DNA of 58,625 nt, filler included, from Basidiobolus ranarum (lineage: Eukaryota): assembly GCA_040143965.1 (NCBI GenBank). It is 3 parts of 3 records of this genome, joined end to end, with 100 filler letters (N's around TTAATTAATTAA, not from the genome) between each part and the next. Parts side by side here need not be neighbours in the genome. Positions count along the whole stretch, not along the records: positions 19,654 to 39,094 come from JASJQH010007125.1; 2 more parts are not named here. One strand, given 5' to 3'. Each line of letters opens with the position of its first letter. The first letter of the stretch is position 1. Positions 1-58,625 of the stretch are shown piece by piece. The notes under the pieces were generated by a model. That model ran no database searches and had not been told where the DNA came from. It saw only the letters and a list, made by a program, of their open reading frames with translations. Made by a program: the position numbers and the translations under genes.

Positions 1-1600
1 AGGCTCAAGAGCAGATTGCAAACAACCAACTTGATTATGTTCGTATTCATTTATTTATCGTTCAGATGTGGATACTTCTTGATATACTTATAGAATATTT
101 GTTGTTCCTTCAGGCTAATAAACTTCGAGAAGATTATGTGAGCGGACTGGAAGCTGCCCTTAATGAACTGAAGGAATTACAAGTATGTTAACTTTTACTA
201 AACTCCTTTACTTTAGGAACGATACTAATTGAAATATTCTTTAAGCAATCTCGAAAAAAATTGGAGTCACGTCGGTTAGACTACAATGCAAAGTTGAACA
301 CTGTTCAAAAAGCAAAAAAGGAGAAACCAGAGTTAGAAGAACAGATGCGTGCTGCTGAATTAAAGTTCAACGAGTCGATGGATGAGTCATACAGTAAGAT
401 GGTTGCCATCAGTAACGCCGAGGTTCGTTAGCTGTCAAGGATGAATATATTGAATATCTCTATTAACAGATATATAATCGGATTTAGGAGATGTACATGG
501 GACAACTTGCTAAGTTTTACGATTGCGAACTAGAATATTTTCAAAGGAATGTTCAGATTCTAACAGATATTAGAGAAATATTTAATGAGAGGTTCAAGAT
601 ATTTAGTAGATTTATCATTTCGTGGATATATACTCATCTATCTTGAATTCACAGTAACTACTCAAAGTATTATCAAACTACCCGTAGAAGCCCCAGCTTA
701 GCATTACGTGGTGAACACCAAGTTTCTCGCTCAAAATCACATCGTGTCAATCTTTCACCCAATTACGAGGACCAAGAACCTTCATTCTCACCACCTAATC
801 GTAATCCTAGTGGTTATAACAAAGCAGGCTATTTTGATACGGCGAGGACTAATAGCGAGACTTCAGAAGAGATGATGCCTACTGGTGGTGGTGGATATTC
901 AGCACCAGGCAGAGTCCTCACAAAAACGCCTAGTTTCGGTAGCGACCATCATGTACCACCACTCCCTCAACGTGGGAGCCAAAAGGAATTAGTACGAGTA
1001 CTATATGACTACGATGGAGATACAACAGATGAGTTACCAATTCGCAAAGGGGACACAGTTACTGTATTAGATAAGATCGACGAAGGTTGGTGGATTGGAG
1101 AGATAGTGGATGAGTTTGGAAGGCGCGCTGGAATGTTTCCTTCTAATTATGTGGAAGAAATCGCGCCAGACTTACCACCATCTGCTTCCATGCCTAAAAG
1201 ATCCTACACAACTACTGCTCCTCAAAGAGCAGCTGCAGCACCCAACAGTATTAATCGGTATAATACCCTCATACCTGACTCTGTACCCATTCAAACAGAG
1301 CCTTCAATGCAAGGGGAGTCTATTGGTCGTCGAAGACAAGCTCCACTTCCACCACACGGCTCAGGTGGCTCGAATCAGATATCTCCAGGAAATACTCGAT
1401 CTAACCCGTCTGAAATAAGGCGACCATCGATTCCATTCCATAGCAACGCCAACACTTTAAAAGCACAGGCTCCGAGCAATAGTCCATTTGATGATGATAA
1501 TGCAGGGGGAATCATATCATGTCAAGAATGTGGGTGTACCGACTATAAGGCAAACGTATTCAAACAAAATAGTTGCAACAATTGCTTCCACACGCATTAG
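1..1600 (+). CDS. Endophilin-like BAR + SH3 domain protein, 5' truncated, with a C-terminal Cys/His motif
   Basis: Spliced exons (~1-38, 114-183, 246-422, 489-591, 655-1600) read AQEQIANNQLDY/ANKLREDY.../QSRKKLESRRLDYNAKLNTVQKAKKEKPELEEQMRAAELKF, typical of an N-BAR helix. SH3 signature VLYDYDG...ELPIRKGD...EGWW.G...GMFPSNYVEE. Pro-rich linkers. Confidence 0.85.
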
Positions 1601-2271
1601 AAGAATTATTTACACCTTTTTCACTTATTATATTCGCATTACTTTAACTCGATTATTCGTATGGAGCTACTCACGCCGCGCTACGGATCTAGAGTTCTGA
1701 CAAAGAGATTTGGCGACTAAATAAACCAAACACTATTATTATTTATTCATAGAGACAAGTAATATCCCTTCAATGCTATCCATGGAATACCTGCGATACA
1801 CTCCTAATGCGATACTCAGCTGTACCCATAATGAAGTGGCATCTGTAGTTGTAGTTTCATCACCAGTTCAAATAAAAGTAAGATAATGCCAGCGTTGTAC
1901 AACCAAGCACATCATAAGAAATTCCAAGCCTATCACTAGAAATTATTGTTCACTAAAAATGAGGTCATTCCAAAATATCACCTGACGACCTTTCTCCACT
2001 CTAGGTCTAAACTCCAAATGGCTTGTGGTTTGAAGTGCAATACAATGTAAGGACCCAGAGGGAAGTAGCATTTCAAGCACTTAACACGACTCACCCCGGA
2101 AACCCAAGTTTTGTTTATGGCAAGTACTATGACCCCTAGCGCGATGTTTAATCATTACCCGGCCATGCCCCTGCATCTTCTTCTCGAGGAGACCTAACTC
2201 TTGGGAACTGAATTTAGACTAAAATAGTTCCAAACGAACCATTTAGAAGAGAAGATTTCTTCTTTTCCCTT

Positions 2272-3453
2272 ATGATCTTCGCAGTATCCTCCGTTATGCC
2301 TAGGATCGTATCGGAAACATTTCTTCTCAAAGGGTTACTTCTACTCACTATAATTCTTACCTCCATCAACGCCCAAGACCAACCGGAAGAGCCATTATGC
2401 TCGGATACATTTTGTGATATGGATGGTAGGTTTATTCTCGATCGTTGATATCGATAAGAAAGAAGATAAAATGTTTATCAGTTCTATCCCTATATAGGAT
2501 CCACTCCATCCATATTCACCAAGGAGATTCTGATTAGCACCCAGTCATCTGGCCCAGGAGTAACCGGATTAACCATTGGCGGAATAGTGGGAGGGTGTGT
2601 GGCCATTGTAGTAGTCGCTGCAGCTGCGATGGGTTTGTTATACTGGCGATTCTATCATCAGAGAAAAGGTAATCGAGAAATGTCTCCATTCTCGTAAATG
2701 TACGCTATTAAAAATATCTTTATGTTAGGGCCTGGTGGCTTAGACAAACTTCAACGTGACGAAGAAAAAGGAAAATTCCCACGTACAAACTTTAGCAGTT
2801 CAATGTATGACTCGTTGGATATACCTCCGATGCTTCCGCCTATCCCACCTTTAGCTTACGACCCAGAGGCCTTTTATGCATTAAAGCATCTACGAAGTAC
2901 AATACATTTGTCAGAAGAGTTGGATAAAGTTGGCGAATGCTCTACACATGTGAGGCCTAGCATGGTGGATACCTGCACAGAATCCATAGACATTTCCTCG
3001 TCGATCTCTATAGAATTAGGCTCAGATTTTGAGGAAGAAAATATCTCACCTATCTCTACAGACACCCATGTTCAATTAGCTCAATTTGAGCCAGTTTACG
3101 ACATAGGGAAAAGCCTACTTCGGATAGAAGAGGATGTTGAATTGGTGGAAGTATACTCAGGTAGCCGAAGCTCGCGCTCGTTGAATATGGAACTTGAGGA
3201 GATGGAGAGTCGTCGACTCGAACGAGCTCAAAGTAGCAATAGTGCACCTTCTTCCCCGCGTTCATCTTCCAAACATATAAGAACTCGGTCACTTTCAGCT
3301 TTACCCGCCTTCACACTACACACTTCAACTCCTGCTCCACCAGTCACTTCACTACAGAATACGAATGGAAAGATGGAAGGATTGATCAAAAAAGCCAAGC
3401 TCCCATATATACCAGCAAAAGCACGGATTGCAAGTCCAAAGATTTGCAGGTGA
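2272..3453 (+). CDS. Single-pass type I membrane protein (signal peptide, very short ectodomain, TM helix, disordered Ser-rich cytoplasmic tail)
   Basis: ATG at 2272 gives MIFAVSS...LLKGLLLLTIILTSINAQ. GT-AG introns 2426-2497 and 2669-2728 join it in frame to GLTIGGIVGGCVAIVVVAAAAMGLLYWRFYHQRK and then to ORF 2698-3453. Confidence 0.7.
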
Positions 3454-3786
3454 ATTTATTTATACAGGTTTAACCTACATTTCCCATTAATCTAGTTGGT
3501 TCACCAAACACTACTCCTTAATCTATATATTATACTCTTACACTGGCAATTCAATCCACCACTCCATGCATTCAGACACCTACTCACCCACTCACCATGT
3601 AATAAACTATATCTCAGATGATGCACTATTGGTACTGTAATGACTCAGCGACATCTTCTATCCGATCAATGATTATTAGGATCTACTTTCTTATCAATGA
3701 AAAGCGCAAGAGTGAAGCTTAAGTGAATAGTTATAGTGAGCACACTAGAGTGACACGGTAGACTTGTCTTCACCAACTTGAGCAGT

Positions 3787-4720
3787 ATGACAACGAATGT
3801 ACAAATATACAACTTACGATCCACTACTTCTCGAGATACCAAGAATTCGCAAGAATCACCAAGCTTACATCTAAATACCAAAAGAAGGTCATCAATTCTA
3901 TCCCTAAATAGGATTTACTCATTATCACGTAAACCTCTACGTGAACCTACTGATACTTGCACTCCTGGTCAAGATACTTCGAACCGAATAACCCGGTCCA
4001 GAGTCAGTACTAACAAGTCATACCCAAGATCCCATATGACGAAGCAAAGTCCTTTCCGTCGGCCTATGCTTGCTGCGAAATCCACTGGTAGAGTGAATCG
4101 AATCAAAGCCAGGGCCAATAATCCGAATAGAAAACGAACTTTGCAGAGCGATCAAGAGAGTCTCCCACTAAGAACATCTGCGAGGATCTCAACCAAGAAA
4201 CAACCAAGTGGCGTACACGATGTTAGTAAGAACTTGTCTAAGATAAACATCTGTAGGGGTAATGCAGTAACCAACTTTTATCCCTCAATTCCATAAGCAG
4301 GAGCTGGATAATTCCTTACAAACCTCACATGATGAAAGCCAGCACAATGAATCGATTGTAGACGAGGTCTTGACCACTAATACTTCACACAAACCGTCTT
4401 CCCCTCACAAAAGCTCGCCACTTTTGCTTGCACGTTTCAAGCAAGCTAGTGAATATCGCACCAAGATCAGTGAGCATCGGGACTCGTTGAAAACCGAGAT
4501 AGGCCAGGTAAGGGCACGAATCCTGGACCAAGTCAAGTTGATAGAAGCGATCTACAAAACACTGAAAGAAACCCAATTTTACCATCAACGCACAATGGCT
4601 CTTCTATCGGAGAAATTAAGTCAGCTAGGCATCGGAGAAGTACCTACTGAACACGTTTTTGAAGTACTTCAAAAGATAGCATCCCAAGTCGAGAGGTGTT
4701 TGGAGAATAACAAAGAATAA
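3787..4720 (+). CDS. Hypothetical protein: basic Ser/Arg-rich disordered N-terminus and C-terminal coiled coil
   Basis: ORFs 3778-4296 and 4370-4720 join in frame through a 42-nt GT-AG intron at 4259-4300. The C-terminus (EYRTKISEHRDSLKTEIGQVRARILDQVKL) shows heptad periodicity. Confidence 0.55.
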
Positions 4721-5144
4721 TACTACTAGCAGTTTTGAGTCAACTACAATTTTTGTTAAGTGATTTAATGGTGCGTATCAATTGTGTATATCAAAGTAGT
4801 AAACTCTCTTGTATAGATCCTTATGAAATATATTGAATCCGACATACTTGATGTTCCAAACGTGGTTTCAATTATATTAAGAATAAGGAAGATTCGGATG
4901 ATTCAGGCAATCCAGGTGATTGAATTAATGTTTCAAACTCCTATTCAAGTGTTTACGGAGATATCGTAACAAACTCCGCCAACGTGCCATTCGTAGCCAG
5001 TACCTCTAACAGTTAGTATGAAATGTTATGTGTTACAAGCTGAATAGAAATACAAAAGCAGCACAAGGCTTCTGTTAGCATCACCTTACCAACCATAACA
5101 CCACCGGCCTCAATTCTCTTTTCGAAATTCCTATTTTATAGACT

Positions 5145-6222
5145 ATGAAGTTTTTGGGATCACCGCTTCTATTTCTAGCTAGTTTATGTGTAACACAGGG
5201 AGAATGGACATACGAACGGTGTCCCGTACCGCGAACCCGAAAAAATGTGTTGAACTTAAGTCGCTGGGAGCGTCAGGAATTCTTCACTGCCATCAAAAAG
5301 ATAAAGTCAACTGGGGAATACGACGTACTAGTGAAACAGTACATGGATGTATACCAGGGCATCCATGGTGGAAATCTATACCTTCCATTTCATCGACATT
5401 TCTTGAAACGAGTTGAGCAATCCATGCAGAAATACTACCCTAGTGTAAATCTACCCTATTGGGTAAGTGTATTTCCATCCTTGTTCTCAACCAGATTTTT
5501 AACACTAGTTTGGAAATAGGATTATACGGCCGATTGGGCTGCCCCTCACTTCAGTCCTGCACTGGAACTTATGGGCTATGGTGGTGGTAATGGTCGCTTG
5601 AAGTCATGTATCAACGACGGGCCTTTAAAAAACTTTCAAATGAACGTGCCTGAGAAAAGATGCGTAAAACGTGGATATTTCAAAAACGAAGTGGTCTCTG
5701 CTTTTATGAACGAGGTTGCATTGGACAACATTCTGAAGTACAGTGAAACCTTTCCAAAGATCAATTCTATGTTAAAAGGAGTCAATGGAATGGTCACATA
5801 TCCTTTAGGCGGTGATATTCGAAACGTTCAATTAATGGTCAATGAGTAAGTAGATTTATTCTCAACAAATTCACTCCTTAACAGCATATATACTTATATA
5901 TCTCCCAAGTCCACTTTACTTCTTAATTCAAGCAAATACAGATCGTTTGTGGACTAGGTGGCAGCATTTGCATCCGGACCACGAGATCTACATGCCCGAT
6001 GTCGAACTAAACCCTTGGAAAGTGCAGATTAAAAGTATTTGGAGACCAAGCTCAAAAAATATGTGCTATCAATATCTGAACCAAGTTAAAGAAAGAACTG
6101 AGATCGACTATTGGGTTGAATTATTTGATGCCTATTTCCGCGGCTCCTTGAGGCTAGCAAGGTCTCTATCACCCGAGATATCTGGTTTAGTGGTATTCTG
6201 GTGGTTCAGTTACTCAAAATAG
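5145..6222 (+). CDS. Secreted tyrosinase-family protein with degenerate di-copper site
   Basis: Signal peptide MKFLGSPLLFLASLCVTQG, then the tyrosinase motifs RKNVLNLS..ERQEFF.AI, IHGG..YLPFHRHFL, NLPYW/DY, CINDGP and NDPLYFLIQANTDRLWTRWQ. Introns at 5463-5519 and 5846-5909. The 3' end is uncertain. Confidence 0.8.
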
Positions 6223-7457
6223 AGAGCAGGTGTTTAGTGGCCTCTATAATGCATAACCCTAATGCACAGCCTAACCCTAAGATATCACTTTGTGAGCGCT
6301 GTTACTATTGATTCTTACTCTCTCCAAATAAATACTGCTAAGTTGCCTTGATTCGCAACCCTTGACACATAACCCTAACCCTACCATTTAGGAAGGTGGA
6401 CACGTGATTGTTGTGACAAGCATTGTGACAGCCGCAGCCAATTGAAACTAGAACAGATAGGTTTAAAGATCCCAGTGGGCTTTATCTGTCCCAACACTCC
6501 CGATGCTCGTTTAAAAAAGCAATTTGGCCAGATATGAATGAACGCCTACGTCAGACAAAATGTCAAGTAGAGCAGTAAAGCATGAAACGTTAGCTAGAAG
6601 AACATAATGTTAACCCAGTGCTGGCCTTACTACATCCACAGAAAGAATTTATTTGTACATCGTCATCTCCAAATAATTGATGTCTCGGCTTTACTCTTGT
6701 CCTCCTGATCTTTCCTTATTTTAATATATTTCTAGCCTTCACCACTAATAATTAAAATCTAGGGTTAGTACAAAATGGTCCATCAAGACTTGAGTGGATC
6801 AAGAGAAAAGTCAAGGAAAGCCAGAAATCGGCCAATTATAGTCTGTTAATGGCCTAAGAACCACTCTGCGGTGGTTTTATAGACGAAAAGTGAAAGAACA
6901 GAATAAAGTAACCTCTCCCCTCTAAGACATCTCACGGCTCACTACTGTCTCCCATTTTGTTCCAACTTCTCTTAATGTCAATTGGCTGCTGGTTGAATTA
7001 CTAAACCCACTTCCCTAAGTTCAAAGTACTGTTCAGACACTCTTAAAAATATTTTTGCTTTTTGGCTAACATAAACCGGTTACATAGAAGATTCAAACTT
7101 GGAATTCTGAAAATCATCTCAGTAGCAAATAGACGCTTTTAACTCATCATTAGATAGACCCAACCAACACTTTAAATCTGACTCACTATCTACTTCTTTC
7201 TGTGTGGTTTGCTGTTACCTCGATTTAGTCATCATTTTTGATACCATACCCTAGTTTAAACTCAGTTTACACTTTTAATCCGAACTATTTGTCGTTAAAA
7301 CTAAGGTAATTCAAGTAACTTTTGTTGTTGTCAAATAGCGATATTAACTTTGTATTAAATATATTTGTATATAGCTTCGTTTAACCAAAGTACCTTCTTT
7401 CTTCTGTTAACCAAATCTCCATCAACTCGTTTATTTCATTTGGATTCAAACAACAAG

Positions 7458-9137
7458 ATGGGCCAAAGCTTATCGTCTCAGAGCAACCAAAATTCTGACT
7501 CGAGGAATGAAACGAACACCAACGATGACAACGCTTCACCTGATTCCAACCCCTCAGATCGGTCATATACGTCTTATCGCTCCTCACGTAATGAAGGATT
7601 TACAGTAGGCCCCCCTGTTTCTCAGCCAGATTCACCAAGAGTGTTAAGGATGACTCCTGCTCGTAGACGTCGTCAAATGTTTGGTATGTATCCCTTCGAT
7701 ACACAAGACCCTACGTCGGAACGATCTCTCAACCGTTTACGTCGAGTTCATAGCTCAATTAGTCAACTTCGAAATCCTGAAAGATATTACTCCACGAATC
7801 GCTCGCAAGATAATCTTTTTGGTGAAATGGAGGATGACGCCATGGAAGAGGATTCGAATCTTTTTGGACCTACTCCGTCCAGCTTGAGATATCCAGAATC
7901 ACGACGTAGATGGGGACCTTCCTTGGAGTCAACTGAAGGTGGAACAAATCAAGATTCTATGACAAGATTGGTCCAATATACACTTGGTAGAATCGCCAAC
8001 TCCCCAGAAAATAGAACTCCTGCTGTAGAAGAGAGCCCTCAGTCAGACTCTATGTTGGGTCGAATCTTGGCTACTGTCGCCTCTGCTGCTGCCTCACATC
8101 TACTCAGTAGTAACACGGAGCCATCTGAGCCACCTGCCAATGTAGAACCTCCTGCTACTGATAGCTCCAGGGGAGCATCACCGTTTTTGGATTCATTCCT
8201 TTCAGGATTTCGATCAAGTATGCGCAACCGACCAGGACAATTAAATAGTGCACCTGCAGAACGTGATGAACCACTTGAATTACCAACATCGCCATCTTTC
8301 TTCCGTCTGTTTCGTTTGGGAAGTAATGGGCAACCACAAATGGATGGAGAAAGTCATGCACCAAATGCTAGTGATGAGAATGGATCTCAAACAAACACCG
8401 AGTCAAATGGAAGCCCCCAGATGGTTCCTGTGATAATAGTGGGAATCCGTAGCGTTAACGCGGTGAATCTACGTCGAGCTGGAATTAGTACAGGTGACAC
8501 TCCTTCAGATACCGTTCGAAATCTCTTCGGATCCAACTTTCCTATGGCAAATACAACGAGTAGTAATGATGTAGATGAAGCACCAGAATCGATTCATGAG
8601 CCAGACCACAGCTTGAACCAGCCTAGCACTGAATACGAAGACGAGGGAGAAGAGCAGCCAAATCCAAGAAGCTCTGTTCAATCAAGAAGCTACATTATCT
8701 ATGTAATCGGAGGGACCTATCCCTCTAACCACCCACTGCTAACTACCGCCCTGTCGGATAACCCCACCTATGAAGATCTCCTTCTCCTTTCGTCGTTTAT
8801 TGGACCCGCCCGTCCACCCACTACAAGTCAATCCGAGATTGAAGCCAATCTGCCAATAGTAACATTTGACTCCTCTATACCTGGCGTACAAGGATACCAA
8901 ATTCTAAATCCGGAGAGTTGTCAAGTATGTCTATGTGAATACGAAGATCAGGATAAAATACGAGTGTTGAACTGTCGACATGCATATCATCAGACTTGTA
9001 TCGATAAATGGTTAACAGAGGGAGCCAACAAATGTCCCATATGTAGAGGTATCGGCGTTGAAACCAAATCGAATGAAAAATCATCGAGAGAAGACGGTGA
9101 GAATAATACAACGGAAAATGCACAAACAGTAATGTAA
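7458..9137 (+). CDS. RING-H2 E3 ubiquitin ligase with long disordered N-terminus
   Basis: C-terminal CQVC..EYE..D.IRVLNCRHAYHQTCIDKWL.EGANKCPIC (C3H2C3), preceded by TYEDLLLLSSFIGP. Likely start MGQSLSS at 7458, a myristoylation-like MGxxxS. Confidence 0.9.
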   Translation: MGQSLSSQSNQNSDSRNETNTNDDNASPDSNPSDRSYTSYRSSRNEGFTVGPPVSQPDSPRVLRMTPARRRRQMFGMYPFDTQDPTSERSLNRLRRVHSSISQLRNPERYYSTNRSQDNLFGEMEDDAMEEDSNLFGPTPSSLRYPESRRRWGPSLESTEGGTNQDSMTRLVQYTLGRIANSPENRTPAVEESPQSDSMLGRILATVASAAASHLLSSNTEPSEPPANVEPPATDSSRGASPFLDSFLSGFRSSMRNRPGQLNSAPAERDEPLELPTSPSFFRLFRLGSNGQPQMDGESHAPNASDENGSQTNTESNGSPQMVPVIIVGIRSVNAVNLRRAGISTGDTPSDTVRNLFGSNFPMANTTSSNDVDEAPESIHEPDHSLNQPSTEYEDEGEEQPNPRSSVQSRSYIIYVIGGTYPSNHPLLTTALSDNPTYEDLLLLSSFIGPARPPTTSQSEIEANLPIVTFDSSIPGVQGYQILNPESCQVCLCEYEDQDKIRVLNCRHAYHQTCIDKWLTEGANKCPICRGIGVETKSNEKSSREDGENNTTENAQTVM

Positions 9138-9167
9138 AAATAGGAATAATCTCTTGTGTGAACGGGC

Positions 9168-9218
9168 TCAAGCCCAAGCCCAAACTCCAACCCAAACCTA
9201 AACCTGAACCCAATACCA
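9168..9218. repeat. Degenerate hexamer tandem repeat (cccaag/cccaaa/cctaaa/cctgaa) in the RING gene 3' region
   Basis: agcccaagcccaaactccaacccaaacctaaacctgaacccaatacc. Confidence 0.6.
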
Positions 9219-9492
9219 AGACACTCATGAATCATGTCATGTCATGTATACATCCATGTCACCATCATCGACCTAATTCCTTCACATATAAAAGAAGTAT
9301 TTGCAGTTTGTACTCGGTTGCAACCATCACATGATATATATTTGATTATCTACATATTTCATTTCTCACCCTCTCACTCTCACTCACACACTGACACTAT
9401 ATAAAGATTGAATATTGGTTTAGAAAGATTTAGAGTTTATTCAAGAAGTGAAGACATGAAATGATTCTCCCAGTTGTATCCATCCAGATTCA

Positions 9493-11019
9493 TCAATCTA
9501 GATCAGCTTGGGGTTCAGATGAATTGGAAATGGCAGGAGTGTTCATGCCACCTCCAGCGAATAGACTACTCATCAAATCTTGTAGCATATTATTGGGTCG
9601 TCTTGGTTGAATTCCAAAATACATTTCACCAAGCTTTTCCAGTATCTAAGAATGAAAGTTACGGGATTAGTATGTTGAAGAGAGAAGGAAGGGGAAAGGA
9701 AAGGGAAAGGGAAAGGGAAAGGAAACTTACTTGATCATAGCCTTTATCTATCATACTCAATTCATTTCCATATTGATTTCTCAAAGCAAAGAAGACCTCA
9801 GTAGATTCACGTTGTGCAGCTAAGATCAAAAACTGGGCAAAGTTGATCAATGGAAGTTTGTAAGTGATTACATCGATAGGTTGACTATCGGGTCTAGGAA
9901 GAAAACTGATCGACTCTTCTTTAAAATCACTTCGTTTCTCCAAAAGTTTACGTGTAAATTCTTCGAAATAAATCTTGGCATCTCGGAAATTTTGAATATA
10001 TAAGTATCTAAAATCCATGGTCATTTTAGTGAGAATCATGGTTAAATGGGGTGAAAATTCATTGAGAAAGAGTATGAAGAAGGAAAGAAAAGAAGAGAAA
10101 GATATTTAGACGTACTGGACTACCACTCGAGCAACCGTGTTACCGCAATTCTTGAATTCTTCTTGCTCATTCCAATTGAAAAGTATCTCGGCAAGAAGTT
10201 TGGCACTCTCCTCTGTACCATGAAGCAAATAATTCTCTGCTTGTTGTAAACTACCCTCTATAAGTAATAAGTTTTAGTGAATCGTCTCAGTGTTATCCCT
10301 AGCAAAATGTATCCATAACTTACCTTTGGCTAAAATGGCTCCGATAGCATGGTAAAGTCCAGGAGAACCATTAGGATTGTCACCAAATTTGGCTGACCAG
10401 CTATATGTACCAAAAGTCATTACAAATACAAATAGAATCATCACAAGAGGGAGAGGTAATTTTACCTAATAGCAGTAAAATATAAAGACTTTCTACCAGG
10501 ATCAGAAGAAGGGACTTGCTGAAGTAACTCAATCAGACGAGCTGAATATTTCATCGTGGATTATTAGTGACTAGGTAAACTGATAAAAACTCAGAGTAGA
10601 GTTTTGTTACCTTTAGATTCGTCAGATACTTGGACTTGATCCAGTTTGTAAACCTCCAATAGATAGAGAATAAGGTCGGACCCACTACCACTTTGTCCGT
10701 GTTTGAGTAATGTGGATGCACCAGAAGTAAGAATCTCAATAGCATTCTTGTATTTGGATTGCTTTACGTAACTACAAAGTTTAGAAGAATAAGTTTGTTG
10801 AAACTTTGAAGAAAATAATCAAGGATAAACAGGGGAAATAAGGACTCAAGGGAGTAAACAAGTTGAATCCTGTCAAATATTAGAGAAATAAACGAAACGT
10901 TTAACGTACCGATTGCAAACCGTACGATACATTTGATGAGCTTCATAGTAATTCCCTTCCTCTACAGATCGTTGAAGCTTTAGGATGACTTTATCAGTAC
11001 CTTTTGAGTTCGCAGCCAT
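9493..11019 (-). CDS. GET4: Golgi to ER traffic protein 4 (GET4/TRC35), about 7 exons
   Basis: Exon 1 reads MAANSKGTDKVILKLQRSVEEGNYYEAHQMYRTVCNR (GET4 signature). Internal exons include SGASTLLKHGQSGSGSDL, WSAKFGDNPNGSPGLYHAIG and PLINFAQFLI. Last exon reads LEKLGEMYFGIQP...MLQDLMSSLF...ADLD*. Confidence 0.92.
9688..9726. repeat. (GGAAAG)n purine microsatellite in the last GET4 intron
   Basis: ggggaaaggaaagggaaagggaaagggaaaggaaa. Confidence 0.8.
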
Positions 11020-11319
11020 CGTGTTATTCTTTGGACAAATTACTGGTATAAAATAAGCACTTTAAACCTACTACAATTTACCCTTTTCTCTTACAAGTGA
11101 TGATGTTCGAATTTGCGAGAACATACGACTTCACGTGATCACGATTATGCGCAAACAAACATTCGATCCATGTTTATATAAGAGCAATTTTAAACCAAAT
11201 TTGACCAATTAATTAAGTATTTATTCTGTCAAGCACAATTAAATGGAATAACAATAATAGGTATAAGAGGGGATAAATATACAACGAAGGTTAAGGACAG
11301 TCTATAGTTTAAGATAAAA

Positions 11320-12864
11320 TCAGTTGCACCCAATGGATTCAGGATCATGAAGCCCAAGAAGTGGATATGTGGACTTGTATTCAGTGATCACTTCATCCTG
11401 ACTTTTGGCCAAGGCATTAACAGCTTGACCAACAATTAAAGTTCCTGGAGGTGTAGTACCTACGCGCTCTACAATCTCACAAATTGTACCGATAGTACCA
11501 CGAAGAACCCTTTGATCCGGACAGCTAGCTCTTTCCACAATTGCAACAGGGCAATCAGTTGGATAGTCATGTTTCTTTAAATCTTCAACGATCATAGGTA
11601 AGCGATGAATGGCCATCAAGAATACTGTAGTACGGATGGAGGAATAAGGAGGAATATCTGGTAGAGTGCAGTTTTTCCCGGTTCCAGTGGCCACCATAAA
11701 TTGATTGGCAACACCACGATGAGTCACTGGTATACCACCAAAGAGTGGAGCAGCCATACAACTTGAGATACCAGGGATTACTTCAGCTTCAAAGCCATGT
11801 TTACGGAAGAATAAAACTTCTTCACCTCCGCGTCCGAAAAGGAATGGATCCCCACACTTAAGTCTCACAATATTCTTGCCTTGTTTAAGCAGTTCAACTC
11901 CGGCCATGTTCATTTCTTCTTGTGCTTGGTCGGCATTTCCTGGGAATTTACGAGCTATCTGTACTTTGTTGGGAATCAATTTGATAATACCTTCTGGGAC
12001 AAGTTTATCAGCCAGAACGACATCAGCAGTTGTGATAGCTTCATAGGCAGCACGAGTTAAAAGCTCAGGATTGCCAGGGCCGGCACCAACTAGCTTGATC
12101 CGACCCTTATTACTGAGTTTCGAAGCTACCAAACTACCATCATTTAGCAACTCAAACTCATCGTTATTGCCACTCTTGTAGCCTTCATCAGCTGTGTAGC
12201 TTTCTAGTAACTCTTCAATTTCTTCCTCAGTCAATTGTGACAAGCGTTCTAGTGGCCAATACTCGCAAAGCTGTGCCAACCAATGCATACGTCTTAACCT
12301 GGACAATCTGGAGGGATCTGAATCACCAATCTTGCGACGCAACAGACCCACTTTTTTAATAGCATCACCTACACCATGAGGAAGAGAGCTAACCAAGTGT
12401 CTTCTTAGACGGTTTGCGAGCTTTGGTGCTTCAGCATTGGTAGAGACAGCTAACTGTAAAGACTGATCACGATAAGTTGACATAAACCAGAAATCGCAAA
12501 GGTCATTCATATCAGCAACGTTGATTGGTATCTTATATCTTTTAGATAATCTAGCAATCTCTTCGCAACGTGGACGATCTTCTAATGCCACCAGAACCAT
12601 GTCTTTGTCTACCAAATCTGACTCTTCGAACTCTCTATCGAACCAGGTGATCTCCGACCGCTCGATACGCACTGACAATTCGTGGCACATACCAACTTTG
12701 GGTGAAACTAAAGTCACCTCTGCATCTGCGTCTAGGGAAGAGTACACTCGACTCGCGGCAACGGAGCCATTACCAATCACTAAAACCTGTCGCTTCTCGC
12801 ATCTCCAAGCAACTATAAGAGAGGCACCTCCACGAGGCTTGGGTATATCTAGCGTAGGGTTCAT
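11320..12864 (-). CDS. MET1: Siroheme synthase (CysG-like): precorrin-2 dehydrogenase/ferrochelatase domain + uroporphyrinogen-III C-methyltransferase
   Basis: N-terminal VLVIGNGSVAASR and NVADMNDLCDF. C-terminal LVGAGPGNPELLT, RLKCGDPFLFGRGGEE, VIPGISS and GIPVTHRG. Intronless ORF. Confidence 0.93.
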   Translation of the reverse strand: MNPTLDIPKPRGGASLIVAWRCEKRQVLVIGNGSVAASRVYSSLDADAEVTLVSPKVGMCHELSVRIERSEITWFDREFEESDLVDKDMVLVALEDRPRCEEIARLSKRYKIPINVADMNDLCDFWFMSTYRDQSLQLAVSTNAEAPKLANRLRRHLVSSLPHGVGDAIKKVGLLRRKIGDSDPSRLSRLRRMHWLAQLCEYWPLERLSQLTEEEIEELLESYTADEGYKSGNNDEFELLNDGSLVASKLSNKGRIKLVGAGPGNPELLTRAAYEAITTADVVLADKLVPEGIIKLIPNKVQIARKFPGNADQAQEEMNMAGVELLKQGKNIVRLKCGDPFLFGRGGEEVLFFRKHGFEAEVIPGISSCMAAPLFGGIPVTHRGVANQFMVATGTGKNCTLPDIPPYSSIRTTVFLMAIHRLPMIVEDLKKHDYPTDCPVAIVERASCPDQRVLRGTIGTICEIVERVGTTPPGTLIVGQAVNALAKSQDEVITEYKSTYPLLGLHDPESIGCN

Positions 12865-13727
12865 CGCCAATAACTTCAGTCTATATGTATATAAAAAGGA
12901 ATAAAAGAGGAACTACGATGATCACACTGTAAAAAATGATGTGGAGAAAGTCGCCTGGCTATTATTTATATCGATCAACACTTGGACTTGACTGCCCAAG
13001 CACTCGCTATTTGATGCCGTGTTGAGATTAGCCATCAGAAAGAATTCTAATGAACAACAATAAGCAAGGATCCATAACGAATTAGATATAAAAGGCTTTG
13101 TCTAAACCCATTCTAGACCTCGATTCCAACTTAGTGAATTCGGTTCCTAATATATCTTCGTGGTAAATCCCTGGCTAACTAAATGTAGATAATCTCCTCG
13201 AGTAATACCCAATCCCATGCAGTAGAATCAGATGCTCTAGGCCCAAATGTGGATGAATATTCACCAGCATTGCCATAATTCGTATTTTGAGTCAAAAAGC
13301 ACATTATTTTATTATTCCAAAATTAGCATCTATATTGGATACACGCATGGATATACGCAGAATCTAAACTTGGTCTGTATTAATAATCGAATCTCTTCAT
13401 CGAACGATCACCGGCCAGCCTAGACTCTGTGTTTGCACCGTAATGTTGTGGGGGTGCCTAAGTGCTTTCTTCTCCATAGTGACGTTTCTAGAGTTAACTG
13501 TACCAAGCTTATATTAGAGAGTCTGGTGGTTATTTTGGATGTTACTGAATCCAGAAAATGAAAGAAAAAAATCATGGCAAATAGCTAGCAAGAGATGCGA
13601 TGATCAAGATATTATAAATAGTACATATACAATACAAAAAGTAGAGAATGGTGACAAGAAGCATCAATGTTCAGCTTATGTCCAAGTAAGTATTAAAGAA
13701 GTAAAACTGTATGCTAAATGATTGGGC

Positions 13728-14984
<1,257 letters not shown>

Positions 14985-15599
14985 TAAAAACTACCAAGTA
15001 AAAAATAAGGATTTTCTATTATCTAAGGGTATGAAAAAGCAAAATTTACGAAGTAACAGTAAGTCTTCGGACTTGGCTACTTTGGGAGTTTAGAAATTCA
15101 CTAGTTTAAAAGTCGAATTCCAACAGGATTAAGCCAAGGTCTATAATTTATATGAATCCACTCCCAGATTTAGTACAGGAAAATTTGACACTAAGAGGTG
15201 GGTCAAGAAGACTGGCTACAGGCCATCCGCATAATATTGCGCATACTACATATGGAAATTCAACACTTTTATCTCCACTGATATCAGTAACACCATTGTG
15301 CACTGAAATTCCGAACGCCCATATATTTGTATTAGGCTCTATTACAAGAAGACCATTGCCATGTCGCCAATAAGAAGATCCTAATGTAGACGAAATAAAT
15401 GAAGTAGTGCTAATGTATCTGCGCGTACTCTAAACCGTATAATATGAAGACGAAGACTGGACAAATATTATGCGTGTTTGTGCTGTTTTAATTATTCGCG
15501 AAACAACTTGTAATCAATCCTCTTCTTCATCTTCAGCATGCATGTATGCTGCGCTGCACATTTTGTGATTATTTAGACAAGTTTACTAGACAATAAACC

Positions 15600-16370
15600 C
15601 TGCTGAACCCTAGGTGTGAGAGGATGTAGTTTCATGTTCCCTCTTTTTACTCTATCGTCTCTAATTCGTGGTTACTGAATTTTGGGGGTGAATTTATCAC
15701 ATGATTGTGCTTAACCCTAGCCCTACATTTAGTTAAGCTGCGATAATAACTGAGAATTAAACAATAGCTGAAATTGACTAGGGTTAGGACTGTAATCGGA
15801 GAAAATCGGGAAATACTGACATATTGTATTCAATTATTTTTCTATCAACTCCGACCCTAAGCAGGTATATCGTTAAGCAGGTATATCATGGCTCCATTCA
15901 ATAACTGAAGGCTAGCTAACTTTTAGTCTAACAGTTCACTTACTAGGTATTAATCTACGTAAGTGATGGAAGTGTATTGAGGTTAACCCTAAATGTAGCA
16001 CTTGAAAGCTGATCATTGATTGATAGCGTTTCTAACGTATCCACCAAATCTGTAAGAAACAACGCCCACACTGAAGATATTTTACTTTAACTAATAATAG
16101 ACAAGTCCTTGGTTGCCAAGAAATATGACTTATATAATATCCTTCCGATCCGAATTATACATTCTGGTATTGGGTGAAATCAGTTCCTTTTTTATATTCC
16201 CATTTCGTCACTTGATACACTGAAATATACTCCATTTAGATTTCTAACCCTAACCCTAGTTCTTTGTGCACGATAATTGAAACGGACAAACAAATCTGAT
16301 AAAAATGAGTCAACACGTGTAGGTGTGTTCATTCCATTCCCTGACTGTGGTTATATATGTTAGGGTTGTC
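15600..16370. promoter_or_regulatory. Cluster of telomere-like TAACCCT/TTAGGG motifs upstream of the NRAMP gene
   Basis: aaccctagg (~15606), ttaaccctagccct (15711), tagggttagg (15779), gaccctaa (~15853), ttaaccctaa (15983), ctaaccctaaccctag (16244), gttagggtt (16359). A regulatory function is inferred. Confidence 0.45.
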
Positions 16371-16818
16371 ATGTGAAGAAGCAAAGACAATATCACTAAT
16401 GAGCTGAGGATATATGCACATCTATGCAAAATATTCTTTTTTATGGCATGCCATTTTCTTCTCACTCAATGTTGACAGTGACTGGCGGTTTCATCATTTC
16501 ATATAGAAAACTTTAATTTAGGTTGGATGGGGTTAACTAATGCTTAAACCGGGAAATGTACCATCTTAATCTATGATTTGCTTTCCTTTTTCCTGAGGCC
16601 ATTGGCTAGGTGAGTATTCATTTTGGGGAGGACTAGGAACCTTGTATAACCTGTCTACATGCTATATGTTGTATATATAACGTTTCACTCTGGTCTTATT
16701 AAATCGAACTCCCTTAAACCGCTACACCCTATACGACCGACACGAAAGGCTAGAAACCCTTTTTATCAACATATTTTACGACAAAGGTGACTTTTCTGAG
16801 GTGGTTAACAATAAGATC

Positions 16819-18497
16819 ATGAACAAAGAGGATTTACTACCGTACACACAACAGCCGAAGTACCTGAGTACTTTTCAAAAGGCAAAGCTTTTTGTAAAAA
16901 AGTTATTATCGTTCATTGGTCCTGGATATAGTATGTGCCTTTTTAGTATGCTTTTTGTTTCTCCTTATCTAACGTAAAGTATTTTAGTGGTGGCGGTTGG
17001 GTATATGGATCCTGGTAACTGGGCTACAGATCTTTCTGGTAAGTAAAAGGTTGCTCGTTGGCATATATTCTTGCATAAAACTCGATCGTGTTTAGTAATC
17101 TTAGTCTTAAGGTGGTTCACAATTCGGTTATTCCCTCTTATTTGTTATTCTTCTATCAAATATCATGGCGGTATTACTGCAAACACTATGTATTCGTCTG
17201 GGAGTGGTTACAGGTTGTGGTAAGTGTGTCGACTAACATTTCAGAATTTTTTTGCACAGCTTTTACGTGACACTAACTTTCTTCAACTTTAGATCTTGCC
17301 CAGATGTGTAAGAAACGTTATTCCCGTCCGGTAAACCTTGCCCTCTATGTATTGTGCGAAATTGCCATTATAGCGTGTGATTTGGCTGAGGTTATCGGTT
17401 CAGCAATTGCACTTCAGATGCTGTTTAAGATCCCTTTACCTTATGGAGTACTCATCACTACTTTGGACGTATTTCTTATACTCCTTGCTAATCGTAACGA
17501 CTCAAAATTGGCCAATCGCTTCTTCGAGTTCTTTATTATTCTACTGGTTGGTGGGGTTGGAGCGTGTTTTGTCATTCAACTTGTTTATGTTAAACCAAAT
17601 GTAGGTCAAGTAATGGCAGGTTACCTTCCATCAGCTGAAATATTCACCAACTCTGAAGTTCTCTATGTGGCCATTGGAATTGTGGGAGCAACAGTGATGC
17701 CACACAATTTGTACTTGCATTCTCACATAGTAAAGATAAGATCACCCAATTCAGACGAAAAGGAAGAGACAAACCAGGAGACACGTATTCTGTCCATCAA
17801 GAGTGCCTTGAATTTCTCAATTGTTGATTGTATTTTTGCGTTGACTTTTGCCCTGTTTATTAACTCAGCTATTCTGATTGTGGCGGCAGCAGCGTTTCAT
17901 TATACTGATAATTCAGCTCCAGTTGAAGTTGCTGACTTGTTTGACGCGCATAAACTTCTCTCAGAGTATTTGGGTCCTATTGCTGGTACCAGCTTTGCTT
18001 TAGCGTTGTTGTTGGCTGGTCAAAGTTCTACCATTACGGCTACTATGGCGGGTCAGATTGTAATGGAGGGTTTTCTTGGTCTTACTATGCGGCCATGGTT
18101 AAGAAGACTTATCACTAGAGCGTTCGCTATTGTTCCAGCAATGGTAGTCGCCATTATTGCTGGATCCAAAGGACTTAATGAAGTGCTTATTGCATCCCAA
18201 GTTCTTCTCAGTTTACAATTACCATTTGCAGTTATACCTTTGGTTCTATTTACTAGCAACAAAGAAGTCATGCAGTTACCTAAACCTCGAAGCATCGATA
18301 TGGGGATGAATGCGATACGTTCAGTAGAAGTTGGGAACGAGAATGATGAGACAAATCTTGAAAATGAAGCACCTGTAAACTTGAATGTAGATTTCACCAT
18401 TTCTACACCAATGAAAGTAGTCACCTGGATTGTTGCTATGATCATTGTCCTCTTGAATGTGTTCCTATTAGTACAAGTTGCTCGTGGCCAATTTTAG
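16819..18497 (+). CDS. NRAMP family divalent metal (Mn/Fe) transporter, Smf1/Smf2-like
   Basis: Spliced [30 protein letters not shown] (DPGN motif), [33 protein letters not shown] and [12 protein letters not shown]. Three short 5' introns. Confidence 0.95.
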
Positions 18498-18916
18498 TAC
18501 TTTTACCATTCATAGCTACTGTGTTGCTTCTTAGATTTTGTTTCCTCTCCATGCTTCGATTCTACAATATCCATTCATCTCTGCTTCATTGTCAGGGAAT
18601 TTTGAACCCAACGATTCCTTTCATTGTCATCGTAAATAGACTTGTCATCCTATACTATCTTCCACTTCCTGATCCATCATACAATAAATGTAGCAATTAA
18701 ACTCGATGAAGAGATTTATATTTATGACAATTAATTTAAATGGTGTAATTAAATATTTATTGAAGTCGGTATTACAATAATAATATCCCCTCTTTTCCAT
18801 CATCAACTCTCATTAAATTAGGCAAACATGCATCCTCAAAATCTGAAATATTCGAAGTTTGCGAATGGATTGAAGAGGGGGAGTTAAAATGTTTCGAGAA
18901 ATAAGAATATCTTGGT

Positions 18917-19490
18917 TTATGCTGCAACCGACATTCTGTTGATCAAGTTACGTCTTCTCAAGCCTACATTCACATTCAGTTTGAGACAGAGGGCTAGATC
19001 AACATTGACAATGCCTAGTAGCTTGGCGTTGGCAACCAGAGTGGGACATCCGGATTTACCTGACAATACTGGTGCATTTGGGCCAGAGTTCTTGCCACCG
19101 AGGCATACATTGGCATCAACCTTGATACCAAGGAGTTGAACCTTGGCACGGATATCTTGACATGTGGGATGGGATCCATTTCCGTTCCCATTGCCGTTAC
19201 CATTACCACCTCCGTTACCATTGCCGCCGCCATTACCATGACCGCCTGATCCACCAACGCAAAGATCAACACCAACAAGCTTGGATACATCGACATTTGC
19301 TCCAATAGCACAGTGACCTTTACCACCACCACCATTGCCGTTACCACCATTACCATTGCCGTTACCACCATTACCGCCATTTCCTCCGCTACCACCACCA
19401 CCGCCTAGACATACTTCAGCTTTGATAGGGATTCCTAAGAGACGAAGATCGGCAACCAAACCGGGATAAGGATAAAAATAGTTTATTATC
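18917..19490 (-). CDS. Gly/Asn-rich protein with four Cys-flanked aliphatic repeats; 5' end missing at the contig edge
   Basis: Repeats LVADLRLLGIPIKAEVCLG, CAIGANVDVSKLVGVDLCVG, CQDIRAKVQLLGIKVDANVCLG and CPTLVANAKLLGIVNVDLALCL, separated by (GGNGNG)n linkers. Confidence 0.75.
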
Positions 19491-19553
19491 TAGGATAATA
19501 TTTAAATATGTGGGAATTCAAAAATATACAGATCAACAAAGTCCCGTTTATAT

Positions 19554-19653
19554 NNNNNNNNNNNNNNNNNNNNNNNNNNNNNNNNNNNNNNNNNNNNTTA
19601 ATTAATTAANNNNNNNNNNNNNNNNNNNNNNNNNNNNNNNNNNNNNNNNNNNN
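19554..19653. other. Artificial contig linker
   Basis: 44 N + TTAATTAATTAA (stops in all six frames) + 44 N = 100 nt. Confidence 0.97.
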
Positions 19654-19784
19654 GCGGCGGAGCCGGCGGCGCTTCTGCCGCCACTGGCGGCGGCGGCTCA
19701 GGCGGTGCCTATTCAGGCCCTGGGGGTGGTGGATCAGGCGGCGGTTATGGAAGTAATGGTGGTGGAGGAGCCTATAAATACTAG
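19654..19784 (+). CDS. 3' fragment of a glycine-rich protein (structural/cell-wall-like)
   Basis: Frame from 19656 reads GGAGGASAATGGGGSGGAYSGPGGGGSGGGYGSNGGGGAYKY*. Sharp drop from high GC to AT-rich sequence after the TAG at 19782-19784. Confidence 0.65.
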
Positions 19785-20107
19785 GCATAACATCATAAAA
19801 ATGAAGAAACTATATAGCTTTTGTATACATATATACATATACCTTACTAAATATATATCAATTGGTGAAATAAAATTGAATTAGATCATTTATCAGAATA
19901 TGCATATTAGACCAAGTATATGACTAGTGATAATCAGTGTTCCTCCCTAATCACTTGATCGGTCAAAAAAGATAAAGTGATTAGGGTTATGGTTACAACT
20001 GTTACTCTCAGGCGATTATGATACTTTATAATGCGAACCTGTACTCTTTTAGTTCATTGCTCATTATTATTTTCTTTCCCTCCACTATTAATCGCAAATG
20101 ATTACCT

Positions 20108-20800
20108 ATGATCGAACATGTCACTTATTAGCTCGCGATAATCGAGTATCGCCAAGTAGAATATCATATAATAAGATACTCGGGTAACGTATATTTCACT
20201 TATCCAATCTTGGTGGTCGGTGGTGGCCCAGTAGGTTTAGCAAGCGCCTTATCCTGTGCCCGAGCGGGCCTTAAAGTCAGAATTATAGGTAATTAGTAAG
20301 CGAAATATAGTCCTTTTAATCAGAATTTTAGATAAAAATGAGTCATGTGACAAAGAATCGAGAGCAATAGACGTTCATGCCCAGACTATGGAGGTTTTTC
20401 GTAATATAGACAAATTCTTTGGGGAAGCTTTTCATGTTCAGGAACTCAACTTTTACAACGGAGGAAAGTATGTCGCTCAACTCTCTTTGGATCAATTGGA
20501 TACGCCATATGCAGCAATCTTCGTGCTATCCAAGAATGTAACATACCTGAAGTCACTCAAATCGTCAGTAACAAAACTCCGAAATACCTGCGATAGAGCC
20601 ACTCCATTTGTTGATCCTGTGACGAAACAAACAAAAGCGACCAGGATTCAATCATTGCCGTGAAGGAAACTTTTGGACTGAACAATATCGCTTATGCGAA
20701 TTTCGAGGAAGTAGAATGAAAGTTCGGATTCACTCGCAACCACCCAGTAGCCTTAATTGTTCGTCCTAATGGTTATTTGGACTTGCAGTTTGTCTTCAAA
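20108..20800 (+). pseudogene. FAD-dependent (FAD_binding_3, phenol hydroxylase-like) monooxygenase pseudogene with large internal deletion
   Basis: ATG at 20108 is followed by an in-frame TAG at 20129. Then PILVVGGGPVGLASALSCARAGLKVRII/DK...SRAIDVHAQTMEVF (Rossmann GxGxxG), and only ~350 nt later the family C-terminal motif ALIVRPNGYL. The DG and GD motifs are absent. Confidence 0.75.
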
Positions 20801-21422
20801 GCATATGCCAAATCGAAGAATATTTCAAGCGATTCATGAAGCATTAAGTCTTCACTGCTCTTCAACTTGGTGCACTGTATGTATATGCTCATTAGTCTAC
20901 AGCTCTTACCCAAAAATAAATTCTAACCCGTTAAAAGCAGCATTTATTATGATTTGTGGGTATTTAGTGATCTATTCCAAGTGTTTAGACGCACAACAAG
21001 CTACCTTGAATAGTAAGTATAGTGAAGATTTGCTTACTAATACAAGTATCATGATGTGAAATCAAACTGTTGAGGGAAGGTGTGACAAGGATCTCTGATC
21101 GTTGCTGTATACGGACACCTGTAGATTGGAACTGTACTTTAACTTTATGCTTTTCTTAAGACACTCATGCTTTAATATATTCGTTGCTAATGTAGGTTAA
21201 GTGATTTATACGGAACCATTTTCTTGATTGTTTCCTGTCTGATCTGTGGATATTACAATTTGAATCGATCTGGTAGTACAAGGAAGCACCTTTACTAATT
21301 CATTATCTTCGAGGCTTGTGGAGGTAGAAAGATAAAGTGGATTTGTCAGCTTCAAACTCCACAGGTCTCTATAAATACGGCAATAACTTGAGGTATTCAG
21401 TATTAAATCCTTTCAGTTAAAC

Positions 21423-22322
21423 ATGCCTTCTACCGATAGTTCCCGTTATGAGTTGTACTACTGGCCCGTCACTGGTCGTGGTGAAGTTATTCGCCTTCTT
21501 CTACAATACGGCAAGGTATTATCAGAATTGAGAAAATTAACAAAAAGTGCTATTTACCAATGATTTATATCTCAGGTCAACTGGTCCGAACGTCACCCCG
21601 TCGTAAGTTATTGATCTGAAGGAATGCCCTCGTAGATTTTTATTTAACTAGTCATATTCTTCATTTTCAGAATTGGCCAGAAGATAAACCCAACACTCCA
21701 TTTGGATGTCTTCCTGTTCTTATTGAAAGTCGGGAAGATGGCACGGTGAGTTTACTGACTACGCATGAGTGTTTAATTCGCAATATTTAAATGGTTTGTC
21801 ATCGCTTAGAAATTCGAACTTGCTGAAAGTCATGCTATCGAACGTTATCTTGCTCGTAAATTCGGTAAGAGATATATATAGCACTTAGTATAAGAGTCAA
21901 GTAGAAGGCTCACTCTTTTTGAATGAGTAACAGGTCTTGTGGGTGCGGATGAACGTGAGGCTGCTTTAATCGATAGCTTTGCCGAGGGATGGGGCACCTT
22001 AATCGATGCAATGATTCAAATTCGCTATGGCAGTACTGATGAGGCTAAAGAAGCTGGTAAAGCCAGTTTCAAATCTTCTTCGGCTGAAATTATTCAATAT
22101 CATGAGAAGCAACTCAAGAAGAATGGAAATGGTTACTATGTTGGATCTAAGCTATCACTTGTTGATCTTGTTGCATACAACTTGCTTCATTCCTTGAAGG
22201 GGGTTGGGAATAAAGTCTTCGACGATATTACTGGCTTTAACAAGCTTATTGAGACGGTCGAGAGCGACTCTGTTGTTGGATCGTACGCTCGCGAACGTGT
22301 CAGTGCTTACCAATTAGACTAG
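21423..22322 (+). CDS. Glutathione S-transferase (sigma-like, Tyr-type), 5 exons
   Basis: MPSTDSSRYELYYWPVTGRGEVIRLLLQYGK/VNWSERHPV/NWPEDKPNTPFGCLPVL/ELAESHAIERYLARKF and the C-domain GYYVGSKLSLVDL. 27-nt micro-exon at 21576-21602. TATA-like tataaata at ~21369. Confidence 0.9.
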
Positions 22323-23035
22323 AGATTCCTATTATCTATTCTATCACATGCCTCCACATCCAATGAGTAGTCTATTTCATCACATACCTTCACATCTAAT
22401 GAGTAGCTCGAAATATAAATGAAGTGTAAATTCTAGTCAATAAACTCAGACCTGGGTCAAAGGGATATGTGGAGTGGCAAATTCATATCATTTTAGAGTG
22501 GAGATTTGAGGAACTTGACCTCCTTGTGTACCATCCATCAACAACTCATTTTAGCCGTATATCTCTTTTCAGCCGTCCATCTCATTTAACTTGCAGTAAT
22601 CTAAGATAACGGATTGCTTGTATCACCTCCACTTCCATATCAATCTAATAAATAACAAATTGCAAGTTGAAAAAGATTTTCACTTTCTTTCGGTACGTTT
22701 ATTATTATTATTATCATTATTACTTGGTCTCAAATAGTACATGCAGAAAGACCTAATACTAGAGGTGTCACAATCAACTAAGCCTCTGTTATAGTAGGGA
22801 TTCCGAACCTAACGTATATTTGATCGCATGAGATGAGTAGACCGTATATAGAGTGAGATGAATAGAAAAGAAACCATAATAAACATCGAACCATCCAACA
22901 AAAAGAGAAACACTATCAAAAAGTCGGGACAATTCAAGGCTGTGATTATATTTACAATAAATAAAATTCGACATTGTCAGAGGTAGCTCCAGGTATCAAA
23001 TTAGAAAGGTAGAATGCAAATGGGGGAGGAGGTGC

Positions 23036-24508
23036 TTAGCTTGTAGAAGAAAGATCAGATTCTCTCACTTCATCTAAAGTGTCGGTGTTAACATTAGAGC
23101 CTATCCGAGCGAGTAAGAGGCGAAACTTTAAGCGTAGACAATCGAGATAAATTCGTTGTAAAGTTCCCTTGACGATGCCCGCATGAATCAAACGAAGGTA
23201 AGAGTAAAATTCGCATATCGTATACAATCGATCCCGACAAAAAGGGCAGATCTCCTTGGCCTCGGAGTCGTTATCTTCATAAAAGAATCTATAAAATAGG
23301 GGAGTTTGTATCACCTGTAGACATAGTGTACATCCAGTCTGTGGCTTTCTAGACATAGAGTCTCGGTACACTCGTGTTGCCGTTTCAATGATCAATGTTC
23401 CACCTTGGATGGAGGATGTAAGCTTACGCTGTTGAAACCAACCACGGACATTCATGGATTCGAATCTCATAGAAGCGTCTATGTCTTCAGCAATACAACG
23501 CTTTACAAACTTCGATGTCAACAGATTTTTGGGTGTCTTTGGCGATTCAAAATACTCTTTAAACTCGGCAAATCGGTAATCACACAAGTGGAAGGTAAGA
23601 ACGTGACCATTGAATGTCGATCCTTCGACATCTGAACTGTAACAGCTATCGTAAAGCGATTCTTGACGAGAAAGCACCGACACCCTGCTCACTGGTTCAT
23701 TAACGCACTTGGCCTCATCCTTTTCCTTTTCTTTCTCCTTCTCCGCCTTAGCACGTTCACTAAGCCATTGAGTTTTCTCTTTCTCCAATTCCTCCATTCG
23801 TAACTTCAGCTCATCGAGTTGCTCCTTTTGAAAGGCCATGAGATCCACCAGTTCGGCATTCTGTTTCTCAAGGGTTTCGTTGCGGTTTTCTATCTTTGCA
23901 TAAAGTTGCTTCTGCTCCACCACCATCTTATTAGCCTCTTCGAATAATTTAGTAGAAAGGTCCTCTAATTCATGTTCGATTTGACACTTTTCAAGTTCGA
24001 TTTCCCCACGCATCTCCGCTTCAGCCAAGAGTTTTTCATTCAGACGTAACATATCATTTTCGAGTTGAGAATTTCTTTTTTGTAGGTTTAATTTCAATTG
24101 AATTTTTTCCTTTTCATTTTGTTGAGTGATGAGGTCGATTCTGAGTTGATCATTTATCACCAAACATTCTTCATATTCAATTTTTAATGAAGTTAACTGT
24201 TCTTGAAGGTTCATATTTTCTTTTCTTATATGTTGAAGGATTTTTTGCGTTTCTTCGTTCTGATTTTTCAACAATTTTTCTAAACAAACGATCTGTTTCG
24301 AGGAAGCTTCCAAGTTTGATAATAAATTTTCTCTTTCTGAGCGAGAGTTGAAGTTTTCGGTGGAGTCTTCTTTAGGGTCGGTGTTGTTGAGAAGTTCTTT
24401 TGGTAGTAGAAAGGGAGTAGGGGGAGTGGAGTTGGAGGTGGGTGAAGGTAAGTGGGAAGGAGTCTCATTATTTTGAGCTCCACAATTCCAACACTTTAGT
24501 GTCGACAT
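23036..24508 (-). CDS. SEC2: Rab guanine nucleotide exchange factor Sec2/Rabin8-like
   Basis: Coiled coil with the Sec2 signature IEHELEDLSTKLFEEANKMV. C-terminal FVKRCIAEDID..RF, CTLC...ICPFCRDRLYTICEFYSYLRLI and RLKFRLLLARIG. Confidence 0.9.
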   Translation of the reverse strand: MSTLKCWNCGAQNNETPSHLPSPTSNSTPPTPFLLPKELLNNTDPKEDSTENFNSRSERENLLSNLEASSKQIVCLEKLLKNQNEETQKILQHIRKENMNLQEQLTSLKIEYEECLVINDQLRIDLITQQNEKEKIQLKLNLQKRNSQLENDMLRLNEKLLAEAEMRGEIELEKCQIEHELEDLSTKLFEEANKMVVEQKQLYAKIENRNETLEKQNAELVDLMAFQKEQLDELKLRMEELEKEKTQWLSERAKAEKEKEKEKDEAKCVNEPVSRVSVLSRQESLYDSCYSSDVEGSTFNGHVLTFHLCDYRFAEFKEYFESPKTPKNLLTSKFVKRCIAEDIDASMRFESMNVRGWFQQRKLTSSIQGGTLIIETATRVYRDSMSRKPQTGCTLCLQVIQTPLFYRFFYEDNDSEAKEICPFCRDRLYTICEFYSYLRLIHAGIVKGTLQRIYLDCLRLKFRLLLARIGSNVNTDTLDEVRESDLSSTS

Positions 24509-26157
24509 TGTGAGAGTAGAAGAGGAGAAATAGGAAGGAAATGGTGGAGTGTTTTTTTGAATTCAGGAAGATTTTTTCGAAATCTAGTTGACGATAGTGT
24601 TCAAGTAACTAATAACTAGTCAAACTTCAGTAACTAACAGGGGAGAGAGAACAAGAGTGTTTCGAGGAAACTACGAAATAAAACTAGCAGTAGAAGATAT
24701 TCAAAGGAGAAGCAGTGAAAGGGATAACGAACAATAAGAGGGTGTTTGTGAGAGGGAGTGGGAGCGGGAGCGGGAGGGAGATATTAGGAGTTAAAAAAAA
24801 GTTTAATGATTCTGCGAATTAATAAACTACTTATACATATCAATTCAAATCAATCAACCGCATGTGAATAACATGGCTCAGCAGAAGTTACTGGGGAGCT
24901 CAGATACATTGAATCATTAACTAATTAAGGAAGGTGAGAGTGAAGGTGGCGTAATAAGTAGCAGCAATTAATATGAAACCTCTATTTAGCTCTGGAACTG
25001 GAAAAACAATTGGACAACAGCAGTACCGGCTTTGAAACGCTTAAACTACTTCGAAACACGATTGAAACATGAGTAATTTTACTCCTCTATTTATGCATAA
25101 TCAATTGAATTACCTACGAATTACCAGCTCCCTGAGCGGGCAGCTACCATTTTGGTTAGTACCTTGATTGGTTCTATTTCCTTTTTCCATCTTCACCCTA
25201 ACCCTCACTCACCCTTCGCCCTAGGGTGAGTTGACTCTTATGCAAGGATTGTGAGTTTAACTGCACCTCGTCAAGTAGTGTGTTAGATGAAGAATCGTTA
25301 CTCAAAGAGCTCGTGACGATGAATATTAATCACAAGCTAGAGCTCGATTTTGCATGCTTATCCAGTTGCCGACTGAGCCCTACCCTATCTATATTATAGA
25401 CCAACCTCATTCAGCATTCAGCTAAAGCGGAGATCTACTGTGATCAAGTGACCCTCCGGACAAAGCGCTTCTATCTATATCTATGCCGAACTGTTTCCAG
25501 TTGAGAAAACAGATAAAACTGGAATTGTCGCAACTTATTCTTAACCTCAAGATACTGAATGTTCAGGTAAAGATTTTTGAAGACGTTGGTTAGCTGACAT
25601 CTGTGTTGACTTATAGTTGGTGATGTTGATAGCAAAGATGTAGTGCGTTGGATATTGATTGGTGTGCACGATTTCAGATGCGCGCTTCAGGTAATGAAGT
25701 AGCGGAGTACATAAACGTGTGCCAACTTGTTTAATAGTTGGAAGAACCATCCAATTTGAAGCAAATAATTGGGGGAAAATGATCGAATTTAATTGAAATT
25801 TGTCGTCAACATTCCGATTATTGTTAGATCATTTTACTTACGAGTTGGCTCTGGAAATACCCGTAGAAGCATCATGTGAAGCGAGGAGTATGATATCGAA
25901 ATCGTAAAGGGTTATGATCTTAATCTATTTTAAACCTGTCGAAGAAAAAATAGATGTTATGTAATGCCGGAACTTTGGATTTCTTTAATGAATATCCATT
26001 TCCTTACAATCATTCAACCATCTAGGGATGAGTGAAGCAGCCGATAAAGTGCTTAAGGTAGTAATCATCGATGCTGAGCAGTTGTGTCTATTCTTCTATA
26101 TAAGTATTCACTCACACACCTGAATGTCAAACAGTTATTTAGTGTTATTCAATCAAT

Positions 26158-27225
26158 ATGATTTCAAGAACCTGCCTTCTCTTCGTTACTAGTCTTGCAT
26201 TGACAAGTACATTCTTAACTTCCCCTGTCTATGCAGTTGTAGATGTAAAAGTTAATCTAGGAAGCAATGGATCCAATGGTGGAAAGAATTCTTCTCCTGC
26301 TGCAGGTACCTCCTCAGTCACTGCTACAACTAGCCTACGTTATTTGGACCAGACCTGTGGTGCTCAGATCGGTTCATGTGCTCCAGGACTATGTTGTAGT
26401 GAATATGGTTATTGTGGGTATACTTCTGATCATTGTGGGACCAACTGCCAGCCAGCGTACGGTGCCTGTGACGATGGGACTTTGGCCACAGTAAACACTG
26501 GTTGCTCTGTTCCGGGCACCTTTGCTGTTACTTTTGATGATGGTCCCAGTGTACTCACCTCCGGATTACTTGACTATCTACAAAAACAAAAGGTAAAGGT
26601 CACCTTCTTTATGAATGGACTAAACTGGAAGAGCTACGACACTCTGAATCCGATTCTTGGTATTTATAAACTTGCTGATGTGGTTAAACGCGCTTACGAC
26701 TTGGGTCATCAGATATGCTCACATACTTGGGGACATGTGGATCTTATCCAAGTGAACGAATACAATATAACTTATGAAATAACCCGGCTTAACAATGCTT
26801 TTGCCACTATACTTAACAAAGTTCCCACTTGTCTCAGACCACCGTATGGCGACACTGATACCACTTCACTCAAGGTTTTGAAACGTATGGGATACACAGT
26901 GGTAAATTGGAATGTCGACCCCGTAGACTGGAATCCCGTAAATACCATTGATGAGATGTTCCAAGGATATGTGAACCAAACCGGATCGACCGATCCCACT
27001 ATAGGCAAATTTATATCTCTTGACCATGACGTTTGGAATACTACTGCCGACTTCAGACCTATCAACTACCCCAAAACCATCCCGTTAGCACAACGAGTTA
27101 TCGAATACCTTAAAGGTCGTAACTGGAAACTTGTCAGTCTACCCGAATGTCTTGGGAGTACCAAGGCTTTCTATCGCGATCCCAATCCATCAGATCGCGT
27201 ATGTGGATCCAGCGGATGTCCTTAA
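26158..27225 (+). CDS. Secreted chitin deacetylase (CBM18 hevein module + CE4/NodB domain), copy 1
   Basis: Signal peptide. Hevein CGAQIGSCAPGLCCSEYGYCGYTSDHCGTNCQPAYGAC. CE4 motifs TFDDGP, HTWGH, RPPYG, DPVDW and LDHD. Intronless. Confidence 0.93.
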   Translation: MISRTCLLFVTSLALTSTFLTSPVYAVVDVKVNLGSNGSNGGKNSSPAAGTSSVTATTSLRYLDQTCGAQIGSCAPGLCCSEYGYCGYTSDHCGTNCQPAYGACDDGTLATVNTGCSVPGTFAVTFDDGPSVLTSGLLDYLQKQKVKVTFFMNGLNWKSYDTLNPILGIYKLADVVKRAYDLGHQICSHTWGHVDLIQVNEYNITYEITRLNNAFATILNKVPTCLRPPYGDTDTTSLKVLKRMGYTVVNWNVDPVDWNPVNTIDEMFQGYVNQTGSTDPTIGKFISLDHDVWNTTADFRPINYPKTIPLAQRVIEYLKGRNWKLVSLPECLGSTKAFYRDPNPSDRVCGSSGCP

Positions 27226-28140
27226 ATATGATTTAGAAATAAGCAGATATTATCAACACTTCAATACCCTAGATATTCGAATAAATTTATACCAATTAAC
27301 CATAAATATTATAAAATAAATACCCTAGATATTCCAATAAACTGTTAGTAATTAACAATCAGAATTGAAAGAGCGCAACATTGATATTCCAAGAAACTTT
27401 CCACAAGAGATGCTATCTGCCTGGGGATGCTAGTAGGAATGTGAGCAGACGCGTGAAAGTGAAGACCAATAGAGAGTCTCAATCTTTGTGTCTTGTAGGA
27501 CATAGGTTGACCGAGAACAAGTGTGTTACCGACCTTGATCAGAAGATAAGCGAACTGGTATTTTATCTCCTTTACCCCTCTCACATACCATTTCATAAAT
27601 ACCTAATCACTGATCCGAATTTGGCGTTACCATGGTAGGCCGCATGCTCAGTTACACAGATCCAATTTACTGGATACCGAATCCTGAAGTCCGATCCAAA
27701 CTAGCCCAGAGCGGATTAAATCAATGGCCAATAATCGATAAAGCCGTGAGACAGCTAGCAAATCAAGTAGCAAGGATGGAAAAATGCAGGATTGGTTGAA
27801 CTAAGTCCTTTGTACATTTAGCAAGGTCTATTCTCGAATATGGTGCCTTATAGATGGCAGAAAATAGGCATTCATCTTTTCATATATTCCAAGCGATATT
27901 GTATTTGGAGAGATAGTAACGAATCCTTTTTTAAGAACAACTTTAAAGGGTCATGCCTAATTTCGATGGGATATCGAGCTATGTTGAACTAAGGTTGTGC
28001 TTATGGGGAAGGTGACCGAGCCATATAGCCAAAGCCACCTCAAGTATTATTATCCACGGTATCAGGCCTAAAGATATAAATACAAGCGAGAAAATGCTCT
28101 CAACCTCACAAATCAATTGTATTGATCAATAAACACCAAG

Positions 28141-28755
28141 ATGTTCTCTCCTCTTAGAATCTTACTCGTTGCTTCCCTCGCAGTTACCTGCCTTGAAACT
28201 GTGCTCGCTGAGAGAATGAAGTTTACTTACTACTGGATTTCTGAAGAGAGTGATTTCACTGGACCTAAGGATGTTGAGCTCCAAAGCTGCTCTGGTGAGA
28301 CTCTTGCTACCGTTAGTCAGCAATTCGCCTCCGCTGCTCGTATGGAGGGTACTGCTATCTTGGGTGATGGACAAGTGATCAATCTCCAATGTGATTGCAA
28401 CGGTGGTTATAGCTGCTTCTCTTTCATCAACGAGGAACTCTACCCATATGGTTTGGGTGCTTGGGATAATGCTCTTGTACCTTTCGTCAGTGTAGCTTCC
28501 AATGATCTTCCCCAAGGTACTCTTTTGATGGTTAAGCAACTTGAAGGACTCCAACTACCCAATGGACAATATCATAATGGATGTGTCCGTGTTGACGATC
28601 AAGGCTGGGGATTGATTGACAAACAAATTGACTTCATGGTTGGTCTTGAGAAGTACTACGTTAAGATGGACAACAGATACGAAAACTATCTTAACTATGT
28701 CGATGTCAGACGTACTCATTGTACTCCTGGTACTTACAAAACCATCCGGGATTAA
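28141..28755 (+). CDS. Secreted 3D-domain / MltA-like double-psi beta-barrel protein, copy 1
   Basis: Signal peptide. FTYY first strand, SVASNDLPQGTLLMV (cf. 3D IAVDP..IPLG), CVRVDDQG (cf. AxDTG) and QIDFMVG (cf. RIDxF). MEGTAILGDG resembles the MltA QGSG..l.DG segment. Intronless. Family assignment is by motif recognition only. Confidence 0.7.
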   Translation: MFSPLRILLVASLAVTCLETVLAERMKFTYYWISEESDFTGPKDVELQSCSGETLATVSQQFASAARMEGTAILGDGQVINLQCDCNGGYSCFSFINEELYPYGLGAWDNALVPFVSVASNDLPQGTLLMVKQLEGLQLPNGQYHNGCVRVDDQGWGLIDKQIDFMVGLEKYYVKMDNRYENYLNYVDVRRTHCTPGTYKTIRD

Positions 28756-29769
28756 ACATATTAATTCCAACCTTACATTACATTGATTGTAATTCAGAAA
28801 ATGAAATCTGGTGATTGGAATTTTCCTAAAGATTATTTGTTATTGATAGTTATTAAAATAAATCTACTTGTTTTAATGGCCACTTGATATTGTTGTATTA
28901 AAAGTGATATTTTGGTAGTTCTACTGCACTTACTGGATAATATCTTAATTATCTCTGTTCTAGTAATTTACTAGTCAATACAGATAGAGAGCAGTTGTAA
29001 GCAATCCTGGATGTTCCCTTTAAATAAAAATGAATTAATGTGTTAGAATAGAGGTAATCTGCGTTATTTTGATATACCATTTCCTAATAGACTGGCTTTA
29101 TCAGTTACTTTAGGAGATTTCGAGTTGGATGGATTTATCCACCTTTACCCATCTGTTGGCATGACCTTACATCCTAATATGGGATAGCCTCCTAAAAGTA
29201 TCGAATTCTAAAAACTATCAAAAGATTTCTTTCCACTCAGACCCATTACCAGACAAAAGCAAAAATCTTCCGCACTATAAATTTATTGAATATGCGTATG
29301 AACTTCCTTTATGTTTACAATCTCTTCAAAATGCCTAATCTTTTTGATTAGTAAGCAACGTCACGTGATTCTCAATAATGTATGGTATTTTTAAAACTTG
29401 TATAGATTCAGCTAAATAAAAGAGTGTTAATTCTGATGACAAGTGATGATTTCTCGTGTGCTTCAAAATTCGAATGAATTATCCACTTCAGATACAAAAT
29501 CACCGAGCTCCCAAATGGTAAAATTATAGTGATGATTGGCGATTACATCTATGGTTGAATCACATCCACTCCCACCACAGTGTATGCTTACCAATTAGAG
29601 ACATTTAGAAGGTTGACGACAGTAGTTGATGAAATTCGTCACCACTCGAATTGAATTACTAATCCAACTTTACTATTTAAAGAAAGATATCCTACTTGAC
29701 TTTATGTATTATTCACCCACCAAAGCACTATTTTCATTTCGACACTTCAGAAACCTCAAATCTTTCATC

Positions 29770-30495
29770 ATGTCTAAGCCCAACATTACTGTCTACACCG
29801 CCAACACCCCAAATGGACAGAAGGTCACTATCGCACTGGAAGAGCTTGGTATTCCCTACAACTTGAAGACACTTTCTTTTGCCAAGAATGAACAGAAGGA
29901 GGATTGGTTTTTAAAGATCAACCCTAATGGCCGTATCCCAGCCATTGTAGATCATTCACGAAATGATTTCCCAGTATTTGAATCTGGGGCCATTCTTCTT
30001 TATCTCGTTCAACATTATGATCCAGAGCATCGATTATGGCCAAAGGACCTTGATCAACAGTCCGAAGTGATTCAGTGGCTTATGTTCCAAATGGGTGGAG
30101 TCGGTCCCATGCAAGGACAAGCTAACCACTTCTTCCGATATGCTCCCGAGAAAATCCCTTATGGCATTAACCGATACAATGCAGAGACAAAAAGATTGTA
30201 CCAGGTACTTGACGGAAGACTTAAAGATAGAGAGTATCTTGCTGGTGATCAATTAACCATTGCTGATATTGCCCACTTCCCATGGATAGCAGAGCACAAG
30301 TGGTGTGGCGTTAGTATAGATGATCTTCCAAATCTCAAGGCATGGTTGGAAAGAATCGACAATAGACCTTCTATTGAGAAAGGTTGTGGAAAAGAGTTTC
30401 TAGAGGAGCGTAAAAAGCGTAATGCTGATCCAGAGGCAGCGGAAAAGGTAGCTCAAGAGGCATCCAAATGGATCGTACCTGATCAAAAGCAGTAG
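29770..30495 (+). CDS. Glutathione S-transferase, Ure2p/YfcG/YghU (nu-class) type
   Basis: [54 protein letters not shown] and [10 protein letters not shown]. Likely start MSKPN at 29770. Confidence 0.93.
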
Positions 30496-30559
30496 TGAAA
30501 GCAGTAGTAAAAGTAGTAGTAAAATCACCTAACCCCAACTGTTTTTAGTGATTATGCAT

Positions 30560-30628
30560 TCATTCAATAGCTGGTTTCAATCATTCAATAGCTGGTTTCA
30601 ATCATTCAATAGCTGGTTTCAATCATTC
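30560..30628. repeat. Perfect 21-bp minisatellite (TCATTCAATAGCTGGTTTCAA) x3.3
   Basis: Units at 30560, 30581 and 30602, plus a partial unit at 30623. No spacers. Confidence 0.92.
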
Positions 30629-31072
30629 TGTGGCTGATGAAATCTTTAAGCAACAACAATACATGCACATGCACATATGAGTAAAAATTCGTTTACCAAA
30701 CCTCCACATCACTCGGAATGTAACCAATCAGTCACGAAATAAAGCTTGATTTGACCATTCATTACAATTCTGACTTCAAAATATGCACCTTGAGATACCG
30801 CACTCAACTCTAGTCTCATTAATCACTTGGAGTCTTTATTGAATGGGTAGTAGAGGGGGAAGTCGGCGCAAACTAGTAGAGATGCAATTATTTATGTGGT
30901 AAACCCAATTATGCCAGTTGATGTGGTAAAATCTAATTACGCCAGTTGACGCATCCATCCAAATAAATACACAATTGAAGGAAATTAGAGTTACTTTGGG
31001 AAGATTTATTATGTTCAACAAATCAGTTATTAATAAGTTGAAAAACCAATTGTTACGTATATGTTGATATGT

Positions 31073-31460
31073 TTAATCGAAAAGACCGAAACCCATATCA
31101 TCATCAGATTCTTCCTTAGCTTCTTCCTTCTCTTCAACGACAGGAGCATCGGTAGAACCGCTGGCAGCAACACCACCGGCAGCAGCAGGGGCGGAACCAG
31201 CAGAACCAACGTTCATCAATAAGTCGCTGAGGTTCTTGCCAGCCAAAGCCTTGGCAAAGAGGGAGGCCCAGACGGGTTCAACATCAACACCAGCAGCTTT
31301 GGTGAGGGTGGAGAGTTTGTCGGCCTTCAAGTACAAATAACAAGATATTAGTTATCAATACGAACATGATTTATGGTACAAATTTCCAACTTACGGTGAT
31401 TTCAACACCGTCGTCTTGGAGGATAAGGGAAGCGTAAACAATGGCTTGTTCGGCGGACAT
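31073..31460 (-). CDS. RPP1: 60S acidic ribosomal protein P1
   Basis: Exon 1 [22 protein letters not shown], intron ~31326-31394, exon 2 [27 protein letters not shown]...[13 protein letters not shown]. Confidence 0.96.
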
Positions 31461-31618
31461 GTTCTAAAACCTGCACAAAGGAACGATTGTAGAGAAGGAA
31501 GAACACGAATTCCATATGGATTCCTCTTTTTAACTATCCTGAGTAAATGGGGATTTTTTATTCATGATTGATTCAAATCAACATCAGCTTTCCCGATAAA
31601 TTTTAAACTATTGACAAA

Positions 31619-32950
31619 TTATGATGATGCGTCTTTGCGTGGAAGCAACTGCTCTCGAATTTGTACCCAAAGAATCGACGTGATAAAGGCAGTCAATTGT
31701 GGTACTCCATCTCCCTTGGTAATGTTGAATCGAAGCTTAGATTCACCAGTCGCGAGATTGAGTTGTTCTTGCAAAGTTGGGAGATTTGGATTGGATTCTA
31801 TATATAAGCTGATCATTGGTGGATATTAGAGCGATTATAGTTTAGAAATTCAAAATGCTCTCTTACCTATCCTCTACTATTTTGATGTCCAAATCTACCA
31901 CATAACCATTATATCGTGTGCTGAACTGAAGATCACTAATTCTCGGTGAGAAATCTGCATCGATCTTCAATCTAACATTGAATGCAATGTTATCTGAAGA
32001 AGCTGGAGTGTTAAGGATACTTAGTTATTGTCATTTGCACCAACCAATTGATGAAGTGTGACTTACGCGGAAACGATGGATTTTCCAGATTCTTTGGTTG
32101 TATTAGCTCCAGATACCAGTATCTCAGAAGTTCTGTGTACGATCTGATTGTACAGCTCTTAAGATTCTCGTAATATTCACAACAATTCTCTGTAATCAAT
32201 CATTAATAAACTATCTCTAGAGTAGCTTACTTCCGAATATCATACCTGGAAGTAATAAGAAGTCCATTTCTAATTGTGAAAATTTTCTATCTCGTTCCCG
32301 ATCTGCTCGCATATTCTCCATCTCCTGACACTGTTCTTCTAAAGTGATTGTATCAAGCCAAATTTTTTCAACTTCGGTTCTAAACCAATGATAATCGATA
32401 TTAAGTAAACGAAGTAGCATTTCTTTGAAGAGTGTTATGTATTACTGTTCATCTTCCTCTGAAGTTTCCATTGGTTTTATCGGATTTACTAGAGAAAGTT
32501 TCCGTTGTGCAAAGTCAATCTCTTCATTTACTTGTATACGACGTAAATCCAACTAAGTTTCAAAATAGATAATAGGTGAAATCAGTACTACCAAAGGGGA
32601 GGGTACTTAATTTACCCCTTCTCTACATGATAACATGACTTACTTCATATTGTCTATTTATTAAAGTACCCTTTCTTTCTTTGAGTTCCAAAAGGATTCT
32701 TTGTAAATCTTGTGCCGACCCATGTGCTTTTTCTAAAGTATCCAATAAAGTAGCTAAAAGTAGGTTTAGCCAAAAGACAAACAACTACTGTTGAAATAGA
32801 GAGATTAGGTTATACTTGAATATTTATCAGGCTCAGAGATATCTTCCAAGGTGGTTCGAAGTATTTCTACGTTCGAGTGAAAACTTTCTTGAAGATCTGA
32901 AACGTATGACATAAAGGAAGGCTTCTCTTTCACAGTAAATTCCAACGCTA
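31619..32950 (-). pseudogene. Multi-exon hypothetical coiled-coil gene, possibly disrupted
   Basis: A chain of coding-like segments bounded by GT-AG sites (FTVKEKPSFMSYVSDLQ; AQDLQRILLELKERK; LDLRRIQVNEEIDFAQRKL; HWFRTEVEKIWLD; NIAFNVRLKIDADF; ...RKDASS*). An in-frame TAA (CAG TAA TAC) lies near 32443. The 5' extent is unclear. Confidence 0.4.
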
Positions 32951-33788
32951 TGATAAATAAGTGATAATGGTGAATAATTCCACAATATCTAGATGTTTAT
33001 TTCCACATAATTATCCCAAAGTTAGGAAAAGAGATCCATGATAATTATCAAAAAAATTGAATAAAGAAATCAATATCAATCATTGATTGATCTTTTAAAA
33101 AGGGAATAGTCAGATATTTATTCAATGGTTGGTCATATTTTTCGTCTTTTTAAGTTAGTCAATGCTTTCGCGTGTTGTGGTAAAAAGTCACCATTATGTT
33201 TCCTAGAAACAGTCCACATCGATTTGTAGTGATAAAGACGCTTCCAAGGTAATCATAGATTGATTCCTGGCTCGGCAGAACGTTTCTTACGTTGTCTCTT
33301 GACATGGAATAGAGAGGATTCTGGGAGTGGTATCCTTGGATGAGGTGGTATACCTGGCACTCCCCTCACTCGCCCCCTTCGCAGAATATCTCTATGGAAA
33401 GTATGACACGACTACGCTTAGCCCAATTTCTAGAATAACTAAAACTGCGCATTCCTTGGATTTGACACACTTGTATTATACTTTCTATTAGTTTCATAAA
33501 GTTTTGAGCTTAAGTGACCATAGGCTGCGGAGTATCTACCAATGATATATATAGATGCGGAGGTTAGATCTGAGACGAGAACTTCGATTAAGATAAGGTT
33601 AAAGTTATCAAAACAGAAAGAAAGGAACAAATGATTAAATTAACTTCCTATTAATGAGTCAAATGATCAAATGAGATGCCAAGGTTTAGTGTCACTTGAG
33701 TACCCTTTTTATAAACTTTCACCTCCCCCTTTTGAAGAGGAATCAATATAAAAAGGATAGGGTGATGCGAAGGAATCTACAATTCAAC

Positions 33789-34166
33789 ATGGTCTACAAT
33801 AATATCAAATCCTTCAAAAAACGTTCGGCTTTTGACTTTACTTACGATCCGATTTACGCTGTTCCCGATTATAAAAGTATCGGTTCACCACGCATTACCA
33901 CTGACAACTTTCACTCCATGTATATCAGTAGTCAGTTTGGTAACAAGCCTACCACCGTCATCATAAAAACCAAGGAGAATCACATCATTAAGCCAACCAC
34001 ACAGCCAACATATAATTTGGAGAGCAATTGGAGGACCACCTGGAATGGGCCCACCAGAAGTCACACTAAACTCCGCACGATAAAGAGCAAGAAAGGGGAT
34101 AAGAAGCGGTGCGACTCATCCATTGTAGTATGTATTCTCAAGAAACTGCGGTTCTGCAAGCAATAA
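33789..34166 (+). CDS. Small basic hypothetical protein
   Basis: TATA-like tatataaaa at ~33746 and an ATG in caacATGg context. Open frame MVYNNIKSF...CILKKLRFCKQ*. No family recognised. Confidence 0.4.
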   Translation: MVYNNIKSFKKRSAFDFTYDPIYAVPDYKSIGSPRITTDNFHSMYISSQFGNKPTTVIIKTKENHIIKPTTQPTYNLESNWRTTWNGPTRSHTKLRTIKSKKGDKKRCDSSIVVCILKKLRFCKQ

Positions 34167-36638
34167 TTAACTAAGCATTAATAACCCCCTCTCCCGATTA
34201 TAAATATATTTATCACGCCTGTAAATTTTTTGCATTATAACTATCTTGTTTGTACAAATAAACAAAGGATTGAATAACAATGGACCGGACCCTTGGAATG
34301 TGCTGATATGAAATTGATAAGTGTTAGTATACTGATATGATATGACTATTACGCAACAAACATTTACAACTGGGAATTCTATTCATCATAATAAGCTTCC
34401 ACCAACCATTGGCGAATGCTTATTTACTATTCAATGCCAAGGTTTAATGTAGATCGACGGAGTTATCGGTGCCACCGCATCACTGTACCACCATACCACC
34501 ACATCATTAGATCTAAGGAAGGACAGATTTAAGGTTCAGTGGGGCCAATATTCCACTAATAGTTGAGACATAACATTCCAAGTCCAGAGCGCAAAATAGC
34601 ATCTGGGCCTTTCATGACGATTACATGGTGAGTTGGCATAAGAAACATGATATCAGCGAGTACTTAATGCATTCAACATTTAGATTCTTCATTTAATCAA
34701 GGTGTAGATGGTCAGGGTTAGGGTTAGGGTACCTATATATCTACATTAACACCAATTATTGGTGAGACGTTGCTCATGATGCTAATATCCAATTCTTTAT
34801 TAATTACCTCTCCTTCACAGGATTCGAAACCCCCTCCTACATATTACAAAACGTATTGCCAAATCCGTTTTATTCCAGTGTTGCTTTTCCAATGCTCAGC
34901 CATAAGGTCGTGTGTTATTTGTTTCGTTATGACTCAATATAAATAGATTACTGATACGTCCCATTGACCTGAGACTTGCTAGTTAAAAAGGTAGTGACCT
35001 TATTTGATACTCCCTAGTTCTACATTCGCCGCATTCGAGGATGCATATATCCATTCATGAACCAAGTTTGGAGTGAGATACTTCTGGACATATTATTAAA
35101 GTTTAAGTGGGGTGAGCATAAACACGAATAATCTGAATGGTGTAACATGAGTTTCATTTTCAACAATACATTGAAGGATGATGGTTAAAGTTGGATTTGG
35201 AATTTTTACAAATACGTACTAAATGTATCACTGGTAGATTACTGGCTATTCAATTTTTACAAAAACAATCCGACTATTTTACTGAGGATTTGGGGTGTAG
35301 GCAAGTAAAATTTAATCCCCAGTCTCTGGTCATCTCTGCTAACTCTAGATCTTTGTCCTATCTCTAGTCTGCTAATACCGTATACATATTTTTTCTGAAA
35401 CATATTAGAGGAAGTGGCTAGTTTGTTCTTGCACGAGACCGACTCCGCACATTTGGAATGTCAATATGCAACACTTTTGGACTGTTGCTCAAGGTACTGT
35501 TAATCAATGCTCAGGGTCATAACGCCTGATTCAAATGCTTAGAAATCATTACCTAAATGAACCACAATATCCACAATGGTTGTGATACGACCATTGGAAT
35601 GGGTCTTTCAAAGCCATTCCTTCTGTTCACTCTTGGTGAAAGAAAGTTTTCAAGTGGAAATGCGTTTGAGCATGGGAGATGCATTAACGATTAGAGGGTT
35701 TAGTGAGTGGAAATGTGACTGTGAAATATATATAATATAATAATTAGAATAGTTGAAATTGTTTAGCAAAAATTGAGTGGATTTAAGTAAATTTTCAAAT
35801 GAATTTTATTGACCTACAGATTACTCTTTCGCTTGTAAATGATTGGCTTTGAGTGGATTTTCATCTAAATATCGTCACTCTCTTGATCATGGTTACAGTT
35901 CTTCGATTAAAATTATTCCGGTAAAAGTGTTGAAAGAGCAAGAAAACATCGATCAATAGGGAGTCGAGATCACTGATGTTACTAATAAACCATCGAGGGT
36001 AAACTTGATTCTGCTAATAGTATTGTACTCCTTTCTGTACTGTAAGGTGATGATGAAGGGGGTAGCACGAGAAGCTATATGGATGAAACATACAGGAGCA
36101 TCCAGACAGAGTACTAATCATAGAAAGTAAACAACTCTGATGAACTAACTAGTGGAAGTTCCATTGAAGCAGTCTCTGACTGACATTTGCAACGATCACT
36201 ATCAGTCCTTAGTGATACTGACTTGTAAAGAATTATTTTGGAATTTCATTCATAAAAATAGAACAAACTAACCCCGATTAGGATATTCCTTATAAACACA
36301 TTCCATTCTAAATTTAGGAAAGAACCACCCAAAGTAACTGATCATTTTCAAATACCACGAAATGCCACGAAATCTTTGGTATCCTCTTTATCTTCCTTCC
36401 CGTGCATCAACGTGGCAACTTGCCAAATCCATTTCACTTCACTCACCATTAGTATGGGAACTTGTACTAATTTAATAGATTAAAGGTTAAAGATTTAGTC
36501 AGTCTTGAAAATACTCCATTAAGAAAGAAGGTGAAATTTCATTTATTATAATCAACATCTATTAAAATGACCAGTGAACTTTTCCAAATTACAATCCAGG
36601 TAATATGGAAGTGAAGGGAATCTATTGAATGAATCTAT

Positions 36639-37250
36639 TTAATCCCGGAAAGTTTTGTAAGTACCAGGAGTACAATCAGTCTCGGTAATATCGACATTGT
36701 TGAAGTCATATTTATCATCCATTTCAACGTAGTATTTTTCGAGACCAACCATGAAATCGATTTGGTTATCACCGAAGCTCCAACCTTGATCATCGACACG
36801 AACACATCCATTATGAGTTTGTCCATTGGGTAGTTCGATTCCTTCCAATTGCTTAACCATCAAAAGAGTTCCTTGAGGAAGATCATTGGATGCTACACTG
36901 ACGAAGGGTACCAAAGGATTGTCCCAAGCACCGATACCATATGGGTAAACTTTCTCACTGATAAAAGAAAAGCAGCTGTAACCACCATTGCAATCACATT
37001 GGAGATTGATCACTTTCCCATTACCCAAGATAGCAGTACCTTCCATACGAGCAGCTGAGGCGAATTGTTGACTAACAGTAGCAAGAGTCTCACCAGAGCA
37101 GTTCTGGAGTTCAACATCCTTAGGTCCGGTGAAATCACTCTCCTCAGAAATCCAGTAATAAGTCATCTTCACTTCTTTGGCAAGGACGACGGTTTCAAGG
37201 CAAGCAAGTCCGAGAGAAGCGGCGAGTAAAAGTCTTAAAGTAGAGAACAT
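36639..37250 (-). CDS. Secreted 3D-domain / MltA-like double-psi beta-barrel protein, copy 2
   Basis: Close paralog of 28141-28755 (TYYWISEESDFTGPKDVELQ, SVASNDLPQGT, CVRVDDQGW, QIDFMVG). Confidence 0.7.
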   Translation of the reverse strand: MFSTLRLLLAASLGLACLETVVLAKEVKMTYYWISEESDFTGPKDVELQNCSGETLATVSQQFASAARMEGTAILGNGKVINLQCDCNGGYSCFSFISEKVYPYGIGAWDNPLVPFVSVASNDLPQGTLLMVKQLEGIELPNGQTHNGCVRVDDQGWSFGDNQIDFMVGLEKYYVEMDDKYDFNNVDITETDCTPGTYKTFRD

Positions 37251-37985
37251 CTTGATGTTTATTGATCAGTGCAGTAGGTTATGAAGATGTCAGTGTTTGG
37301 ATATTTGTATTTATATCTTATCACTAGGTTCAGTGGTTGCTAGTACATGAGATAAATCATGGACCGGTTACCTTCCCCATAAGCACAACTTTCATTTAGC
37401 ATAGGTAACTGACCAGTTGAAATAAACCACTTGAAGTTGTTCTTGGGAAAGATTCCATTGATATCTTCCCAAACAAAAGATGTCCTTGTAAATAATTCCA
37501 CGCATTTAAGAATAGACTTGATTAATTTAAATTTTCTGAAAGTTGGCAGGATATAGACCATCTGAAATGAACCAATCCGGCCCTATTCCATCTTTACTAC
37601 TTGATTTGCTAACTGTCTCGCGGCTTTATAGATTATTGGCGGATTATTGGCGGTTGAAGATTTAATCCGTTCTGGACTAGTTTGGATCTGCGTCCAAGAT
37701 TCGGTAACCGATATATTGGATCTAAAGGAAATTACCTATCATGGTATTTATGAGATGCGGTATGGACGGGTACAAATAATGATGATAGAATACCCCATCT
37801 TATTACCGATATTCACAAAGGGGTAAGATCAATTTCTATGGTTTCCTCTTACGAATCAATAAAAATCAATGCCACTTTCACTCAATATTTATGGTTAATT
37901 GGTATAAATTTATTCGAATATCTAGGGTATTGTTGAATCTAGGGTATTGAAGTATTGAGGATATCTGGTTATTGCTAAATCATAT

Positions 37986-39053
37986 TTAAGGACATCCACT
38001 AGATCCACATCTCTGATCTGATGGAGTGGGATCGCGATAGAAAGGCATACTACTTCCGAGGCATTCCGGTAGACTAACAAGTTTCCAGTTACAGCTCTTC
38101 AGGTATTCGATGGCTCGTTGTGCCAACGGGATGGTTTTGGGGTAATTGCCAGGTCTGAAGTCGGCAGTAGTATTCCAAACATCATGGTTGAGAGCTATGA
38201 ATTTACCTACAGTAGGATCGGTCGACCCAGTTTGTTCTCTATATTCGTTGTACATTTCACGAACGGTATTTGTAGGATCCCAGTCCACTGGGTCAACATT
38301 CCAATTCACCACTGTGTAGTCCATACGTTTCAAAATCTTGAGTGAAGGGGTATCGGTGTCGCCATAGGGTGGTCTGATACAAGTAGGGACCTTATTTAGT
38401 ATAGTAGCAAAAGCGTTATTAAGACGGGATATTTCATAAGTAACATTGTATTCGTTCACGGTGATAAGATCCACATGTCCCCAAGTATGTGAGCATATCT
38501 GATGACCCAAGCTGTAAACACGCTGAACTACATCTGCAAGTTGATAGATACTGAGGGTTGGGTTTAGAGTATCGTAGTTCTTCCAGTTTAGTCCATTCAT
38601 AAAGAAGGTAGCTTTTACATTTTGTGTTTGTAGATAGTCCAGTAACCCAGAAGTGAGCACACTTGGGCCATCATCGAAAGTAACAGCAAAGGTGCCTGGA
38701 ACAGAGCAGCCAGTGTTTACTGTGGCCAAAGTTCCATCGTCACAGGCACCGTACGCTGACTGGCAGTTGGTCCCACAATGATCAGATGTATACCCACAAT
38801 AACCATATTCACTACAACAAAGCCCTGGAGCACACGAGCCAATTTGAGCACCGCAAGTCTGGTCCAAATAGCGTAGGCTGTTTGTAACAACCACTGGAGA
38901 GGTATCAGCAGCAGGAGAAGATATTTTCTCGCCTTTGGATCCGCCACCTCCTAAATTAACCTTTACATCTATAACCGCATGGGCAGGGGAAGTTAAGAAT
39001 GTACTTGTCAATGCAAGACTAGTAACGAAGAGAAGGCAGGTTCTTGAAATCAT
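37986..39053 (-). CDS. Secreted chitin deacetylase (CBM18 + CE4), copy 2
   Basis: Same length (355 aa) as copy 1. TFDDGP, HTWGH, RPPYG, DPVDW and LNHD are intact, as is the hevein module. Confidence 0.93.
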   Translation of the reverse strand: MISRTCLLFVTSLALTSTFLTSPAHAVIDVKVNLGGGGSKGEKISSPAADTSPVVVTNSLRYLDQTCGAQIGSCAPGLCCSEYGYCGYTSDHCGTNCQSAYGACDDGTLATVNTGCSVPGTFAVTFDDGPSVLTSGLLDYLQTQNVKATFFMNGLNWKNYDTLNPTLSIYQLADVVQRVYSLGHQICSHTWGHVDLITVNEYNVTYEISRLNNAFATILNKVPTCIRPPYGDTDTPSLKILKRMDYTVVNWNVDPVDWDPTNTVREMYNEYREQTGSTDPTVGKFIALNHDVWNTTADFRPGNYPKTIPLAQRAIEYLKSCNWKLVSLPECLGSSMPFYRDPTPSDQRCGSSGCP

Positions 39054-39094
39054 ATTGATTGAATAACACTAAATAACTGTTTGACATTCAGGTG

Positions 39095-39194
39095 NNNNNN
39101 NNNNNNNNNNNNNNNNNNNNNNNNNNNNNNNNNNNNNNTTAATTAATTAANNNNNNNNNNNNNNNNNNNNNNNNNNNNNNNNNNNNNNNNNNNN
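39095..39194. other. Artificial contig linker
   Basis: 44 N + TTAATTAATTAA + 44 N. Confidence 0.97.
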
Positions 39195-39324
39195 GCATAA
39201 GCTTTTCACCAGAGGTCAAGGCGCAGTCAGTAATACATTGAGTAGGATATTTGAATGGGAAATCAACAGCAGAGACAACAACTGAGGCGGCAAGAACCGC
39301 AAGGGCTTTAGAGGCAAAATACAT
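39195..39324 (-). CDS. Small secreted Cys-containing protein, 3' truncated at the contig edge
   Basis: MYFASKALAVLAASVVVSA signal peptide, then VDFPFKYPTQCITDCALTSGEKL. TATA-like tataaa upstream on the minus strand (~39379-39384). Confidence 0.7.
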
Positions 39325-42131
39325 GATAACAATATAAGTTTTTACTTATAACTCTAGTTAAGTAGACCAAACGGAGTATTTATAAGCTTACAGGACCCAC
39401 GTTATATATAACCTTTTATAGACCAGACTGGCAGTATCAACCTAGACATATTTCAATATTCTTGGCATATAACTAATTTGGTAATTATCTTCATATCTCG
39501 GTTGGTAGAAGAGTTTGTCAACTATGAAAAATTTAGAAAGATAGTAAATAGAGAAAGTAGACTTTCAAATCAGCACAATCAGAAATCAGTAGATATTGTA
39601 AAAATAAAACACATCTACATATATCTGATTAATGCTGAAGGCCAGGTATATTATATTCCATAACCATTACCAACCTAGGGGCTCATGTATCCTTGCATAT
39701 TCCGAAGTTATCAAGAGTGGCTACTATGGTTAGAATTTAGTAGTGATTTGTAAAAGATCAGTCAATTTATTAAGTGCATACAATATATATATACGATTAT
39801 TGATTGACTCACGTAGCGCATTTACACTTGATTCAAATAGCATATAATCGGTCGTAATTGATTTCATCGAACATGATCTAAGTTGACTCATTTCGCAACA
39901 ACTATGACGCAGACTAGATCGATTAAATTATTCCTCACTTATGATCGGATCACCTTCAATCTTCTGAATCTAACTATATTGTGTTAGAAATTTTCTCATC
40001 TGGTAAAGTTTCTTCGCCTTTGCTGACAAGATTAGAGTTACAAACTAATGACCTTTCTAGGATCTTATGGTCATCACTGTCTTCAGTAAGTTTTCTCTTC
40101 AGTCCAGCAATGAGGCTTGAGATATGCTGATTAGGGTAATGACAAGGTACTCCCCAATTCTCTTGGTGAAAGTTGATGTGATGTATATTTGGCTAATATG
40201 AATAATAACATACCCAAATCTGCTCTGATGAGGAGAATAGAAGAGGTGCTTGAACTTGTATAATGTTTTCTGTATCTTATATCGGCATGCTTTAATCACA
40301 TATACAATTCAGTCTAAATTGTTGTTAAGTATTTCACTGGTAGTCAATAATAGGGGTGAGTTAATATAGACACAAGTATAATTGAATGATCAAACAGCGA
40401 TAATCCAAAATCCACAAACTCTTGAATTAGTCAATTCAATCATATCGCGTTTTAAAAGATATTTGAGAACGTATTACGCGGTGTATATACATGCAGCGAT
40501 CTCCATGAATTCAGTAGTATTTGCTACAAATCATTTTGCGCTGTGGTTCGATTTCCTTCGATCTCCATGGTGATATGTGTTACAAATTGTATTTTAGTAG
40601 CGCTATATACAGTGTCTGGTACACTGAATCATTTTCTCATCTGATTCAGTAAAGCAAGAATAAGGTGAGAATTCTTGAATAATATTGAACAAAGTATCAA
40701 CCAACCAACTCTGCCCTCAAGTCACAAGATTATAGGGTGCTTTAAGTGAGTAACTCCAAATTCTGGATGGGCCGAAAGAGTTTGTTGAAATTGCTTAGTG
40801 AATGTTTACTACAATACATATGTCTACTTGAAGAATAAACAATTGTGCATGCTCGATTAGTATCTACATGTTCCGGATGAATACTGTACACATTCAGTTC
40901 ATGGTTTTGTAAGCACATTGATTGATTGCCATGATTATGGAAAAAATATAATCTAGTTAGGAGATCTTTGATCGGTTATAATCAATTAAGTTAATTGCTC
41001 AATATGTAGATTTAATTGCAAACGAAAGATCAAACTCCGAATGAATTAGTAACTTGCTCTATAATTTGCAGGTATTTTTATTAATCCTAAATGACTGAAG
41101 GGTTAGGGTCAAAGAATCAATTTTCAACAATGGAGCATTTCATGTCTCAGTCATTCACTGCTTAACACCATCTTAACAGTTACTATGGTTACTATAGTTA
41201 CAACGTCGTAGCTATAATAACTCTGGTCTTTATTATATAACTCATTATTCACAGAAGCAGACATGAATGAACAAGTAAAGGTCTACAAATTACGGTTGAA
41301 ATTAACATAGCCTATTTAGTTATTCCATATTTCACTAAGAAATTCCCTATTATTCTCAATCGTAATTTACTTGGAATATTGACACCAACTTAGAAATTCT
41401 CAGATATATGGATTTTCAAACTTGTGCTAGAAGCCCCAAACTTTGCCATATGTTCCTGGAACCTTCCTTGACACATTTTACACGTTACTTTGTTTAAATC
41501 TCGACAAAACTGTAAATGTCAACTTTCTACTCACTAAGTCAATAAATGAAAACCATCAAGTCTTCCTAGTTCTCCAAACCACTTCCAACATCTCCCCAAA
41601 TACATCAACAACTACTTCATTAATTGATTTAATTTTCATTTACTTCACTTTATTTCATCAGGAAGATGGTAGCAGTATTTGAGCTAGTCAAGTAATATAA
41701 CATTGATGAGTTGGAAATTCCTCAAAAGATAAACAAAAGGTCATCAACTAATCTGCTAAAAATAGTATTGCCATACAGCACTGTAAATATTTGCAAGTGA
41801 AAGCTCACGCATTCAACGACTACATGTCATATGTGCATAAGACCTATGTACTATACCCAGAGCTGACACAGATAAGTAACTTCTTTCTGAGCTTGATACT
41901 GAAAATGTCAAGTGGGGAGAGGAGGGTTAAGTTGTCATCAGAGGTAACTTTTCTTTAAATACTGAACCGGAACAGAATTGCAATGACAAAGGTTAAACCT
42001 GGCTTTACATCTGTCTCAATACAAAATAATCCCAAATAAAATTCAATCATTCATGATATACAGAAAGCAAATAAATACATAATGAGATTGATAAAATATA
42101 TATATGCTAGCCAAAACTTGCTTCTAAATGA

Positions 42132-42673
42132 TTAAGCGCTCTGGGTAAGCGCAGGTTTGGAATTTTGAGAGTAATTTGTCTTTACTACAATAGTAGCTAG
42201 AAAGAATTAATTAGATAAGGAAGGGCGTAGTATCGGGGTTAAGGAACTTTCTTACCAATAATGCATACTAAAATTCCTATTATAATTGCTGCAATCATTA
42301 AGCGTATTTTCATGTTTCCCCACCACATCCGCTTACGAGTCTGATTTGCACTTTGCTTAAATCGTATTGATCCCTTCTCTACATCACCTAATAGAACCGC
42401 TATATCAGAGTAGTGTTGGCATTGATAATGATGAAGCTCAAACTTACTTGCTTTGTAGGTTAAGCTGTCTAATTTTTCGCCACGATCCATAGCTCTACTG
42501 ATATTATCTCGCATGATGTTCACCACCTCATTTACTTGTTGTTGAGCTATGATAGATTTATGATTAGTGGTAGGCTGTGGCTGAGGCGCATTAGTGATAG
42601 GAACATCGTAAGTCCTTTTTGGAAATTTTTGTAAGTAAAGGTTAAATGAAGAGGGATGATAATAAACTTACAT
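42132..42673 (-). CDS. Synaptobrevin/VAMP R-SNARE (Snc-like)
   Basis: QQQVNEVVNIMRDNISRAMDRGEKLDSL (zero-layer R), FKQSANQTRKRMWW and a C-terminal TM helix. Three introns; the first (42615-42671) splits the ATG. Confidence 0.9.
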
Positions 42674-43115
42674 TTTGCAGCGTAATAGAGGCTTATCTCC
42701 ACATCGAGATGGATTTGCTCTATTTATATCAGAGAATTGGTAAAATCAAGTGGGTAAACTCTTAATCCAACATGGTAACTAGAAGGGAGTAAACTTGAAA
42801 AGATTCACTTTGACGTAATTCATGTAGGTTAAAACCCCTTGGTAAAACTGAGACTATCAATTAAACCAATTGGTATTTTGAATCTGGCGCTTTTTTTTGT
42901 TAAACATTGATTCTTGACCCCTTGACTCAGGTAAGTCAATATGTCTCAACCTAGGACCACAGACACTTCAAACCATTAACAGAGACGATCTCATCTGTAC
43001 AAAAGAAAATGAATAACAAAATAACATTGGATATTTATTGAATGTCTAGGGTATCTGTACAATGGATACTATCGGATGAATGTGAATATATGAATGAATG
43101 GTTGATTGGAGGCAA

Positions 43116-46100
43116 CTATTGATAATCGGAAATGGGAGGACATGAGCAGACAAGGTTACGATCACCGTAAGCATCATCAATTCTGGAAACGCTGGGCCAG
43201 AATTTGCGTTCTTTCAACCAGGCCTTAGGATAGGCTGCTTGCTCACGAGAGTAAGACTCCTTCCATTCGTCAACCATGAGGCGATCAAGAGGATGAGGAG
43301 AGTTCTTGAGCACATTGCCCACCTTGGGTTGCTTGCCTTCCTCGACAGCTCTGATCTCCTCACGAATGGAGATCATAGCATCACAGAATCGATCGAGCTC
43401 AGCCTTGGACTCGGACTCGGTGGGTTCAATCATCAGAGTGTTGGCAACAGGCCAGGACATAGTGGGTGAGTGGAATCCGTAATCTTGAAGACGCTTGGCA
43501 ACATCAATCGCTTCGATACCAGCTGTGGCTCCAAATGGTCGGATATCAAGGATAAACTCGTGAGCACACATACCATTCTCGTTAGTGTAGAGGACCTTGT
43601 AGTGATCTTGAAGACGGCTTCTCATGTAGTTGGCGTTGAGGATGGCTTGCTCGGTAGCTTCGGTGATACCCTTACCTCCCATCAATTTAACGTAAGCCCA
43701 AGAAATAGGAAGAATACTAGCGGAGCCAAAAGGAGCAGCGGATATGGGACCAATGGCCTTACCGCCACCAGTCTTGACCAATGGATGGCCAGGGAGGAAT
43801 GGAGCTAAGTGAGATTTGACACCAATAGGGCCCATACCTGGACCACCGCCACCATGAGGGATACAGAAGGTCTTGTGCAAGTTTAAGTGACAGACATCCG
43901 CTCCAATCTCTCCAGGAGAGCAAAGGCCGATCTGAGCATTCATGTTGGCTCCATCCATGTACACTTGACCACCGTTGCTGTGGATGATGTCGCACAGATC
44001 TTTGATGCCATCTTCAAATACACCGAAAGTGGATGGGTAGGTAACCATAACAGCAGACAATTTCTCCTTATGTTTCTCGGCCTTGGCTTTGAGGTCATCG
44101 AGATCCAAGTTACCATTGGGTGTGCAGTTGACAATTACGACTTTCATACCGGCCATGGCAGCGGAGGCAGGATTAGTACCATGAGCAGAGATGGGAATCA
44201 AACAGACATCACGTTGACTCTCACCACGAGATTCATGATATGCCTTGATCGTACGCAACCCCGCATACTCACCTTGAGCACCACTGTTAGGTTGAAGAGA
44301 AACTTGATCAAAGCCAGTGATTACAGCAAGGTCTTGAGAAAGCTCGTCAAGCATGATTTTGTAACCTTCAACTTGATCAGCAGGGGCGAATGGGTGGATA
44401 CTGCCAAATTCAGGCCAGGTGACAGGGATCATTTCAGTGGTAGCGTTCAATTTCATTGTGCAAGATCCAAGAGGAATCATGGAGTGAGTGAGTGAAAGAT
44501 CTTTGGATTGTAAGTAATGAATGTAGCGCAACATTTCAGTTTCAGAGCGATAACTGTTGAAAATTTGATGTTCTAGATACTTGGAAGTACGAGCAAGATT
44601 ATCTGGGAAACTTTGAGCTGGCTTATTCTCGCTAATGGCAAGTTCAGCGGCAAGAGTAGAGACATCAGGGACAGCTCCCTCGACTGAGAAAACCTTGAGA
44701 AGATCTTCGAGGTCTTTGCGAGTGACAGTTTCATCCAAAGTGACACCAACAGTGGTTTCGTTGATACGACGAAGATTGATGCCATTGTCTACAGCTCTTT
44801 TAATGACTGAATCAGAGCCATCTGTGACTTCGATAGTGAGGGTATCGAAGAATGTATCGTTCTTGATAGTATGACCGGCACGACGGATACCTTCGGAGAG
44901 TATGGTGGTGAGGTTGTGAACTCTCTGGGCAATTTGTTTGATCCCTTCAGGACCATGGTAAACGGCATACATGGCAGCCATGTTAGCTAATAATGCCTGA
45001 GCGGTACAGATGTTTGAGGTAGCCTTCTCACGGCGAATGTGCTGCTCACGGGTCTGAAGAGCCAATCGAAGTGCTTTTTTGCCAGTAGCATCCTTGGAGA
45101 CACCGACAATTCTACCAGGCATTCTTCTGGCGTTATCCTTGGTACAAGCAAAGAAGGCAGCATGAGGTCCACCATAACCAAGCGGAACTCCAAAACGCTG
45201 ACTATTACCCAAAACGATATCTGCACCAAACTCACCGGGTGGCTTCAACATAGTCAGAGCAAGGAGATCAGTGGCGCATACTACTTGGCCACCGAGTTTA
45301 TGGATTCTCTCGGTGAACTCCTGGTAATCAATGACGATGCCATCGTTGGCAGGGTATTGAATCAACACACCGGAGATATCTTTTTGAGCACTTTCAAAAT
45401 CGAAACTCTTGTAGTTACCGACGATCACGTTGATTCCGAAACCTTCAGCACGAGTTCTCAAGACTTCAATTGTCTGTGGATGACAGTTCTCATCCACAAA
45501 GAAAGATTTTTTCTTATTTCTGCTGGCAGTGAAGCACATAACCATAGCTTCACCAGCAGCAGTACCTTCATCCAATAAAGAGGCATTGGCAATCTCCATG
45601 CCAGTCAAATCGGTGACCATAGTTTGGTAGTTGAGTAATGATTCTAAACGACCTTGAGAGATTTCAGCCTGGTATGGGGTGTATTGAGTATACCACCCAG
45701 GGTTCTCCATCACATTTCTGAGGATAACATTGGGAACCACAGTGTCAGTATAGCCCATACCGATATACGTGCGGTAAACCTTGTTCTTGGAAGCAATAGC
45801 TTTCAAACGCTTGAGAAGCTCTCTTTCTGGATATCCGTTATCCAAAGCCAAGGTCTTAGCGGCACGAATGGAGGAAGGAACAGTTTTGGCAATGAGGTCA
45901 TCCACTGATTTCACACCAACTGTCTTTAACATAGCACTCATAGCTTGCTCACCAGACCCGTTATGGCGACGAGGGAAAGAGTCCAAAGGAGCAAACACAT
46001 CCTTGGCAGGGGGTTTAGCAGTGTGTAGAAATCTGGAGGCAAAGCGAGGGGCAAGTGTGGGTTTTGGAAGAGCTCTAACAACCAAAGGGGTTGAGAGCGA

Positions 46101-46163
46101 CTTCAAGGCAACAGTAGTACGGGAAGTCAAAAGACGAGTTGCCATACGAATATTAGAGGCCAT
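43116..46163 (-). CDS. GCV2: Glycine dehydrogenase (glycine cleavage P protein), mitochondrial
   Basis: Mitochondrial presequence, [36 protein letters not shown], the PLP-lysine motif [18 protein letters not shown] and [13 protein letters not shown]. 1015 aa. Confidence 0.97.
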
Positions 46164-46884
46164 ATTACCAATGTGGCAGCTATGATAAAAAAAACCAATT
46201 AAACACAGAATCTGGGGGGTATGTTAAAGTAAATCACTTACAAGATAAAACTTCACTTGATAATATCGTCAAGCTCTAGGTCTACAATATATACATTCTT
46301 TATTCCACTGAGTAAAGATATTAAGAAATTTTGGTTATCCGCTGGTTTCGAGCCTTTCTTTGAGTCACGTCCAGAATATATTCATTATTGGTCAACCAGT
46401 AACAGTAGAATCCGAAATCTGGACTATCTCCAAGATCAGCGACCTCTCGCCTTGATATGTGACAGTTTTCAGAGGATCAATGAATTAACCCCACGATCAT
46501 GTGTTTATTTAGGTAGAGACTCGTACTAATCTGACACCATAGTGATCCTAATAGGTACCGATTATGTGTAACTTTCCCACCTTACTACCGCTTCCTCTAG
46601 CGGTTAAATTGAAATATCAAAATTGTCAAATCGCGACAGATTCATTCGCCTACAGGCGCTTTTTCCAGCAGATTTGATCCTTGAAACGTGCTAATTTTCT
46701 CAGTATTCAAGTATAGTGTCCTCTAGAAAAAGTAAGCTAATCATGCTACTAAACCAGTTGTTGTCCATTTAAACATTGTTGATTAAATCTGAAATGTAAA
46801 CAAATACTGATTGGATATTGATGTTTTTAGTTCAAAATAACCCAAGCATTTATTGACAGAGCTCAATTGTCGTTTCTTATTCGG

Positions 46885-46921
46885 ACGCGTAACAACTACA
46901 CTTTGTTATATACGTTCGCGT
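46885..46921 (+). promoter_or_regulatory. MCB-like G1/S elements (ACGCGT, TCGCGT) upstream of SMC1
   Basis: ACGCGT at 46885-46890 and TCGCGT at 46916-46921, about 60-100 nt before the SMC1 ATG. Confidence 0.5.
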
Positions 46922-46980
46922 TCTATCGTTCAATACCATTAATAATTCCCTCTCACTCCACCCAATTTCACATTATCTAG

Positions 46981-49900
46981 ATGGGGAAACTTGTACGTCT
47001 AGAGTTGGAAAACTTCAAGTCATACAAAGGACATCAACTAGTTGGGCCTTTCTTTGCTTTCACTTCAGTCATTGGTCCTAATGGAGCTGGTAACTTTCAG
47101 TTCTTGGTTAACTAATTTAAAAGGATAAACCTAAGCATATTTCATTTGATACGTATATCATAGGAAAGTCTAACTTAATGGACGCCATTAGTTTTGTACT
47201 TGGTGTTAAGTCTTCACAACTCCGCTCTTCTCAGCTAAAAGATTTGATATATCGAGGTAGAGCTTTAAGAAAAGATGAAACTCTAGAGGAAGCTTCTGTA
47301 GAAGAGTCCATGCCCAAGAAAGCTTTCGTGACTGCGGTATATGAAGATGATAACAAACAAGAGATAAAATTCACTCGTACGATCACTTCTAGTGGAAGTA
47401 GTGAATACAAAATTAATGATAATGTTGTCACCTGGTCCAGGTATAATTCCATATTGGAAGAGCAGAATATTCTAATCAAAGCACGTAATTTCCTCGTGTT
47501 TCAAGGGGACGTTGAAGCTATCGCTTCTCAATCCCCTAAAGATCTTACTCGTTTAATCGAACAAATTAGTGGTTCACTGGAACTAAAACCCGAATATGAA
47601 CGTCTTAAAGCTTTACAAGAGAGAGCTACTGAGAATTCCGCCTTTAATTTCAATAAAAAACGTGGTATCGCAGCGGAAATGAAACAATTTCAAGAACAAA
47701 AAGCTGAAGCCGAGAGATTTGAGACTCTAAATCGAGAGAAAGAAAAGAGTATCGTCTCACACTTAGTATGGAAATTATTTCATACCGAAAAGAATGTTTC
47801 TCGTGAGGAAGAAGCCGTAGATCAAGATAGCATTCAGTTAACTGAGAAACAAAGAGATCAGTCAAGATTAGAGAATCAAATACGTGAACTTAAAAGAGAA
47901 CAAGCACGTATTCATCGAGAGAATTTGAAATTAGAAATGAATATCAAGAAGAGAGAAAGAGAGTACGAAGATCGTAGACCACAGCTTCTTAGTTTAGAAG
48001 AGAAAATCACTCACACACAAAAGAAAATCAATCAATCCGAAAATAACCTCACAAAGCTGAGAAAAGATCACGACCGACAAACTGAGAGTGTCAGCTCTCT
48101 CAAAGTTGAACTGAAAAATGTCGCTAAAGCCGAAGAAAACTACGAAGCCACCATCCGGGCGAAGACCATGGGAATGGGCTCTCAATTAACTGACGATCAA
48201 CTGGCCGAATACAATCATAATAAAGAAGAAGTCCGTGTTCGAACCTACTCGGAGCAACAGCAGCTGGACAACTTGTATCGACAACACAAGACCAACTTTG
48301 AATCCCTTCAGCGTATAAAAGAAAAGGTCGACCAGCTGGAAAGACAGCGCGATAAACTCAAAGACGATAGAGCCGGTCTACTTGACCACAGAGAGAAGGT
48401 TCAAAGTCAAGTTAGCCATATCAGTCAAGAGTTGGAAAAGGCGAAGCAGAATCTGGCCAACGCAGTGGTGGAACGAGAGAGCATTGTTCAAAATGAATTG
48501 GAATTAAATGAAAAACTTACAAGCACTCTTAACAAACTAATGGAGGCTAAGGTGGATCGTCGTGAAACCGAAAGAGAGCAAAAGATGAAAGAATGTTTAG
48601 AAACCATGAAAAGAATCTTCCCTGGTGTCCATGGCCGTCTCGTTGACCTCTGTAAACCTTCTCAACGCAAATATGATGTCGCAGTTTCTGTTGTCCTCGG
48701 GCGCAACATGGACGCCATTGTTGTGGATCAAGAAAAAACTGCTATCGATTGTATACAGTACATGCGTGAACAACGTGTTGGCCAGGCGACATTCTTGCCT
48801 CTGGATACTCTGGTGGTCCGACCTATCAATGATAAATATCGTTCGTTTGCTAAAGGAGCTAGATTGGCCATTGATGTCATTCAACACGAGGCGTATCTCG
48901 AGAGAGCACTTCAGTATGCCTGCGGCAATGCATTGATCTGTGATTCCCTTGCGATAGCCAAATATATATGCTATGAACGTAGCCAAGAGGTCAAAGCTGT
49001 CACCCTTGATGGAACCATCATTCACAAGAGTGGTCTTATCACTGGTGGCCAAAGCGGGCTTTCATCAGGAGCCCATCGTTGGGAAGAAAAAGAGATTGAG
49101 AATCTCAAGCGTGCTAGGGATTCACTCTTCTCACAACTAAATGAGCTCGGTAGATCCAAACGACGAATCAGCAATGAGGAACAATATAAATCGGAAATCT
49201 CCGGTCTGGAATCAAGACTTGAATTTACGCGAGAGGATTTCAACGCTACGAAGCGTAAATTGGCTAGTATCGAAGAGGAGTTGGAGCACATCAACAATGA
49301 GCTGAATGAACTCTCTCCAAAGTTGGATCAAATGTCCTCTAACATCGCATCCTTCGAGACAGAGATTGCTCGCATTAAGGACAGCATTCACGACATTGAA
49401 GATAGTATTTTCGAGGAATTCTGTCAAACCATTGGAGTCAGTAACGTTCGCGAATACGAAGAAAGTCAACTCAAATTTGCCCAAGAGTCAGCCGAGATGC
49501 GCATGAATTTTACTACCCAACGGTCTCGATTAGAGAATCAATTAGAATTCGAAACACAACAGCTATTCGAAACGGCAGAACGTTTAGCCAAGCTTCAGTC
49601 GTTGATTACTTTGGATCAAAATTCACTCAATCAATTGAACTCTCAGAAAGAAATTCACATTCAAGAAAGTCAAGCGGTTTCCAATGAAATCTCCGAGCTT
49701 AGACGTGAGTTACTCTCAGCCGATACGGTATTTGGTGACAAAACCGATGAAATCAATCAAATCAAGAAACAACTCAATGTTGTGATGAGAGAGTTGGATC
49801 GTCTGATGAAAGAAATGGCTGCTAAAGAGTCGGTTATCGAAAAGTTGAACGTTGAAAGAACCTCTATCTTCAGACGCTGTAAATTGGAAGAGATAAATCT

Positions 49901-50786
49901 TCCGTTAGCTCGTGGATCCTTAGAGGAGGTGCCTTTGGATGACTCCGAGCGTATCAGAGATCCCATGGATACCGACGGCTCGACACAGGTACATACACAG
50001 AGCCTCAGTCAGCGCTCTTTCCGTTCCTCTGATTGGACAATCGAGGTTGATTTCTCTTCTTTGTCCAGAAGTCAAAAGGAAAACGACAGCAGTGATCTTG
50101 ATAACGAGTTCAAGGAGAAGATCAGAGACATTCAGGCCGAAATCGAGCGTTTGGCGCCTAACCTCAAGGTATTTGACCGTATGGGGGATGTTCAAAACCG
50201 ACTTAGAAGCACCGAGGAAGAATTCGATGAAGCACGAAGAGAAGCCAAAGAAGCCAAGGAGATGTTCAACTCGATTAAACAACAGAGATATCAGAAATTC
50301 TACGCAGCTTATAGCCATATTGCTGAAAAAATCGATCAAATCTACAAAGATCTAACTAAAAGTAAAACCTTCCCACTTGGTGGAACTGCCTATCTTAGTT
50401 TAGAAGATAGCGAAGAGCCCTATTTGGACGGAGTCAAGTACCATGCAATGCCACCGATGAAACGATTCCGTGATATGGAGCAACTCTCTGGTGGAGAAAA
50501 GACCGTTGCTGCACTGGCACTTCTATTTGCCATTCACAGTTATCAACCCTCACCATTCTTCGTACTTGACGAGGTAGATGCGGCACTAGATAACGCCAAC
50601 GTAGGCAAGGTTGCCAATTATATTCGGGAACACGCTGGGGACAACTTCCAATTTGTAGTCATCTCCCTCAAACAGTCTCTCTACGAAAAAGCACAATCAT
50701 TAGTGGGCATCCACCGAGACCAAGATGTAAATAGTAGTAGAGTATTGACACTGGACCTGACACAATATCCAGTGGATGATAACTAA
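46981..50786 (+). CDS. SMC1: Cohesin subunit SMC1
   Basis: Exon 1 [17 protein letters not shown]...IGPNGAG, intron 47090-47163, [13 protein letters not shown]. Hinge GVHGRL..LC. C-terminal [19 protein letters not shown] and [15 protein letters not shown]. Confidence 0.97.
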
Positions 50787-51068
50787 ATTCATTTGACCGA
50801 AATCTTGCTTGGAAATCCTTTTTATTGAATGTAGATACAATGTTCATGTGTGACTGTTAAATATTAATAAATATTCTTGCGCTTATATCTAATTACTTTC
50901 GGAGATCTCCTTGTCGTGAGAAAACTGGAGTTTAAAAGACCCAGTCTTTACCCAAAGTATATTAAATTCACATGACCTACTCACATGATGTATTTGACAA
51001 TTCAAGCATGAAATTTCTATATAAAAAGGTATGCGCATAAGATGCACACACAAGCTCATACGTTACCA

Positions 51069-51926
51069 ATGTCAACTTTTTCCAAGGTAGCATATAACAG
51101 TAAGGCGTACGCTCAGTATCGCCCAAACTATACCGCCAACCTATACGAGACGATTTATAACTTCCACAAAGGCGGCTATAGTAAAGCTTTGGATGTAGCT
51201 ACCGGTACTGGTCAAGTGACAAAGGCACTCGCTGACAAATTCGACCACGTCCATGGTATTGATATATCAGAGACGATGTTATCAGAAGCTGTTAAAAAAG
51301 ACAATGTAACCTACTCTATAGGTTACGCTGAAGATCTACCCTTTGAAGAGAACAGTTTTGATTTGGTCACCGTTGCTGAAGGTGCGCATTGGTTTACGGT
51401 GCCAAGTTTTCTTAGTGAAGTTAAAAGAGTTTTAAAACCTAATGGAACCTTGGCTATATGGGGTTACTCTTTTTGTGAGATAACAGGCGGTTCAGAGAAG
51501 GTACGTCATAGTGTGATGGAATTGGGAGTTAATCCAGATAAGCTGGGAAATCACTGGGAAAAAGGTCGGCAAATACTGGATGATTTTTATAGTGACGCTG
51601 GTTGGGAGAATTTACCTACCGAATTTAACCGAGTGCTAAGATACGAATCCCCCAAAAGACATCCTCTGGCTTTGGAGATTCCCAAGGATAACATGTTTGT
51701 GGAGCTACATAGTATGGAGGTTTGGAAGTTGAGGGAATATCTAAAGACCTGGTCTCCTTATAAGAAATACAAGGATTCAAACCTACCCGGGGATCCTGCA
51801 GATGATTGCGTAGAATTTGTTAAACGCGAGTATAACGAGAATACATCTAGGCTGCCTCTAAAGGAAGATGACATTCTGCCTTTATCTTGGCCTCAAGTCC
51901 TCCTCTTAGCATCAAATACTGATTAA
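51069..51926 (+). CDS. Class I SAM-dependent methyltransferase (Tmt1/Crg1-like small-molecule MT)
   Basis: MSTFSK..YNSKAYAQYRPNY, ALDVATGTGQ, GIDISETML, FDLVTVAEGAHWF, RVLKPNGTLAIWGY and YLKTWS. Alternative ATG at 51042. Confidence 0.88.
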   Translation: MSTFSKVAYNSKAYAQYRPNYTANLYETIYNFHKGGYSKALDVATGTGQVTKALADKFDHVHGIDISETMLSEAVKKDNVTYSIGYAEDLPFEENSFDLVTVAEGAHWFTVPSFLSEVKRVLKPNGTLAIWGYSFCEITGGSEKVRHSVMELGVNPDKLGNHWEKGRQILDDFYSDAGWENLPTEFNRVLRYESPKRHPLALEIPKDNMFVELHSMEVWKLREYLKTWSPYKKYKDSNLPGDPADDCVEFVKREYNENTSRLPLKEDDILPLSWPQVLLLASNTD

Positions 51927-52017
51927 ATAAACCTTTTACTTGAAAATCGCTTTATTTTACGTTCCTTTGAGGCAACATTGAATTTCCATAACTCTCCTCT
52001 TGTGCCAAACTATACCC

Positions 52018-54085
52018 CTAATCCTTTTTCTTCTCGCTATCATTATCTACAACTGTCTCGCCACTATAATTACCTGAGTCTTTTGAAGCACGGTTCTTAT
52101 AGACCGCCTCGAATACCTTTAGACTGGCTTGCTGTAATTCTTGTGTGGATCTTCTAAGATCCTCAGGATCAGCCTCTTCTCTTTTGCTGAGCTTCTCTCT
52201 CAATACATTGATTTGCTCTTGGAGTTTCTTGGCTTCTTCTTGGTTGATTTGATCTTTGAAGTCGTTGATATTTTTCTCAGTTTCGTAAACAGCAGATTCA
52301 GCGGTATTAGAAGCTTCAATGGCTTCCTTACGTTTACTATCAGACTCGGCAAACTGTTCCGCATTTTTGACCATCTTTTCAATTTCATCTTTGCTTAAGC
52401 CAGAAGACGCGACAATAGACATGGTTTGATCACGACCAGTTGCCTTATCCTTGGCACTTACTTTGACAATACCGTCAGCGTCGATATCGAATGACACTTC
52501 AATTTGAGGAGCACCCCGAGGCGCGGGTGCAATACCAGTAAGATTGAAATCTCCAAGAAGTTTGTTATCACGGACTAGTTCACGTTCACCTTGGAACACC
52601 TTAACCTGCACCTGTGTTTGACCATCAGCAGCAGTGGAGAAGACCTGGGATTTCTTGGTAGGTATAGTGGTATTTCGATTGATAAGTCGGGTGAATACAC
52701 CACCTAAGGTCTCAATGCCAAGGGAAAGGGGTGTCACATCAAGCAAAAGGATATCTGATACAGCACCAGATAGAACGCCACCTTGAATGGCAGCGCCAAT
52801 GGCCACCGCCTCATCGGGATTCACACTCTTCGCGGGATCTTTGTTGAAGATGCTCTTGACCGACTCCACTACTTTTGGCATACGTGTCATGCCTCCAACT
52901 AAAACTACCTCATGAATATCAGATATACTGACTCCAGCGTCTTTTATTGCTTTTTTGCACGGCTCCACAGTACGATCCACCAAAGGCTTCATCATCGTTT
53001 CGTACTTCGTACGACTGAGCTTCATATTGATATGCTTAGGGCCAGTAGCATCAGCGGTAATATATGGTAGATTAACTTCAGTCTGCAATGTAGAAGACAA
53101 CTCTATCTTCGCTTTTTCACTAGCTTCTCTGATACGCTGAACGGCCATTCTATCTTTACCAAGATCTATACCTTCCGATTTCTTAAATTCATCAAGAATA
53201 TAGTTGACCAATTTGATATCGAAATCTTCTCCACCCAAGTGAGTATCGCCATTGGTTGATTTCACTTCCAATACTCCGCTCTGAATCTCCAAGATAGAAA
53301 TATCAAAAGTACCGCCACCAAGATCGTAAATGGCCACCGTACGATTGTCTTCACGATCCAGTCCGTAGGCCAAAGCTGCAGCCGTGGGCTCATTGATGAC
53401 ACGAAGGACTTCTAATCCGGCAATTCTTCCGGCATCTTTGGTAGCTTGACGCTGAGCATCATTGAAATATGCAGGCACAGTAATCACCGCCTGAGTGACT
53501 TTTTTACTCAAAAAACTTTCCGCGGTATCCTTCATTTTGGTCAGAATAAAAGCACCAATTTGACTTGGTGAGTATTTTTTACCTCTAGCCTCAACCCAAG
53601 CGTCACCGTTCGTATGTCGAACGATCTTGTATGGGACAGCCTTGATATCCTTTTGAACTTTTTCGTCATCGAATGTACGTCCAATTAGTCTTTTAGTGGC
53701 AAAGATGGTGTTCTCTGGATTTACAACCGCTTGACGTTTCGCAGCTTGGCCAACCAAAAGCTCACCATCTTTAGTAAACGCCACAATTGATGGTGTAGTT
53801 CTTGCTCCCTCAGAGTTCTCTAATATTCGAGGATTTTTCCCGTCCATAATTGCAACACAAGAGTTAGTAGTCCCTAGGTCAATGCCAACTACTGGAGAAC
53901 CACCAGAGCTATATTGTCGCGCAAATATCCCTAGTGAGCCAGTCTACGCGAAAAAGGCCTTATATATTGCATAGCCCAACGAACAATCTTTCTAGTATAA
54001 GACTTACCTTTCTACGACATAAGTTTGTGGCATACTTTAAGGAATTCGCGTTATTCATACGAATTAATTTTGAAAGACTGAACAT
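52018..54085 (-). CDS. SSC1: Mitochondrial Hsp70 (DnaK-type)
   Basis: Presequence exon [12 protein letters not shown]...CRRK, one intron, then [29 protein letters not shown] and [10 protein letters not shown]. No C-terminal EEVD or HDEL. Confidence 0.9.
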
Positions 54086-55562
54086 AGTTGTCGCTTTGAA
54101 TAAGATTGAAAGATAAGTCACTTCCTGGAGATAAAACTTGACTTTGTAATGTCCCCAGTTGACATCTAGTGTGGCTGTGGAATTTTCTAGCTCGTTTCAC
54201 GTGAATTCAGATTGAATGCCATGTATAACACAAATATAAAAGTGATGAACACCTCACTACATATAATATCCAACTCTTTAGACTAGGAATTCGCCACAAT
54301 CTACCATGGAGTGCATCTATTGCACTCTTGCTAACATCTCAGTGGATGAAGAAATCCTGGTGGCTTAGGCATCTCTAGTGATGTCATAAGCATTAACTGT
54401 TGCTTGTTATTTGTTTGTCCAGATAAATGATCATTTGGAGCCAACAAGTTTTCTCTTACTGCTCTGTCTGGAAACCAATCTAGCTGGAGCTGGCACTTCG
54501 AGAATAGTTTGCTCTGAGTAATTGCTCGACCTTGACCAATTCCACGAGTTCACCCAATGGCTCGGGTTTATCATCATCAAGAGTGATATCCTCATCTGTT
54601 GAGGAAGACAACCCAGGCTGAACATTACGACCAGCTTCGATATCCATGGAATCGTGAAACCAGACAGAAATTATCCTCTAGATCAAGATCCAACTCCCCT
54701 TTTCAACCTCAAATCTTTGATCAAACAAACTGTCCCTTCCCAAGCCAACATCAATGGTAGCCGCACCAAGCCCCCCCCCCTGAAATGTGATATCTTGGGG
54801 ATGAGCTACAACTTTACTGTCTGATTTTGAACCTAATTAGTGCTTCATTAAGTGGATATCTTACTTTTCAGAAATATATTCTTACAATATCAAGAAGCTG
54901 CTCCAATAAACGTAGAGCCATAGGGGATTAATCACCACCAACAATGGCTCTTATTAAACGGATAGCCCTTTATTTCAAGGATATGAGTCAATTCTTACTA
55001 GCTAAGGATTGAACATCAGCTTGAAGGAATTGCTCTTTGCTAGGTTTACGTTCTCAATGAGCGGTTAATTATAGTTTAGTTAGTGAACCCTTTTTGGATA
55101 AAATGGCTTCGGAATAAACCATTATGTAATAGTGGGAAACTATAGAACAACAAGAATCAAATTGAAAAACAGGATAATGTAGGAAGATTAATCTAACCCT
55201 AAGAAAATCTATTGAGGTGATTTAGAATCCTTCAGTGTCGCGCAATAACGTGTTAAAACTAATCCAAGTAAATCAAATGAAAGTCTGAAATAAACGATTG
55301 GTGATTGCTAAATCAACTGAATGCATTAGATTATTTGCATTAGATAATATAACCGTAACAGCAATCACCATGGCACAGAGAGATGAATCTCCTTATAATT
55401 ATTGGTTTGCAAGGTTGACTACAAAAGACTGGGAGATAACTTGAATTGACGGTAATGAACTATTTGGATGTGAAAGCAATGTAGGATATAATGTGGTATC
55501 ATAAGATATTTGGCTTATTTATTAGCTGAAATACACTACAACTGGGAATCAAATCAACCATT

Positions 55563-56174
55563 TTAAGCGGTAGTTTCTTCCTTCTTCTCTTCTTCCTTGG
55601 AGGCTTCCTCGCTAAATAAAGTGAACATAAATGTCGTTAGATTACACACTAGGTAGTCCAAATTAGGGGAAAGATCTTACAAGTTCTCGACTAATTCAGG
55701 AATATCCTCATCAGCTTCTTCAATGGAGGCATCGCCTTGAGCTTGTTGGTAAGCTTCAGCGAGTCTGCGAAGACTGGCAAGAGAATCAGGGCCAAGTTGG
55801 TGAAGGATACCGGGGATGAGCTCGGTGAGTTCCTTATCTTCACCCTTACCAGAGATCACGAAGGTGTTGGATTGGGTGGAAGCAGCGACTGAAATAGAAC
55901 CGATTTTAAGTTAGTACATCATCAATTCAATAACATTCCTCATATCGACATTACCCTTAGGAGCGGTGAAATGAAGAACCTTTCCGTCATCCTTGAACAT
56001 ATTGACCTCTTCAATAGTGGGGATAGGTTGGACATTGAGCTTCTTGATAAGTCCTTGAAGCTTCTTGTCATCAACACCACTGGCCTTGGTGGTCTTCTTG
56101 ACCTTACGGCGGGGAGTACCCTTACCACCAATACGGACTTGAGATTGTAATTTAGCAAGTTTTTCGGGGTTCAT
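55563..56174 (-). CDS. EGD1: Nascent polypeptide-associated complex subunit beta (BTF3)
   Basis: [42 protein letters not shown] and [26 protein letters not shown]. Two introns. Last exon ends KEETTA*. Confidence 0.96.
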
Positions 56175-57219
56175 TTTGATTTCTACAACGAAGAAATAAT
56201 TAACTCATTAGATTCAATATACTGGCAGTTCATAGTTTAAAGATCATTGTAGACGTTGGATGGATTCTAAATCTATATCTTAATAGATGGATTTAAACGT
56301 ACCGTTTACCAACAACCGTGAAGTATGGCCTCGAGAAAGGGTTGGGAAAGGCGGGACAAATTCACTTTCATTACTACAAATCTCTTTTTTGGGGTGTATC
56401 CCTAATTTTGCTGATCATCACCAATCGAAATATTATCTAAATCGTAATAGATCTTGGACATCATGCACCTTGGCTCCATTTCTGACAAGTTAGTTAGCAA
56501 TCTTCGTGTAGTTGCTTATTTATGTACTTTGATTAAATCTCACTATGTATGTCCCTGTTATGCAGATATTTGCCAGGATGTATTAATTATGTATATTTAT
56601 CTTATGAATATAACTTCATTTATTGTATGTATATTGGGACTTCATATATTTCTTAGATGGAATAATTTTTAATATATATATAACAAGCTGTCAGAATGTG
56701 CAGGCCATCCTCGCCTGGTCGTTGGAATAATCGACCGGCAAGATCATCAACTGAGATGGTCCAGAAGTTCCGAAGAGCTAAACGAACACATCCCACACTT
56801 CCCTTTACGGACGGCGCACTACTACTCATCAACCAGCTTGGTATTAGTGTCTTTGTTGGGAAACAAAGACTGGGAATGTACTATATACATAATCCTGTAA
56901 AGTACAGTCGTAACGATCACTAGTGTCAGGCACCTCGTATTTATACTTTTCAAATCGTGTTTTTTCTGGAAAATATTCCCCATTTCCCCACAATATTTTT
57001 CAATCCCATAAATGATTGACAATCACTGTACAGTTACTTGGACTAATTAGTATCACAACATGAGATTTGTAAACAAATTTGAATGTACAGTTATTCGATT
57101 TGAAATCTAGACGCCCTAATACTTGACATAAACCTAGTTGAATAAAATTCAAGTCATGCTTCCTAAAAAATTCGATTTTAAACCTTCTCTCTTTTCTAAC
57201 CAAAAGCTATCCCTTTACT

Positions 57220-57523
57220 ATGCATCCACATTTAGCTAAACATAAACTCAGAGACTGCTTAGAGGATATTTACAACCTTGAAGATTGTCATGTTGACCAT
57301 CCTATTGGTAAATACTTTGGAATTTGTAACGCTTTCAAGAATGCACTGAACGGTTGTCTCGGTGAAGAAGTATGTTGTGTTTGTGAGAAAGTATTTTGTA
57401 ACTATTAGTTAACCTTTGACTATTTCTTAGTTTGACGAAAGACGTAAAGTGAATGCAGCTAACGCCCGTGCTAAAAGGGAGAAAATCGTGAATGTTTGGA
57501 AAGAGATTGACGAAGAAGAATAA
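57220..57523 (+). CDS. CMC2: COX assembly mitochondrial protein 2 (twin CX9C-type)
   Basis: MHPHL...C(9)C...GKYFGIC(9)C. Intron 57370-57430, then FDERRKVNAANARAKREKIVNVWKEIDEEE*. Confidence 0.88.
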
Positions 57524-58625
57524 ATGTGCTTTATTGTTGTTGTATCTCCTTTGAACATGCATTGTAAATTCTATTCAATTCTCAACCTTTCTACCAAATT
57601 TTTTACTTTTCATGTCAAGGTATTCTAGGATTTTCTAATCAAGAATCATAACACATAAATAGAGCATTCAAAAACGTACAACGTATAATTCAGTCACTTG
57701 CAAAAGGTGACCTTCAACTCTTCTCTCAATGCCTTGTTCTATGCCAATATATTAATTGCGCTATAAATCGGTTTTACCAAGTAGCTGAATGGCTGAACCA
57801 CATCAATCATCACCAAAAAGGAGGAAGGCTAGGCCATACCAAACCAGACCATCGGGAAAACATTGATACAATGATTTCTTCTAACGCTATTTGATCTGTG
57901 ACCTCTATTGATATAATATACATGGAGGAGCGATGTAGTCAATCCATAGTGATGTACTTTAAGCTCCACCTGGCACTAACTGGTTGATTAGTTTACTGAA
58001 GCTTAAGGATATCGACTTTAAAATAATATAAAACCATTCACTAACTTGCAATATTGTGTAAAGCTAGTGTTCAGCTGATTATTTACGCGGTAACAAAAGT
58101 TTGGTGTATTTTTTGCACAGATAAATTATCAATAGATACTCCATGTTAAACCATCTGCATAGATTTTTGTAATCAAGTAACTAACTATTCATGCACCTTT
58201 CTCTTGTAATCGTATTGAATAGTTCCCCCTCACCCTCTCATACCCCACCTCACTCTCAGGTTCATCTCACCCCATGGAGAGATCCAAGCAGATTTGATGA
58301 AGAAAAATTGGATCCGGTCCCCAGTCATGATTTTATTAAAAGAATGGCAGAATTGATTTGGAACTCCCTTTCTTTTGACTCTTGCGAATAAACGAAACTT
58401 TCTTCCTTCGTTTCGCAATCATTTTAACATGAAGTACGTATTTACCAGCCAAATTTCTACTTGAGTGAACCATCATTTCCCCCAATCCCCCCGATTTATC
58501 TCACATATTCCAGTATCCATCCATCTGCATATCCATTAACCTTGGTTTTATTAGGATCGAAATCTGCTCCTTCTCTGGTTACAAGATCTATCCTGGTCAT
58601 GGTAGACTCTTCGTCCGTTCTGACA

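Follow-up and report, generated by a model that had tools for sequence, protein, structure and literature searches.

The window, that is, the whole 58,625-nucleotide stretch of Basidiobolus ranarum DNA analysed here, contains a gene for a small, presumably secreted protein, designated P0001, which lies beside a gene for a chitin-deacetylase-like protein, and both genes recur in inverted orientation on the same contig. The genes and flanking elements are as follows.

26117..28767, strand not assigned: left arm of an inverted segmental duplication carrying the CE4 and MltA-like gene pair (inverted repeat pairs I1-I11)
26158..27225, + strand: gene of P0034, neighbour in copy A, a secreted 355-aa protein with CBM18 (Chitin_bind_1) and CE4 (Polysacc_deac_1) domains, chitin-deacetylase-like (Pfam E 8.2e-31 and 1.2e-8)
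28075..28082, + strand: TATA box TATAAATA, 66 bp 5' of the ATG, also found in the upstream region of the paralogue
28141..28755, + strand: gene of P0001, copy A, intronless, with a 204-aa MltA/3D-like product (ORF and translation)
28141..28212, + strand: predicted signal peptide, residues 1-24 (MFSPLRILLVASLAVTCLETVLA, cut before E; sequence reading)
36627..39094, strand not assigned: right arm of the inverted duplication, ending exactly at the contig end
36639..37250, - strand: gene of P0002, the copy B paralogue of P0001, 203 aa and 81% identical (homologue search)
37986..39053, - strand: gene of P0035, neighbour in copy B, with CBM18 and CE4 domains (Pfam)

The inverted pairs I1-I11 are 70-100% complementary, the long coding pairs I1 and I2 being 86% complementary, and pair I11 (28039-28085 / 37305-37351) includes TATAAATA in both copies. 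The synonymous divergence (dS) was 0.48 for the CE4 pair versus 0.56 for the MltA-like pair, with dN/dS of 0.177 for P0034/P0035 and 0.186 for P0001/P0002. The CE4 and MltA-like genes were duplicated together as one unit. The filler that joins this contig to the next part of the window (N44-TTAATTAATTAA-N44) begins at 39095.

The reading frame and motif strings reported by the first-pass annotation were located in the 204-aa product: SVASND at residues 117-122, CVRVDDQGW at 148-156, QIDF at 162-165 and MEGTAILGDGQVINL at 68-82. Because this single ORF matches Basidiobolus proteins of 195-214 aa end to end, the gene is without an intron, as had been claimed. The same annotation had treated this as a distinctive trait, which did not hold: the immediate neighbours (Sec2-like, CBM18+CE4 and GST) likewise consist of one ORF each, over which the domain matches are complete, and the split genes (Nramp, epimerase and Hsp70) lie on other contigs of the joined window. 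The GC content of the gene (0.441) and its GC3 (0.410) fall inside the range of its neighbours. A search of 136 candidates gave 33 homologues of P0001 at E<=1e-3.

The N-terminus of P0001 shows, by eye, a hydrophobic core with a small-x-small site after it; residues 4-16 form a helix in the AF2 model, where pLDDT is lower (70-74), and full-length family members in the alignment likewise start with a hydrophobic stretch. P0001 would therefore be a secreted protein. Cysteines occur at position 17, within the signal peptide, and at positions 50, 84, 86, 92, 148 and 194, in agreement with the six that had been counted in the mature chain, where they probably form three stabilising disulfides.

The AF2 model of P0001 (pLDDT 94.6) was compared with known structures. 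Foldseek returned 13 matches at E<=0.001, and the 12 listed were all of the MltA type (E 1.5e-5 to 7.9e-4), with 2pi8 at the top (E 1.5e-5); entries of the expansin, loosenin, cerato-platanin and barwin type reached E 2.4e-2 or worse. In VIA-align, the MltA entries overall scored Z 9.2-11.6 over 157-171 residues (E. coli MltA, Z 11.6, 163 residues, at a sequence identity of 16-18%; Agrobacterium MltA, Z 11.3, 158 residues). YuiC followed with Z 8.5 (rmsd 2.6, 93 residues), expansins with Z 6.6-7.1 (about 90 residues), loosenin with Z 5.9 and cerato-platanin with Z 5.2-5.3, other secreted double-psi beta-barrel wall proteins lying at Z 5.0-7.1 over about 78-105 residues. The 163 residues aligned to MltA versus 93 to YuiC reflect a shortened insert lobe that is present in P0001; a stretch of about 44 residues in the MltA insert is missing from P0001, and the MltA-specific insert domain PF03562 gave no match to P0001 at E<=10.

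Profile comparison led to the same family. With the family profile (alignment A3), hhalign matched E. coli MltA at E 7.1e-7 (probability 91.9), and the relaxed alignment extended over 170 columns, including T29 with T99 and Y31 with Y101. A phmmer search recovered 830 representatives at E<=1e-3, among them P0101 (E 1.7e-24) and P0108 (E 1.8e-23), which themselves match Pfam 3D at 2.8e-10 and 3.7e-13, respectively. Pfam 3D was matched by 23 of 89 close hits and by 143 of 150 bacterial-type relatives, but at E<=1e-3 by only 3 of 138 eukaryote-type proteins; Geosiphon P0043, at 24.1 bits, stands narrowly above the gathering cut-off of this model (PF06725, 23.8 bits). P0001 alone matched no Pfam or NCBIfam family at E<=10, including 3D, MltA PF03562, expansin, DPBB_1, barwin and cerato-platanin, and phmmer found no match to it among PDB sequences. 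The family profile A2 retrieved only YuiC from the PDB sequences (E 0.18-0.29, in a visibly poor alignment), and six bacterial-type or basal relatives matched no NCBIfam family. On the basis of fold, profile alignment and direct matches to Pfam-3D proteins, P0001 is a true homologue of the bacterial MltA/3D lytic transglycosylases, of which the MltA type corresponds to CAZy GH102. The peptidoglycan-enzyme fold proposed at first reading was thus borne out, and the fungal wall proteins named there as competitors (loosenin, cerato-platanin and expansin) all ranked below MltA and YuiC in VIA-align and Foldseek. An identity of P0001 as an expansin, loosenin, cerato-platanin or barwin was rejected, given Z of at most 7.1 versus 11.6 for MltA and 8.5 for YuiC and no Pfam match at E<=10.

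Members of the family come from 24 named genera, which belong to the chytrids, Zoopagomycota and Mucoromycota. No member of Dikarya occurred among the named matches in the best-scoring lists. In the FastTree phylogeny, one branch (support 98) parts 78 eukaryote-type rows from 70 bacterial-type rows, with all 24 named eukaryotes on one side and all 8 named bacteria on the other; IQ-TREE supports the eukaryote clade at 90/81. The clade that includes P0001 holds every named eukaryote found, namely Basidiobolus, other Zoopagomycota, Mucoromycota, Glomeromycotina and chytrids. P0001 itself falls inside a Basidiobolus-only clade (FastTree support 99), and its nearest relatives are at least nine Basidiobolus paralogues (50-81% identity); proteins of other fungi come next, and among named prokaryotes the best match reaches 40.7% identity.

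Among named bacteria, the nearest relatives are myxobacterial 3D lipoproteins, and the best 80 prokaryote loci were, by name, 58 myxobacterial, 18 "delta-proteobacterium" and 4 "Proteobacteria/Pseudomonadota". The search for a donor ended in metagenome proteins: the tree-nearest bacterial-type sequences (P0037, P0040, P0045 and P0046) and the basal ones (P0081, P0116 and P0036) are 32-54% identical to the best named prokaryote loci. Eukaryote-type motifs (A1) gave 32 pattern matches and no relatives in the prokaryote genome collection, 54 pattern matches and no relatives in IMG/VR viral contigs, and 24 loci with a family member in metagenome contigs. Bacterial 3D lipoproteins, for the most part myxobacterial, are either the sister group of the eukaryote-type clade or the group from which it derives. 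A fungal clade placed inside bacterial 3D proteins, which the first-pass annotation named as support for horizontal transfer, is seen in the maximum-likelihood tree with MltA as the root. However, the non-nested placement was not rejected by the AU test (p 0.347), and the MltA outgroup branch measures about 6.4 substitutions per site (IQ-TREE). A bacterial origin of the family is likely, and ancient; we infer both the direction and the age of the transfer. Horizontal acquisition, as suggested at first reading, is likely as an ancient event, but not supported as a recent or lineage-specific one, given the 24 genera and a GC and GC3 like those of the neighbours.

The aligned active-site segments are listed below.

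28225..28236, + strand: T29-Y30-Y31-W32, corresponding to T99-G-Y101-Y (FTGYY) of MltA in relaxed hhalign
28345..28386, + strand: E69-G-T...G75-D-G-Q-V-I-N-L82, a segment of the trimmed insert lobe, corresponding to the QGSG...GDGSPLNF region of MltA in relaxed hhalign
28501..28506, + strand: N121-D122, with N121 at the first "3D" Asp site (MltA D261 / YuiC D129) in hhalign
28573..28599, + strand: H145-N-G-C-V-R-V-D-D153 block, with D153 corresponding to MltA D297 / YuiC D151 in hhalign
28630..28632, + strand: D164, the putative catalytic Asp (MltA D308 / YuiC D162) in hhalign

Among the 138 eukaryote-type sequences, 113 have T29 (21 show a gap there) and 126 have E69, which is also present in 150 of the 154 bacterial-type ones. 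The YuiC paper describes T91/T99 as orienting the catalytic Asp and Y93 as having a role in an alternative mechanism, and its contact table places MltA D297 at N2 of the -2 sugar (PMC4499186). Within the eukaryote-type clade, D153 is conserved in 130, H145 in 136 and C148 in 137 of 138 sequences, and D164 in 129 (7 gaps, 2 Ser), compared with 152 of 154 bacterial-type sequences for D164. Judged from these alignments, P0001 retains the putative catalytic set T29, Y31, D153 and D164, which is conserved across the eukaryote-type clade. Bacterial relatives have Asp in the column of N121; in alignment A5 no other column is invariant, the 138 eukaryote-type sequences in it having been chosen for Asn there, and D122, one residue later, varies among relatives. 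As aligned, the "3D" pattern of P0001 is Asn-Asp-Asp, with two of the three Asp at the expected positions, and the Asn at the first site may weigh against the function proposed below.

Of the three-Asp pattern in the first-pass annotation, D153 and D164 were thus recovered but the first Asp was replaced by N121, and its assignment of the last Asp as the catalytic one agrees with the hhalign pairing of D164 with MltA D308. The likeness it saw to the MltA QGSG..DG segment is partial: GDGQVINL aligns with GDGSPLNF, but EGT and QGS are two residues out of register in relaxed hhalign.

Partner domains differ between the two sides of the tree. The 138 eukaryote-type proteins carry LysM (3), Polysacc_deac_1 (2), GH18 (1) and CBM_19 (1) and one marginal peptidoglycan-related partner, SpoIIP (E 0.00096); the 150 bacterial-type proteins carry Peptidase_M15_3 (3), Amidase_2 (2), SH3_3 (2) and VanY (1), with no CE4, LysM or GH18 partner detected by Pfam. 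This switch from peptidoglycan hydrolases to chitin-type partners fits the earlier wording of an enzyme "repurposed by a fungus". Chitin-related partners are few, occurring in 7 of the 138 eukaryote-type proteins, and a search for longer homologues returned Geranomyces P0086 only. A complex prediction for deacetylase residues 62-355 with mature P0001 scored 0.00, which gives no answer and is neutral on binding. By tblastn, no CE4 gene was found near the family member in any of the 24 metagenome loci, a weak test, as 20 of these loci are shorter than 6 kb and only 4 are longer.

Considering all the above results, we have proposed a model in which P0001 is a secreted, chitin/chitosan-directed mini-MltA of an anciently acquired bacterial family, and we give this reading as a whole an even chance of being correct. 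In the model, a bacterial gene would have entered a fungus once, long ago, and would then have been inherited vertically while its paralogues multiplied; the window shows one such step, in which the gene was duplicated in inverted orientation along with its neighbour. The double-psi beta-barrel and the shortened insert lobe would jointly form an MltA-type sugar-binding groove that takes a beta-1,4-linked GlcNAc chain. D164 would first protonate the glycosidic oxygen and then activate the C6-OH of the -1 sugar, so that the bond would be cleaved without water to leave a 1,6-anhydro-GlcNAc end. The putative substrate would be chitin of the fungus itself, with or without partial deacetylation, and the adjacent CBM18+CE4 chitin deacetylase may act jointly with P0001 in wall growth or remodelling. 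Both the catalysis and the choice of chitin are predictions. The YuiC study describes a 1,6-anhydro-GlcNAc-GlcNAc product in crystals of YuiC with chitopentaose, as well as binding of chitohexaose in the MltA groove (PMC4499186).

The ancestral activity might instead have been kept, P0001 being an antibacterial secreted lytic transglycosylase directed at the peptidoglycan of bacteria that are competitors, prey or endosymbionts. The conserved catalytic residues, the predicted signal peptide and the fusions of bacterial relatives to amidase, VanY and M15 domains are consistent with this. Basidiobolus is an inhabitant of soil and of guts, and endobacteria occur in many early-diverging fungi; LysM, present in three of the fusions, binds peptidoglycan as well, and CE4 includes peptidoglycan deacetylases. 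MltA/3D superfamily members of known activity all act on peptidoglycan (PMC4499186), and a secreted MltA-like enzyme is reported to be used in Bdellovibrio predation (PMC10127604). Against this, the partners in the eukaryote clade are of the chitin type (CBM18 on the neighbour, GH18, CBM_19 and CE4), the marginal SpoIIP is the sole peptidoglycan-related partner among the 138 proteins, and the gene was co-duplicated with that of a chitin-binding deacetylase. Moreover, the active site has changed in the eukaryote-type clade, all of whose members have another residue in place of the first Asp. We regard an antibacterial role as rather unlikely.

A non-catalytic wall protein, whose barrel would only bind or loosen chitin or other wall polymers, or mask chitin fragments, is still less probable. 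One of the three Asp has been lost, the barrel fold is shared with expansins (Z 6.6-7.1), loosenin (5.9) and cerato-platanin (5.2-5.3), and expansins hold a conserved Asp yet do not hydrolyse. A reported effect of loosenin-like proteins on chitin fibre networks (PMC9888185) also agrees with such a role. This explanation is opposed by the MltA-type scores of Z 9.2-11.6 over about 160 residues, compared with about 90 residues for expansins, by the clade-wide conservation of T29, Y31, D153 and D164, and by the expansin, DPBB_1, barwin and cerato-platanin models of Pfam, which remained unmatched at E<=10.

A recent, lineage-specific acquisition or a bacterial contamination of the assembly, which an intronless gene of an otherwise bacterial family might suggest, is hardly credible and is ruled out by context (eukaryotic genes for a Sec2p GEF, GST and CBM18+CE4 and a TATA box on the same 19,441-bp contig), composition (GC and GC3 equal to the neighbours') and phylogeny (Basidiobolus paralogues nearest at 50-81%, the best named prokaryote at 40.7%, and no relative with eukaryote-type motifs in the prokaryote genome collection).

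If the chitin-directed model is extended beyond this locus, early-diverging fungi may own chitin lytic transglycosylases of bacterial MltA-like ancestry, modular with, and sometimes fused to, chitin deacetylases, that remodel chitin/chitosan-rich walls and produce 1,6-anhydro-GlcNAc ends; we advance this generalisation tentatively and consider it possible but doubtful. Fungal wall remodelling is currently viewed in terms of GH18 chitinases, which are hydrolases, GH16/GH72 transglycosylases and deacetylases. To our knowledge, no eukaryote is known to cut its wall by such a water-free route to 1,6-anhydro ends; if early-diverging fungi do so, the chemistry may have been lost in Dikarya. The generalisation, if true, would mean a different wall-cutting chemistry in chytrids, Zoopagomycota and Mucoromycota, and would provide a specific example of a bacterial wall enzyme that has been redirected to a eukaryotic polymer of similar chemistry. 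Mucormycosis and basidiobolomycosis are caused by fungi of these lineages, to which arbuscular mycorrhizal fungi also belong; the chitin/chitosan-rich walls of these lineages are poorly understood, and 1,6-anhydro sugars or chitosan fragments freed by such enzymes could bear on host recognition. The family escapes the Pfam 3D model (3 of 138 match) and its trace in databases is an automatic "3D domain-containing protein" label; our literature search found no publication that discusses it.

Compared with known systems, P0001 most resembles E. coli MltA, membrane-bound lytic murein transglycosylase A (PDB 2ae0 and 2pi8), which is likewise two-lobed, with a barrel and an inserted lobe, and whose T99, Y101, D297 and catalytic D308 have apparent counterparts in P0001. 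MltA is larger (345 residues versus about 180 in mature P0001, whose insert lobe is about 44 residues shorter) and has D261 and a lipoprotein anchor, whereas P0001 is eukaryotic and has Asn at that site, a predicted signal peptide and six Cys. The myxobacterial 3D lipoproteins, such as P0219 of Haliangium ochraceum and those of Polyangiaceae and Kofleriaceae MAGs, are 33-41% identical to P0001 end to end over 75-85% of its length, and have in common with it TYYW, EGTG, the HxGC block, the two Asp and the positions of five or six Cys. They retain the first Asp (SVAVD) and have HDGC in place of the HNGC of the P0001 type; a PG..PWGGF loop is additional in them, and their N-terminus is lipobox-like. 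Bacterial 3D relatives also differ from the eukaryote-type clade in their peptidoglycan hydrolase partners and in matching Pfam 3D in 143 of 150 cases. The minimal 3D domain of Bacillus subtilis YuiC / Sps has the same barrel and catalytic Asp/Thr/Tyr arrangement, but YuiC is a domain-swapped dimer without the insert lobe, whereas P0001 possesses this lobe and matches MltA over a much longer stretch. Finally, expansin, loosenin, cerato-platanin, barwin and GH45 proteins share the superfold with P0001 and are likewise secreted, small and Cys-rich, some of them acting on or binding chitin, but their catalytic constellation is different and no sequence relation to P0001 was detected.

P0001 and its surroundings comprise the following features, by window position.

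19554-19653 and 39095-39194: N44-TTAATTAATTAA-N44 linkers joining the contigs of the window
19654-39094: contig bearing the P0001 gene, 19,441 bp, the same length as in the protein database entries of P0001 and P0002 (copy B)
26117-28767 and 36627-39094: arms of an inverted segmental duplication, ~2.6 kb
26158-27225 (+): neighbour immediately upstream of copy A, 355 aa, Chitin_bind_1 (CBM18; E 1.2e-8) and Polysacc_deac_1 (CE4; E 8.2e-31)
28141-28755 (+): MltA/3D-like gene of P0001 (copy A), single ORF, 204 aa; TATAAATA box 66 bp upstream
28345-28347 and 28573-28575: codons of E69 and H145
36639-37250 (-): MltA-like gene of copy B
37986-39053 (-): CE4 gene paired with copy B

A signal peptide was predicted at the P0001 N-terminus (MFSPLRILLVASLAVTCLETVLA|ERM...) by inspection of the sequence, and the mature chain holds six cysteines (residues 50, 84, 86, 92, 148 and 194). 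The linkers show that at least three contigs were joined into the window, so genes across a linker are not necessarily genomic neighbours. Because eukaryotic genes for a Sec2p-type GEF and a GST share the contig of P0001, and because the composition of the gene (GC 0.441, GC3 0.410) falls within the range of 11 other window ORFs (GC 0.40-0.47, GC3 0.34-0.45), P0001 is regarded as a resident fungal gene. Contamination of the assembly was ruled out by the same genes and composition.

P0001 alone had no matches at E<=10 in Pfam and NCBIfam and none among PDB sequences. Its phmmer matches included P0101 (E 1.7e-24) and P0108 (E 1.8e-23), which carry Pfam 3D (E 2.8e-10 and 3.7e-13) together with Amidase_2 or VanY, and several of its matches from the word-indexed search bear the UniRef label '3D domain-containing protein'. 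In alignment A2, consisting of P0001 and hand-picked hits of <300 aa from word-indexed and phmmer searches, Pfam 3D was found at E<=0.01 in 23 of 89 sequences. In hhalign, the match of alignment A3 (19 fungal and bacterial sequences) to Escherichia coli MltA (P0303, K-12 locus L081) spanned P0001 residues 105-171 (probability 91.9, E 7.1e-7). With a relaxed threshold the alignment extended to 170 columns (P0001 19-193, MltA 109-356, E 2.1e-6); GDGQVINL was paired with GDGSPLNF, EGT and QGS were shifted by two residues, and ~44 MltA residues had no P0001 counterpart.

The AlphaFold2 model built from A2 (pLDDT 94.6, pTM 0.86) gave 13 Foldseek matches in the PDB at E<=0.001, and all 12 of those listed were MltA-type proteins, from E. 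coli, Acinetobacter, Agrobacterium, Burkholderia (LtgG), Caulobacter and Neisseria; YuiC (2.3e-2) and an expansin (2.4e-2) came next. A VIA-align search of 48,161 chains ranked E. coli MltA (Z 11.6, rmsd 4.0, 163 aligned) and Agrobacterium MltA (Z 11.3, rmsd 3.1, 158 aligned) above YuiC (Z 8.5, rmsd 2.6, 93 aligned), expansins (Z 6.6-7.1), loosenin (Z 5.9) and cerato-platanins (Z 5.2-5.3). Among ESM Atlas look-alikes, Zoopagomycota and Mucoromycota clusters came first and a Myxococcota 3D cluster after them. Sequence links, profile alignment and fold are thus concordant on kinship with MltA/3D proteins. The first-pass annotation had proposed this fold, and MltA-type entries do lead both structural searches, ahead of the expansins, loosenin and cerato-platanins it named as competitors. 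All the strings it quoted were located in the P0001 translation, and its motif reading was largely right. P0001 is a divergent, non-canonical MltA/3D relative: the first Asp is Asn, the score lies below the Pfam 3D threshold, and the insert lobe is trimmed.

In the work on YuiC (PMC4499186), D162 (MltA D308) is the catalytic carboxylate, oriented by T91 (MltA T99); D151 (MltA D297) contacts N2 of the -2 sugar and figures with Y93 in an alternative mechanism; D129 (MltA D261) is the third Asp behind the '3D' name. Mature D261, D297 and D308 are MltA precursor residues 281, 317 and 328, and would correspond to P0001 N121, D153 and D164, with T29 and Y31 corresponding to T99 and Y101 through FTYYW and FTGYY; these equivalences are sequence-based. 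When 306 family sequences were aligned to the domain HMM, the first-Asp column held Asn in 138 (eukaryote type), Asp in 154 (bacterial type) and other states in 14. Asn thus runs throughout the eukaryote type, a group defined by that residue. Within it, D164 was found in 129 of 138 (7 gaps, 2 Ser), D153 in 130, T29 in 113 (21 gaps) and C148 in 137, and the catalytic residue set is therefore conserved. E69 (126/138 eukaryote type, 150/154 bacterial type) and H145 (136/138 and 152/154) are nearly invariant in both types and align with no conserved residue of E. coli MltA; a structural role is conceivable, as is that of a second carboxylate or base.

The word-indexed search returned 33 proteins at E<=1e-3 (136 candidates): copy B (81% identical to P0001), proteins from Basidiobolus meristosporus and B. 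ranarum (50-74%), others from Mucoromycota (~36-45%), and fragments. At E<=1e-3, exhaustive phmmer turned up 830 representatives, of which 432 reached E<=1e-10 and 23 reached E<=1e-30; the best 150 of the 830 were considered here. Named relatives among the matches listed cover 24 genera: Zoopagomycota (Basidiobolus, Dimargaris, Piptocephalis), Mucoromycota (Mucor, Parasitella, Absidia, Hesseltinella, Halteromyces, Dichotomocladium, Chlamydoabsidia, Apophysomyces, Fennellomyces, Umbelopsis, Bifiguratus, Endogone), Glomeromycotina (Rhizophagus, Geosiphon) and chytrids (Geranomyces, Phlyctochytrium, Nowakowskiella, Lobulomyces, Clydaea). EukProt record P0010 was also a relative, and no Dikarya name occurred within the top-scoring lists.

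At least eight distinct family proteins occur in B. meristosporus and at least three in B. ranarum. In the former, P0003, P0004 and P0006 represent at least three paralogues on one 140,981-bp contig, two with consecutive locus tags (301604, 301605), which suggests tandem arrays in this sister species. In the Mucorales branch (for instance P0012, P0018 and P0020 in family alignment A1), the C84/C86 pair is gone through a five-residue deletion and a new Cys stands just ahead of the catalytic Asp (G-[SGN]-C-[QH]-[LI]-D), so the disulfide pattern is predicted to have been rewired inside the fungal clade. Several database entries of 116-141 aa have the Met of MEGTG as their first residue, which suggests truncated gene calls. 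A member 38% identical to P0001, with the HNGCVRVDD block, was found on a 58.5-kb metagenome contig (L099:9503-10459, GC 0.55); its dense coding and adjoining Mannosyl_trans3, Anp1-like, patatin and DUF5871 genes suggest a compact eukaryote as source, with a giant virus as another possibility. The family alignment found no relatives in IMG/VR.

Each window copy is paired with a CE4 gene. The repeat segments of the arms are 70-100% complementary, with 86% for two long coding segments. Inverted recurrence and similar dS (0.56 for the MltA-like pair, 0.48 for the CE4 pair) indicate that the pair was copied as a unit, and dN/dS of 0.19 and 0.18 places the copies under purifying selection. Because the right arm is cut off by the end of the contig (39094), its true extent may be greater; the ~7.9 kb between the arms holds the GST gene (29629-30495) and few other long ORFs. 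No CE4 gene lay beside a family member at 24 metagenome loci, which speaks against the pairing being general, though 20 of these loci are <6 kb.

Fused relatives include CE4 proteins (P0044, 687 aa; Phlyctochytrium P0138, 1,644 aa), LysM proteins (Fennellomyces P0041; P0058; P0071), P0054 with GH18 plus EGF repeats, and Endogone P0014 with a marginal CBM_19 (19.7 bits, cut-off 20.1). Pfam scans covered 138 eukaryote-type and 150 of the 154 bacterial-type proteins.

Pfam domains by family type
3D: eukaryote type 3/138; bacterial type 143/150
Chitin-type partners, eukaryote type: LysM 3, CE4 2, GH18 1, CBM_19 1
Peptidoglycan-type partner, eukaryote type: one marginal SpoIIP (E 0.00096)
Other partner, eukaryote type: DUF7107 2
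Peptidoglycan-type partners, bacterial type: Peptidase_M15_3 3, Amidase_2 2, SH3_3 2, SH3_4 2, VanY 1, Peptidase_M15_2 1
CE4, LysM and GH18, bacterial type: 0 (150 scanned)

Both chitin and the backbone of peptidoglycan consist of beta-1,4-linked GlcNAc-type chains. A 3D enzyme can also cut chitooligosaccharide, as a 1,6-anhydro-GlcNAc-GlcNAc product was present in the chitopentaose crystal of YuiC, and chitohexaose was bound by MltA-D308A (PMC4499186). Together with the switch of partners, this leads us to give chitin or partly deacetylated chitin about an even chance of being the substrate. A retained antibacterial role is rather unlikely beside the chitin-type partners. A binder or loosener devoid of catalysis, of the kind that the trailing expansin and loosenin matches might recall, is improbable beside the conserved catalytic set.

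For phylogeny, 263 near-full domains (31 partial ones excluded) were thinned at 62% identity to 148 rows. One FastTree branch (support 98) split 78 rows, with 24/24 named eukaryotes, from 70 rows, with 8/8 named bacteria, and the two window copies fell inside a nine-row Basidiobolus-only clade (support 99). IQ-TREE was run on 65 rows (45% identity, 180 columns) with E. coli MltA as outgroup and the long-branched P0158 excluded. It recovered the eukaryote clade at 90/81 (ultrafast bootstrap/SH-aLRT), or 98/87 with P0036, with P0081 (which carries a DUF11 repeat) plus P0116 as sister (84/93) and the bacterial-type group P0037/P0040/P0045/P0046 branching next (68/90). The root fell among bacterial-type rows on an outgroup branch of ~6.4 substitutions per site. 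Constraining the 27 bacterial-type rows to one clade cost 6.04 lnL (p-AU 0.347), so the nesting within bacteria, which the first-pass annotation had proposed as a check, is that of the maximum-likelihood tree and is not statistically secured. The eukaryotes are a single clade beside or inside bacterial 3D proteins. Since the MltA/3D superfamily at large is bacterial, the eukaryotic members seen come from fungi, and Asn at the first-Asp position is derived (Asp being common to MltA, YuiC and the bacterial type), we infer one ancient bacterium-to-fungus transfer as the most economical history. Recent transfer into Basidiobolus was excluded; the proposed horizontal acquisition remains tenable only if ancient, at or close to the base of Fungi.

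Full-text literature searches found no paper discussing a fungal MltA/3D family, and the main texts of PMC11291939 and PMC9391592 held nothing matching its terms. For Umbelopsis, a GH104 lytic transglycosylase and GH24/GH25 lysozymes, of another family, have been described as possible horizontal transfers (PMC7928374). Of chief interest is an undescribed, widely conserved fungal clade in which chitin-active modules have taken the place of peptidoglycan hydrolases as genomic and domain partners.

The A2 profile search found 521 proteins at E<=1e-5 (8,000 candidates scored). Among the best 120 of these, bacterial matches ranked after fungal ones (180-340 aa, 30-39% identity over 73-93% of the query), nearly all had Pfam 3D, and those with names were Haliangium, Haliangiales, Polyangiaceae, Kofleriaceae, Myxococcota and one 'Proteobacteria bacterium'. 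A scan of prokaryote species genomes with bacterial alignment A4, biased toward the motifs of A4, gave 410 relatives; by title, the best 80 comprised 58 of myxobacterial taxon, 18 'delta-proteobacterium' and 4 Proteobacteria/Pseudomonadota. Scanning these genomes with the eukaryote-type motifs gave 0 relatives. A 10.8-Mb myxobacterial MAG (G001, reached via L052) contains a bacterial-type member but yielded nothing against PF03562, the insert domain of MltA in Pfam; four such genomes have 1-5 Pfam-3D genes each, and many bacterial-type proteins have a lipobox-like start. The bacterial-type subfamily may be a myxobacterial stand-in for MltA. The bacterial 3D proteins match the fungal ones end to end, five or six Cys positions included, and are set apart from them by SVAVD, HDGC, an additional PG..PWGGF loop and lipobox-like N-termini.
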